The notes below the pieces were generated by a model. That model was not told the origin of the DNA and did no database searches. It saw only the letters and a list, made by a program, of their open reading frames with translations. Position numbers and translations under genes: made by a program. From sequence record DRR378314_2631: a stretch of 45,962 nucleotides of DNA. The stretch is one strand, 5' to 3'. This document shows, piece by piece, positions 1 through 45,962 of the stretch (positions are counted from its first letter, which is position 1; each line of letters starts with the position of its first letter).

Positions 1-57
1 TAGAGCGCTGCCCTCCGAAGGCAGAGGTCACACGTTCGAATCGTGTCGGGTGCGCCA
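1..57 (+). tRNA. tRNA-Arg(CCG), 5' end truncated by window edge
   Basis: Anticodon stem CTGCC/GGCAG with loop CTCCGAA (anticodon CCG), T-arm ACACG-TTCGAAT-CGTGT, encoded 3' CCA at 55-57. Confidence 0.95.
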
Positions 58-124
58 AATTTCTTCTTTGACTTTCGAACCCAAAAACGGGGAAACTTTG
101 TCCTTCGAGGTCAGCTGTTGGGGT

Positions 125-1225
125 TTAACCAAAGCGTCCCGGGTTGAGCTTGGCAATCACGTCGGAGGAGATCTGGCTATCCTCGCCCAGGACCAAACTA
201 GCCGCTAGCTGAGAGAGCGCCGGAGCGGTTTGAATGCCGTAACCGCCTTGGCCGGCCAGCCAGAAAAAACCCTCCTGCTCTGGATCGAACCCGACCACAG
301 GTGTTCGGTCTTCAACGAATGTGCGAAGTCCCGCCCAGCTATGTTCCAACCGATCAACAGTCAGCGTGGTTGCCTCTTCAAACCGGTGCAGGCCTTCAGC
401 CAGAACCATATCCTCTGGCCAGGCGTCATGCGGATCGACCGGGTCCTCATCCGCAGGTGAAACCATCAGTTTTCCGGCTTCTGGCTTGGCATAAAAGCTT
501 TCAGAGGCACTGACGAAAAGGGGCCAGGTGTCAAAACCGTCGATATCCGGCCGCGGCAGGATTGCGCCGGAGCGGCGCATGGGAATTGCACCGACCTTTG
601 CCGCACCGGCACGCTCCGCGATCACATCGGCCCAGGCGCCCGCTGCGTTAATCAGGATCTTTCCCTCAAGCTGGCCTGAGGGTGTACTGATTTTCCAAAT
701 TCCGTTTTCCCGAGCAATTTCAATAGCTTCGGAATTGGTCCGTAACTCACCGCCATTTTGACGCAACTGCCGCAGATATCCCTGCAGCATACGATCCACA
801 TCGATATCCTGTGCGCTTGGCTCAAAAGCTGCCTTCACAATGGGATCTTTTTTGAGGATCGGAACCAGCTCAACGGCTTCGGAGGGGGTCAGGATCTGCA
901 ACCCATCGGAGCCTTTTACATACTCTTCCAAATCCGCCAGCTCATGCTCACGCGCAAAAAACAGCTCCCCCCTGGGGGTGAGGAGGCTGCTATCGGAAAC
1001 CCCTTCGGGTTTTAAAAAGAAGGGTTCTGCCGCAGCGTTCAGCGCGCGAAGCACCGCATTTCCATAATTTCGAATGAAGATGGCGGCGGTTCGTCCAGAT
1101 GAATGATAACCGGGCGTAGCTTCTGTCTCCAACACAAGAACGCGCGCCTGTTTGGAGATCTCGGCGGCAGCGCTAATCCCTGCCATGCCGGCACCGACCA
1201 CAATCACATCTGCTGTTACTGTCAT
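125..1225 (-). CDS. FAD-dependent oxidoreductase, DAO / D-amino acid dehydrogenase family (D-arginine dehydrogenase-like)
   Basis: N-terminal VIVVGAGMAG FAD motif, GYHSSGRTAA, INAAGAWAD, WAGLR and GQGGYGIQTAP motifs; 4-nt overlap with upstream gene. Confidence 0.85.
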   Translation of the reverse strand: MTVTADVIVVGAGMAGISAAAEISKQARVLVLETEATPGYHSSGRTAAIFIRNYGNAVLRALNAAAEPFFLKPEGVSDSSLLTPRGELFFAREHELADLEEYVKGSDGLQILTPSEAVELVPILKKDPIVKAAFEPSAQDIDVDRMLQGYLRQLRQNGGELRTNSEAIEIARENGIWKISTPSGQLEGKILINAAGAWADVIAERAGAAKVGAIPMRRSGAILPRPDIDGFDTWPLFVSASESFYAKPEAGKLMVSPADEDPVDPHDAWPEDMVLAEGLHRFEEATTLTVDRLEHSWAGLRTFVEDRTPVVGFDPEQEGFFWLAGQGGYGIQTAPALSQLAASLVLGEDSQISSDVIAKLNPGRFG

Positions 1226-2244
1226 TTCGTTTCAAACCCGTTCAGGAAATTCTCGATATTATGTCCAAGATCTTCAGAAAGATAACCACCTTCCTGCACC
1301 AAAAGGGTCGGCAGGTTCAAGTCCGCAATTGCCCTGCCCAATCGGGCAAATCCAGGAGTTGTGATGGAAAGTCCCTGCAGAGGGTCATTCTCATGAGAAT
1401 CCAGACCCAACGCAACCACCAGAACGGTCGCGCCAAATGACTGAATTCGGGCAAGTGCCGGTTTCAATTGCTCCAGATATTCATCATCACCCGTGCCCCG
1501 CGGCAACGGAATGTTGAGGTTATAACCCTCTCCCAAGCCGTCGCCTCTTTCCTGTGCGCCGCCCCAGAAAAAGGGATAAAACCGATCCGGGTCGGCATGC
1601 AGTGAAACTGTCAAAACGTCAGAGCGTTTATAGAAGATCCCCTGGGTTCCATTACCGTGATGAACATCCACATCCAGAATCGCTGGTTTTAACCCCTTTT
1701 GACGCAAATAATCCGCAGCAATTGCTGAATTATTGAGAAAACAAAAACCCCCTGCCAGATCCGCGAAGGCATGATGTCCGGGGGGACGGCAAAGAGCGTA
1801 AGCGTCTTTCTCTCCCGCCAAAACCAAATCTGCACCAGATAAGGCCGTTTGCGCAGACCAATAGGCCGCTTCCCAGGTTCCCTCAGCGATCGGACAGGCT
1901 GTGTCCGCCTGATGATATCCGGCCTGACCAACAGCGGATTTGGGATAATTTGCAGCCCGGCTGTCCGGGTGAATATTGGGAATGACTTCATCGGAAGATC
2001 CCTCAATCCGCTTCCAGCGGGTATGTATAGTCTCCAGAAATGTTAAATATTCAGGCGAATGAACGGCCGCAATCGGACCGCGCCCGTGATCTTCAGGGGC
2101 GCTAAATTCAGCGCCAGCCCGTTTTGCGCCCTCTTCCAGGATGCGGATCCGTTCCGGCTGCTCCGGGTTGCGGAGCGATCGACCATTTGCCATGAAATTC
2201 TGGGGGTCATGCTTCCATTGACGCGCGTCAAATACGGCTTTCAT
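1222..2244 (-). CDS. Zn-dependent deacetylase, histone deacetylase / acetylpolyamine amidohydrolase family
   Basis: HSPEYL, RPPGHHA, GGFCFLNN, DVDVHHGNGTQ, LGLD and QEGGY motifs. Confidence 0.9.
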   Translation of the reverse strand: MKAVFDARQWKHDPQNFMANGRSLRNPEQPERIRILEEGAKRAGAEFSAPEDHGRGPIAAVHSPEYLTFLETIHTRWKRIEGSSDEVIPNIHPDSRAANYPKSAVGQAGYHQADTACPIAEGTWEAAYWSAQTALSGADLVLAGEKDAYALCRPPGHHAFADLAGGFCFLNNSAIAADYLRQKGLKPAILDVDVHHGNGTQGIFYKRSDVLTVSLHADPDRFYPFFWGGAQERGDGLGEGYNLNIPLPRGTGDDEYLEQLKPALARIQSFGATVLVVALGLDSHENDPLQGLSITTPGFARLGRAIADLNLPTLLVQEGGYLSEDLGHNIENFLNGFETK

Positions 2245-2717
2245 TTTCGTCCTCGTATGTTTGAGAAATCATCTCGCTGAAGGATCATGGTCTTGGCCTC
2301 CGTCTCCACAGTAAAACCCAGCCGAAGGTAGGTTTTATAGGCTGCAGGATTACTGTTATAAACTGCCAGTCGGATCATTTTTATCTCTGCGGCGTCATTG
2401 GCAATTGCTGCCGCCATCAATCGGGGGCCAAGACCCTGCCCCCGCATTTTTTCCGCAACCCAGAGATCCGAGACATAGAGCCCCTTTCCACCCTTAGTCG
2501 TTGAAATAAAGGGGGAATAAAGAACAGCACCGACAATTTCCTGATCCTGTTCAGCCACCAACGCCATTGCCGATATGGCGGGCCCGAAAAGCGCCGCCTG
2601 CAATTCATCATCAGTGATCCGATGGGGATCGCCCATATGATCGGACAAGGCTCTTAAAGCCCTGTTCAGAAGGGGAATATCTACCTGCTCAATCGGCCGG
2701 ATAATTAGGTTTGTCAT
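2241..2717 (-). CDS. GNAT family N-acetyltransferase (diamine/SSAT-like)
   Basis: LYVSDLWV-RGQGLG acetyl-CoA binding motif A, N-x-x-A-x-x-x-Y-x-x-LGF motif B; ATGA overlaps at both ends. Confidence 0.85.
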   Translation of the reverse strand: MTNLIIRPIEQVDIPLLNRALRALSDHMGDPHRITDDELQAALFGPAISAMALVAEQDQEIVGAVLYSPFISTTKGGKGLYVSDLWVAEKMRGQGLGPRLMAAAIANDAAEIKMIRLAVYNSNPAAYKTYLRLGFTVETEAKTMILQRDDFSNIRGRK

Positions 2718-3643
2718 TGAAATCTCGTATTTTCTGATCCTTTTAAGGATAACATCTTGCGGGCATCGGCAGGTGTTGCCACATCACGGCCCAGCTCCTC
2801 AACAATCCGCCGGATCTTTTCGACCTGGCTAGCATTGGAGGGGGCGAGCTGTCCCTTATCGATAAAAAGGTTATCTTCCAGACCCACCCGAACATGACCG
2901 CCCATGGTCGCGGCCATGGTCGCCAGCGGTATTTGATGACGGCCTGCCGCCAATACTGAAAATTCATAATCCGCCCCAAACAACTTGTCTGAAATCCGTT
3001 TCATATGAATAAGGTTTTCCGGATCTGCGCCGATCCCGCCCAAAACCCCGAAAACAAACTGGATAAAAAGCGGTTTTTGCACCAGCCTCCGGTCGACAAA
3101 ATGGCGCAGCATATAAAGATGACCAACATCATAGCATTCAAACTCGAAACGGGATCCTCGCTGCTTCCCCATCTGGTCCAGTACATAGGCGATATCGCGG
3201 GGGGTGTTTTTAAAAACCAGATCGTCCGAGTTTTCCAGAAACTCTTTTTCCCAGTTATGTTTCCAGTCACTTATTCGCTCTGCCAGTGGATAAAGCGCGA
3301 AATTCATCGTCCCCATATTGAGCGAACACATTTCCGGCTCAACAATGAATGGGGCGGCAAGTCGCTCCTCCAACGGCATGAGCGCGCTACCGCCGGTGGA
3401 AATGTTGATCACTGCGTCCGACGCCTCGTTAATCATCGGCAAAAATGCCATGAAATCCTCAGATTTTGAGGAAGGCCGGCCGCTTTGCGGATCACGGGCA
3501 TGCAGATGAATAATCGCAGCCCCAGCGTCCGCAGCGGCGATGGACTGCTCTGCAATCTGTTCGCCGGTGATGGGCAGATAGTCAGACATGGAAGGGGTAT
3601 GAATGGAGCCTGTAACAGCACAGGTAATGATGATTTTGCTCAT
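2714..3643 (-). CDS. Beta-keto acid cleavage enzyme (BKACE / DUF849, 3-keto-5-aminohexanoate cleavage enzyme family)
   Basis: IIITCAVTG start, AIIHLHARD (Zn HxH), PEMCSLNMG, VRVGLEDN; start moved to ATG at 3643. Confidence 0.92.
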   Translation of the reverse strand: MSKIIITCAVTGSIHTPSMSDYLPITGEQIAEQSIAAADAGAAIIHLHARDPQSGRPSSKSEDFMAFLPMINEASDAVINISTGGSALMPLEERLAAPFIVEPEMCSLNMGTMNFALYPLAERISDWKHNWEKEFLENSDDLVFKNTPRDIAYVLDQMGKQRGSRFEFECYDVGHLYMLRHFVDRRLVQKPLFIQFVFGVLGGIGADPENLIHMKRISDKLFGADYEFSVLAAGRHQIPLATMAATMGGHVRVGLEDNLFIDKGQLAPSNASQVEKIRRIVEELGRDVATPADARKMLSLKGSENTRFQ

Positions 3644-3653
3644 GGGGAATTGA

Positions 3654-4997
3654 TCAATATGCGTTGTTAAGGGGGAGAGATTCTGACTTTGCAAACATGT
3701 CGAGGGATTTGACCAGAAGCGTCATGATCTCCTCCACCTGCTCATGGGAAATAATCATCGGCGGACAAACAAGAAAATGATCGCCTTCCACGCCGTTCCG
3801 GGTCCGCCGGGAATAAATAATCAAGCCGTTTGAATACGCAATATCCACAAGTTTCAGATAAGCATTCTTCTCTTTGGGAAGCGGCTTCAACGTTTCTGTA
3901 TCCGTAACCAGCTCAAAGGCCAGCAAAAGTCCTTCGCCGCGAACATCACCAATAAACGGATACCGTTTCATCAGATCCTGTATCTGGCCTTTCAGATAAG
4001 ACCCCATCGTCCGTGCATTTGCGATCATGTCCTGGTTCTGAATTTCTTCCAGAACCGCAAGACCTGCGGAACAGGCCAACGGATTTCCGGCATAGGTAAA
4101 ACCGTGCAGAAAGCCACCGCTCTCAATTACGGCTTCGACAATCGGGTCGTCCGCTATCATCGCCCCAAGGGGGGAGTATCCCGCTGCAAACCCCTTGGAA
4201 AATGTGATGATATCGGGCCTTGCATCCCAGTGATCCACGGCAAAAAAGTGACCAGTACGGCCGCCACCTGTCATGACCTCATCATAAATCAGGAGAATAC
4301 CATACCGGTCACAAATATCCCGGATACGCTCCATATATCCGGAGGGAGGCACCAATGCACCGGTGGACGCACCACCAACGGGTTCGACAATAAACGCCAA
4401 TACAGTCTCTGCGCCCTCTTCCTGGATTTTCTGCTCCAGCAGGTCCGCGTAATACTGTCCGGTTGCCGGATCAGAAGGATCTTTTTTATCCAGATACGCT
4501 GTGGGTGCTGCAATTTTCGGCATGGCCTGATACATGGGTGAAAACGGCCGGGTCAGCGGATCATATCCTGTGAGCGCCAATGCCCCGAGCGTGCAGCCAT
4601 GATAACTGGGAGAGCGGGAAATCACCTTCCATCGGCTCTCCTGCCCTGTAACCACCGCATACTGGCGGGCCAGCTTAATGGCACTTTCCACCGCCTCCGA
4701 TCCGCCGGAAACGAAAAAGACCTTGTCCAGGCCGTCTGGTGCATGGGCTGCGACACGTGCTGCCAACTGCTCGGACGGTTCTGTTTCAAAATGCAGGCGA
4801 TAGCCAAAGGTTGATTTATCCATCTGACGGCGCATCGCCTCCAGAACGTGAGGGTTGGAGTGGCCAATGTTACAGACCATCGCACCGGATGATCCATCCA
4901 GATACCGTTTTCCCTCCACATCCCACATATAGACGCCCCTGGCTTCAGCCAATGTGGGGCGCTTCGTTCCTGTCTGATAGAACAGATGGCTGGACAT
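3654..4997 (-). CDS. Class III PLP aminotransferase (omega/beta-amino acid type)
   Basis: YLDGSSG, SGGSEAVE, SYHG, DEVMTGGGRTG, DIITFSKG (PLP lysine), HGFTY; ATG at 4997 overlaps the upstream TGA. Confidence 0.92.
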   Translation of the reverse strand: MSSHLFYQTGTKRPTLAEARGVYMWDVEGKRYLDGSSGAMVCNIGHSNPHVLEAMRRQMDKSTFGYRLHFETEPSEQLAARVAAHAPDGLDKVFFVSGGSEAVESAIKLARQYAVVTGQESRWKVISRSPSYHGCTLGALALTGYDPLTRPFSPMYQAMPKIAAPTAYLDKKDPSDPATGQYYADLLEQKIQEEGAETVLAFIVEPVGGASTGALVPPSGYMERIRDICDRYGILLIYDEVMTGGGRTGHFFAVDHWDARPDIITFSKGFAAGYSPLGAMIADDPIVEAVIESGGFLHGFTYAGNPLACSAGLAVLEEIQNQDMIANARTMGSYLKGQIQDLMKRYPFIGDVRGEGLLLAFELVTDTETLKPLPKEKNAYLKLVDIAYSNGLIIYSRRTRNGVEGDHFLVCPPMIISHEQVEEIMTLLVKSLDMFAKSESLPLNNAY

Positions 4998-6079
4998 CAG
5001 GCGTCTTCTCCGATGGCAACGCAATCTTCATTCCGGAACCGAACTGAAACCTTTTCTCCCTCTTCAAAGGCCCCGCGAGTTGCCAGCATATTCAACACCT
5101 GGAACTTTGTCCCTTTGACATCCACAAAGTAACGAACCAGCTGCCCCTGATAGTCAACCGCTTCAATTTTCCCGTCAAAAGCAGGGCGCCCGTCATCAGG
5201 TGCTGCAGCATCAACCAGCTCAATTTTCTCGGCCCGAAGAACCAGGTAAGCTGTTGCCCTGTCCCGGATTTTGACCATTTGTTCCTCTGCCATGGGAACA
5301 AAGCCGACGATGTCAGAGACCAATCCTACCTGACCGTCCTGATTGGATGGCGTTGCCTCCAAAATATTGGATGTACCTAAAAAATCTGCGACAAAGCGGC
5401 TATTTGGATTGGAATAAATGTCTTTAGGCGGCCCCACCTGCTCAACCCGACCATCGGACATCACAACCAATATGTCGGACATGGCCAGAGCTTCTGACTG
5501 ATCATGGGTCACGAAAACCGTGGTGATCCCGATCTGCTCCTGAATTCGTTTAAGTTCCACACGCATATCTTCGCGCAGGTTTGCATCAAGCGCGGAAAGC
5601 GGCTCATCCAGAAGAAGAACATCCGGCTCGATAACAATTGCCCGTGCCAGCGCGATCCTTTGCTGTTGTCCACCGGATAACTGTTTTGGATAACTCTCCG
5701 CCAGATGGGGCAGTTGAACCAGTTCCAGCGCCTCTTTCACACGCTGATCCATTTCAGCTTTGGAAACTTTGCGGTATTTCAACCCGAAGGCCACATTCTC
5801 GCGAACCGTCTTGTGGGGAAACAAAGCATAATTTTGAAAAACAATGCCCAGATTTCTTTTGTGAATGGGGATGTCATTGACTTTCCGTTCGCCAACGACA
5901 ATCTCTCCTTCGCTGGGGTCCAAAAGCCCTGCAATCATCCGAAGCGTTGTGGTTTTTCCGCATCCGGATGGACCCAGCAACGTCACGAAGCTCCCCTCCG
6001 GCAGGTCAAGCGACATCGGGTGAACGGCAGTGAAATCACCGAATTTTTTTACAATATTCTGCAGTTTGACAGCACTCAC
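4997..6079 (-). CDS. ABC transporter ATP-binding subunit, PotA-like
   Basis: Walker A GPSGCGKT, LSGGQQQR, LLLDEP, C-terminal TOBE-like region. Confidence 0.93.
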   Translation of the reverse strand: MSAVKLQNIVKKFGDFTAVHPMSLDLPEGSFVTLLGPSGCGKTTTLRMIAGLLDPSEGEIVVGERKVNDIPIHKRNLGIVFQNYALFPHKTVRENVAFGLKYRKVSKAEMDQRVKEALELVQLPHLAESYPKQLSGGQQQRIALARAIVIEPDVLLLDEPLSALDANLREDMRVELKRIQEQIGITTVFVTHDQSEALAMSDILVVMSDGRVEQVGPPKDIYSNPNSRFVADFLGTSNILEATPSNQDGQVGLVSDIVGFVPMAEEQMVKIRDRATAYLVLRAEKIELVDAAAPDDGRPAFDGKIEAVDYQGQLVRYFVDVKGTKFQVLNMLATRGAFEEGEKVSVRFRNEDCVAIGEDA

Positions 6080-6107
6080 GGATGGATCCCCTTTTGTTAA
6101 GATAGAT

Positions 6108-6134
6108 CCCTCTGTCGCCGTTGGCGACAGAGGG
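6108..6134 (-). other. Intra-operon stem-loop downstream of the solute-binding protein gene
   Basis: CCCTCTGTCGCC-GTT-GGCGACAGAGGG perfect 12-bp stem, no U-tract on the coding strand. Confidence 0.7.
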
Positions 6135-6142
6135 TCAGTGAC

Positions 6143-7282
6143 TTAGTAGCCTTTTTGGATACGTCCAAATTTCTTGGACCAGTCCTGCTCGTTGCCATTC
6201 CAGTAATTTGGATCCGCAAATGTGAGACCGGATAGAGATCCAGTAGGATCAAAGGCAGGAAGTTTTGGTATCTTGCTGCCCAGTTCAACCTTTGTTGGAT
6301 CCAGAGCTGGTGGATAGTTCTGGCCTTCAGCAACGGCAATGGAGGTTTCCGGCGCCAGCATGAAGTTCAATAGCTCCTCACAAGCCTCCATAGGGGATCC
6401 CTTGATCACAAACAGGCATTCCTGCCAGCCAAAACCGTTTGGTGGGTCCATATATCCAATATCATGACCCTGCTCCTGCAGCGCGTAGACACGTCCGGAC
6501 CAGGCTTCAGTGACATAGATTTCTTCTTCTGCCAGAAGGCTCATCAGCTCCGCACCGGAACCCCAATATTTCAGCAATAGATCACGATGAGTTCTTAAAG
6601 CTTCCCAGATCGCATCCATATCAGTTGCGCCATTGGGATCCTGGCCAGTTTGCAAGGAAGCGTACCAAATCCGGGTGCGCCAATCGCCCCAGCCGCCGAT
6701 TTTGCCTTTCAGCTTTTCTTCCAGAAGGATATTTGCTCCCTTCTCCTTCATTTCATCGTCTGAAATATATTTCCGGTTATAGGCAAGACCGGTTGTGCCA
6801 TAATCATAAGGAACGCAAGATAACTTGCCGTCCGTCACACCCCGGAAAACATCCGTCAGTTTTGAAATGACATATTTCAAATTGGGAATGTTTGCTTCAT
6901 TCAGCTCACTGGTTAGGCCAAGACCGTGGTAGCGGGCATAATCAAAAACCCCGGAAAGATGCGCAATGTTATATTCACCATTTTGACTTGCCTTCACCCG
7001 GGAAATATATTCATCACCGCTTCCAAATGTCCCATCGACCACCTTGATACCTGTTTTCTGGGTATATGGGTCAAAAGCGTGCTTTCGAAATGCTTCGGAG
7101 ACGACGCCCCCCCAACCATCAAACCGAACCTGTTCTGTGGCTGCAAAAGCGTGTTTTGCAAAAGGTGTCTGCAGACCATATGCAAGGCCTGCCGCACCGA
7201 TCAGACCAAGGAAAGACCGGCGTTCCATATCGCCGTTTCTGTATCTTTCCAGTAATCGTTCATAACGTTTTGTATTGTCCAT
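6143..7282 (-). CDS. ABC transporter periplasmic binding protein, PotD/PotF-like, Tat signal
   Basis: RRSFL twin-arginine motif plus hydrophobic helix and AFA cleavage site; WGG, GLAYN, AWSGR, ELLNFML motifs. Confidence 0.88.
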   Translation of the reverse strand: MDNTKRYERLLERYRNGDMERRSFLGLIGAAGLAYGLQTPFAKHAFAATEQVRFDGWGGVVSEAFRKHAFDPYTQKTGIKVVDGTFGSGDEYISRVKASQNGEYNIAHLSGVFDYARYHGLGLTSELNEANIPNLKYVISKLTDVFRGVTDGKLSCVPYDYGTTGLAYNRKYISDDEMKEKGANILLEEKLKGKIGGWGDWRTRIWYASLQTGQDPNGATDMDAIWEALRTHRDLLLKYWGSGAELMSLLAEEEIYVTEAWSGRVYALQEQGHDIGYMDPPNGFGWQECLFVIKGSPMEACEELLNFMLAPETSIAVAEGQNYPPALDPTKVELGSKIPKLPAFDPTGSLSGLTFADPNYWNGNEQDWSKKFGRIQKGY

Positions 7283-7321
7283 TAAATTATCCTCTCTGTT
7301 AGTGGTCTGCCATCGAACCGT

Positions 7322-8107
7322 CTAGCGCCCCTGTTTGTTCGCTAGCCGCCGGGCGATGGCAGCCCCAAGAAGGGGAACCCCGACGGTGAAGAAAATCATG
7401 ACCGAGCCAAGCGCGTTGATTTCCGGAGAAATGGAGTTGCGCAGCATGGCAAAAATCTGTGTGGGGACGGTCTCCACCCCACCCGGTTTCCAGAACAGGG
7501 TCCCTGTGATGTCATCAAAGCTGATGGTGAACGCAAACAGCATTCCAGCAAATACAGCTGGCGCCAACAACGGCAGGGTGATCTGGAAAAACGTCTGAAT
7601 GGGTGTAGCACCCAGGCTCATGGCTGCTTCTTCGACATCACGGCGGATACCGATCAGGCGCGCCTGAACCACCAGAACCACAAAGGGCAGCGTGAAAATC
7701 ACATGACCCATCAGCAACATGAAAAAGCTTTTATGAACGGACAGAAAATTTAGAAACAGCAACAATGCAACCGCCAAGACCACTTCGGGAACCAAAATCG
7801 GTGCGATCAACAAGGTGCTGATAAAATTACTACCCGGAACCTTGTAGCGAACCAGGGCAAGACTGGCCAGCACACCCAAAGTCGTCGAAATCACCGCTGT
7901 CAAAGCTCCCAACAGCAAAGATGTCTTGAAGGCTCGCAGAATGGCATCATTGCCAGCCAGCTCATAAAACCAGTGAAATGAGAAACCGGTGATCGGAAAA
8001 CTGCCGAACTGGTTCGCATTGAAGCTGAGCAGAACAACCACGCCAACCGGCAAAAACATGAACAGATAGACCAGAGCAGTCCATAATCGCACAAAAGTCC
8101 AGTTCAT
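7322..8107 (-). CDS. ABC transporter permease, PotC-like
   Basis: Hydrophobic helices, EAAMSLGA loop, FTISFDD; start moved to ATG 8107 (TAATG overlap). Confidence 0.92.
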   Translation of the reverse strand: MNWTFVRLWTALVYLFMFLPVGVVVLLSFNANQFGSFPITGFSFHWFYELAGNDAILRAFKTSLLLGALTAVISTTLGVLASLALVRYKVPGSNFISTLLIAPILVPEVVLAVALLLFLNFLSVHKSFFMLLMGHVIFTLPFVVLVVQARLIGIRRDVEEAAMSLGATPIQTFFQITLPLLAPAVFAGMLFAFTISFDDITGTLFWKPGGVETVPTQIFAMLRNSISPEINALGSVMIFFTVGVPLLGAAIARRLANKQGR

Positions 8108-8973
8108 TAGCCAAGCCCCTTCATCAATTGCTGCATTCCAAGGAAACGGTTGTACAGAAGCACAATTGACCCAAGAACAGCGATGAGAACCAAAGAAAGG
8201 ACAGAACCCAACGGCCAATCAAGCTGGGTAATAATGGCTTCAAAAACCAGATTGGCGAACATTGCATCCCGCGGTCCACCCAGAATTACCGGCGTAATAT
8301 AGGTCCCGGCCCCCAACACGAAGCAGAGAAGACCCCCAGCCGCCAATCCCGGCATGGAAAGTGGCAAGGTCACTTCCAAGAAGCTCTGCCAGCGGGTTGC
8401 ACCTAGGGAACAGGATGCATCCTCAAGATTCTGATCGATATCCTCAAGGCTGACATATACGTTCAACACCATGAACGGCAGCAAGAAGTGCACAAGACCC
8501 AGAACAACCGTCACTTCATTATAAAGCATTTGAAGCGGCTCATCGATCAGGCCAATCCCCACCAGAAGGCTATTGACCGCGCCGGAAACGCCCAGAATGT
8601 TAATCCAGGACATTGTCCGTATGATGTAACTTATCCAGAAAGGAAGCATCAACAGCAATAGAAGTATGGCTTTGTTGCCTTTGGCTCTGGCAATAAAATA
8701 AGCGGCTGGATACCCCATGACGGCACAGACAATTGTCGTAATGGCGGCTATTCGAAGGGTTTGCAGAAGGATGTCCCGATAGAAAATATCGGTCAGAACC
8801 TCCTGCCAGTTATCCAGATAAAACCCAACCTGATCTGCACCGGTCGCAGTTCTGAGCCAGAAAGAATAAACGATGATAAAAAGGAGCGGAATGATCAGCA
8901 GCAATAGAATTGATGTCAGCGCTGGTGACAATAATATCCAAGGCTGCCGTGCCTCCCGTTTTTCAATTGACAT
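8107..8973 (-). CDS. ABC transporter permease, PotB-like
   Basis: LPFWISYIIRT, LEDASCSLGA, ITPVILGG; ATG 8973 with GAGGGGG SD. Confidence 0.92.
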   Translation of the reverse strand: MSIEKREARQPWILLSPALTSILLLLIIPLLFIIVYSFWLRTATGADQVGFYLDNWQEVLTDIFYRDILLQTLRIAAITTIVCAVMGYPAAYFIARAKGNKAILLLLLMLPFWISYIIRTMSWINILGVSGAVNSLLVGIGLIDEPLQMLYNEVTVVLGLVHFLLPFMVLNVYVSLEDIDQNLEDASCSLGATRWQSFLEVTLPLSMPGLAAGGLLCFVLGAGTYITPVILGGPRDAMFANLVFEAIITQLDWPLGSVLSLVLIAVLGSIVLLYNRFLGMQQLMKGLG

Positions 8974-9019
8974 ATGACCCCCTCGATCAATTGCCTTGTA
9001 GGCTCGCAAAGGAAAAGGT

Positions 9020-9065
9020 ATAGATCAAATAGATACGGAAAATTGTAACTATAGATCAAAACTAT
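9020..9065. promoter_or_regulatory. Tandem LysR-type T-N11-A boxes in the divergent promoter
   Basis: ATAG-atcaaaa-CTAT (9051-9065, perfect dyad) and ATAG-atcaaat-AGAT (9020-9034). Confidence 0.7.
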
Positions 9066-10032
9066 GACTGATATTTCGAACTACCCTTCCCCGGAAAAAC
9101 TGGCCCGGGACTTGGATTGGAACTTGCTGAAAACCTTTCTTGTAATCGCCAAATCCAAAAGCATTACCGACGCCGCAAACAGCCTGCGCCTGCGCCAACC
9201 TTCAGTTTCAGCATCCCTAAAAAGGCTTGAAGACCGACTGAACAAGAAACTTGTGGACAGATCTCCCGGGCGATTTCGTCTCACCAAGGCTGGCGAATTG
9301 CTGGAAAAGGAAATTATTGATATTCACGGGTCTATTCTTCGGTTTGATACGCTGCTTCGAAATACTGAAGATGAAATTCGGGGTCATGTTCGAATTGCCA
9401 TGGCCAGTTATGTGGAATGCCCGCTCTTTGATGAAGCCCTCTCAATTTTTCATAAATCTCATCCCAATGCGACGCTTTCCATTGAAATTTCCGCCAGTCG
9501 CCATGCCATTGAAAACCTGCTGGCTCGCAAAGCCAGTATTGCTGTGTGTTTGGTCAAGGACAGAAGTCCAAAACTGAAATACCAACGTCTGTTTAGAGAG
9601 CATTTTGGTCTTTTCTGCGGACCCGAACATCCCCTGTTTCAACAGACAGACCTGAACGAATCTGATCTCATGGGTCATTCCAGCGTCAGCTTCGTAACCG
9701 ATCAGATGGGAGACGCCCTGCGCCAGGTGGCTTTGATGAGAGCCCATGCAAACCTGGATGATCGCGTGGTTGGGACATCCGCTAATCTGGAAGAAGTCCG
9801 GCGGATGATTATTGCCGGTCTCGGCATTGGCCCGTTGCCAATTCACGTCGCAAAACGGGACGTGGATACAGGCATTCTCTGGCGTCTTCCGCCCTATTCC
9901 AATCCACCGGCAATCGATGTTTATGTGGTTGAAAACCCAAATGTGCAACTAAACAGGGCAGAAACGGCTTTTATCGAAATTATTGGCGCACTTATCGATC
10001 AAACGCCCATCGAAGATCGAATTTACGCCTAA
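9064..10032 (+). CDS. LysR family transcriptional regulator
   Basis: LDWNLLKTF...SITDAA...QPSVSASLKRLE HTH; divergent from the transport operon. Confidence 0.95.
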   Translation: MTDISNYPSPEKLARDLDWNLLKTFLVIAKSKSITDAANSLRLRQPSVSASLKRLEDRLNKKLVDRSPGRFRLTKAGELLEKEIIDIHGSILRFDTLLRNTEDEIRGHVRIAMASYVECPLFDEALSIFHKSHPNATLSIEISASRHAIENLLARKASIAVCLVKDRSPKLKYQRLFREHFGLFCGPEHPLFQQTDLNESDLMGHSSVSFVTDQMGDALRQVALMRAHANLDDRVVGTSANLEEVRRMIIAGLGIGPLPIHVAKRDVDTGILWRLPPYSNPPAIDVYVVENPNVQLNRAETAFIEIIGALIDQTPIEDRIYA

Positions 10033-10114
10033 TTGTCCATCCGCGATGTTTTTAATGCGCCCAGCCGCACAGTTATCAGTCGACGAGGTGCCCGATCCAC
10101 GCTAGAGAGGCTGC

Positions 10115-11230
10115 ATGACAAACACAACAGACATGGAAATCCTTCTGGTGACTATTCCGGGCCTCGAACCCGCACTGCTCGAGGAAGTCCAGGAAAAAGG
10201 ATTTAACAAGCCCAGACCCATCAAAGGGGGCATTACCATTGTTGGCGATTGGGATGCTGTTTGGCGCGCCAATCTTGAATTGCGGGGACCCAGCCGAATT
10301 CTCGTTCGCATTGGCTCCTTTCACGCTGTTCATCTCGCGCAACTCGACAAAAGAGCCCGCAAATTCCCATGGACTGACACGCTGGATCCGGCTCATCCGG
10401 TGAAGGTTGAGGTTTCCTGCAAGAGTTCTCGCATTTATCATCAGAAAGCCGCCGCCGAACGCATCATCAAAGCGTTGACCGAAAGCCATGGGCTGACAGT
10501 CTCAGAGGATGCAGATCTTACGATCAAGGTCCGAATTTTCAGGGATCTTTGCACCATCAGTATCGATAGTTCAGGCGAAGGACTGCATAAAAGAGGTCAT
10601 AAAGAAGCCGTCAACAAAGCGCCCCTTCGCGAAACACTGGCCTCTTTGCTCCTGCGTGAATGTGGCTTTACCGGTTCAGAACCTGTTGTGGATCCGATGT
10701 GTGGATCTGGCACGTTTATCATTGAAGCGGCCGAAATTGCGGCAAATCTACAGCCTGGAAGAGATCGAGCTTTCGCATTCGAAAAACTGAAAAACTTTGA
10801 CCCTGACCAGTTTAAAGCCTTGAAAAAACCTGCTCCCGAAATTGCTGAAACCAAACAGTTTTTTGGATTTGACCGCGATAAAGGGGCCATTGGAATGTCA
10901 GCGCAGAATGCAAAACGCGCCCATATTTCAAATTCTGTTGAGTTTTCTCAGCAAACCATCAAGAACCTGACCCCGCCAACTGAACAGGTCGGGTTGGTTA
11001 TGATCAATCCGCCCTATGGGATGCGAATTGGGGAAATTAATAAACTTTCCAACTTATATATTTCCCTGGGCGCTAGCCTGAAGAACCAGTTCTCTGGATG
11101 GCGGGTAGGACTAGTGACCAATTCGGACAAGCTTGCTAACGCGACAGAGCTTCCCTTTGAAGGAAAACCACTTAAATTCTCCCACGGCGGAATTCCGGTT
11201 CAACTATGCCAGACCAAATCTCTCCCATAA
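10115..11230 (+). CDS. THUMP-domain class I SAM-dependent RNA methyltransferase (RlmL-like, 23S rRNA m2G)
   Basis: LHKRG, APLRETLA, DPMCGSGT and NPPYG motifs. Confidence 0.85.
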   Translation: MTNTTDMEILLVTIPGLEPALLEEVQEKGFNKPRPIKGGITIVGDWDAVWRANLELRGPSRILVRIGSFHAVHLAQLDKRARKFPWTDTLDPAHPVKVEVSCKSSRIYHQKAAAERIIKALTESHGLTVSEDADLTIKVRIFRDLCTISIDSSGEGLHKRGHKEAVNKAPLRETLASLLLRECGFTGSEPVVDPMCGSGTFIIEAAEIAANLQPGRDRAFAFEKLKNFDPDQFKALKKPAPEIAETKQFFGFDRDKGAIGMSAQNAKRAHISNSVEFSQQTIKNLTPPTEQVGLVMINPPYGMRIGEINKLSNLYISLGASLKNQFSGWRVGLVTNSDKLANATELPFEGKPLKFSHGGIPVQLCQTKSLP

Positions 11231-11383
11231 ATTCCATATCGGGCAGTTAAAACCCCGCATTTAATGGTGGAATAACTTTAACTCTTCGCTTGGGTGGAAT
11301 TAAGGTGGCTTTTCTTCTATTGATTTGTCCCCCATTCTTTATAGGGTAATGGAAATTAGACAAATTTTTCGTCAGGATACTGA

Positions 11384-12163
11384 ATGAACGGACTGCTAGT
11401 TGGCGCTCTTCTTACAATATGCTTGATCTGTTCGTCCGCATTTCAGGCAAGAGCAGAAGGTGTTGGCAAGTTACGTATCCTTTTGTCAACTATCCCGCCC
11501 CTTGTCATGTCTCAGGAAAATGACCAGCGGGGTATTTTGTATGAACTTGCCCTGGAAATCAGAAGTCGCTGGCAGAATTCGGCCAAGTCCACGGACCCTT
11601 CAGCTATTCACCTGGAAATACTTCCGTGGAGCCGCGCCTATGCCGAACTGCTGAAAAATCCAGACATCATCATGTTACAAATGGCCAGAACAGCGGAACG
11701 GGAAGATAAATTCCAGTGGCTCACCCATACCGGAAAACTGTCTTTTGCCTTCATTGCAAACTCACCACCGGCCATTAACTCCTTGGACGAAGCCCGCAAA
11801 GTTGGCCAGATTGCAGTTTATCGCGATAGCCGACTGGAAGGTTTTCTAAAAAAAAATGGCTTTGAAAACCTCGCTCCAACAGATAATAGTCGGACCAGCG
11901 CCCGGCTACTGGATGCAGGTCGGGTTCATCTTTGGTATGCCTCAATAGAGGAAGTTTTGTGGTTTCACGAAACAGGACATTTGGTCAATCAACCCATAAT
12001 TGGAAATCCTATTTTCCAGACACCAATTTGGGCCGTGGCATCATTGAAAACCAGTCGTTCCATAGTGCAATCCATTAGGGAAATTCTGATCTCCTTGAAA
12101 AAAGACGGCACTTTCGACCGGATCCGAAACAAATACGGTTTGAGACCCCTTGATATTGACTAA
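11384..12163 (+). CDS. Periplasmic solute-binding protein, family 3-like (orphan)
   Basis: Signal peptide ending ARA, PWSRA, RTAERE, C-terminal LKKDGTFDRIRNKY. Confidence 0.78.
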   Translation: MNGLLVGALLTICLICSSAFQARAEGVGKLRILLSTIPPLVMSQENDQRGILYELALEIRSRWQNSAKSTDPSAIHLEILPWSRAYAELLKNPDIIMLQMARTAEREDKFQWLTHTGKLSFAFIANSPPAINSLDEARKVGQIAVYRDSRLEGFLKKNGFENLAPTDNSRTSARLLDAGRVHLWYASIEEVLWFHETGHLVNQPIIGNPIFQTPIWAVASLKTSRSIVQSIREILISLKKDGTFDRIRNKYGLRPLDID

Positions 12164-13180
12164 TCAGTAGTCCTTTTCTGACAACTCAATAACGCATTTA
12201 CCATCTACCTTGCGGTCTATCACCGCGTTCAAGGCTTCGTGAAATTCATCAAGTGTATAAAGAGCCCCAACCTCAGGGCGTAATGAACCTTTATTGAACA
12301 GGTCAAGCACACCGGCAACGATCCAATCTACCGTTTCAACATGATCTGCGCGGTCTACACCCGGGCTCCAGCCATAATAGTGACCCATATTGAACCCCAT
12401 GACGGATGCATTTTTTAACAGAAGGCGGTTGGCTGGAATATCCGGAATGGTTCCTGATGCATATCCGATAGTCAAAAGACGGCTCTGCCACGCCATGGCC
12501 CGGATCGATTGTAACGTTACGTCCCCGCCGATACTGTCATACACAACATCAACCCCGCGCCCGCCAGTCATCTCCAGCACGACTTCCCGAAAATCCGCCG
12601 TCCGATGATCGATAACCTCATCAGCCCCATGATTTTTTGCTGTTTCACAATGAGAGTGTCCACCGGCAACAGCAATTACTCGGGCCCCCAGCGCTTTGCC
12701 AATTTCAACAGCAGCCAATCCAACCCCACCGGCCGCGCCATGAACCAATAAGGTTTCCCCTTCCTTCAGACCCGCCCGCATAGTCAGGGCACCATAGGAA
12801 GTGGTGTAAGATGTAATCATCGCTGCTGCATCTTTAAATTCCAGAGTATCAGGTATGGGATGGCAACAGATGTCCCGAACAAGATTGAATCCGGCGCAAC
12901 TGCCGCTGTCCACGTTACACATCACCCGTTGCCCAACGTTTACACGGGTCACGCCTTGCCCTGTTTCGACCACGATCCCGGCAGCCTCACTACTGGGGAT
13001 ATAGGGAAGGGGGGCTTTGCGCTGGTATTTTCCAGCGATGTTTAGGGACATGGCAAAGCTCACTCCAGCGGCCATGTTCTGCACAACGACCTCTCCCGGA
13101 CCGGGTGACGGGCGATCCAAATTTTCCAGAACTGCTTTTTCCTGATAGGGACCAAATTCCCGAACGACAATTGCACGCAT
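12164..13180 (-). CDS. NADPH:quinone oxidoreductase family protein (MDR / zeta-crystallin)
   Basis: LVHGAAGGVG, GRGVDVVYD, GYASG; ATG 13180 with GGAG SD. Confidence 0.9.
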   Translation of the reverse strand: MRAIVVREFGPYQEKAVLENLDRPSPGPGEVVVQNMAAGVSFAMSLNIAGKYQRKAPLPYIPSSEAAGIVVETGQGVTRVNVGQRVMCNVDSGSCAGFNLVRDICCHPIPDTLEFKDAAAMITSYTTSYGALTMRAGLKEGETLLVHGAAGGVGLAAVEIGKALGARVIAVAGGHSHCETAKNHGADEVIDHRTADFREVVLEMTGGRGVDVVYDSIGGDVTLQSIRAMAWQSRLLTIGYASGTIPDIPANRLLLKNASVMGFNMGHYYGWSPGVDRADHVETVDWIVAGVLDLFNKGSLRPEVGALYTLDEFHEALNAVIDRKVDGKCVIELSEKDY

Positions 13181-13274
13181 GTTAATCTCCTTATACTCCC
13201 GAAACCGGGCAGAGCTTTTTCTTTTCAATCTACACGAAGAAATTCAAACAAGACAAGATAGATCTATCAAATCC

Positions 13275-13841
13275 CTATTTGGTGTAGTGCATTATGCAGT
13301 GGGCTTTCGCCCCCGTACCGGATCCTGTTCGATATCCATGTTGCTCATCAGCTGCAAAGCGCATTGTCTGACCAGGGCTGAGTTTATGCCATGATCCTTC
13401 AATCTGCAGCTCCAGCTCCCCCTCCAAAACAGATATAAATTCCAGGGTACCCAGGATATGGGGGTCTGAAATCCGTTCGTAATGATCTGGAAATGTAATT
13501 TCAAACCACTCAAACCCAAAATGAGGCTCGTAGGGCTGGAGAATGGACACCAGCATTCCATCATCGCCAACTGGGTTTTTTGCGATATTTGAATTCACAA
13601 AAGCCGGTTGCCGTATACTTTCGTCCCATTCGGTTGGACCAACCAAAGCTGAAAAAGAAATGCTCAACCCATTTGCCAGCTTCCACAAAGTCGCAACTGT
13701 CGGACTAGATTCTTTGCGTTCAATTTGCCCAATCATGGCTTTGCTGACGCCAGTCATATCTGCCAATTTTGAAAGGCTTAAGCGGCGCTGATCTCTGATC
13801 TGCTTTAAATTTTTAGAAAGTATATGGCCAGGGTTTTTCAA
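13275..13841 (-). CDS. XRE-family HTH regulator with C-terminal cupin (SutR/YdcN-like)
   Basis: LSLSKLA...GVSKAMIGQIER..SSPTVATLWKLA HTH; FAADEQHGY cupin; TTG start. Confidence 0.9.
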   Translation of the reverse strand: MKNPGHILSKNLKQIRDQRRLSLSKLADMTGVSKAMIGQIERKESSPTVATLWKLANGLSISFSALVGPTEWDESIRQPAFVNSNIAKNPVGDDGMLVSILQPYEPHFGFEWFEITFPDHYERISDPHILGTLEFISVLEGELELQIEGSWHKLSPGQTMRFAADEQHGYRTGSGTGAKAHCIMHYTK

Positions 13842-13866
13842 TATTTTGGCACCTCAAAATTAGACC

Positions 13867-13923
13867 TGTACGTTATAACGCACAGCCGCTATAGTCGCAA
13901 TATTGTACGTTATAACGCACAAT
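13867..13923. promoter_or_regulatory. Two identical palindromic operators
   Basis: TGTACGTTATAACGCACA at 13867-13884 and 13904-13921. Confidence 0.85.
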
Positions 13924-13954
13924 TAGGACTATTAACACAGAGAACCCATTCATC

Positions 13955-15121
13955 GTGACCAGACTAGTCTCCATCCCCTATATAACTGCGGGCTTCATTG
14001 CCGTTTTAATCGGATATTCCAGCGCCGCAGCGATCGTTTATCAGGCTGCAATTGCCAGTGGCGCGGATGGCGCCAAAGCCGCCAGTTGGATGTGGGCAGT
14101 CGGTGTGGGTATGGGGATCTGTGGAATTGGTCTATCAGTCCGCTACAAAGCTCCCATTATAATCGCCTGGTCAACGCCAGGAGCCGCCCTTCTGGTCACC
14201 AGCCTTCCTGGAACATCGATGGGGGAGGCCGTGGCGGCTTTTCTATTCTGTTCGGCTTTACTGACCCTTTGCGGTGTTGCCGGATGGTTTGAAAAAATCA
14301 TGAAACTGGTTCCCGTTTCCATCGCCAGTGCGATGTTAGCGGGTGTGCTTTTGCAATTCGCGTTCAATGCGTTTTTATCTTTTCAAACCAATTTATCCCT
14401 AACCGGTGCCATGGTCTTAGCCTATGTCATCGGTAAAAAGGTAACCAACCGATATGCTATTCCATTGACACTTCTGGTTGGAATTGGTGTTGCCGCCGCC
14501 CAAGGACTTCTTTCCAGCAGTCCGCCCTCCTTTACCTTTACAGTTCCCGTTTGGACAACACCAGAGTTGAACTGGACGGTCCTGCTCGGGGTCGGTTTTC
14601 CCCTTTTCATCGTCACAATGGCGTCCCAAAACATTCCAGGGATTGCAGTTCTCAGAGCGCATGGCTACCAAACGCCTGCCTCTCCCTTGATCACCTGGAG
14701 TGGGATAACCGGGCTTTTAACAGCACCGTTCGGCGGTTTCTCGTTCAATTTGGCTGCGATCACTGCAGCCATCTGTATGGGAAAGGAAATTCATCCCGAT
14801 CCTGACAAGCGTTACGGCGCGGCAATATGGGCGGGGATCTTCTATATAATCGTCGGTGTTTTGGGAGGCACTGTCACAGACCTATTTGCCATGTTTCCGA
14901 TCGAACTCATCATGGCTATTGCTGGTCTTGCCTTGTTAGGCACAATTTCGAACGCTTTAACGACCGCGCTACAGGCAGAGGAAACACGGGAAGCCGCCTT
15001 TTTTACCTTTGTGATTACCGCCACCGGCCTTACACTTTTCTCCATTGGGGCGCCTTTTTGGGGGCTTGTTGCTGGGCTGACGATCACTATACTCAACAGA
15101 AATACGAAACGAAGGGCATGA
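13955..15121 (+). CDS. BenE / YdcO family benzoate:H+ symporter-like transporter
   Basis: AWSTPGAALL, TMASQNIPG, NLAAITAAIC, FWGLVAG; many TM helices. Confidence 0.92.
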   Translation: MTRLVSIPYITAGFIAVLIGYSSAAAIVYQAAIASGADGAKAASWMWAVGVGMGICGIGLSVRYKAPIIIAWSTPGAALLVTSLPGTSMGEAVAAFLFCSALLTLCGVAGWFEKIMKLVPVSIASAMLAGVLLQFAFNAFLSFQTNLSLTGAMVLAYVIGKKVTNRYAIPLTLLVGIGVAAAQGLLSSSPPSFTFTVPVWTTPELNWTVLLGVGFPLFIVTMASQNIPGIAVLRAHGYQTPASPLITWSGITGLLTAPFGGFSFNLAAITAAICMGKEIHPDPDKRYGAAIWAGIFYIIVGVLGGTVTDLFAMFPIELIMAIAGLALLGTISNALTTALQAEETREAAFFTFVITATGLTLFSIGAPFWGLVAGLTITILNRNTKRRA

Positions 15122-15125
15122 GCAA

Positions 15126-15905
15126 ATGGATTTCGGAATCACGGGCAAAAAGGCGATTATCTGCGCATCATCAAAAGGGCTTGGCAAGGCCTCTGCGCTG
15201 GCACTCGCAGGTGAAGGGGTTGAGGTCGTCATCAACGGTCGCTCCGAAGACGTGCTGCTCAAAACCGCTGAAGAGATTTCATCTAAAACAGGCGCTTCTG
15301 TAATCCCTGTTGTCGCTGACGTGACCACGGAAGAGGGGCGCCGCGCCCTTCTGGAGGCCTGTCCAAATCCAGACATTCTTGTCAATAATGCCGGCGGCCC
15401 ACCGCCTGGGAACTTCAGAGACTGGGACCGGGAAGATTGGATTGGCGCACTGGACGCGAATATGCTCTCTCCTATTGCATTGATCAAAGCTGTGGTCGAT
15501 GGAATGATTGAACGCAAATTTGGCCGGATTGTGAATATCACTTCCGCTGCTGTTAAATCTCCGATTGCTATTCTGGGACTTTCAAATGGCGCCCGCACAG
15601 GACTAACCGGCTTCGTCGCCGGAACCTCCCGAGAGGTTGCCGCCCACGGTGTCACCATTAACAATCTCCTGCCAGGCCCCTTTGACACGGATCGCCTGAC
15701 CTCCAATTTGGAAGTCTCTGCAAAAGCGATGGGCCGGTCCGTAGAGGAAGAAGCAAAAATTAGAGCTCAGTCCAATCCAACAGGCCGATTTGGCAAACCT
15801 GAAGAGTTTGGCGCCGCTTGCGCGTTTCTCTGCAGTCGGCACGCAGCCTATATGACCGGGCAAAATATCCTGCTGGATGGCGGAGCGTTTCCCGGCACCC
15901 TCTAG
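15126..15905 (+). CDS. SDR family oxidoreductase (BKR-like, atypical active site)
   Basis: ASSKGLG, DILVNNAGG, PGPFDT; SNGAR replaces YxxxK. Confidence 0.88.
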   Translation: MDFGITGKKAIICASSKGLGKASALALAGEGVEVVINGRSEDVLLKTAEEISSKTGASVIPVVADVTTEEGRRALLEACPNPDILVNNAGGPPPGNFRDWDREDWIGALDANMLSPIALIKAVVDGMIERKFGRIVNITSAAVKSPIAILGLSNGARTGLTGFVAGTSREVAAHGVTINNLLPGPFDTDRLTSNLEVSAKAMGRSVEEEAKIRAQSNPTGRFGKPEEFGAACAFLCSRHAAYMTGQNILLDGGAFPGTL

Positions 15906-16101
15906 CCGCCAGGCGCGACCATTAAATACAGATATTATAAGTTTATTGATCGATTCGGCCTAAATTAGGCAATTTTTGCCTTAGAAAATTTCAATCACCG
16001 CAGATATAGTTAATAAATCATTCTTTATGGTTAACGCTTCGTTACCAAAGGTAGTGGATGCCCTAAAATACATACGCTAGGTTGTAATTTATAAAAAATT
16101 C

Positions 16102-16116
16102 TTAAAATTGTATTAA
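16102..16116. promoter_or_regulatory. CtrA-like full site TTAA-N7-TTAA
   Basis: TTAA-AATTGTA-TTAA; second near-site TTAA-CGCTTCG-TTAC at 16031-16045; region is AT-rich so chance is possible. Confidence 0.45.
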
Positions 16117-16296
16117 AATATAATGTACAAATCCGAGATATTTCTTATTGTACTGAGAAGTAAGTAGCATCGTCGTGTTTCAACATTTGCTTAGGCAGAA
16201 GGAAGCATGGCTGTAAAAGTAGGGGATCCAATGCGTGATTTTGGATCATATTGTTTTCTTTTGCAGTGATTAGAAATGTAGAAGAGGGGTTATAAA

Positions 16297-16977
16297 ATGT
16301 TTAAGAAATTGGCAGCTCTTGCGGGAGCAAGTATCGTAGCAGTCAGTCTGATGGGCGCAAGCGCACAGGCTGCAATTTTAGACTTCACTGACGGAGCGAC
16401 TAAGAGCGCTTTAGAGGGCGGCACTCCTGGTGAAATCGGCTTTTTTGGAACAACAGCAACAGTTACGCCTGCTGGCGGAAATCTTCGCTGGACAGCACAA
16501 GATGGGGGCACATGTGCCACACCACCGCTGGATTGTTCCTTTGACGGCCTTGGCGTAGTCGATGATGAAGTGTCACCTGGCCAAGAATCCATCACCGTTA
16601 CATTTGGTAAAGCACTTTCTCTGGACGCCATTTACTTCCTTGATCTGTTTACTTCATTAGACGAAGAGTCAAAAGAACGGGCTGAAATCTCTTGGGGCGG
16701 TGGTTACAGTGGTAATGGCTCAGCTTCAATTTTGGCAGATTCCGATGAAACTCCAGACGGTGACAGCGGGTACCTGAAAGTTGAGTTTGATGGATTGTTA
16801 AATGTAGGCTGGATCACATTTACTGCACTCGACATCAACCCAGGTGATGACCTTGGTGTGAACGATTTCTCAGTCGCTGCGATCTCAGCGGTTCCACTTC
16901 CTGCAGCTCTGCCTCTTTATGGTGCAGCTCTGGCAGTCATGGGCCTCTTCGGATGGCACCGCAAGCGGAAAGCTTAA
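16297..16977 (+). CDS. Secreted protein with VPLPA-CTERM (PEP-CTERM-like) sorting signal
   Basis: N-terminal signal peptide ending AQA; acidic/Gly-rich body; C-terminal SAVPLPAA + TM helix + RKRKA. Confidence 0.9.
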   Translation: MFKKLAALAGASIVAVSLMGASAQAAILDFTDGATKSALEGGTPGEIGFFGTTATVTPAGGNLRWTAQDGGTCATPPLDCSFDGLGVVDDEVSPGQESITVTFGKALSLDAIYFLDLFTSLDEESKERAEISWGGGYSGNGSASILADSDETPDGDSGYLKVEFDGLLNVGWITFTALDINPGDDLGVNDFSVAAISAVPLPAALPLYGAALAVMGLFGWHRKRKA

Positions 16978-17006
16978 GGTTACTAAGTTCCCTTTTAAGG
17001 GTTTAG

Positions 17007-17035
17007 AAAAAGGCGGTCGAATGACCGCCTTTTTT
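17007..17035. terminator. Bidirectional intrinsic terminator
   Basis: AAAAA-GGCGGTC-GAAT-GACCGCC-TTTTTT between convergent genes. Confidence 0.9.
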
Positions 17036-17056
17036 AATTTGAGTGAAGTGTTTAAT

Positions 17057-17881
17057 TTACTGACCCGTAAAGTTTGGTTTTCTTTTTTCCTGAAAAGCGG
17101 CCAGTCCTTCCATCCGATCTTTGGAAGTTGCGTGTTGGGCATTGATTAACAGCTCAGCCTTTAATGCCGTTTCAGCAGGCTGCGCCAGTCCATCATTCAC
17201 CATCTGCTTCATTCGGCTAAGACCCAACGGACTTTTATTGGCCAATGCCTGAACCTGCTCAGTCAGAACTGCCCGCAAGACTTTCTCTTCCACAACCCAG
17301 TTAATCAACCCCCATTCAAGAAGTGTCTCTGCCTCCAGAAAGTCACCACTGAAAATCATCTGTTTTGCTCGGGCAACGCCGATTTTTCTGGGGAGCCGGA
17401 CAGAACTTCCGCCGCCTGGCACCAATCCATAATTTGCGTGTGCATCCCCAAATTTGGCGCTGCGAGCTGCTAGCACAAGATCACACGCCAACACCAGTTC
17501 CAGACCACCCGCAAGAGCAAGACCATTTACGGCCGCAATAACCGGCTGCGGAAAATTTTCAATTCGAAGAAGGAGTTTTCGAAAATCATCCAGAAATCGA
17601 AAATTCGCATCTGATCCACCGCTACCACTGATTCTATCTTTGGCAGATTTCAGATCCACACCAGCAGAAAATGCGCGCCCCGCCCCTGTCAATGTCAGCA
17701 CACGAATATTATCTCGCGCTTCATACATATCCAGAATAGCTGTCAATTCCACAATCATTTCCCGGGAGATACTATTCAAGGCGTCCGGTCGATTAAGTGT
17801 AATCGCAAGATGATGATCGTTATCTTCTACAAGAACTGTTTCAAACAGCATGACTTTTCCTTTTTCGTTTTTAATAGTCAC
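17057..17881 (-). CDS. Enoyl-CoA hydratase/isomerase (crotonase) family protein (start may be ATG 17851)
   Basis: LNRPDALN, AFSAGVDL, ALAGGLEL, AFQEKRKP. Confidence 0.9.
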   Translation of the reverse strand: MTIKNEKGKVMLFETVLVEDNDHHLAITLNRPDALNSISREMIVELTAILDMYEARDNIRVLTLTGAGRAFSAGVDLKSAKDRISGSGGSDANFRFLDDFRKLLLRIENFPQPVIAAVNGLALAGGLELVLACDLVLAARSAKFGDAHANYGLVPGGGSSVRLPRKIGVARAKQMIFSGDFLEAETLLEWGLINWVVEEKVLRAVLTEQVQALANKSPLGLSRMKQMVNDGLAQPAETALKAELLINAQHATSKDRMEGLAAFQEKRKPNFTGQ

Positions 17882-17917
17882 GCTACACAGGTTCTGAAAA
17901 AGAGTAAATCATTCAGC

Positions 17918-18043
17918 TTATGGCGTGGCGTTAATACCTGGATCTGTGTGATAAAACTCCGCGTAAGGATTTGGGTTATGTACATCGACGGTCCCACAGG
18001 CTGAAAATAGCAACAGGGTCCCCAATATTAGTATCGACCTCAT
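17918..18043 (-). CDS. Small putative lipoprotein, 41 aa (MRSILILGTLLLFSACGTVDVHNPNPYAEFYHTDPGINATP), absent from the ORF track
   Basis: SD AAGGAGG at 18060-18054, 10 nt before ATG; basic N-terminus, hydrophobic h-region and FSA-C lipobox (Cys16). Confidence 0.75.
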   Translation of the reverse strand: MRSILILGTLLLFSACGTVDVHNPNPYAEFYHTDPGINATP

Positions 18044-18175
18044 GAAAACAGGCCCTCCTTGATCATTAAACCGTCTATTGAATATGTGGGTTTTTACAGA
18101 AGCTTCAACCTTTACCTCATTGGAAGGATATAGAAATAAACGGCAAAATTTAGCCTTTCTGTCACAAAGAATCCA

Positions 18176-18204
18176 TTGACAATCGGGCTAATTACTCCAA
18201 ATAT
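18176..18204 (+). promoter_or_regulatory. Putative sigma70 promoter of the cold-shock gene
   Basis: Perfect TTGACA at 18176-18181, AT-rich -10 about 17-18 nt downstream; implies a long 5'UTR. Confidence 0.55.
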
Positions 18205-18346
18205 TTATCCACGTGATACATTCGATAAGCTAATTTTAGTGGAGTCTCTTGGGGCTTCCTGATTTGCACTACCGAGGTGAACGTTATCCCGGCCCCAACC
18301 TATTCAAGACGGGGTCATTTACATCGCTAGACTTCAGGAGGCGACG

Positions 18347-18556
18347 ATGAGTACTGGAACCGTAAAATGGTTTAACGCAACTAAAGGCTATGGTTTTATT
18401 GAACCAGATGATGGATCAAAAGACGCTTTTGTTCACATCTCTGCTGTTGAAAAAGCAGGCCTGACAACTTTGACCGAAGGCGCAAAAGTTTCTTTTGAAC
18501 TTGTTCCCGGCAGAAACGGTAAAGAATCTGCTGAAGGCATCTCAGTCATTGAATAA
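18347..18556 (+). CDS. cspA: Cold-shock protein
   Basis: GTVKWFN, KGYGFI (RNP1), FVH (RNP2); AGGAGG SD. Confidence 0.95.
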
Positions 18557-18564
18557 TACCTCCG

Positions 18565-18593
18565 CCTGCCTGATCCTCGGATCAGGCAGGTTT
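18565..18593 (+). terminator. Intrinsic terminator after the cold-shock gene
   Basis: CCTGCCTGATCC-TC-GGATCAGGCAGG hairpin then TTT. Confidence 0.75.
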
Positions 18594-18728
18594 CCCCTCT
18601 TTCCTCATTCAAATTCAGGTACAATCGTTTGATCTCAATCGAACATCTTGAACTCATTCCCGGAATAAGGAATGATGTCAAAAGATCGGACCGTCAGAGT
18701 CCGATTATTTTGTTTGGAGGAATTTACC

Positions 18729-19697
18729 ATGGCAGCATCCACTCTGCTCAAAACCCTATCCGGGGTTCTTCTCGCGAGCTCCCTGCTTGTGAGCGGCACA
18801 GCAAATGCCGAAACCCGCGTCACCTATAAATCCGCAAAAAGCACCTCATCTTACTATCAAATGGCGGTCCAACTTGCCGAAGCCATGAAAGCCGGTAGCA
18901 ATGGAGATGTCATCCTGACAATTGAAGAGAGTCAGGGTTCCGTCCAGAATGTTATGGAGGCCGCGGCGCGTCCTGGAAACTATGTCTTTACGACCCCGCC
19001 GGCCCTTGTGCGCCTGGCCGTTGCTGGTAAGGCAATGTTCAAGGACAAACAAAATCCGAAATTTGCCGATATTCGCGCGCTTTTCCCCATTCCATCCCTA
19101 ACCATGCATTTTGTTGTCAGAGACGACAGCGGTATTACGCAATTCAGTGATTTAGAAGGCAAAAGCATCCTGATCGGAAAAGGATCTTTTGGGGCCCGTG
19201 AAGGCGCTAAATATCTGAAACTGTTTGGCCTTGAAGGTAAGGTTGAACTGGCAAATGTTGAATTGTCTAACGCAGTTCCCGCCTTGAAGAATAAGCAGAT
19301 TGATGGTTTTGTCACTGCGGGGTCATACCCCGCCCCCAACGTGATCGAAGCCGCAGCGGGAACGGGAGTTAAAGTCCTATCCTTGAGCGACGAACAAATT
19401 ACGCAAACAAAGCGGACCCGTCTGGTTATTCCAGGTGGAACCTACGCAGGAGTTGATACGGATATCACAACAACCTCGCTACCGGTTATTGCTTATACAA
19501 CGACAAACATGTCCGATGAAACTGCCTACCAAATGACCAAAACCTATTGGGAACAAAAAGCAAAGATGGGTGCTGATCACGCTTGGTGGAAAGGCGTTAA
19601 TCCAAATATGCTGTCCAATATTACAGGCAAAATTCACCCTGGCGCCTTGAAATATTACAAAGAAAACAGCATTAAAGTCCCTGCAAGCGCAGAATAA
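18729..19697 (+). CDS. TAXI family TRAP transporter solute-binding subunit
   Basis: Signal peptide, SYY, GSVQN, IHPGALKYY; ATG 18729 with GGAGG SD. Confidence 0.9.
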   Translation: MAASTLLKTLSGVLLASSLLVSGTANAETRVTYKSAKSTSSYYQMAVQLAEAMKAGSNGDVILTIEESQGSVQNVMEAAARPGNYVFTTPPALVRLAVAGKAMFKDKQNPKFADIRALFPIPSLTMHFVVRDDSGITQFSDLEGKSILIGKGSFGAREGAKYLKLFGLEGKVELANVELSNAVPALKNKQIDGFVTAGSYPAPNVIEAAAGTGVKVLSLSDEQITQTKRTRLVIPGGTYAGVDTDITTTSLPVIAYTTTNMSDETAYQMTKTYWEQKAKMGADHAWWKGVNPNMLSNITGKIHPGALKYYKENSIKVPASAE

Positions 19698-19714
19698 TCT
19701 GTCATTGGAGTCAC

Positions 19715-21481
19715 ATGATGACGGCACCTGGCCGATATTTCTGGATGGTTCTTGGTGCCGTCTCTATTCTATTTCATTTAAGCCTGATTTTTTCAGGGCT
19801 GGTTCCCAACCTTTTCTCTCGCCCGCTCCACATGGCGCTGGCACTTCCCTGGATTTTTCTGTTCGCAGCAAAAACCCGGCCACAGTTATATTCCGGTGCC
19901 CTCCTGACGCTCGTTGGTCTTTTCGCCAGCTTCTATATTGCAATTAACGAAGCCAGCCTTTCTGATCAGTATGGATTTCTAAACAGTGACCTGCAGGTCT
20001 GGATTGGATTTAGTCTCCTGGCTGTCACGCTAGAAATGGCAAGGCGGGCTATCGGCTGGCCCTTACCCATCGTTGCCTTAATAGCCCTGATCTACGGGTT
20101 TTTTGGGGAATATGTCCCAGGTGAATTTGGTCACCCGGGCATTCCGCTGAATAGCTTTCTTGGCAACCTGACAATTGCAGAAGGCGGTCTTTGGGGCAAA
20201 TTGACTGGTGTATCTGTCTCCATCGTATCGATCTTTGTCATTATGGGTGCCGTTCTAAATTCGGGCGAAGCCGGACAGGGCTTCATGAACCTGGCGGCCT
20301 CCGCTGCGGGCCGATTAAAAGGAGGGGCCGCAAAGGTATCCACCTTGTCATCAGCCCTTTTTGGATCCATTTCGGGGTCTGCATCCGCCAATGTCGCTTC
20401 AACCGGGGCAATCACCCTGCCGACAATGACGCGCCTAGGCTATCCAAAAGCGCTGGCCGGTGCGGTGGAAGCTGTCGCATCCTCTGGTGGTCAAATCATG
20501 CCACCGCTAATGGGGGCCGGTGCGTTTGTTATGGTTGAACTCACTGGCGTGCCCTACACAGACATCATGATGGCAGCGCTGCTCCCGGCAATTCTCTATT
20601 TTGTCACTGTCTGGGTCGGTATTAATGCGTTTGCCAAAAAATTCGACCTGAAAGGCCTTCCTGCGGATCAGCGACCGCCGTTAAAAACCGTCCTCATCAC
20701 CACAGGTTTTTTTGCACTACCGTTTTTTGCCTTGCTGGAGCGAATGTTTGTTGGAGGAACAACACCCCAATACGCGGCCTGTATCGCCATCCTAATTGCT
20801 TTTCTTCTGCTCTTTCTGGATAGCAGCCTGACCTTCAATTGGAAAAGAACACTAACAAGACTTGAGGACATGTGTCTGACCGCCGGCAAACAGATTAGTA
20901 TGATTGCCGCAATCATCCTCTGTGCCTCGTTGATCATTGGGGTATTGGGGGCAACGGGCCTAGGTGTGAAAATCACCTCTTTGATCCTCTCAGGATCAAA
21001 CGGGATGCTCTGGCCTGCGTTGTTACTCACCGCCATCGCCTGCCTTATTCTTGGTATGGAAGTTCCAACAACCGCCGCTTATGTCATCTGTATATCGGTT
21101 GCCGGGCCGGCCCTTCAGACACTCGGGCTTCTTCCTTTGCAGGCGCATCTTTTCGTGTTCTGGTTTGCCCTGTTGTCAACAATTACACCGCCCGTCTGCG
21201 GCGCCGTTTTTATTGCCGCAGGAATGGTCAATGAAAATTGGTTGAAAGTCTCTCTTTATGCCATGGCACTGGGAATTGGCCTTTATCTTATTCCCCTTGG
21301 CCTGATCACAAATCCACTCCTGATCCACCTGTCTCTGGATCCGTTTGGTGCCCTTTTCGCATTCTTTAAAATTGCGATCGGATTAACGGCGGTGTCCTAT
21401 GGTGTCATAGCCCCATTATCCTGGGTGTCCAAAGGGCTCCTAACAGCCATCGGACTTGGTATTATTTTTGTCCCTCTTTAG
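19715..21481 (+). CDS. TRAP transporter fused permease (4TM/12TM, TAXI-type)
   Basis: GSISGSASAN, GGQIMPPLMGAGAF, GMEVPTTAAY, ITPPV. Confidence 0.92.
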   Translation: MMTAPGRYFWMVLGAVSILFHLSLIFSGLVPNLFSRPLHMALALPWIFLFAAKTRPQLYSGALLTLVGLFASFYIAINEASLSDQYGFLNSDLQVWIGFSLLAVTLEMARRAIGWPLPIVALIALIYGFFGEYVPGEFGHPGIPLNSFLGNLTIAEGGLWGKLTGVSVSIVSIFVIMGAVLNSGEAGQGFMNLAASAAGRLKGGAAKVSTLSSALFGSISGSASANVASTGAITLPTMTRLGYPKALAGAVEAVASSGGQIMPPLMGAGAFVMVELTGVPYTDIMMAALLPAILYFVTVWVGINAFAKKFDLKGLPADQRPPLKTVLITTGFFALPFFALLERMFVGGTTPQYAACIAILIAFLLLFLDSSLTFNWKRTLTRLEDMCLTAGKQISMIAAIILCASLIIGVLGATGLGVKITSLILSGSNGMLWPALLLTAIACLILGMEVPTTAAYVICISVAGPALQTLGLLPLQAHLFVFWFALLSTITPPVCGAVFIAAGMVNENWLKVSLYAMALGIGLYLIPLGLITNPLLIHLSLDPFGALFAFFKIAIGLTAVSYGVIAPLSWVSKGLLTAIGLGIIFVPL

Positions 21482-21499
21482 CACAGGATTTCCCAATTT

Positions 21500-21928
21500 G
21501 TGACTGAGGCCTTTTCGCTTTTTTTATCAGGCTTTTTCTCTGCCACGCTTCTGCCCGGCACTTCCGAAGCCTTGTTTATTTCCTTATTGCTGATCGACGA
21601 GGCCCCCACTTGGTTGCTTCTTATGTCGGTTAGTTTGGGAAATATTCTGGGATCCTGTGTCAATTGGTGCCTGGGCCGATTTATGATCACCTATAAAGAT
21701 CGCAAATGGTTTCCGGCATCCGGTGACCAACTTCAAAAAGCTGAGCGGTGGTTTCAAAAATATGGTGTGTGGTCCATTTTGTTTGCCTGGCTTCCGATCA
21801 TCGGAGACCCACTCACACTCGTCGCCGGAATTTTAAAAACGCGGTTTTTTGTCTTTTTAGCATTGGTGACAATCGGCAAAATTAGTCGATATGCGGTTTT
21901 ACTCTTTCTTACACTGCAGCTGATCTAA
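21500..21928 (+). CDS. YqaA / DedA family membrane protein
   Basis: SATLLPGTSE, GNILGS, WLPIIGDPL. Confidence 0.88.
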   Translation: MTEAFSLFLSGFFSATLLPGTSEALFISLLLIDEAPTWLLLMSVSLGNILGSCVNWCLGRFMITYKDRKWFPASGDQLQKAERWFQKYGVWSILFAWLPIIGDPLTLVAGILKTRFFVFLALVTIGKISRYAVLLFLTLQLI

Positions 21929-21956
21929 TAGATCGGGACAGGGTCCAACGAGTTTT

Positions 21957-21994
21957 AAAAAAAGCCGGGGCCACTTTGTGACATCCCGGCTTTT
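21957..21994. terminator. Bidirectional terminator
   Basis: A7-GCCGGG...CCCGGC-T4 between convergent genes. Confidence 0.75.
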
Positions 21995-22047
21995 AGCTTA
22001 AAATCTCTGGTGATTTCAAAGATTATGAAAACGCCTTAACCAAGGAG

Positions 22048-23052
<1,005 letters not shown>

Positions 23053-23107
23053 CTAGTTGAGCCTTATTCCACCCGCAAGACCCTTTTTTAGTCCGCCGAA
23101 CAAAACC

Positions 23108-23123
23108 ATAAAACTAGTTTTAT
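23108..23123. promoter_or_regulatory. Perfect 16-bp palindrome in the divergent promoter region
   Basis: ATAAAACTAGTTTTAT, immediately upstream of TTGCAT/TTGATC -35-like hexamers. Confidence 0.55.
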
Positions 23124-23160
23124 AGTTGCATTGATCAGCCTCTTGCCTTATATAAGACTG

Positions 23161-23466
23161 ATGAACACCGCAGATATGGCAAAATCCCTGGCCGAATTGG
23201 GAAACGAAACCCGTCTTGAAATCTTTCGACTTCTGATTAAGGCGGAACCGAAGGGATCAAACATCAGTGGAATTAAAGAGCATCTTGATATTCCCGCATC
23301 AACATTGGCGTTTCACCTAAAGGGACTTGTGGACGCGGGGCTTGTCTATCAATCAAAAGACGGCAGAAGTGTTTGCTGTCGGGCGAACCTGACCAAAGTC
23401 AACTCAATCATCTTGCAACTCAGTGAAGAATGTTGCCTTAACAATCCGGATCCTGAAAATGAGTGA
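23161..23466 (+). CDS. ArsR/SmtB family metalloregulator
   Basis: LGNETRLEIFRLL, STLAFHLKGL HTH, C-terminal EECC; ATG 23161 preferred over TTG 23131. Confidence 0.9.
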   Translation: MNTADMAKSLAELGNETRLEIFRLLIKAEPKGSNISGIKEHLDIPASTLAFHLKGLVDAGLVYQSKDGRSVCCRANLTKVNSIILQLSEECCLNNPDPENE

Positions 23467-24541
23467 AACCACATCCCCCACACAAGCCGCAAACAACTGT
23501 TGCGGGCCTGCAAATCAGCCTAAAAAATCAGGGTTTCAACACCTGTTACAATCGGTATTGAAGCTGGGAACCCCGGTTATTGGTCTGGTTGTCATTTTGG
23601 CCCTTTTATTGATGACGGTTCCAGAAGATGTCTTATCGCACCTGAAATTTATCCTCTCAAACCTGTTGTCCATTGCACCATTTTTATTGCTGTCAGTAAT
23701 GATCGCGGCTTATTTGAAAACCAGTGGAGCAGATCAGATTGTCTCATCTGTGTTTCGCGGAAATCCGGTTAGAAGCATCTTCATTGCCTCTATGTTCGGC
23801 GCTTTATCGCCATTTTGCTCCTGCGGTGTTATACCGCTTGTTGCTGGCCTGTTGGCGTCTGGCGTTCCTTTCGCACCTGTTTTGGCATTCTGTATCTCCT
23901 CGCCCATCATGGACCCAGAAATGTTTATCCTGACCGCTGCAGAGCTGGGAATGGAATTTGCCATGGTGAAAACCACTGCTGCGATTGGAATTGGCCTCCT
24001 AGCCGGATTGGGTACCCTGCTCATTGGCAAAACAGGCTTTTTGGAAAATGGTCTGAAAGAAATTGCCCAGCCAAAATGCGGTGCGCCCGTTGTTGAACAA
24101 CCAACTATTCACTGGGCTTTCTGGCAACAGCCCGGCCTAACACAGAAATTTGGCACCGAATCCCGGAGCTCTTTGTGGTTCCTTGGGAAATGGCTAACAT
24201 TTGCGTTCGTTCTGGAAAGCCTGATGGTCTCCTACGTTCCGGCAGACATGATTACGTCTCTGCTGGGCAGTGAAAACGACTTATCACTATTATATGCGGC
24301 CGTGATCGGTGTACCGGCATATCTTAATGGTTACGCTGCTATTCCACTTGTCGATGGCTTGCTGGAGCTGGGAATGTCTCCGGCGACGGGCTTGACCTTC
24401 ATGCTGGCGGGAAGTGCCACCTGCATACCTGCTGCTGTTGGTATCTGGGCCCTCCTGAAACCGAAGCTGTTTAGCCTCTATATCGGCTTTGCATTTGCCG
24501 GGGCTTTGCTGGGTGGGTGGGCCTACAGTCTGGCGTTATAG
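23459..24541 (+). CDS. ArsP / DUF318 family permease
   Basis: SPFCSCGVIP, SSPIMDP, GVPAY motifs; N-terminal CC; overlaps the arsR stop. Confidence 0.85.
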   Translation: MSETTSPTQAANNCCGPANQPKKSGFQHLLQSVLKLGTPVIGLVVILALLLMTVPEDVLSHLKFILSNLLSIAPFLLLSVMIAAYLKTSGADQIVSSVFRGNPVRSIFIASMFGALSPFCSCGVIPLVAGLLASGVPFAPVLAFCISSPIMDPEMFILTAAELGMEFAMVKTTAAIGIGLLAGLGTLLIGKTGFLENGLKEIAQPKCGAPVVEQPTIHWAFWQQPGLTQKFGTESRSSLWFLGKWLTFAFVLESLMVSYVPADMITSLLGSENDLSLLYAAVIGVPAYLNGYAAIPLVDGLLELGMSPATGLTFMLAGSATCIPAAVGIWALLKPKLFSLYIGFAFAGALLGGWAYSLAL

Positions 24542-24566
24542 AGCCTGGCGTCAATTCCTTCTGGAC

Positions 24567-24590
24567 AAAAGTACTATATATAGTACTTTT
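24567..24590. promoter_or_regulatory. Perfect 24-bp palindromic operator (GntR/HutC-type)
   Basis: AAAAGTACTATATATAGTACTTTT directly after TGGACA, about 20 nt upstream of the atuA-like start. Confidence 0.8.
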
Positions 24591-24610
24591 AAAAGAAAAA
24601 GCAGGAGGAA

Positions 24611-26407
24611 GTGATGCAAACTGCCAATCAGGCTGGCGATATAATCCGAATTGCCAATTGTAGTGGTTTCTATGGGGACAGGCTCAGCGCCGCCAAAGAA
24701 ATGGTGGAGGGCGGCCCCATAGACGTTTTGACAGGGGATTACCTGGCCGAACTCACGATGTCTATTCTGTTTGCTCAACAACGGAAAAACCCTGATGAAG
24801 GATATGTTGGAACTTTCCTCAAACAAATGGGAGATGTTCTGGAAACCTGCCTGCAGAAAAATATCAAAATTGTCTCTAACGCCGGTGGTCTCAACCCGGC
24901 AGCATTAGCACAGCAGGTGCAACAACTGGCCGAAAAGTTGGGCGTAAACTGTCAAGTGGCCTATGTGGAGGGGGATAATCTTATTCCCCGTCTTCCCGAG
25001 CTGATCAAAGACGGGGAGCAATTTTCCAATATTGATACCGGAAAACCTTTAACGACCACAGAACTCAAGCCCGCAACGGCAAATGCCTACCTTGGAGGCT
25101 GGGGCATTAAACAGGCATTAGACCTTGGCGCTGATGTTGTCATTGCCCCGCGGGTAACTGATGCGGCCGTGGTCCTGGGTCCAGCCGCCTGGAAATTCAA
25201 TTGGTCACGAACCGATTATGACGCACTTGCCGGGGCAGTTGCAGCCGGCCATCTAATTGAATGTGGTGCTCAGGTTTGTGGCGGCAACTATGCTTTCTTT
25301 GAAGAGGTTCCCTCCTTTAAAAATGTTGGCTTTCCCCTTGCTGAAATTGAATCAGATGGCAGCTTCACCATCACCAAGCATGAAGGCACCGGTGGCCTTG
25401 TCTCCGTCGGGACCGTGACCGCACAACTGCTTTATGAGATTAATGATCCGGCCTACAAGAACCCGGATGTTATCAGCCACTTTGACACGTTAAACCTGGA
25501 ACAGGTCGGCCCTGACCGGGTTCGGGTCAGTAACTGCAAGGGAAGTGCCCCGACCAAGTCTCATAAAGTCTGCCTGAATATCATGGGTGGGTACAAAAAC
25601 AGCATGGAGCTGTTACTGACCGGTCTGGATATTGAGAAAAAGGCTGAAATTTTTACGGATACCTTATTTGATCTTGTGGGTGGGAAAAATCGGTTTGATG
25701 ACGTTTCGGTTGAATTGATCAGAAGCGATAAGGAAGATGCATCCTGTAACGAAGAAGCCTTCGCTTCGCTTCGGATTTCTGTAAAATCTCAAGACCCTAA
25801 ACTGGCAGGCCGCCTTTTCTCAGCTAAAATTATCGAATTGGCCCTGGCAAATTTCCCAGGGTTTTCCGGTCGTGGTGCGCCGAGCGGCGGGGGCCCTTTC
25901 GTCATGCACTGGCCTGCGCTTGTGGACAGTTCTCACATTGTCGAGAAAGTTCATTTTAAAGGCGAAGTCATCGAAGTCCTGCCGACAAGTCAATTGGAAC
26001 CCGAAGAATTCCATGCACAAAGCCTGCCGGTTGACCTGGTGCCGGAGCCAACAGGCCCGCACGCAGAAGTTCATTTTGGGCGCGTTTTTGGAACCCGATC
26101 CGGCGATAAAGGAGGGGCTGCGAACATAGGTGTTTGGGCCAAGACGGATGAAGCCTATTCCTGGCTCTATCACAATCTGACACCAGACAAGGTGAAGGAA
26201 TTGATGCCTGACATGGCGGAATATGAGATCAAACGGTATGATCTTCCAAACATCCGATCACTGAATTTCATGATTTATGGAATACTCGGCGATGGTGTCG
26301 CCGCCAATAACAGGATTGATGGGCAGGCAAAAACCATGGGCGAATATCTAAGATCCCGAAAAATTTCCTTACCGTCCGATTTAATACCAGCAAAGGGACA
26401 AGCTTAA
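24611..26407 (+). CDS. Acyclic terpene utilization AtuA family protein (DUF1446)
   Basis: IRIANCSGFYGD, GDYLAELT, NAYLG, GHLIECG, C-terminal RSGDKG; AGGAGG SD. Confidence 0.92.
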   Translation: MMQTANQAGDIIRIANCSGFYGDRLSAAKEMVEGGPIDVLTGDYLAELTMSILFAQQRKNPDEGYVGTFLKQMGDVLETCLQKNIKIVSNAGGLNPAALAQQVQQLAEKLGVNCQVAYVEGDNLIPRLPELIKDGEQFSNIDTGKPLTTTELKPATANAYLGGWGIKQALDLGADVVIAPRVTDAAVVLGPAAWKFNWSRTDYDALAGAVAAGHLIECGAQVCGGNYAFFEEVPSFKNVGFPLAEIESDGSFTITKHEGTGGLVSVGTVTAQLLYEINDPAYKNPDVISHFDTLNLEQVGPDRVRVSNCKGSAPTKSHKVCLNIMGGYKNSMELLLTGLDIEKKAEIFTDTLFDLVGGKNRFDDVSVELIRSDKEDASCNEEAFASLRISVKSQDPKLAGRLFSAKIIELALANFPGFSGRGAPSGGGPFVMHWPALVDSSHIVEKVHFKGEVIEVLPTSQLEPEEFHAQSLPVDLVPEPTGPHAEVHFGRVFGTRSGDKGGAANIGVWAKTDEAYSWLYHNLTPDKVKELMPDMAEYEIKRYDLPNIRSLNFMIYGILGDGVAANNRIDGQAKTMGEYLRSRKISLPSDLIPAKGQA

Positions 26408-27210
26408 TGGACACAAAACTCACTCTTGATGGCCTGACTTTTGAGACACTTAAGCTTGCCGAAAACGATCACATTTTCACCATTACCCTGAACCGGCCGG
26501 AGCGCAAAAATGCGATCAATCCGACCATGAGCACAGAATTGATTTATGCGCTGGACTACGCAAAAGCCACTGCGGATATTCGGGTTGTCATCATCGAAGC
26601 TGCTGGCGACATTTTTTGTGCGGGCGGCGATCTTCAATCTATGAGCCAGGGCGGAACAGGGCCCCAGTCCAATGTCCCCAAACGCGGCGAGACAGATGAT
26701 ATTTCCCTGCGCCTCAGACATTTGAATAAACCCAGCATTGCCAAGATCCAGGGTCCAGTTCTTGCCGGTGCACTGCTGCTGGTCTGTAACACCACCCATG
26801 CATATGCAGTCAACAGTGCCTTTTTCGCGGCGCCTGAAATCAAACGGGGAATTTGGCCCTTTATGGTCATGGCTGGACTGTTCCGGGTTATGAATACCCG
26901 GCAAGCGCTGGATTTCATCATGCGCGGAGAAAAAATTTCGGCGGATCAAGCGGCCCGTTTCGGCTTGATCACAGACGTTGTCTCAACTGAAGAGCTGGAT
27001 AAAAAAACGGCAGAGATCGCCAGTGATCTAGCCGCCCTGGCACCAACAACCATGCAAATGGGGCTGCAGGCTTACCTTACCCAGGAAACAATGACCTTTG
27101 ATGATGCACTTCCTTATCTTCGCGAACAACTGGATGCCTGCCTGAAAAGCGATGACGCCAAGGAGGGCATCACCGCCTTCCTTGAGAAGCGCGCGCCCAA
27201 CTGGAACTGA
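26407..27210 (+). CDS. Enoyl-CoA hydratase/isomerase family protein
   Basis: LNRPERKNA, FCAGGDL, APEIKRG, AFLEKRAP; TAATG coupling to atuA. Confidence 0.9.
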   Translation: MDTKLTLDGLTFETLKLAENDHIFTITLNRPERKNAINPTMSTELIYALDYAKATADIRVVIIEAAGDIFCAGGDLQSMSQGGTGPQSNVPKRGETDDISLRLRHLNKPSIAKIQGPVLAGALLLVCNTTHAYAVNSAFFAAPEIKRGIWPFMVMAGLFRVMNTRQALDFIMRGEKISADQAARFGLITDVVSTEELDKKTAEIASDLAALAPTTMQMGLQAYLTQETMTFDDALPYLREQLDACLKSDDAKEGITAFLEKRAPNWN

Positions 27211-27228
27211 TGAACAGGATGTTTTGCC

Positions 27229-27996
27229 GTGTCTGATAGCCCCTACACCCAGCGTATGTCCCTTTATCTGAAGGTTGCGAACATTCTTCGAAACCGCATT
27301 TTAAATGGTCGCTGGCACAAGGGGGATCAGTTTCCCAACATCATGGAACTCTGCACAGAATTCAGCGTTGGCCGAATTACAGTGCGCCAGGCCCTGCAAC
27401 TTCTAGCCGATGAAGGCTTTATTGATAGCAAACGAGGCAAAGGAACCTTTGTCATTTCCGAAACCGGATCTGCCGAAGGTCATATGCCACGGACCGCCCC
27501 CTTTTCAAACATTCCGCAAAAAATTGAACTGATCAGTATTGGCGATCCCAGACCGCTTCCCATGCGCGCCAGAAACGGATACGCGACTTTCGAGCAATAT
27601 GTCTGCATTCGAAAGCTGCACTATCATGAAGACCATCCCTTTTGCTTAATGGATATTTATGTGGAACAGACCCTGTTCCAGAAACTGCCCGTGGACCAGC
27701 TTCAGCAAAAAACAATTGCGAGCCTTATACACAAAAACTCGGAGATTCCAGTTTGCAGCGCCAAACAGATCTTGAGGATCGGGATCGCAGATTATGAAGA
27801 TGCCGCTATTTTGAAATGTGATATGTCAGCACCAGTTGCTGAGTTTGAGCGGCTTTTCTTCAGTGAAGACAAGCGCATTGTTTCAACCGGTCATTATCTG
27901 TATCGCGGCGATCTGTTTCAGATGGAAACCTCCCATGACGGCGATCCAGTTTTGGATATGCCGAGCGGATGGATGCCTGAGTTAAAACTCCAATAA
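27229..27996 (+). CDS. GntR family regulator, HutC/UTRA subfamily
   Basis: N-terminal wHTH (VGRITVRQAL..L..EG..RGKGTFV), C-terminal UTRA-like ending YRGD. Confidence 0.9.
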   Translation: MSDSPYTQRMSLYLKVANILRNRILNGRWHKGDQFPNIMELCTEFSVGRITVRQALQLLADEGFIDSKRGKGTFVISETGSAEGHMPRTAPFSNIPQKIELISIGDPRPLPMRARNGYATFEQYVCIRKLHYHEDHPFCLMDIYVEQTLFQKLPVDQLQQKTIASLIHKNSEIPVCSAKQILRIGIADYEDAAILKCDMSAPVAEFERLFFSEDKRIVSTGHYLYRGDLFQMETSHDGDPVLDMPSGWMPELKLQ

Positions 27997-28028
27997 AAAA
28001 AGCCCCGACCAAATTGGCCGGGGCTTTT
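27995..28028. terminator. Bidirectional terminator
   Basis: A-tract-GCCCCGACCA...TGGCCGGGGC-TTTT. Confidence 0.85.
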
Positions 28029-28051
28029 CAACTTTGTTTACCAGGAATAAT

Positions 28052-29833
28052 TTAGGCGGCACGGACTTCGTGCAAAAAGCCTTCAATATCCTGTTTCAAT
28101 TTCTGGGAAAGCTCATCGAGACGGACAGATGCGGCCTGAACTTCTTGAGCCGCGGCCCCTGTTTCGCTCGCTTTTTCGGAAACCGTGCCAATTTTCTGGG
28201 AAACCTGATTTGTTCCGTTGCTGGCTTCCTGAACATTCCGGGAAATCTCGTTAGTTGCGGCGCTCTGCTCTTCAATGGCTGAGGAGATACCAACGGTGGA
28301 CTGACGAATGCTATTGATCACAGAGTCAATATTTGAAATTGCAGAAACAGCACTTTCTGTCGCGTTCTGCATGTCATTGATCTGCTGCGCAATTTCTTCA
28401 GTTGCCCGGGCTGTCTGATTAGCTAGTGATTTCACTTCTGAGGCGACGACCGCGAACCCTTTACCGGCATCACCAGCACGGGCGGCCTCGATGGTTGCGT
28501 TCAAAGCCAACAAGTTGGTCTGACCCGCAATGTCATTGATCATATCAACGACTTCGCTAATTTTCTTGGCTGTATCTGCCAGTGTTGAGACAGAGGTCGT
28601 ACTGTTGCTGGCTTCCACAACCGCTTTTTCGGAGACGTCATTAGCCTGCTGAACCTGACGGCTAATTTCAACAATCGATGAGCTTAGCTCTTCTGCCGCA
28701 GAGGCAACCGTCTGAACATTTTGCGAAGCTTCACTAGAGGCAGAGGCCACACCTTCTGCCAGTTCCTGTGAGCTGCCAGCAGTATTTGACATGGTATTCG
28801 CGGTTGCCTGAAGCTCTCTGGTCGCAAGGGAGACTGTTTGGATAACGTCCGAAACCTCTTTTTCAAATCCAGAGATTAACTCAGCGATATGATCCGCACG
28901 AGCCTGTTTCTCAGCAGCATCACGCTCACTCCGTTCACGCTCTTCGGTTTCGCGTTTGCGTTTTTGCTCCTGGTCCTGGCGCTCTCTCTCGGCCTCTTCT
29001 TTGGCATGTTGCTCAGCTTCTACCTGCATCCGGTCCTGTTCAATCGCATTTTCTTTAAAGACCAGGACAGCTCTTGCCATTTCGCCAATTTCATCTTTGT
29101 CTTCATGGTTTGGAACTTCAACATCCCTGTTTCCTTGAGACAAGTCTGACATTGCTGAAGTCAATTTTTGTACAGGAACCCGAATCATCCGGGTGATCAA
29201 CATGGTTACCCCGACAGCAATCAGAAACGCTAACACGCCGATGATGATAAACTGTTGAACAGCGCTTTCCCCATCGGTTATTGCTGTTTCAAAGCGTTGT
29301 TTTCCTTCAGCCTGCCAAACTTTCACAAGATCATTAATAGTTTTATACAAAACTTTGAACTTACCATCCGCAGCCATCATCATGATAACAGCGGTTGATG
29401 AGTCAATTTCTGCCATTTCAACAACAGAAACTACATCTTTGCTGTAGTCTCCAAGCTCTCCTTGCAATTTCTCCAGAAGCGCCAACTCTTCTGCAGAATA
29501 GTTTCCATTCTGAATGAAATCCGAGAGGCTTTTATTGGCCCCTTTCAGATAGACCAGCAATTGCTTGCTGAACTCTGTAAGTGTTTTTTCATCTACACCT
29601 GCAGTCGCCTGAGAAATAAGACGAAACACATTTCCATTGAACGCCTGTAAATCTCGTTGGAAGCGATAAGCCGCACCGTTCTTGGCTTCGGCTTGGGTGT
29701 AGAGAAGCTCCATCGTCTCCAGTTTCCGGTTACTATCCGAAATAGCCACGATACCCAGCACCACCAGGGCAATGACAAAGATAACGGGTGAAATGAGAAG
29801 CTTTTTTGAAATGCTCAGATTGCGTAACTTCAT
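28052..29833 (-). CDS. Methyl-accepting chemotaxis protein
   Basis: Two TMs flanking a helical periplasmic domain, HAMP (DEIGEMA), [17 protein letters not shown] hairpin tip. Confidence 0.95.
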
Positions 29834-30004
29834 AATTTTTCCTCAGAGGAGCTGGACTAGGTTTGCAAAGGACTCACCACAACAAATCTAAACCAGTACA
29901 TTTAACAGTTGGGTTCTTATGCCCCTAAAGTAAGGAAAAACTTCTTAAGCTTTCCCTAACAAAGTTAAGTATTCCGGCTAAAATCGACTGAAAAAGGGAA
30001 TTTT

Positions 30005-30964
30005 TCAGGCAGCTTTCGGCTGACCTAAACCTTTTAGGATATAATCTGGGTCCTGAAACTTACGAATATCTGCAAAAAGAGCCCCTGTCGGATCGTATGT
30101 CCTGCTCAATAATTTTATCCACTGCTTCAAACGGCCAGCCCGTCGATGATCACTTTTCATGGCAAGCAAAAGCTGATTATAACTGATAAGCAAATCACTG
30201 ATCATATCCCAGGAGAATTTTTCTGGCAGTTCACCCTTCAGTTCTTTAGCTAGGCTTGGGCGGGCAATCGCCCCCCGGCCGATCATGAATTCATGGCATC
30301 CACTAATGGATTGACAAGCCTTGAAATCGTTGGGGCTCCAGATCTCCCCATTTGCAATTACCCGGATTTTCAGTTTCTCGCGGATCGGGGACAGATATTC
30401 CCAATGGGCGGGTGGCTTATACCCCTCCAGCTTGGTTCGGGCATGAACCGTCAGCTTTCCTGCGCCGCCATCTTCAACAGCATGTGCATTATCCAGATAG
30501 AGACTTTTATCCTGGAACCCCAACCGCATCTTGGCGCTAACCGGAATATGTTCCGGTACAGCCCTTCGCACCGCCGAAACGATCTTATGAAGTCGATCCG
30601 GCCATTGCAGAAGTGTCGCGCCTGCATCGCGCCGATTAACGGTCTTGGCGGGGCAACCAAAGTTAAGATCTATACCCGGCGCTCCCAGTCCCACGACCTG
30701 CTCCGCGCTTTCTGCCAGTAAATTGGCGTCGCCGCCCATCAGTTGAACATGAACAGGAACGCCCGCCGCCGTTTTCCCGCCCTGCAGCAATTCAGGGCAA
30801 TAGCGATAATACACGCTGGCCGGAAGTAACTCCTGACTAACACGAACAAATTCAGACACGCACAGATCAAACCCTCCAACACGGGTCAGGATATCGCGCA
30901 TAAACTCATCCACCACCCCTTCCATTGGGGCGAGGGTTATTGTTTGTTCCATCTGAAGGCTCAT
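30005..30964 (-). CDS. dusC: tRNA-dihydrouridine synthase, DusC type
   Basis: LAPMEG, IDLNFGCP, VSAKMRLG, HARTKLEGYKPP, ANGEI. Confidence 0.85.
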   Translation of the reverse strand: MSLQMEQTITLAPMEGVVDEFMRDILTRVGGFDLCVSEFVRVSQELLPASVYYRYCPELLQGGKTAAGVPVHVQLMGGDANLLAESAEQVVGLGAPGIDLNFGCPAKTVNRRDAGATLLQWPDRLHKIVSAVRRAVPEHIPVSAKMRLGFQDKSLYLDNAHAVEDGGAGKLTVHARTKLEGYKPPAHWEYLSPIREKLKIRVIANGEIWSPNDFKACQSISGCHEFMIGRGAIARPSLAKELKGELPEKFSWDMISDLLISYNQLLLAMKSDHRRAGRLKQWIKLLSRTYDPTGALFADIRKFQDPDYILKGLGQPKAA

Positions 30965-31122
30965 CCTTTTCGGGACCGGTTTGATGCCCTTCCCATATCA
31001 CATTCTGCTTGAAGAAGGATTCATTAATTGAGTTGTCATAAAATAATGCTAAATAGAGAAGGATCAACAAAAGATATATTAGAAGTAAACAGTAACCATA
31101 GGGGTTGCTGAAAGGAAAAAAT

Positions 31123-32619
31123 ATGACAGGATTTCTGACAAACACCACGTCAGGACATGGTGCTGCAAGAGAGCTCACCAGATACGATACGGCAGACGAT
31201 GCCCTCATCGCTATCGAAACGCTTTATTCCGAGAATGTTGCCAAGATCAAGAAACGATTTAAGGCCTTTACCGACGGTGACAACACAAGCCCGCTGGACA
31301 CCGCCTATTACCCCTATCTAGGCATTGAAATTGGCGCCCAGGATATCAACCTGACGGGCCATCTGGCCTACGGGAACCTCCATTCCGCTGGTATTTTTGG
31401 GACAACTCTGACCCGACCGGAATTGTTCAAAAGTTATTACCGGGAACAAATTGAACTGATTATCCATAATCATGAAAAGCCCGTCTATGTGGGCCTGAGT
31501 GATCGGCCTATCCCACTGCCCTTTGTGGTGGAGAAAGCCTCTTCTGCTGTGTCGGCCGCCGATGTCCCTTCGCTTCAAAGCATTTTTCCGATGCCGGATT
31601 TGGCCAACATCAATGATACGATTGCAAATGGCACCTTTACACCAGCGACAGGCGAACCCTACCCCCTAGCCCTGTTTACGGCAGAGCGGGTGGACTATTC
31701 GCTGCTGCGTCTCTCTCATTACACAGGCACATCCCCGGAACATTTTCAACGCTTCGTTTTATTCACCAATTATCAACGCTATGTTGATGAATTTATTGAA
31801 TATGGAAAAGAGCAGGTAAAGGAAGGCGGCCAATACCGCTGCTTTGTTGAGCCGGGAAATGTGATTACCAACAATCCGGAGTTTGAAGAGGGACCGACTA
31901 AAAGTGGGGTCGCGCCAGCACATTTGCCCCAAATGCCAGCCTATCATCTGGTTACTGACCAACATGAGGGGATTACCCTTGTCAATATCGGCGTTGGGCC
32001 TTCAAATGCCAAGACGATAACCGATCATATCGCCGTTTTGCGGCCCCATTGCTGGCTGATGGTCGGTCATTGCGGCGGGCTTCGGCGAACCCAAAGCCTT
32101 GGGGATTATGTGCTCGCCCACGCCTATGTTCGTGAAGACCATGTGCTTGATGAAGATATTCACCCGTCCGTCCCGCTCCCGGCTATTGCGGAGATTCAAG
32201 TCGCCTTAACCGATGCGGTCGCGGCCTCCTCCCAGGGCACCGCCAGTCGCGCCCAGCTGAAAGAACATTTCAGGACCGGAACGGTTTACACGACCGATGA
32301 CCGGGATTGGGAACTGCGCCACAAAGAGCTCGCCCAGCGGTTTAATCAGACCAAAGCCATCGCGATTGATATGGAATCATCGACGATTGCAGCAAACGGT
32401 TTTCGCTTTAGGGTTCCCTATGGCACCTTGCTTTGTGTGTCTGACAAACCCCTGCACGGTGAGATTAAACTTCCCGGAATGGCCAATAAATTCTACCAGG
32501 ACCGGACAGCAAAACATCTTCGCATCGGGATCGAAACGCTCAGGATGCTGCGCGAAAACGGGATTGAAAGCATGCATTCCCGTAAATTGCGCAGTTTTGA
32601 TGAGCCAGCGTTTCGCTGA
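31123..32619 (+). CDS. amn: AMP nucleosidase
   Basis: LFTNYQ, QMPAYHL, NIGVGPSNAKTITDH, DMES, VSDKPLHGEIK, LHSRKLR-like C-terminus; start ATG 31123. Confidence 0.95.
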   Translation: MTGFLTNTTSGHGAARELTRYDTADDALIAIETLYSENVAKIKKRFKAFTDGDNTSPLDTAYYPYLGIEIGAQDINLTGHLAYGNLHSAGIFGTTLTRPELFKSYYREQIELIIHNHEKPVYVGLSDRPIPLPFVVEKASSAVSAADVPSLQSIFPMPDLANINDTIANGTFTPATGEPYPLALFTAERVDYSLLRLSHYTGTSPEHFQRFVLFTNYQRYVDEFIEYGKEQVKEGGQYRCFVEPGNVITNNPEFEEGPTKSGVAPAHLPQMPAYHLVTDQHEGITLVNIGVGPSNAKTITDHIAVLRPHCWLMVGHCGGLRRTQSLGDYVLAHAYVREDHVLDEDIHPSVPLPAIAEIQVALTDAVAASSQGTASRAQLKEHFRTGTVYTTDDRDWELRHKELAQRFNQTKAIAIDMESSTIAANGFRFRVPYGTLLCVSDKPLHGEIKLPGMANKFYQDRTAKHLRIGIETLRMLRENGIESMHSRKLRSFDEPAFR

Positions 32620-33510
32620 TCAGTTGTTTGAGATATGGGGCAAAATCAGGTCTGCCAGATGATCACATAGGTCTGGGGACAAATCGTGCCCCATGCCTTG
32701 GACCAGTTTAAACTGGCTATTTGAAATATGGTTTGCCACATCCTCCCCGCAGATAGGCTGAACCAACGTGTCGCTTGTCCCATGAATGACAAGGGACCTG
32801 GTGCCAATTGTTGTCAGCAGGTCCCGTCGGGACGGGGCTGCCATAACGGCTGAATATTGCCGCATATACCCGCCGGGGCTATAGGAGCGGTCAATACAGG
32901 CTTCAATATGCGCTTTTAAAGCGGCCTTATCCCAGGGAAAGCCTGCACTTCCGATCACGGAATTAACGGTCAGGCCAAACTCCACGATATCCGCTTTTTC
33001 CTGACTTTGCGGGGCTGAGGCCAGAACGGCGCCGGCTGCTGCTGTTGGTCCGGGAAGAGACGGATCTGAAGAGGAGGACATGATCGAGGTTAAGCTCAGG
33101 ACCATTTGCGGGTATTGAGCTGCAATAAGCTGCGCAATCATACCACCCATGGACATGCCGACCACATGCGCTTTTGCAATGTTAAGCCCATTCAGCAGAC
33201 CAGTCACATCCAAAGCCATATCCGCTAATTGATAGGGAACTTCCGGGTTTTCGCCAGCTATTTTCGCATGCAATATTGCGGCTGGATCCGGAATACTCAA
33301 GTGATCCAGTTTTTGCGACAAGCCCACATCCCGGTTGTCAAACCGGATAACCTGATACCCTGAGCGGGCCAGTTTCTCGCAAAAGGGTAGCGGCCAATCG
33401 ATCAGTTGAAACCCGAGCCCGGCAATCAGGATAACGGCAGGATCACCTAGCTTGCCGATAAGCTCATATTCAAGCTCCACCCCGTTACACTTCATCCGCG
33501 GCATACCCAT
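32620..33510 (-). CDS. Alpha/beta hydrolase (esterase/lipase-like)
   Basis: FDNRDVG, GMSMGG nucleophile, HGTSD acid, GMGHD His. Confidence 0.92.
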   Translation of the reverse strand: MGMPRMKCNGVELEYELIGKLGDPAVILIAGLGFQLIDWPLPFCEKLARSGYQVIRFDNRDVGLSQKLDHLSIPDPAAILHAKIAGENPEVPYQLADMALDVTGLLNGLNIAKAHVVGMSMGGMIAQLIAAQYPQMVLSLTSIMSSSSDPSLPGPTAAAGAVLASAPQSQEKADIVEFGLTVNSVIGSAGFPWDKAALKAHIEACIDRSYSPGGYMRQYSAVMAAPSRRDLLTTIGTRSLVIHGTSDTLVQPICGEDVANHISNSQFKLVQGMGHDLSPDLCDHLADLILPHISNN

Positions 33511-33533
33511 CTCCGTTCTATATCCATCTCACT

Positions 33534-33564
33534 AAAAAAGCGGACCTGTTTGCGGGTCCGCTTT
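33534..33564 (-). terminator. Intrinsic terminator after trxA
   Basis: AAAAAA-GCGGACCTG...CGGGTCCGC hairpin; U-tract on the minus strand. Confidence 0.85.
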
Positions 33565-33591
33565 CATCAATTTCAAGGCCTGAAAATTACC

Positions 33592-33912
33592 TTAGCCGCT
33601 GGATTTGATCCAGCTTTCAATCTGTCCTTTGGGAGAGGCGCCGACTTTTGTTGCCGCCACTTCACCATCTTTGAACAACATCATGGTCGGGATATTCCGA
33701 ATACCATATTTGGTTGGAACGTTCGGGTTCTCGTCGATGTTGATCTTGGCAATCGTTACCTGACCGCCCATCTCATTCGAGATTTCCTCGAGCGCTGGCG
33801 CGATGGCCTTACAAGGACCACACCATTCGGCCCAGAAATCCACTAGAACCAATCCATCACTTTTGAGTACATCATCTTCGAAAGATGCATCTGTTACATT
33901 TGTTGTGGCCAT
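33592..33912 (-). CDS. trxA: Thioredoxin
   Basis: [13 protein letters not shown] cis-Pro; start ATG 33912. Confidence 0.97.
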
Positions 33913-34023
33913 TATGCTTTCATCCTGACTTAATAAATACAGCGCCCACCGAAGTGAAAATCGCATATCACTTTTCTGATACTTACGTATCCCTTGCGTC
34001 TCCGTCAAGTGACTGAGACTACA

Positions 34024-37000
34024 TCATGTGTCCGCAAGTGTCATCATATGTGGCCCATCTGTCCATAACAGGCCGCATTTAATCCGTTTTTCCGGATACA
34101 TTTTTTTCAGGGCGGTTCGATAAATTTCCATTTGCCGAAGATAGACACCCGGAACATCCTTGATATCGGTTGGGGATGGTCGGTTCGTTTTATAGTCCAC
34201 AATCAAAATCTCCTCCTCCCCAATCAGCATCCGATCAATTTGACCGGACATGATACGATCGCCCATCAAGGCAGTTACCGGGACCTCTGCTTTACTGTCT
34301 GGCCCGAAAATGTCGCCAAAGTCCGGATGATTGAGAACGGTCAGGGTCTCTGTCAAAATTTGGTGCTGCTGGGTATCTGACAGTCCATGTGTTGGCCGGG
34401 CAAGCCAGGTTTTTGCTGTCTGCTCACGACCTGCGATCGGAACGGCTGGCAGACTTTCGAGCAGGCGATGAATAATTAAACCGCGATGAAACCGATGTCC
34501 GTCATCTTCCCCCAAAGGAGAGCGAACCGGTGGCTCCTCATCCTCTCGTGAGGGGGTCAGCGGTTGCGGTGGAAAAGGTTCCATTTCCGGCAAGTCCGTC
34601 ATCCATGTTGGTAGCGTTTTCGTGGGTACAAATGTCGGACCCTCTGAAACCGTCTGTTCTTCTGCAACACCTGTCCCACTGCAGCGGCGCCGGGCAATTC
34701 CCCCAAAGGGAAGTTCCACCTCTTCAATGGCATGGTCTGCCCCTTCGCCAAACGCCCTGTCCACCAGGTCATACCAACATCCGCTTGGCCGGGCCTGTTT
34801 GTTTTCCCAGCCGCAAATATACAAACGATCTTCAGCCCGGGTCAGGGCCACATAAAGCAATCGGCGCTTTTCTTCTTCCGACCGGGCTTTGAGCGTATCG
34901 CGCACCCTGGATGTATATTTATCGAAATTTTCCTTTCGGACCGGCCAAAGAGGCGTTGGAACCTCGCCATCAGCCCAGATAACCTGACTGGATCTTGGCG
35001 GGGCCGATCGTTGACAGGTATCCGGCAGAAAAACAATCGGGGCCTGCAAGCCCTTTGATCCATGAACGGTCAGGATCCGAACTTCATTCCGCCCCTGCTC
35101 CATATCCCGTTTAATCTCTGCGCCGCCGGATTGAACCCAATGCAGAAAGCCTTGCAAAGAGCTGGTTTCAGATTTCTGGTAATTCAACGCAAGGGACAAA
35201 AACTCTTCGATTGGATCCAGCGCTTCCTCTCCCAGTCGCGCCAACAGCTTTTTCCGGCCCCGGTCCCGACCCAGAATTTCAGCGTAAAATTCATATACTG
35301 GAATAAAATCAGCCCGATTCAATTGAGACTTCAGAAATGTCACAACAGCGGTGTACTTGCTGTTTCCTGCCGCTTTATCCTGCAAAGCAGACCAAAGTGT
35401 GCCTTTTCGCCCATGGGCCAGATCGAAAAGATCCCTATCGTCCAGCCCGCCAAACGGACTTTTTAATAGAGCTGCCAGATTAAGATCATCCTCTGGCAGC
35501 AGGACAAAATTCCCAAGGGCGATGAGATCCAGAACTGCCAACTGTTCCGTCAGGCGCATCCGATCAGCACCGGCAACCGGAATATCGTGGGTTTTAAGGG
35601 CGCGCACCAGTTCATCAAACAGGGCGTTCCGGCTTTGAACCAGGATCATGATATCCTTAGGTTCGATGGCCCGGTTGCGTGAAGCCAGTTTTTGATGCGT
35701 TGACAGCCAAACTTTGATTTGTACCGCTATATTTTCCGCCAGTTTAGCAGGCGGACTGATGGTAAATCCCTGATCCAGCGGTATCTCCCAGGGATCCTCC
35801 TCACCCACCGGTTCCGGTTTTACAACTGGCCAGATTTCCGTATGTCCGATCTGATCCAAGCGATGAATAAAATGACGAACCTGCTCTGCCCCGAACGTGA
35901 CACCAGATCGCGCCTGTTCCTGTGCAAAAACCTCATCAACCAGGGACAAAACCGCATGGGTGGACCGAAAAGACAGCTCCATAGGCACCTGTTGCCAGCT
36001 TTTCTCTGCCACCGCAGCCTTTTTTTCAAATAAATGCCGCATATAGTCAAAGGCCGCTGGGTCCGCCCCCTGAAAGGAATAAATCGACTGCTTTTCATCG
36101 CCCACCACAAACAGGGTTCGGCCCAAGTCCCGTGCTGTATCACCACTGAAAAATTCTGTGGTCAGGGCCTTGATGACTTCCCATTGCTCCGGACTGGTAT
36201 CCTGCGCTTCGTCGACCAAAACATGATCAATCCCCCCATCCAGTTTATACATCACCCAAGGTGTGACCGCCTGCAAACTGAGGAGATCGCGGGTCGTCAA
36301 AATCAGATCATCAAAATCAAGGGCGCCGCGGCGGGTTTTTTCCCGCTCATATTCCTGCAGCAACCAACGGCCCAGCTCCAGCATGGCAGTCGTGCTTGCC
36401 AGCACACGAAGACGTCGCCGCCTGTCCACAATATCCTGAAGCCGATCCGCCTCGGCGGTCATAACCTCCAGAATATCCGGCATCGCATTCACTGTCGCTT
36501 TACTGGCGAGCGTACTGTCCGCTTTCCGTTCCAGATCTGCTTTCAAAAAGGCACTTAAATAATCTTCAAACAACGCGATCCGCTTTTCAGGTGCGGTAAG
36601 CCAGCGACTCATCTTTGAGGCTGTTTCCTGATCCCGTTTGCCACCAGCGCTCAAGGCCTCCACAGCCCGCCGAAGGCTCGCCCCCTCAAATGCAGTCTCC
36701 TCACAGGCCAGGCGAAGGAGGTCGGTTTCGTTCAAGTGCTGATCCGCGCCGAGCAACTGGGCAATATGCTGTGCCGCACCTGCCATATTTTCGACCGATT
36801 GGAAAAACCGTTTAAATCGCCCGCGCCGACTGCTTAACCCCATCATCAGGTCAGTGAAATCCTGCTCATTTATTTTTTCACTAACAATCTGAAGCGCCGA
36901 TTTCAGGGCTTTATTCCCATCCCCCTGGGACCGTGCCAGCAACCGATCCCGGCACACTTCCATTATTTCGGAAGCGGTACGATCATCCAATTCCTGAAAA

Positions 37001-37446
37001 TTTGGGGAAATTCCTGCCTCCAGCGGAAAACGCGCTAAAACAGATCCGCAAAAAGAATGGATCGTCTGAATTTTCAGCCCGCCCGGTGCATCCAAAACAT
37101 TGGCAAAAAGTTGCCGGGCGCGGATAACCTCTGCTGCACCCGGGCGATACCCCTGCAGGTCTTCAATGGCGGCAATCAAGTCCGCTTCATCCTTTACAGA
37201 CCAGTCCCCCAGCGTCTTGTTCAGGCGGTTCGCCATCTCGGCGGCGGCGGCTTTGGTAAAAGTGATACACAAAATCCGCTCCGGCGCGGTACCGCCCAGC
37301 ATCAAGCGCAAGGTTCGATCCACCAGAACCCGCGTTTTTCCCGATCCGGCAGATGCAGATACCCACACGGAATGGGTTGGGTTGGCGGCCAGTTGCTGGG
37401 CTTTGATCCCGGCGACAGTCTTGGTGGATGGGCTCCCGCTATTCAT
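34024..37446 (-). CDS. addA: Double-strand break repair helicase-nuclease AddA
   Basis: ASAGSGKT, DEAQD, GDEKQSIY, TVHGSKGL, YVALTRA, C-terminal GQIDR...DYKT nuclease. Confidence 0.97.
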   Translation of the reverse strand: MNSGSPSTKTVAGIKAQQLAANPTHSVWVSASAGSGKTRVLVDRTLRLMLGGTAPERILCITFTKAAAAEMANRLNKTLGDWSVKDEADLIAAIEDLQGYRPGAAEVIRARQLFANVLDAPGGLKIQTIHSFCGSVLARFPLEAGISPNFQELDDRTASEIMEVCRDRLLARSQGDGNKALKSALQIVSEKINEQDFTDLMMGLSSRRGRFKRFFQSVENMAGAAQHIAQLLGADQHLNETDLLRLACEETAFEGASLRRAVEALSAGGKRDQETASKMSRWLTAPEKRIALFEDYLSAFLKADLERKADSTLASKATVNAMPDILEVMTAEADRLQDIVDRRRRLRVLASTTAMLELGRWLLQEYEREKTRRGALDFDDLILTTRDLLSLQAVTPWVMYKLDGGIDHVLVDEAQDTSPEQWEVIKALTTEFFSGDTARDLGRTLFVVGDEKQSIYSFQGADPAAFDYMRHLFEKKAAVAEKSWQQVPMELSFRSTHAVLSLVDEVFAQEQARSGVTFGAEQVRHFIHRLDQIGHTEIWPVVKPEPVGEEDPWEIPLDQGFTISPPAKLAENIAVQIKVWLSTHQKLASRNRAIEPKDIMILVQSRNALFDELVRALKTHDIPVAGADRMRLTEQLAVLDLIALGNFVLLPEDDLNLAALLKSPFGGLDDRDLFDLAHGRKGTLWSALQDKAAGNSKYTAVVTFLKSQLNRADFIPVYEFYAEILGRDRGRKKLLARLGEEALDPIEEFLSLALNYQKSETSSLQGFLHWVQSGGAEIKRDMEQGRNEVRILTVHGSKGLQAPIVFLPDTCQRSAPPRSSQVIWADGEVPTPLWPVRKENFDKYTSRVRDTLKARSEEEKRRLLYVALTRAEDRLYICGWENKQARPSGCWYDLVDRAFGEGADHAIEEVELPFGGIARRRCSGTGVAEEQTVSEGPTFVPTKTLPTWMTDLPEMEPFPPQPLTPSREDEEPPVRSPLGEDDGHRFHRGLIIHRLLESLPAVPIAGREQTAKTWLARPTHGLSDTQQHQILTETLTVLNHPDFGDIFGPDSKAEVPVTALMGDRIMSGQIDRMLIGEEEILIVDYKTNRPSPTDIKDVPGVYLRQMEIYRTALKKMYPEKRIKCGLLWTDGPHMMTLADT

Positions 37447-40420
37447 CCTGCCCTCCAGACCATTCTTTCAACCGGGATAAATGCTCATAGTCATTAAAAC
37501 GATCGACAAAACTGGGGCGCGGGCGGACAAGATAAGGGGTCGCCTCTTTATCAAATTGTGCAATCAGGCGCGACAGCCCCTCATAGGCAGCCTCAGCAAG
37601 TTCCGCAACGGTGATTTTTTTACTCGCAGGCTTAATCTCTCCTGCAGGCTCCCCGCCGCTCAAACGCAGGTATAAAAGCTCCAGAACGGTGACGGATTTC
37701 AGATTTGCAAAACCGCCCTGCGCAACCATTGCCGCTTCCAACGATAATTGGGGGGAAATGCCCGTTTCCACCTGTTTATCAGATGGGACCGAGCCGGTTT
37801 TGTAATCGATGATAGACACCTCACCAGCGCTATTTTCATCAATCCGATCCGCCGTACCGGACAAGACAAATTGCCCGCCTGGCGCCACTATTTTGATCTG
37901 TCCCTTCACTTCCAGCAGGGCCGGCTTAAACTCTTCCCGCCGTTCCCGTTCAAATTCAACAAACCACTTGGCGATCCGCTCAAACCGCGGCCACCAGAAC
38001 GCCCAGACGGCCGGATAGACCAGAACATCGGCAAATACGTCTTCACCAATCTTCAGTAACTCCTCTTCGGCGGTATCTGGAAGCCGGTTCGGGTAATGTT
38101 TGACAAATCTTTCCAGCGCTTCATGGATCAGGGTTCCCTTCTCGGCGCCGCCCGGGGGCATCCCGATCTCATCAAGAGGTCGAAGTCCCAATATGGCATC
38201 CGCGAAAATGGAATAGGGATCCTTGATCCATTTTTCAATCCGCGTAACGGAAAGCCGCCGGGGCCGGGCTGCCAAGGGTGGTGTTGGACGCGGTGGGTCA
38301 ATGGGCTTAACCGCGATCGGCCGGTCCATCCGCCCCTGCCAATCCTGCCAATTCAGGCTTTCTTCACCCTCTAGGCTCTGCTCATTTTTGCGAAGCAGGG
38401 TTTCAATGCGTAGCAGCCATCTGCTTGGGACGGTTGGCGCACCATCCAGTTTTTCAGCGCGCGTCAAAATCACTTCCCTGGCGCAGAAAGCCTGCTGAAA
38501 ATCATGGGCAGACAGACCGATTTTCTTCTCGGGCAACGGTAGATTAAAATCCTGCCGCATCGGCCGGCTCATCCACGGATCACCAGCCTGCTCCGGCGGC
38601 CAGCTCCCTTTATTGAGGCCCCCCAGGATCATCCGATCCGCGCGCTGCAATCGGGCCTCTATCGGGCCCCAGATCTGCAAACGGGGATGCTGTCCATATC
38701 GGCTGCGGACCATCCGTCCAACCATCAGACTATCCAAAAGCTCTGCCCAGCTTTCCGGCTTGACCGCGCCGGCAATATCCGACGCCCGCAATAGCTCCGA
38801 GATGAAGCCAGCGGCGCTTTCACCAAAATGGCCATACCATAAATTCGGTTCTGTCGTCTCCGCTATGGTGGACAGCTGCTCTGCAAACCGGACATGGGTT
38901 TTGACCAGTGTTTCGAACGGCACTTCCGGTTCCGCCATAACCTCTGCAAACGGGCGGACCAATTCGCTAAATGCTTCAAACCAGGTCATTAGCTCATCGG
39001 AAATTTTACCCTGTTTCTGCTTTGATATCATCAGTGCGTGTAAACCCGGCAGCCCTTCTGCGGGCCGCGGGCCGCGCAGCACATTTCGTTCAAACTCTCG
39101 AATGAGCCGCCGAAAAACGCCTTTGCTATATCCCATAGCTGCATAAGGATGCTTCAGTGTCGATAACAGCACCAAAGGATCAAAACGTTCCGCCGCCAGT
39201 CGCGCCGTCAATCGCAGGAACACCCCCGGCGGTGATTGCTCCAGACTGGAACCGGCACTGTCATCCACTTCAATATTCCAGCGCTTTAATTCGGCCACAA
39301 CCCGGCGGGACAAATCCCGATCCGGTGTGACCAGCGCTGTGGTCTTGGCCGGTGTTTCAAGAGATTGGCGCATGGCAAGGGCAATGACCTGTGCCTCGGC
39401 TTGAGCCCCGGCACAATCAATTTGCAGGATATGTCCAAGTTGCTGCACATCCGGTACGGCTTTGTCCTGCCATTTCTCTGTAGTGACAGCGGGACGCATG
39501 GCCTCCGACAGGAAAGCTGCGCGCTGGTCGGGGCAGCTTTGCAAGCCCTCCAGCTTTAAATCGACAACCTCTGTCCGACTGATCCCCATTTTATCCAGAA
39601 GGCGGGACAAGCCATATTGCGGATGGCTGGCATCCTGTTGGACCGCCTCCCAACTTTGGGCATCAAGATGTTTATCAAGGCCGGGTAAAATTACCATACC
39701 CCGCGGTAACCCTGAAACGAGGGTCAGCATCTCCGCCGTGGCCGGGATAGAACCGGTAGAGCCCACCGCAAGGACCTCACCTTCAGGTGGGTTTTTTCGC
39801 CATTCCTCTATTTGCAATCGAAGCAGCAGGTCCCGGCGACGCGCTGGATCAATCGCACCTTCCTCCTGCAAAATGGCGGGCCAGACATCGCTGATGATTT
39901 TCAAAAATTCCAGCGTCACCTGCCAGTGTTCGGCATATTCATCGGGCACCAGCGCCTTCAGCCCCTCTAATTCAAGCCCTTCTGTCTGAACCTGATCCAA
40001 TAGGCGCGATAGTTCAATGGCAAGCCCGGCAGCCCGCGAAAGGTCATAAGATTGGGGATCCCGCGTGGCAATTAACCGCGACAACAAAAGCTGACGCCTG
40101 AGGCCATCAATAGCCGGGGGAAGTTCCAGCGCTTTTTGCTGATCCCCGCTTAAATCCCCCTCCAGTGCCAGTTCATCTTCATCCACATCACCCAAAGGCC
40201 GCATTCGAGGTAGAAGCAACGGCTTTCCGCCTGTTTCACGCAAAAACGCATTTTGTAGAGCCCGGGAGGCCCGCCGGGTCGTGGTCAGGATCGTAAGATC
40301 GCCAAGTTGGCTCAGATCCGCCTGATATCGGGTCAGCAGATAACGCGCCAGACTATCCACAAACGGATACTCCGGCGGAATATTCAAAACAGATGCTGTA
40401 GTATCGTCATTCTCAGTCAC
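37439..40420 (-). CDS. addB: Double-strand break repair protein AddB
   Basis: GSTGSIPATA, HPQY, WGPIEARLQ, C-terminal ADRID...DYKTG nuclease; adjacent to addA. Confidence 0.95.
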   Translation of the reverse strand: MTENDDTTASVLNIPPEYPFVDSLARYLLTRYQADLSQLGDLTILTTTRRASRALQNAFLRETGGKPLLLPRMRPLGDVDEDELALEGDLSGDQQKALELPPAIDGLRRQLLLSRLIATRDPQSYDLSRAAGLAIELSRLLDQVQTEGLELEGLKALVPDEYAEHWQVTLEFLKIISDVWPAILQEEGAIDPARRRDLLLRLQIEEWRKNPPEGEVLAVGSTGSIPATAEMLTLVSGLPRGMVILPGLDKHLDAQSWEAVQQDASHPQYGLSRLLDKMGISRTEVVDLKLEGLQSCPDQRAAFLSEAMRPAVTTEKWQDKAVPDVQQLGHILQIDCAGAQAEAQVIALAMRQSLETPAKTTALVTPDRDLSRRVVAELKRWNIEVDDSAGSSLEQSPPGVFLRLTARLAAERFDPLVLLSTLKHPYAAMGYSKGVFRRLIREFERNVLRGPRPAEGLPGLHALMISKQKQGKISDELMTWFEAFSELVRPFAEVMAEPEVPFETLVKTHVRFAEQLSTIAETTEPNLWYGHFGESAAGFISELLRASDIAGAVKPESWAELLDSLMVGRMVRSRYGQHPRLQIWGPIEARLQRADRMILGGLNKGSWPPEQAGDPWMSRPMRQDFNLPLPEKKIGLSAHDFQQAFCAREVILTRAEKLDGAPTVPSRWLLRIETLLRKNEQSLEGEESLNWQDWQGRMDRPIAVKPIDPPRPTPPLAARPRRLSVTRIEKWIKDPYSIFADAILGLRPLDEIGMPPGGAEKGTLIHEALERFVKHYPNRLPDTAEEELLKIGEDVFADVLVYPAVWAFWWPRFERIAKWFVEFERERREEFKPALLEVKGQIKIVAPGGQFVLSGTADRIDENSAGEVSIIDYKTGSVPSDKQVETGISPQLSLEAAMVAQGGFANLKSVTVLELLYLRLSGGEPAGEIKPASKKITVAELAEAAYEGLSRLIAQFDKEATPYLVRPRPSFVDRFNDYEHLSRLKEWSGGQDE

Positions 40421-41135
40421 TGGATTTCAGATAGTCTTCTGCCTCTTTCAAGGCCGGTTCCGTTCCCACATGAAGCCATATACCATCATGCACAGCGCCG
40501 AAAAGTCGGCCCTGCCGGGCAGCCTTGTCAAACATCACATTCATGGAAAAGGCCCCTTTTTCCATATCATCAAAAAGATGCGGGCTCACGACCTGCAACC
40601 CCGCATAGATATAGGGTGCCTGTTCGCCGCTTTTGGGGCGATGCAGCCGCCCTTCTGCATCAATTCGATAATCCCCGGCCCCGTCATAGCCAAAGGCTTT
40701 ATCTTTGGGTTGCAACAGAAGGAGGATATCCATTTTCGAAGCATCCCATTTGCTGATCAAATCTTTCAGGGAGGTTTTCGCCCTGTTCTGAACAATTATA
40801 TCCGAATTCAAAACAGCAAATGGCTGACCCTTGAAATGCGGTAACGCTTTTTGAACTCCGCCGCCCGTCTCCAGCAGTTCGGCACGCTCATCGGAAATCG
40901 TTATGTTGAGATCTGAAATATGGCGAACATGGGCTTCAATCTGGTCTGGCAGGTAATGACAATTGACCACCACATCTTCAATTCCCGCGTTTCGAACCAG
41001 ATCAAAGCTATAATCGATCAGGGGCGTTCCTGCCACCTCAATCAGTGGCTTGGGCCTATGATCCGTTAACGGTCGCAATCGTTTTCCAAGTCCTGCGGCC
41101 AGCACCATCGCTGTTGAAACCTCCTGACCGCTCAT
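40413..41135 (-). CDS. murU: Nucleotidyltransferase, MurNAc-1-phosphate uridylyltransferase-like
   Basis: LAAGLGKRLRPLT...PKPL, LLETGGG, WLHVGT; next to amgK-like gene. Confidence 0.8.
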   Translation of the reverse strand: MSGQEVSTAMVLAAGLGKRLRPLTDHRPKPLIEVAGTPLIDYSFDLVRNAGIEDVVVNCHYLPDQIEAHVRHISDLNITISDERAELLETGGGVQKALPHFKGQPFAVLNSDIIVQNRAKTSLKDLISKWDASKMDILLLLQPKDKAFGYDGAGDYRIDAEGRLHRPKSGEQAPYIYAGLQVVSPHLFDDMEKGAFSMNVMFDKAARQGRLFGAVHDGIWLHVGTEPALKEAEDYLKSSD

Positions 41136-42106
41136 AACACGACCTCATCCAGATTATTGCCCAGGGTTACTTTGATCCAATGTTTGAGAGCAACCAGATC
41201 CGGGTGGGCCAGGTTATTGTTCAAATACCCCAGAACCCGGGGCATGAAGCGAGAATAGCGATCCTTGTTCTGCAGTTTGGAAAGTCGGGTAAAGATACCC
41301 AGAATGCGAAGACATCGATGCGCCCCGACTATGGAATAGCTTCTCAACAACGCCTTCTCATCGATATTTGTTTTGGATGCGTAATGATTGACCATAGCTG
41401 TTGCCAGCTCTGGGGAGACCATCCGGCGGGCATCCTGCAGCAGTGACGCCAGATCATAGGCGGCTGGACCGGTCATCGCATCCTGATAGTCAATCACCCC
41501 CAGTTGACGAAGCCCCTTCCGGCCTTCCAGAAAAAACAGGTTTTCCGCATGAAAATCCCGATGAAGAAAGACTTCTTTATCGTCAGAGAGAAGCTCAAAA
41601 AGCTCCCGCCAGATCTGTTGAAAGAAAAAACGGGCGTTATCCGGCAAGGCTTCTCCCAAAATATCCGGCACGTACCAGTCTAAAAACAGAGCATTCTGGT
41701 CCAGAACATAGGACTGAGAATAATAATTCAGGCCTGTTGGGGTTTCCTGTTTTGTCAAATCGACAAGAAAATCAACGGCCAAACTATACAGCTTCATTTC
41801 TTGATCAGGCGCAGCCTCCAGAATTCGCGCGAACAAATCATCCCCGAAATCTTCGAGCAGCAAAAATCCCTCTTTTGAGCCGTCCTGCAAGATCTCTGGT
41901 GCGCTATATCCCCAATCCTGCAGGGTTTTTGTGATCTGCACAAATGAGTCCATACCGGGTTGATCTGCATCGACCATCAAGATCGCAGTGGACCCACCTT
42001 GCGAGATCCGCTCATACCGCCGGCTGGAGGCATCACCAGCAAGTTTATGACGTTTTGATCCATCATATCCGGCCTGCTTTAGGAATTCTTCTGCTGAAAT
42101 GCTCAT
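41132..42106 (-). CDS. amgK: Aminoglycoside phosphotransferase-fold kinase, anomeric MurNAc/GlcNAc kinase-like
   Basis: LAGDASSRRY, LLEDFGD, HRDFHAEN, IDYQDA, LGIFTRL; ATG 42106 overlaps the tsaE stop. Confidence 0.8.
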   Translation of the reverse strand: MSISAEEFLKQAGYDGSKRHKLAGDASSRRYERISQGGSTAILMVDADQPGMDSFVQITKTLQDWGYSAPEILQDGSKEGFLLLEDFGDDLFARILEAAPDQEMKLYSLAVDFLVDLTKQETPTGLNYYSQSYVLDQNALFLDWYVPDILGEALPDNARFFFQQIWRELFELLSDDKEVFLHRDFHAENLFFLEGRKGLRQLGVIDYQDAMTGPAAYDLASLLQDARRMVSPELATAMVNHYASKTNIDEKALLRSYSIVGAHRCLRILGIFTRLSKLQNKDRYSRFMPRVLGYLNNNLAHPDLVALKHWIKVTLGNNLDEVVL

Positions 42107-42588
42107 CCCTGCAGATGCTTTCTCATTGTTTTCAAACGCGTATTCCAATTCTTATCACCCTTAAGCCGAATAATCCGACTGGTGGGTTGATCACCAAGTT
42201 CAATCTCAACTTCCAAGGCATCTTGAGGCGCCAAGTCGGCAAGCCGCTCCACCCATTCCATCAAGGTAATTGCCGTTTCATAAGCCTCTTCAACATCCAG
42301 CTCCCAAACCTCTTCAGGATCTTCAAGGCGATAAAAATCATAGTGATAAATCGGCCCTTTCATCCCCTCATAGGTCAGTAGCAGGTTAAATGTCGGGCTG
42401 GGAACTTCAATATCAGCGCCACATAAAGCTCTGATGACAGCCCGGGCAAAAGCTGTTTTCCCAGCGCCCAGGGTTCCGTTCAGAAACACCACATCCCTGA
42501 TGTTCAGATGCGTTGCAAGCTCCCTTGCAAAGGCCGCAGTCGCCTTTTCTGACGAAACAGTATGAGTGAACATGACTTCTTTTGACAT
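42103..42588 (-). CDS. tsaE: tRNA threonylcarbamoyladenosine biosynthesis ATPase
   Basis: GTLGAGKT, VPSPTF, HYDFYRL, MEW. Confidence 0.95.
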   Translation of the reverse strand: MSKEVMFTHTVSSEKATAAFARELATHLNIRDVVFLNGTLGAGKTAFARAVIRALCGADIEVPSPTFNLLLTYEGMKGPIYHYDFYRLEDPEEVWELDVEEAYETAITLMEWVERLADLAPQDALEVEIELGDQPTSRIIRLKGDKNWNTRLKTMRKHLQG

Positions 42589-42597
42589 CTGGGAAGA

Positions 42598-44685
42598 TTA
42601 GCTGGGTTTTGCCTCTAGGCACAGACTATTTGGCAACTGGCAGAAAATAGTTGTGCCGACATTCTCTTGCGATTCCAAAGTCACCGTCCCACCGTGCATT
42701 TCAACAAAACTCTTAACCAGCGAAAGACCAATGCCGGCACCCGCGTTTTCCTGCGTGGTATCCCCTTTGGCAAAGCGCTCAAAAATGCGCTCCTTGGCCT
42801 CTTCAGAGATCCCAATACCCGTATCTTTAACTTGGATCAATATTCCCTCTTCCGTGCGGGTTGCCATCAGTTTCACTTCCCCGCCCGGATCCGTGAATTT
42901 GATCGAGTTACTGAAGAGATTAAAAATGACCTGTTTGATCCGCCGTTCATCCAAAGAGGCCCACCCCAAATCATCCGAGATTTCAAAATCCAGATTAATC
43001 CGGCGTTTTCGGGCCCGATCATGGACCAAAGTGACAACATTGGCGAGCATTGCATGAAGATCCACAGGCTCCAGCTCCAACTCGATCTTCCCCGCCTGAA
43101 TATTGGCCATATCCAGAATGTCGTTAATCAAATGCAGAAGATGATTTGAACTATCCAGAATGCCCTGCCCATATTCGGTCTGCTTTTCATTAAGGGGTCC
43201 AAAGAACTGTTTCACCAGAATTTCTGCAAACCCGATGATGGTATTCAAAGGGGTTCGAAGTTCGTGACTTACACTCGCCACAAATTCTGTTTTCATGCGA
43301 TCCGCCGCTTCCAGCGCTTCATTTCGCTCGGTCAGCATCCGCTCAACCCGAAGCTGGTCAGTCACATCCAGATAGGTGAACAGAACATTTCCATCGGGAA
43401 GGGGCACCCGGTTATAATTGACGTTTCGATCCGAAAGATGCCTCAGTTGACCTGCGTATGCATCCCGGCGGGTCACATTTGCGATATACCGGTCTCGCAG
43501 ATCATTGGTATTTTCCATTTCCCAAAACTCGAAGACTTTATCGACAAGAACCGAGATGTGAAGATCTTCCTCAAGAAAATCCTCTGGAATTCCCCAAACT
43601 TTGCTAAAACCGGCGTTATAAAGCTTCAACCGCGCGTCCGAGCCGAACACAGCGACAGCCTCATAGAGATTATCCAAGGTCGCACGCTGCACCGCAGTTT
43701 GAGTGTTATGGGCCCGCTCCAGGACCATTTTATCGGTCACGTCTTCGAACATGAAGAAAAGCCCACCTTTAGAATGGGGGGCAATGACCGTCCTCAGCAT
43801 GGTTTCATCGGGCAGTTGAACCAGCTCTTCCTGGGTTTGAATCAAATTGGTAAAAAGCGCTTTGCGTTTAGATTTATAAGCTGAAAAATCGGCCTGTTCC
43901 GGCAACCGGCGAAGCTCCCGCTGCTTGTCCAGCACCTCCAGGATGGTGGGGCGTTCCTCCAGAAAACTATCACTCAGTTTCCAGAGCTTTGCATAGGTTT
44001 GATTGTAAAAATCCAGCCGCAGATCTGGTCCATAAATAGCAATCGCCGTTGTGATATTTTCCAGCACGCTTTCCTGACCACGCATATGCTCATTGATATC
44101 CTGGGCCATTTGCTCTTGGCGGGTGACATCCTCGGCAAATCCAGCAAGCTGGTTCTCAAATTCCAGAGGAACTTCATAAACTTTATAACTGTGCAGGTCA
44201 CCACCAACGACAAAACGGCGCATTTCTGACTGCATATTCTGGGTGACGCGGGCGCGGGCGGCCAGCTTGCGAGATTGATCCGGTTCTCGCTTGGACGCAA
44301 GCTCTGGGATATCGCCAATGGAATTGGCAGTTCCTACAATCTGGCCATATTGGGTATTGTGCCAGATAATTCGAGACTGCTGATCCCGGCGCCAAATCGG
44401 ATATGGTGCTGCATTGAGCAGATCAATAAAATCATCCCGCTCTGCACGTGTGTCCATCAGGATGGATTTTGTACTGAGGAGTTCCCGGTCTTTTTCTTTC
44501 TTTTGGTTCTGGACAAGTTCCAGCTCATCTTCAAGAAGTTTCACGCGCTCGGAAATCTGATCACTCTGAGCCAGTAGGGATAAGGCCTTTTTCCGCATCA
44601 CAAAAAGGGCCATAGCAAGAATGATGACAATCAACACGGTCAGCCAGATAATAATCAGCTCTGTAGATGAATAATCAACTGCCAT
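42598..44685 (-). CDS. Multi-PAS sensor histidine kinase at the DivL syntenic position
   Basis: N-terminal TM, coiled coil, PAS-like repeats (RRLPEQADF), H-box SHELRTPL, N/G1/F/G2 boxes; between ahcY and tsaE. Confidence 0.88.
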   Translation of the reverse strand: MAVDYSSTELIIIWLTVLIVIILAMALFVMRKKALSLLAQSDQISERVKLLEDELELVQNQKKEKDRELLSTKSILMDTRAERDDFIDLLNAAPYPIWRRDQQSRIIWHNTQYGQIVGTANSIGDIPELASKREPDQSRKLAARARVTQNMQSEMRRFVVGGDLHSYKVYEVPLEFENQLAGFAEDVTRQEQMAQDINEHMRGQESVLENITTAIAIYGPDLRLDFYNQTYAKLWKLSDSFLEERPTILEVLDKQRELRRLPEQADFSAYKSKRKALFTNLIQTQEELVQLPDETMLRTVIAPHSKGGLFFMFEDVTDKMVLERAHNTQTAVQRATLDNLYEAVAVFGSDARLKLYNAGFSKVWGIPEDFLEEDLHISVLVDKVFEFWEMENTNDLRDRYIANVTRRDAYAGQLRHLSDRNVNYNRVPLPDGNVLFTYLDVTDQLRVERMLTERNEALEAADRMKTEFVASVSHELRTPLNTIIGFAEILVKQFFGPLNEKQTEYGQGILDSSNHLLHLINDILDMANIQAGKIELELEPVDLHAMLANVVTLVHDRARKRRINLDFEISDDLGWASLDERRIKQVIFNLFSNSIKFTDPGGEVKLMATRTEEGILIQVKDTGIGISEEAKERIFERFAKGDTTQENAGAGIGLSLVKSFVEMHGGTVTLESQENVGTTIFCQLPNSLCLEAKPS

Positions 44686-44821
44686 AGCCTAGGTCCAAGA
44701 CCCTCTCCCCTTTTTCCAGTCAGTTGAAAACTTTATTGACCGGTATAACCCACTTGAATCGGTGGTATCAAATAATAGTGAGAAAGATCAAACTTTTATC
44801 ACTTTTTTCGGAAATCAACAT

Positions 44822-44853
44822 AAAAAAGGCTGGCAAGTGTGTTTGCCAGCCTT
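44822..44853 (-). terminator. Intrinsic terminator after ahcY
   Basis: AAAAAA-GGCTGGCAA-GTGTGT-TTGCCAGCC hairpin. Confidence 0.85.
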
Positions 44854-44876
44854 CACTTCCCGATGAAAATCAGGAA

Positions 44877-45962
44877 TTAGTAGCGATAATGATCCGGTTT
44901 GAACGGGCCTTGCTGCTCAACACCAATGTAGGCGGCCTGCTCATTGGAAAGGGTTGTCAACTCAACACCCAATTTCCCCAGATGCAGGATAGCGACCTTC
45001 TCATCAAGATGTTTTGGCAGCACATAAACTTCATTTTGATAATTGTCATGCCGTTCCCAAAGCTCGATCTGAGCCAGAACCTGATTGGTAAAGGAAGCGC
45101 TCATTACAAAGCTTGGATGACCCGTTGCGCAACCCAGGTTGACCAAACGGCCTTCGGCCAGAAGGATGATGCGTTTTCCGTCTGGAAATTCCACTTCATC
45201 AACCTGAGGCTTCACATTGTGCCAAGGGTAATTCCGAAGGGCTTCAATCTGAATTTCAGAATCAAAATGGCCAATGTTACTGACAATGGCGCGGTCTTTC
45301 ATCTGGCGCATATGCTCGATGGTGATGACGTCGATATTACCCGTTGTCGTGACAAAAATATCGCCAAGGGACGCAGCTTTGTCCATGGTAACAACTTCAT
45401 AACCTTCCATTGACGCCTGCAAGGCACAAATCGGATCAATTTCAGTGACCATTACCCGCGCGCCCTGAGACCGCAGGGAGGCCGCAGAACCTTTACCCAC
45501 ATCACCGTAACCCGCGACAACAGCAACCTTGCCGGCAACCATCACGTCAGTGGCCCGCTTGATGCCATCCACCAGACTTTCCCGGCAGCCATAAAGATTA
45601 TCAAATTTTGATTTGGTGACACTATCGTTCACGTTGATGGCTGGCACTTTCAAAGTACCGGCTTTGGCCATTTCATAAAGACGATGCACACCAGTTGTTG
45701 TCTCTTCCGACAGACCTTTGACGTCGGACAGATACTCTGGATATTTGTCATGCATGATCTGCGTCAGATCACCGCCGTCATCCAGGATAAGGTTTGGACG
45801 CCATCCGTTTGGACCCTCGATGGTTTTCTCAATACACCACCAGAATTCGTCGTCATCCATGCCTTTCCATGCAAACACCGGAACACCGACAGCGGCCATT
45901 GCGGCAGCGGCCTGATCCTGTGTTGAAAAGATATTGCATGAAGACCAGCGCACTTCAGCGCC
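44877..45962 (-). CDS. ahcY: S-adenosylhomocysteine hydrolase, 5' truncated by window edge
   Basis: [40 protein letters not shown]-terminal HYRY. Confidence 0.98.

What the first reader, a model, noticed from the sequence alone, without database searches (positions are those of the whole stretch)
125..10032. Candidate complete gene set for aerobic beta-lysine / N6-acetyl-beta-lysine catabolism
Seen: one largely translationally coupled operon (ATGA/TGATG/TAATG overlaps) with a Pot-type ABC importer, class III aminotransferase, BKACE, GNAT acetyltransferase, HDAC-family deacetylase and FAD oxidoreductase, opposite a LysR. Established: the biochemically described Pseudomonas beta-lysine route acetylates the epsilon-amine, transaminates the beta-amine (EC 2.6.1.65) to 6-acetamido-3-oxohexanoate, cleaves it with acetyl-CoA to acetoacetate + 4-acetamidobutyryl-CoA, then deacetylates (EC 3.5.1.51). 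N6-acetyl-beta-lysine is an osmolyte of methanogens and some bacteria. Inference: four of the enzymes map one-to-one onto those steps. The operon may therefore be an osmolyte-scavenging system that automated pipelines would label 'polyamine utilisation', which does not explain the BKACE.
Basis: partly seen in the sequence, partly recalled or inferred. Interest (0 to 1): 0.88.

Follow-up and report, generated by a model that had tools for sequence, protein, structure and literature searches.

The report
Conserved acetyl-protected beta-amino acid catabolic operon
A marine Sneathiella bacterium carries a tightly packed importer-plus-enzymes operon, shared with many marine alphaproteobacteria, that most likely burns an acetylated beta-amino acid such as beta-lysine or its osmolyte form, a pathway whose genes are not named in any paper I could search.

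Summary
Window 125-10032 holds nine co-directional genes (- strand) and a divergent LysR. The order is PotB/PotC-like permeases, a TAT-signal solute-binding protein, a PotA-like ATPase, a class III aminotransferase, a BKACE, a small GNAT, an acetylpolyamine-amidohydrolase-type deacetylase and an FAD oxidoreductase. The ATGA (three times), TGATG and TAATG overlaps are as described.

The module is not a chance arrangement. Of 80 loci holding the closest BKACE relatives, 36 keep aminotransferase, GNAT and deacetylase beside the BKACE. The BKACE clade without these partners is separate (SH-aLRT 99).

Other results fit catabolism of an imported beta-amino acid with a distal amine that is, or becomes, acetylated:
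- The importer is swapped for amino-acid-type ABC systems in other loci.
- The deacetylase is replaced by an M20 amidohydrolase in two loci.
- The GNAT is missing in at least eight loci that keep the rest.
- The GNAT's best solved relatives acetylate omega-amines of lysine analogues and diamines.
- The BKACE falls in the group that takes uncharged C5-C6 beta-keto acids.

Beta-lysine / N6-acetyl-beta-lysine is the best candidate substrate, but no tool result identifies it. The FAD enzyme resembles D-arginine dehydrogenase DauA; its role is open. Nine full-text searches found no description of such genes. Confidence in the specific substrate is about 0.45. Interest is moderate to high.

The parts
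9064..10032 (+). LysR-family regulator, divergent from the operon
   Evidence: Pfam HTH_1 9.6e-18 and LysR_substrate 3.5e-28. No NCBIfam equivalog cut-off is reached. A 58-66% identical LysR lies divergently in the full clusters of other genera.
8974..9063 (.). 90-bp divergent control region with two copies of TATAGATCAAA (about 9020 and 9051); the first fits T-N11-A
   Evidence: Read from the sequence. The consensus promoter scan of 1-10200 was not above shuffles (9 found, 7.8 expected). The operator role is inferred.
8107..8973 (-). PotB-like ABC permease
   Evidence: BPD_transp_1. NCBIfam PotB 202 bits, below the 348 cut-off. ATG start at codon 13 of the listed frame.
7322..8107 (-). PotC-like ABC permease, start overlapping the PotB stop (TAATG)
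   Evidence: BPD_transp_1 3e-14. NCBIfam PotC 201 bits, below the 326 cut-off. Overlap read.
6143..7282 (-). Periplasmic solute-binding protein with a twin-arginine motif (RRSFLG); only distantly related to PotD/PotF
   Evidence: SBP_bac_8 9e-24. PotD equivalog 38.9 bits against a 582 cut-off; PotF 23.9 against 636. Best solved relatives reach only E 7e-14; local matches to GABA-sensor, mannopine and agropine binding proteins. 83-91% identical across orders, more than any enzyme of the operon.
6108..6134 (-). 12-bp-stem hairpin between the binding-protein and ATPase genes
   Evidence: 9 G-C pairs, loop 3. A role in setting the binding-protein:ATPase ratio is inferred.
4997..6079 (-). PotA-like ABC ATPase with TOBE domain
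   Evidence: ABC_tran 5e-39 and TOBE_2 7e-12. TIGR01187 potA subfamily 371.3 bits, above the 355.6 cut-off.
3654..4997 (-). Class III (omega-type) aminotransferase; proposed N6-acetyl-beta-lysine aminotransferase
   Evidence: Aminotran_3 1.6e-101. Best NCBIfam PRK07483 461 bits, below the 485 cut-off. Solved relatives are omega-amine, putrescine and polyamine:pyruvate transaminases. Beside the BKACE in 48 of 80 loci. Substrate is inferred.
2714..3643 (-). Beta-keto acid cleavage enzyme; proposed 6-acetamido-3-oxohexanoate:acetyl-CoA cleavage
   Evidence: BKACE 6.8e-107. NF053538 508.6 bits, above the 430 cut-off; Kce model NF052387 252 bits, below 382. HLH and GLED motifs, E169 and R252 align with the catalytic E171 and R254 of Paracoccus BKACE15. 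Clade-specific F196 and F228. Substrate is inferred.
2241..2717 (-). Small GNAT N-acetyltransferase; proposed omega-amine (N6) acetylation
   Evidence: Acetyltransf_1 2e-14. Solved relatives include thialysine N-acetyltransferase, diamine acetyltransferase 2 and ornithine N5-acetyltransferase, all weak (E 1e-7 to 5e-3). Absent in at least 8 loci that keep the neighbours.
1222..2244 (-). Zn deacetylase of the acetylpolyamine amidohydrolase type; proposed 4-acetamidobutyryl-CoA / 4-acetamidobutyrate deacetylase
   Evidence: Hist_deacetyl 3e-74. Solved 'acetylpolyamine amidohydrolase' chains 3men 2.8e-95, 9gkz, 6phr and 3q9b; PPGHHA, DVDVHHGNG and EGGY stretches are aligned and identical in 3men and 9gkz. 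Substrate is inferred.
125..1225 (-). FAD-dependent amine/amino-acid dehydrogenase resembling D-arginine dehydrogenase DauA
   Evidence: DAO 6e-53. 3nyc/6p9d DauA 3.6e-94 over 344 residues. Present in 21 of 80 loci. Role is open.

Best explanation
The operon is a LysR-controlled uptake-and-catabolism system for an exogenous beta-amino acid that carries a second, distal amine. The best candidates are L-beta-lysine and its osmolyte form N6-acetyl-beta-lysine.

Proposed steps (all inferred unless marked):
1. The TAT-exported binding protein and the PotABC-like transporter import the compound.
2. The GNAT acetylates the distal amine of the free diamino acid. This step is unnecessary if the acetylated form is imported. 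Acetylation stops the 6-amino-3-keto acid from cyclising to a pyrroline (chemical reasoning).
3. The class III aminotransferase converts the beta-amine to a beta-keto group, giving 6-acetamido-3-oxohexanoate.
4. The BKACE transfers the acyl part to acetyl-CoA-derived CoA, giving acetoacetate and 4-acetamidobutyryl-CoA.
5. The deacetylase removes the acetyl group, giving GABA (or its lactam) and acetate.

The DauA-like FAD enzyme is an accessory part. It may oxidise the beta-amine directly (perhaps of the other enantiomer), or it may regenerate the amino acceptor.

Shown here: gene content, coupling, conserved synteny, family placement and conserved catalytic residues.
For: Gene content and translational coupling are confirmed.

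Synteny. Of 80 loci with the closest BKACE relatives, 48 have the aminotransferase, 50 the deacetylase and 43 (+2) the GNAT next to the BKACE; 36 have all three. Among the 36 loci with BKACE at least 70% identical, 35 have the aminotransferase.

Tree of 80 rows (quick tree). 23 of the 25 partner-less BKACEs form one clade (SH-aLRT 99). The labels need 12 changes against a shuffled mean of 32.0, and 0 of 200 shuffles were as low.

Even sample of 401 genomes of the class. 79 have a BKACE relative at E<=1e-90. Of the 12 best places examined, 5 carry the full cluster and 2 carry aminotransferase-BKACE-GNAT-M20.

The substrate looks like an amino acid rather than a plain polyamine. The importer is replaced by a polar amino-acid ABC system (SBP_bac_3) in L005-type loci and on the Parasedimentitalea plasmid, and by a Liv-type system in L043. 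The window's binding protein fails the PotD and PotF cut-offs by far.

Amide hydrolysis is integral. An M20 amidohydrolase sits in the deacetylase position in L086 and L088 and is added in the plasmid locus.

The substrate may arrive acetylated. The GNAT is absent with no room for it in L008, L020, L022, L041, L075, L077, L084 and L085, while aminotransferase, BKACE and deacetylase remain.

The BKACE passes the NF053538 cut-off. A characterised member of that group takes uncharged C5-C6 beta-keto acids (passages of PMC11961710). The catalytic Glu and Arg are conserved.

The GNAT's solved relatives acetylate omega-amines of lysine analogues and diamines. The deacetylase is closest to solved acetylpolyamine amidohydrolases.

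No lysine 2,3-aminomutase domain was found in 5 of 5 cluster-bearing genomes, which fits an imported rather than self-made beta-amino acid.

Recalled, not seen in any call: the Pseudomonas B4 pathway (EC 2.6.1.65, the cleavage enzyme, EC 3.5.1.51).
Against: No result identifies the substrate.

- The BKACE group name rests on in-vitro substrates without an acetamido tail.
- The aminotransferase is closest to omega-amine, putrescine and polyamine transaminases, and the deacetylase to polyamine deacetylases. A polyamine-derived substrate is therefore not excluded.
- N6-acetyl-beta-lysine is documented in the papers seen mainly for methanogens and a few bacteria. That is an odd match for an operon common in pelagic Rhodobacterales.
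- The GNAT is not of the AblB type: no such model appears among its 12 NCBIfam hits.
- The FAD enzyme keeps the residues that in DauA bind an alpha-carboxylate and a cationic side chain (the residue roles are recalled). This suits D-alpha-amino acids better than an acetylated beta-amino acid.
- No thioesterase or CoA-transferase for the acyl-CoA product is encoded in the operon.
- M20 enzymes usually act on N-acyl groups close to a carboxylate, which is not obviously true of 4-acetamidobutyrate.
Confidence: 0.45

Rival explanations
1. The chemistry is the same (import, optional N-acetylation, beta-amine removal, BKACE cleavage, deacylation), but the natural substrate is another beta-amino acid with a distal amine or N-acyl group. 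Examples are 3,5-diaminohexanoate, a longer or shorter homologue of beta-lysine, or an undescribed marine metabolite.
For: All the synteny and family evidence supports the reaction logic, not the compound. The BKACE group accepts several C5-C6 uncharged beta-keto acids, including 3,5-dioxohexanoate. The operon is common in pelagic Rhodobacterales and Stappiaceae, whereas known N6-acetyl-beta-lysine producers in the papers seen are mostly methanogens. Accessory genes vary between loci: M20 and alanine racemase, DauA-like enzyme.
Against: Beta-lysine is the only abundant natural beta,omega-diamino acid that I know of (recalled). Protective acetylation is chemically needed only when the distal amine can form a 5- or 6-membered imine with the 3-keto group. 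That excludes 3,5-diaminohexanoate.
Confidence: 0.27
2. It is an acetyl-polyamine / polyamine utilisation operon. The Pot-type importer takes up (acetyl)polyamines, the deacetylase and GNAT interconvert acetylated forms, the aminotransferase acts on a terminal amine, and the BKACE handles a beta-keto acid formed further down or has an unrelated role.
For: The PotA subfamily cut-off is passed, and the permeases are PotB/PotC-like. The deacetylase matches solved acetylpolyamine amidohydrolases at 1e-80 to 1e-95. The aminotransferase matches putrescine and polyamine:pyruvate transaminases at about 1e-78.
Against: The BKACE is the core of the conserved module and is translationally coupled between aminotransferase and GNAT. 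No aldehyde dehydrogenase, needed after transamination of a polyamine, lies in the operon or emerged as a conserved neighbour. The importer is exchanged for amino-acid ABC systems in other loci. The binding protein fails the PotD and PotF cut-offs.
Confidence: 0.13
3. It is a catabolic system for D- or racemic basic amino acids. The DauA-like dehydrogenase (with a racemase in some loci) is the entry enzyme, and the other enzymes process a downstream intermediate.
For: The FAD enzyme matches D-arginine dehydrogenase at 3.6e-94, with the aligned substrate-binding positions kept except one (residue roles recalled). An alanine-racemase-family gene closes the plasmid variant. Amino-acid-type importers occur in other loci.
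Against: The FAD gene is present in only 21 of 80 loci, and in 13 of the 20 full clusters, so it is accessory. Oxidation of an alpha-amino acid gives an alpha-keto acid, which is not a BKACE substrate. In L091 and L042 the FAD gene accompanies the BKACE where the aminotransferase is missing. This suggests it makes the beta-keto acid.
Confidence: 0.07
4. The enzymes run in the biosynthetic direction: acyl-CoA plus acetoacetate gives a beta-keto acid, then a beta-amino acid. This would make an acetylated beta-amino acid solute without a lysine aminomutase.
For: BKACE reactions are reversible Claisen-type transfers (generic scheme). No aminomutase was found in 5 of 5 genomes.
Against: The enzymes are co-transcribed with a binding-protein-dependent importer under a divergent LysR. 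A deacetylase lies in the same operon. The importer type varies while the enzymes stay.
Confidence: 0.03

Closest known systems
L-beta-lysine degradation of 'Pseudomonas B4' (Barker laboratory, 1970s-1981; EC 2.6.1.65, the 3-keto-6-acetamidohexanoate cleavage enzyme, EC 3.5.1.51). Recalled; no paper on it was available.
   Same: Four reaction types in the same logical order: N6-acetylation, transamination of the beta-amine, acetyl-CoA-dependent cleavage to acetoacetate plus 4-acetamidobutyryl-CoA, and deacetylation. Each has a plausible enzyme family in the operon.
   Different: Genes were never assigned to that pathway as far as my searches show. The organism here is a marine alphaproteobacterium. 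The operon adds an importer, a LysR and a DauA-like flavoenzyme. None of the activities is shown here.
[quoted passage not shown]
   Same: Same Pfam family and Zn-dependent TIM-barrel fold. Same acetyl-CoA-dependent beta-keto acid cleavage yielding acetoacetate.
   Different: 252 bits against a cut-off of 382. 2y7d ranks only sixth among solved relatives at 2e-48. No kamA, kdd or kal partners are present. The operon context is aerobic import and catabolism.
Paracoccus denitrificans BKACE15 (PDB 8rio/8rip/9hnf) and NCBIfam NF053538 '3,5-dioxohexanoate:acetyl-CoA acetone transferase'
   Same: The window's BKACE passes the equivalog cut-off (508.6 against 430). It aligns end to end at about 1e-112. 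It keeps the catalytic Glu and the Arg.
   Different: The physiological role of BKACE15 is stated to be unknown, and its context suggests aromatic degradation. The window's clade has F196 and F228 where BKACE15 and 3e49 have Thr and Trp, and it sits among nitrogen-handling genes. One genome (G002) has two family members in different places.
Bacterial acetylpolyamine amidohydrolases (PDB 3men, 9gkz, 6phr, 3q9b)
   Same: Hits of 2.8e-95 to 1.3e-80. The aligned PPGHHA, DVDVHHGNG and EGGY stretches are kept.
   Different: The proposed substrate ends in a CoA thioester or carboxylate rather than an amine. It sits in an operon with a BKACE. It is replaceable by an M20 amidohydrolase.
PotABCD / PotFGHI polyamine importers
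   Same: Same four-component architecture. The ATPase passes the potA subfamily cut-off.
   Different: The binding protein scores 38.9 against 582 (PotD) and 23.9 against 636 (PotF), and the permeases are below their cut-offs. It has a TAT signal. Other loci swap in amino-acid importers.
Pseudomonas aeruginosa D-arginine dehydrogenase DauA (PDB 3nyc, 6p9d)
   Same: 3.6e-94 over 344 residues. The aligned positions for native Y53, E87, R222, Y249 and R305 are identical (residue roles recalled).
   Different: The position of H48 is Ile. There is no DauB partner. It sits at the end of a BKACE operon and, in two loci, accompanies the BKACE where the aminotransferase is missing.

Membership tests
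BKACE (Pfam PF05853), active members | Full-length match to the family model | tested here: met
   6.8e-107, model positions 1-274 of 274.
BKACE (Pfam PF05853), active members | Zn-binding His-x-His and Glu/Asp, the catalytic Glu (E171 of BKACE15) and the Arg (R254) | tested here: met
   Identical in the alignments to 3e49, 3e02 and 8rio: H46-L-H48, E169 in RFEFECYD, and R252 and E256-D257 in GGHVRVGLEDN. The roles of E171 and R254 come from PMC11961710 section 9. The Zn-ligand assignment is recalled.
NCBIfam NF053538, 3,5-dioxohexanoate:acetyl-CoA acetone transferase (equivalog) | Score above the curated cut-off | tested here: met
   508.6 bits against 430.
NCBIfam NF053538, 3,5-dioxohexanoate:acetyl-CoA acetone transferase (equivalog) | Physiological substrate is 3,5-dioxohexanoate | not testable with these tools
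   The role of the characterised member is stated as unknown. Nothing in the operon makes a triketide acid.
[quoted passage not shown] | Score above the curated cut-off | tested here: not met
   252.1 bits against 382.
[quoted passage not shown] | Glu that binds the 5-amino group (Glu14 of PDB 2Y7F, per PMC10470551) | not tested
   No alignment to 2y7d was printed: it ranks sixth and only five alignments can be shown.
Acetylpolyamine amidohydrolase / class II HDAC-like Zn hydrolases | Full Hist_deacetyl domain with the His-His pair, Asp-His-Asp metal site and catalytic Tyr | tested here: met
   PF00850 3.3e-74. The PPGHHA, DVDVHHGNG, GLD and EGGY stretches are identical in the alignments to 3men and 9gkz. 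Residue roles are recalled.
Acetylpolyamine amidohydrolase / class II HDAC-like Zn hydrolases | Activity on N-acetylated polyamines | not testable with these tools
   No NCBIfam model matched this protein (0 families).
PotD / PotF polyamine-binding proteins | Score above the equivalog cut-offs | tested here: not met
   PotD 38.9 against 582; PotF 23.9 against 636; YdcS 36.5 against 725.
PotA polyamine ABC ATPase (TIGR01187 subfamily) | Score above the cut-off | tested here: met
   371.3 against 355.6. The PotA equivalog PRK09452 gives 365 against 482, not met.
AblB-type beta-lysine N6-acetyltransferase | Match to an AblB family model | tested here: not met
   None of the 12 NCBIfam families hit by the GNAT is an AblB model. 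That the library holds such a model is recalled, not checked.
DauA, FAD-dependent D-arginine dehydrogenase | Close full-length similarity, with carboxylate-binding Arg/Tyr and the side-chain-binding Glu | tested here: inconclusive
   3.6e-94. Y53, E87, R222, Y249 and R305 are identical, and H48 is replaced by Ile. Residue roles are recalled. There is no curated model or cut-off, and no DauB partner.
Pseudomonas B4 beta-lysine pathway | Measured activities: N6-acetyl-beta-lysine transaminase, cleavage to acetoacetate plus 4-acetamidobutyryl-CoA, and deacetylase-thiolesterase | not testable with these tools
   Only enzyme families can be matched to the steps.

The most novel reading that the evidence does not exclude
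This operon supplies the long-missing genes for three orphan activities of aerobic beta-lysine catabolism: N6-acetyl-beta-lysine aminotransferase, 6-acetamido-3-oxohexanoate cleavage enzyme and 4-acetamidobutyryl-CoA deacetylase. It also marks a widespread sink for the osmolyte N6-acetyl-beta-lysine in marine alphaproteobacteria. In addition, the DauA-like flavoenzyme would be a new beta-amino-acid dehydrogenase that can stand in for the aminotransferase, as the aminotransferase-less loci L042 and L091 suggest.
Probability: 0.35. Interest if true: 0.78.

Novelty: new variant of a known kind. Interest (0 to 1): 0.62.

Why it matters
If the assignment holds, a pathway known only from enzyme work of the 1970s-80s gains its genes, and three orphan enzyme activities become annotatable.

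A BKACE subgroup now named after an in-vitro substrate would get a physiological role.

A conserved importer-plus-enzyme module would be read as consumption of a beta-amino-acid osmolyte. The module was found in at least 8 of 401 sampled species of the class, and on plasmids. That adds a defined link between solute producers and heterotrophs in marine carbon and nitrogen cycling.

It also gives a clean natural example of protect/deprotect logic in catabolism, with interchangeable deacylases and importers.

All of this is directly testable with purchasable or easily made substrates.

Tried and rejected

Papers not held:
- Bastard et al. 2014 and Bellinzoni et al. 2011. I could not see whether the BKACE screen included 6-acetamido-3-oxohexanoate, or whether this context was already noted.
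- The main text of the NetSyn preprint mentions no aminotransferase, histone-deacetylase or polyamine context. Its supplementary data, which may list this context, were closed.

Literature searches:
- Compound and enzyme names returned only metabolomics or unrelated chemistry.
- 'beta-lysine' with 'Pseudomonas B4' gave 0.
- BKACE name with 'acetylpolyamine' gave 0.
- 'acetylpolyamine' with 'pomeroyi' gave 0.
- BKACE name with 'histone deacetylase family' and 'aminotransferase' gave 0.
- One search was swamped by HDAC-degradation papers.
- Of 43 papers with 'acetyl-beta-lysine', the 40 listed deal by title and abstract with synthesis or accumulation, not aerobic catabolism.

Analyses that led nowhere:
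- Greedy ORF clustering of the 80 loci found no further widely conserved partner. It was noisy with antisense shadow frames.
- An endogenous lysine-to-beta-lysine route is rejected for now: no LAM_C domain in 5 of 5 cluster genomes, while controls rang in 4 of 14.
- Promoter and terminator scans were not above shuffles.
- ARAGORN found no tRNA, although Rfam shows a truncated one.
- The acetamidase-family gene near L024 lies about 800 nt downstream behind two small frames. I give it little weight.
- I could not place F196 and F228 in the pocket: the structure paper's text does not mention the equivalent residues.
- The careful tree search did not finish, so the quick tree was used.

Full report
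**What is there**

Window 125-10032 holds nine genes on the - strand and a divergent LysR. In transcription order they are:
- PotB-like permease, 8973-8107
- PotC-like permease, 8107-7322
- solute-binding protein, 7282-6143, with an RRSFLG twin-arginine motif
- PotA-like ATPase with TOBE domain, 6079-4997
- class III aminotransferase, 4997-3654
- BKACE, 3643-2714
- GNAT, 2717-2241
- HDAC-fold deacetylase, 2244-1222
- DAO-family FAD oxidoreductase, 1225-125

There are three ATGA overlaps (BKACE/GNAT, GNAT/deacetylase, deacetylase/FAD enzyme), one TGATG (ATPase/aminotransferase) and one TAATG (PotB/PotC).

The two listed TTG frames that made the BKACE and the aminotransferase appear to overlap by 41 nt are not needed. 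Both have ATG starts further in, which leaves a 10-nt gap.

The flanks are unrelated. An RlmL-type methyltransferase follows LysR. The 3' part of a tRNA gene lies at 1-54. By its closest protein relatives the organism is a Sneathiella; the BKACE is 94% identical to that of S. limimaris.

**Is the arrangement meaningful?**

I fetched the 80 loci with the closest BKACE relatives (61-90% identity) and located relatives of all ten window proteins in them.

Beside the BKACE:
- 48 of 80 loci have the aminotransferase
- 50 have the deacetylase
- 43 have the GNAT, plus 2 divergent copies found by eye
- 21 have the FAD enzyme
- 36 have aminotransferase, GNAT and deacetylase together
- 20 have these together with the Pot-type importer and the divergent LysR

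Several loci are cut by contig ends, so these are lower bounds.

The association follows the BKACE tree (80 rows; L048 was dropped because its match was fragmentary; quick tree only). 23 of the 25 BKACEs without partners form one clade with SH-aLRT 99 (Azospirillum, Roseomonas and others). The remaining rows almost all have a partner. The labels need 12 changes against a shuffled mean of 32.0, and 0 of 200 shuffles were as low.

Six alignment positions separate the two sides (55 rows against 23). Among them are F196 against Thr and F228 against Trp. The solved relatives 3e49 and 8rio carry Thr and Trp there. Whether these positions line the pocket could not be checked.

In an even sample of 401 genomes of the class, 79 hold a BKACE relative at E<=1e-90 (the tally includes the unpublished genome G245, on which nothing else rests). 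I examined only the 12 best-scoring places:
- 5 carry the full cluster
- 2 carry aminotransferase-BKACE-GNAT followed by an M20 amidohydrolase
- 1 carries LysR, importer, BKACE and the FAD enzyme without an aminotransferase
- 4 have no partners

Counting the genome of L002 as well, at least 8 of 401 sampled species have an aminotransferase-BKACE-deacylase module.

**What the variants say**

Importer. The importer is exchangeable. Loci of the L005 type and a Parasedimentitalea marina plasmid use a polar amino-acid ABC system with an SBP_bac_3 binding protein. L043 uses a Liv-type system. The window's own binding protein is far below the PotD and PotF cut-offs. It is related to solved PotD/PotF proteins only at E about 1e-13, with local matches to GABA- and opine-binding members of the same fold class. 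This points to an amino-acid-like, probably cationic or zwitterionic, ligand rather than a plain polyamine.

Deacylase. The deacylase is exchangeable but the step is kept. An M20 amidohydrolase directly follows the GNAT in L086 and L088, where the HDAC-type enzyme is missing. One is added after the HDAC-type enzyme on the plasmid.

GNAT. The GNAT is dispensable. In L008, L020, L022, L041, L075, L077, L084 and L085 the deacetylase gene follows the BKACE with no room for a GNAT. This is what one expects if the compound can be taken up already acetylated.

FAD enzyme. It is accessory (21 of 80 loci). In Hoeflea sp. BRH_c9 (L042) and in L091 it is present where the aminotransferase is absent. In L091 the operon is just importer, BKACE and FAD enzyme. 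That suggests the flavoenzyme can itself make the beta-keto acid.

**What the individual proteins say**

BKACE. It passes the NCBIfam equivalog NF053538 (508.6 bits, cut-off 430) and fails the lysine-fermentation Kce model (252 against 382). Its solved relatives are two structural-genomics DUF849 entries and Paracoccus BKACE15. [quoted passage not shown] The catalytic E171 and the R254 named in that paper (section 9) are conserved here as E169 and R252. So this is an active BKACE of the group that takes uncharged C5-C6 tails. An N-acetylated aminoalkyl tail fits that; a free amine would not obviously fit.

Deacetylase. It is closest to solved acetylpolyamine amidohydrolases (2.8e-95 to 1.3e-80), with the active-site stretches intact.

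GNAT. Its solved relatives, all weak, include thialysine N-acetyltransferase, diamine acetyltransferase 2 and ornithine N5-acetyltransferase. These enzymes acetylate omega-amines of lysine analogues and diamines.

Aminotransferase. It belongs with the omega-amine:pyruvate transaminases. By recall, that group includes enzymes active on short beta-amino acids.

FAD enzyme. It matches P. aeruginosa D-arginine dehydrogenase DauA at 3.6e-94. The aligned positions of native Y53, E87, R222, Y249 and R305 are identical, and H48 is replaced by Ile. The roles of these residues are recalled, not taken from a call.

**Most likely mechanism**

1. Import.
2. Optional acetylation of a distal amine.
3. Conversion of the beta-amine to a ketone.
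4. Acetyl-CoA-dependent cleavage to acetoacetate plus an acetamido-acyl-CoA.
5. Deacetylation.

The chemical reason for the acetyl group is that a 6-amino-3-oxo acid would close to a five-membered cyclic imine. This reasoning favours a 3,6- (or 3,7-) diamino acid, and beta-lysine is the known natural one.

Five of five cluster genomes lack a lysine 2,3-aminomutase domain. The substrate is therefore imported, not made from lysine.

N6-acetyl-beta-lysine is a documented osmolyte of methanogens (PMC1224877, passages). [quoted passage not shown]

I put the reaction logic at about 0.7 and the specific substrate at about 0.45.

For the FAD enzyme I see two readings:
- Direct oxidation of the beta-amine, perhaps of the enantiomer the aminotransferase does not take. 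The aminotransferase-less loci support this.
- Regeneration of pyruvate from alanine through D-alanine. This is suggested by the alanine-racemase-family gene that closes the plasmid variant.

Neither reading is tested.

**What speaks against it**

- No computation identifies the ligand.
- The aminotransferase and deacetylase are as close to polyamine enzymes as to anything else.
- The known producers of the osmolyte are not obviously abundant where Rhodobacterales live.
- The GNAT is unrelated to the biosynthetic AblB type, as far as the NCBIfam hits show.
- The operon has no enzyme to release CoA from the acyl-CoA product, unless the deacetylase does it. By recall, this was reported for the Pseudomonas enzyme.
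- The DauA-like enzyme looks built for D-alpha-amino acids with a cationic side chain.

**Comparison with what is known, and novelty**

All component families are known, and the reaction sequence was worked out biochemically decades ago (recalled). Assigning genes to it appears to be new.

Nine full-text searches found no paper describing genes for beta-lysine or N6-acetyl-beta-lysine catabolism, and none describing this gene context. The key BKACE paper and all supplements could not be read, so prior mention there is possible.

RefSeq labels the enzymes generically. Some pipelines already call the BKACE '3,5-dioxohexanoate:acetyl-CoA acetone transferase'. That name reflects an in-vitro substrate and is probably not the physiological one here.

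I rate it a new variant of a known kind, with interest 0.62.

Noticed in passing
window 1-54 (+): The 3' two-thirds of a tRNA gene, cut by the window start (Rfam RF00005, 38.2 bits, model 19-71). ARAGORN misses it. It is convergent with the end of the operon. The closest relative (L081) has no tRNA there and instead has sigma-70/FecR/TonB-receptor genes.
   Followed up: partly
window 125-2717 compared with L081 10229-12823: Against the closest relative, the FAD enzyme is only 65% identical and the GNAT 74%, while the other eight proteins are 89-97% identical. The distal end of the operon, next to the tRNA, may have been exchanged by recombination.
   Followed up: no
window 6108-6134 (-): A perfect 12-bp stem (9 G-C pairs, loop 3) lies in the 63-nt gap between the binding-protein and ATPase genes. 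It may be an mRNA-stability or attenuation element that raises the binding-protein share.
   Followed up: no
window 8974-9063: Two copies of TATAGATCAAA, about 31 bp apart, lie in the divergent LysR/operon control region. The first fits T-N11-A.
   Followed up: no
window 6143-7282 compared with loci L003-L035: The binding protein (83-91%) and the permeases (81-88%) are more conserved between Sneathiella and Rhodobacterales/Stappiaceae than the enzymes: BKACE 72-77%, aminotransferase 65-73%, ATPase 64-68%. This suggests one shared ligand, horizontal spread, or both.
   Followed up: no
L091 8605-14921: A minimal variant: divergent LysR, Pot-like importer (binding protein 59% identical), BKACE (62%) and a DauA-like FAD enzyme (48%). 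It has no aminotransferase, GNAT or adjacent deacetylase.
   Followed up: partly
L093 (Parasedimentitalea marina plasmid pW43C) 3505-13303: A plasmid-borne variant: amino-acid ABC importer, LysR, aminotransferase, BKACE, HDAC-type deacetylase, M20 amidohydrolase and an alanine-racemase-family gene. It has no GNAT.
   Followed up: partly
L053 6292-12074 and L050: BKACE plus HDAC-type deacetylase without an aminotransferase. They are preceded by a protein with an N,N-dimethylformamidase beta-subunit-like domain and an ABC ATPase fusion. This is possibly a different amide-handling pathway that uses the same pair.
   Followed up: no
window 18672-21481 (+): A TAXI-type TRAP transporter: an NMT1_3 binding protein followed by a 588-aa fused DctM-type membrane protein.
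   Followed up: no
window 24611-27996 (+): An AtuA-family protein (7e-163) with an enoyl-CoA hydratase and a GntR/UTRA regulator. The substrate is unknown.
   Followed up: no
window 34024-40420 (-): A 1140-aa UvrD-type helicase with a C-terminal PD-(D/E)XK nuclease domain, overlapping a 993-aa PD-(D/E)XK protein. This looks like an AddA/AddB-type pair.
   Followed up: no
G002 C9:12922-13848: Roseibium sediminicola has a second BKACE that passes the NF053538 cut-off (536 bits), away from the cluster copy. The curated family therefore spans more than one genomic context.
   Followed up: no
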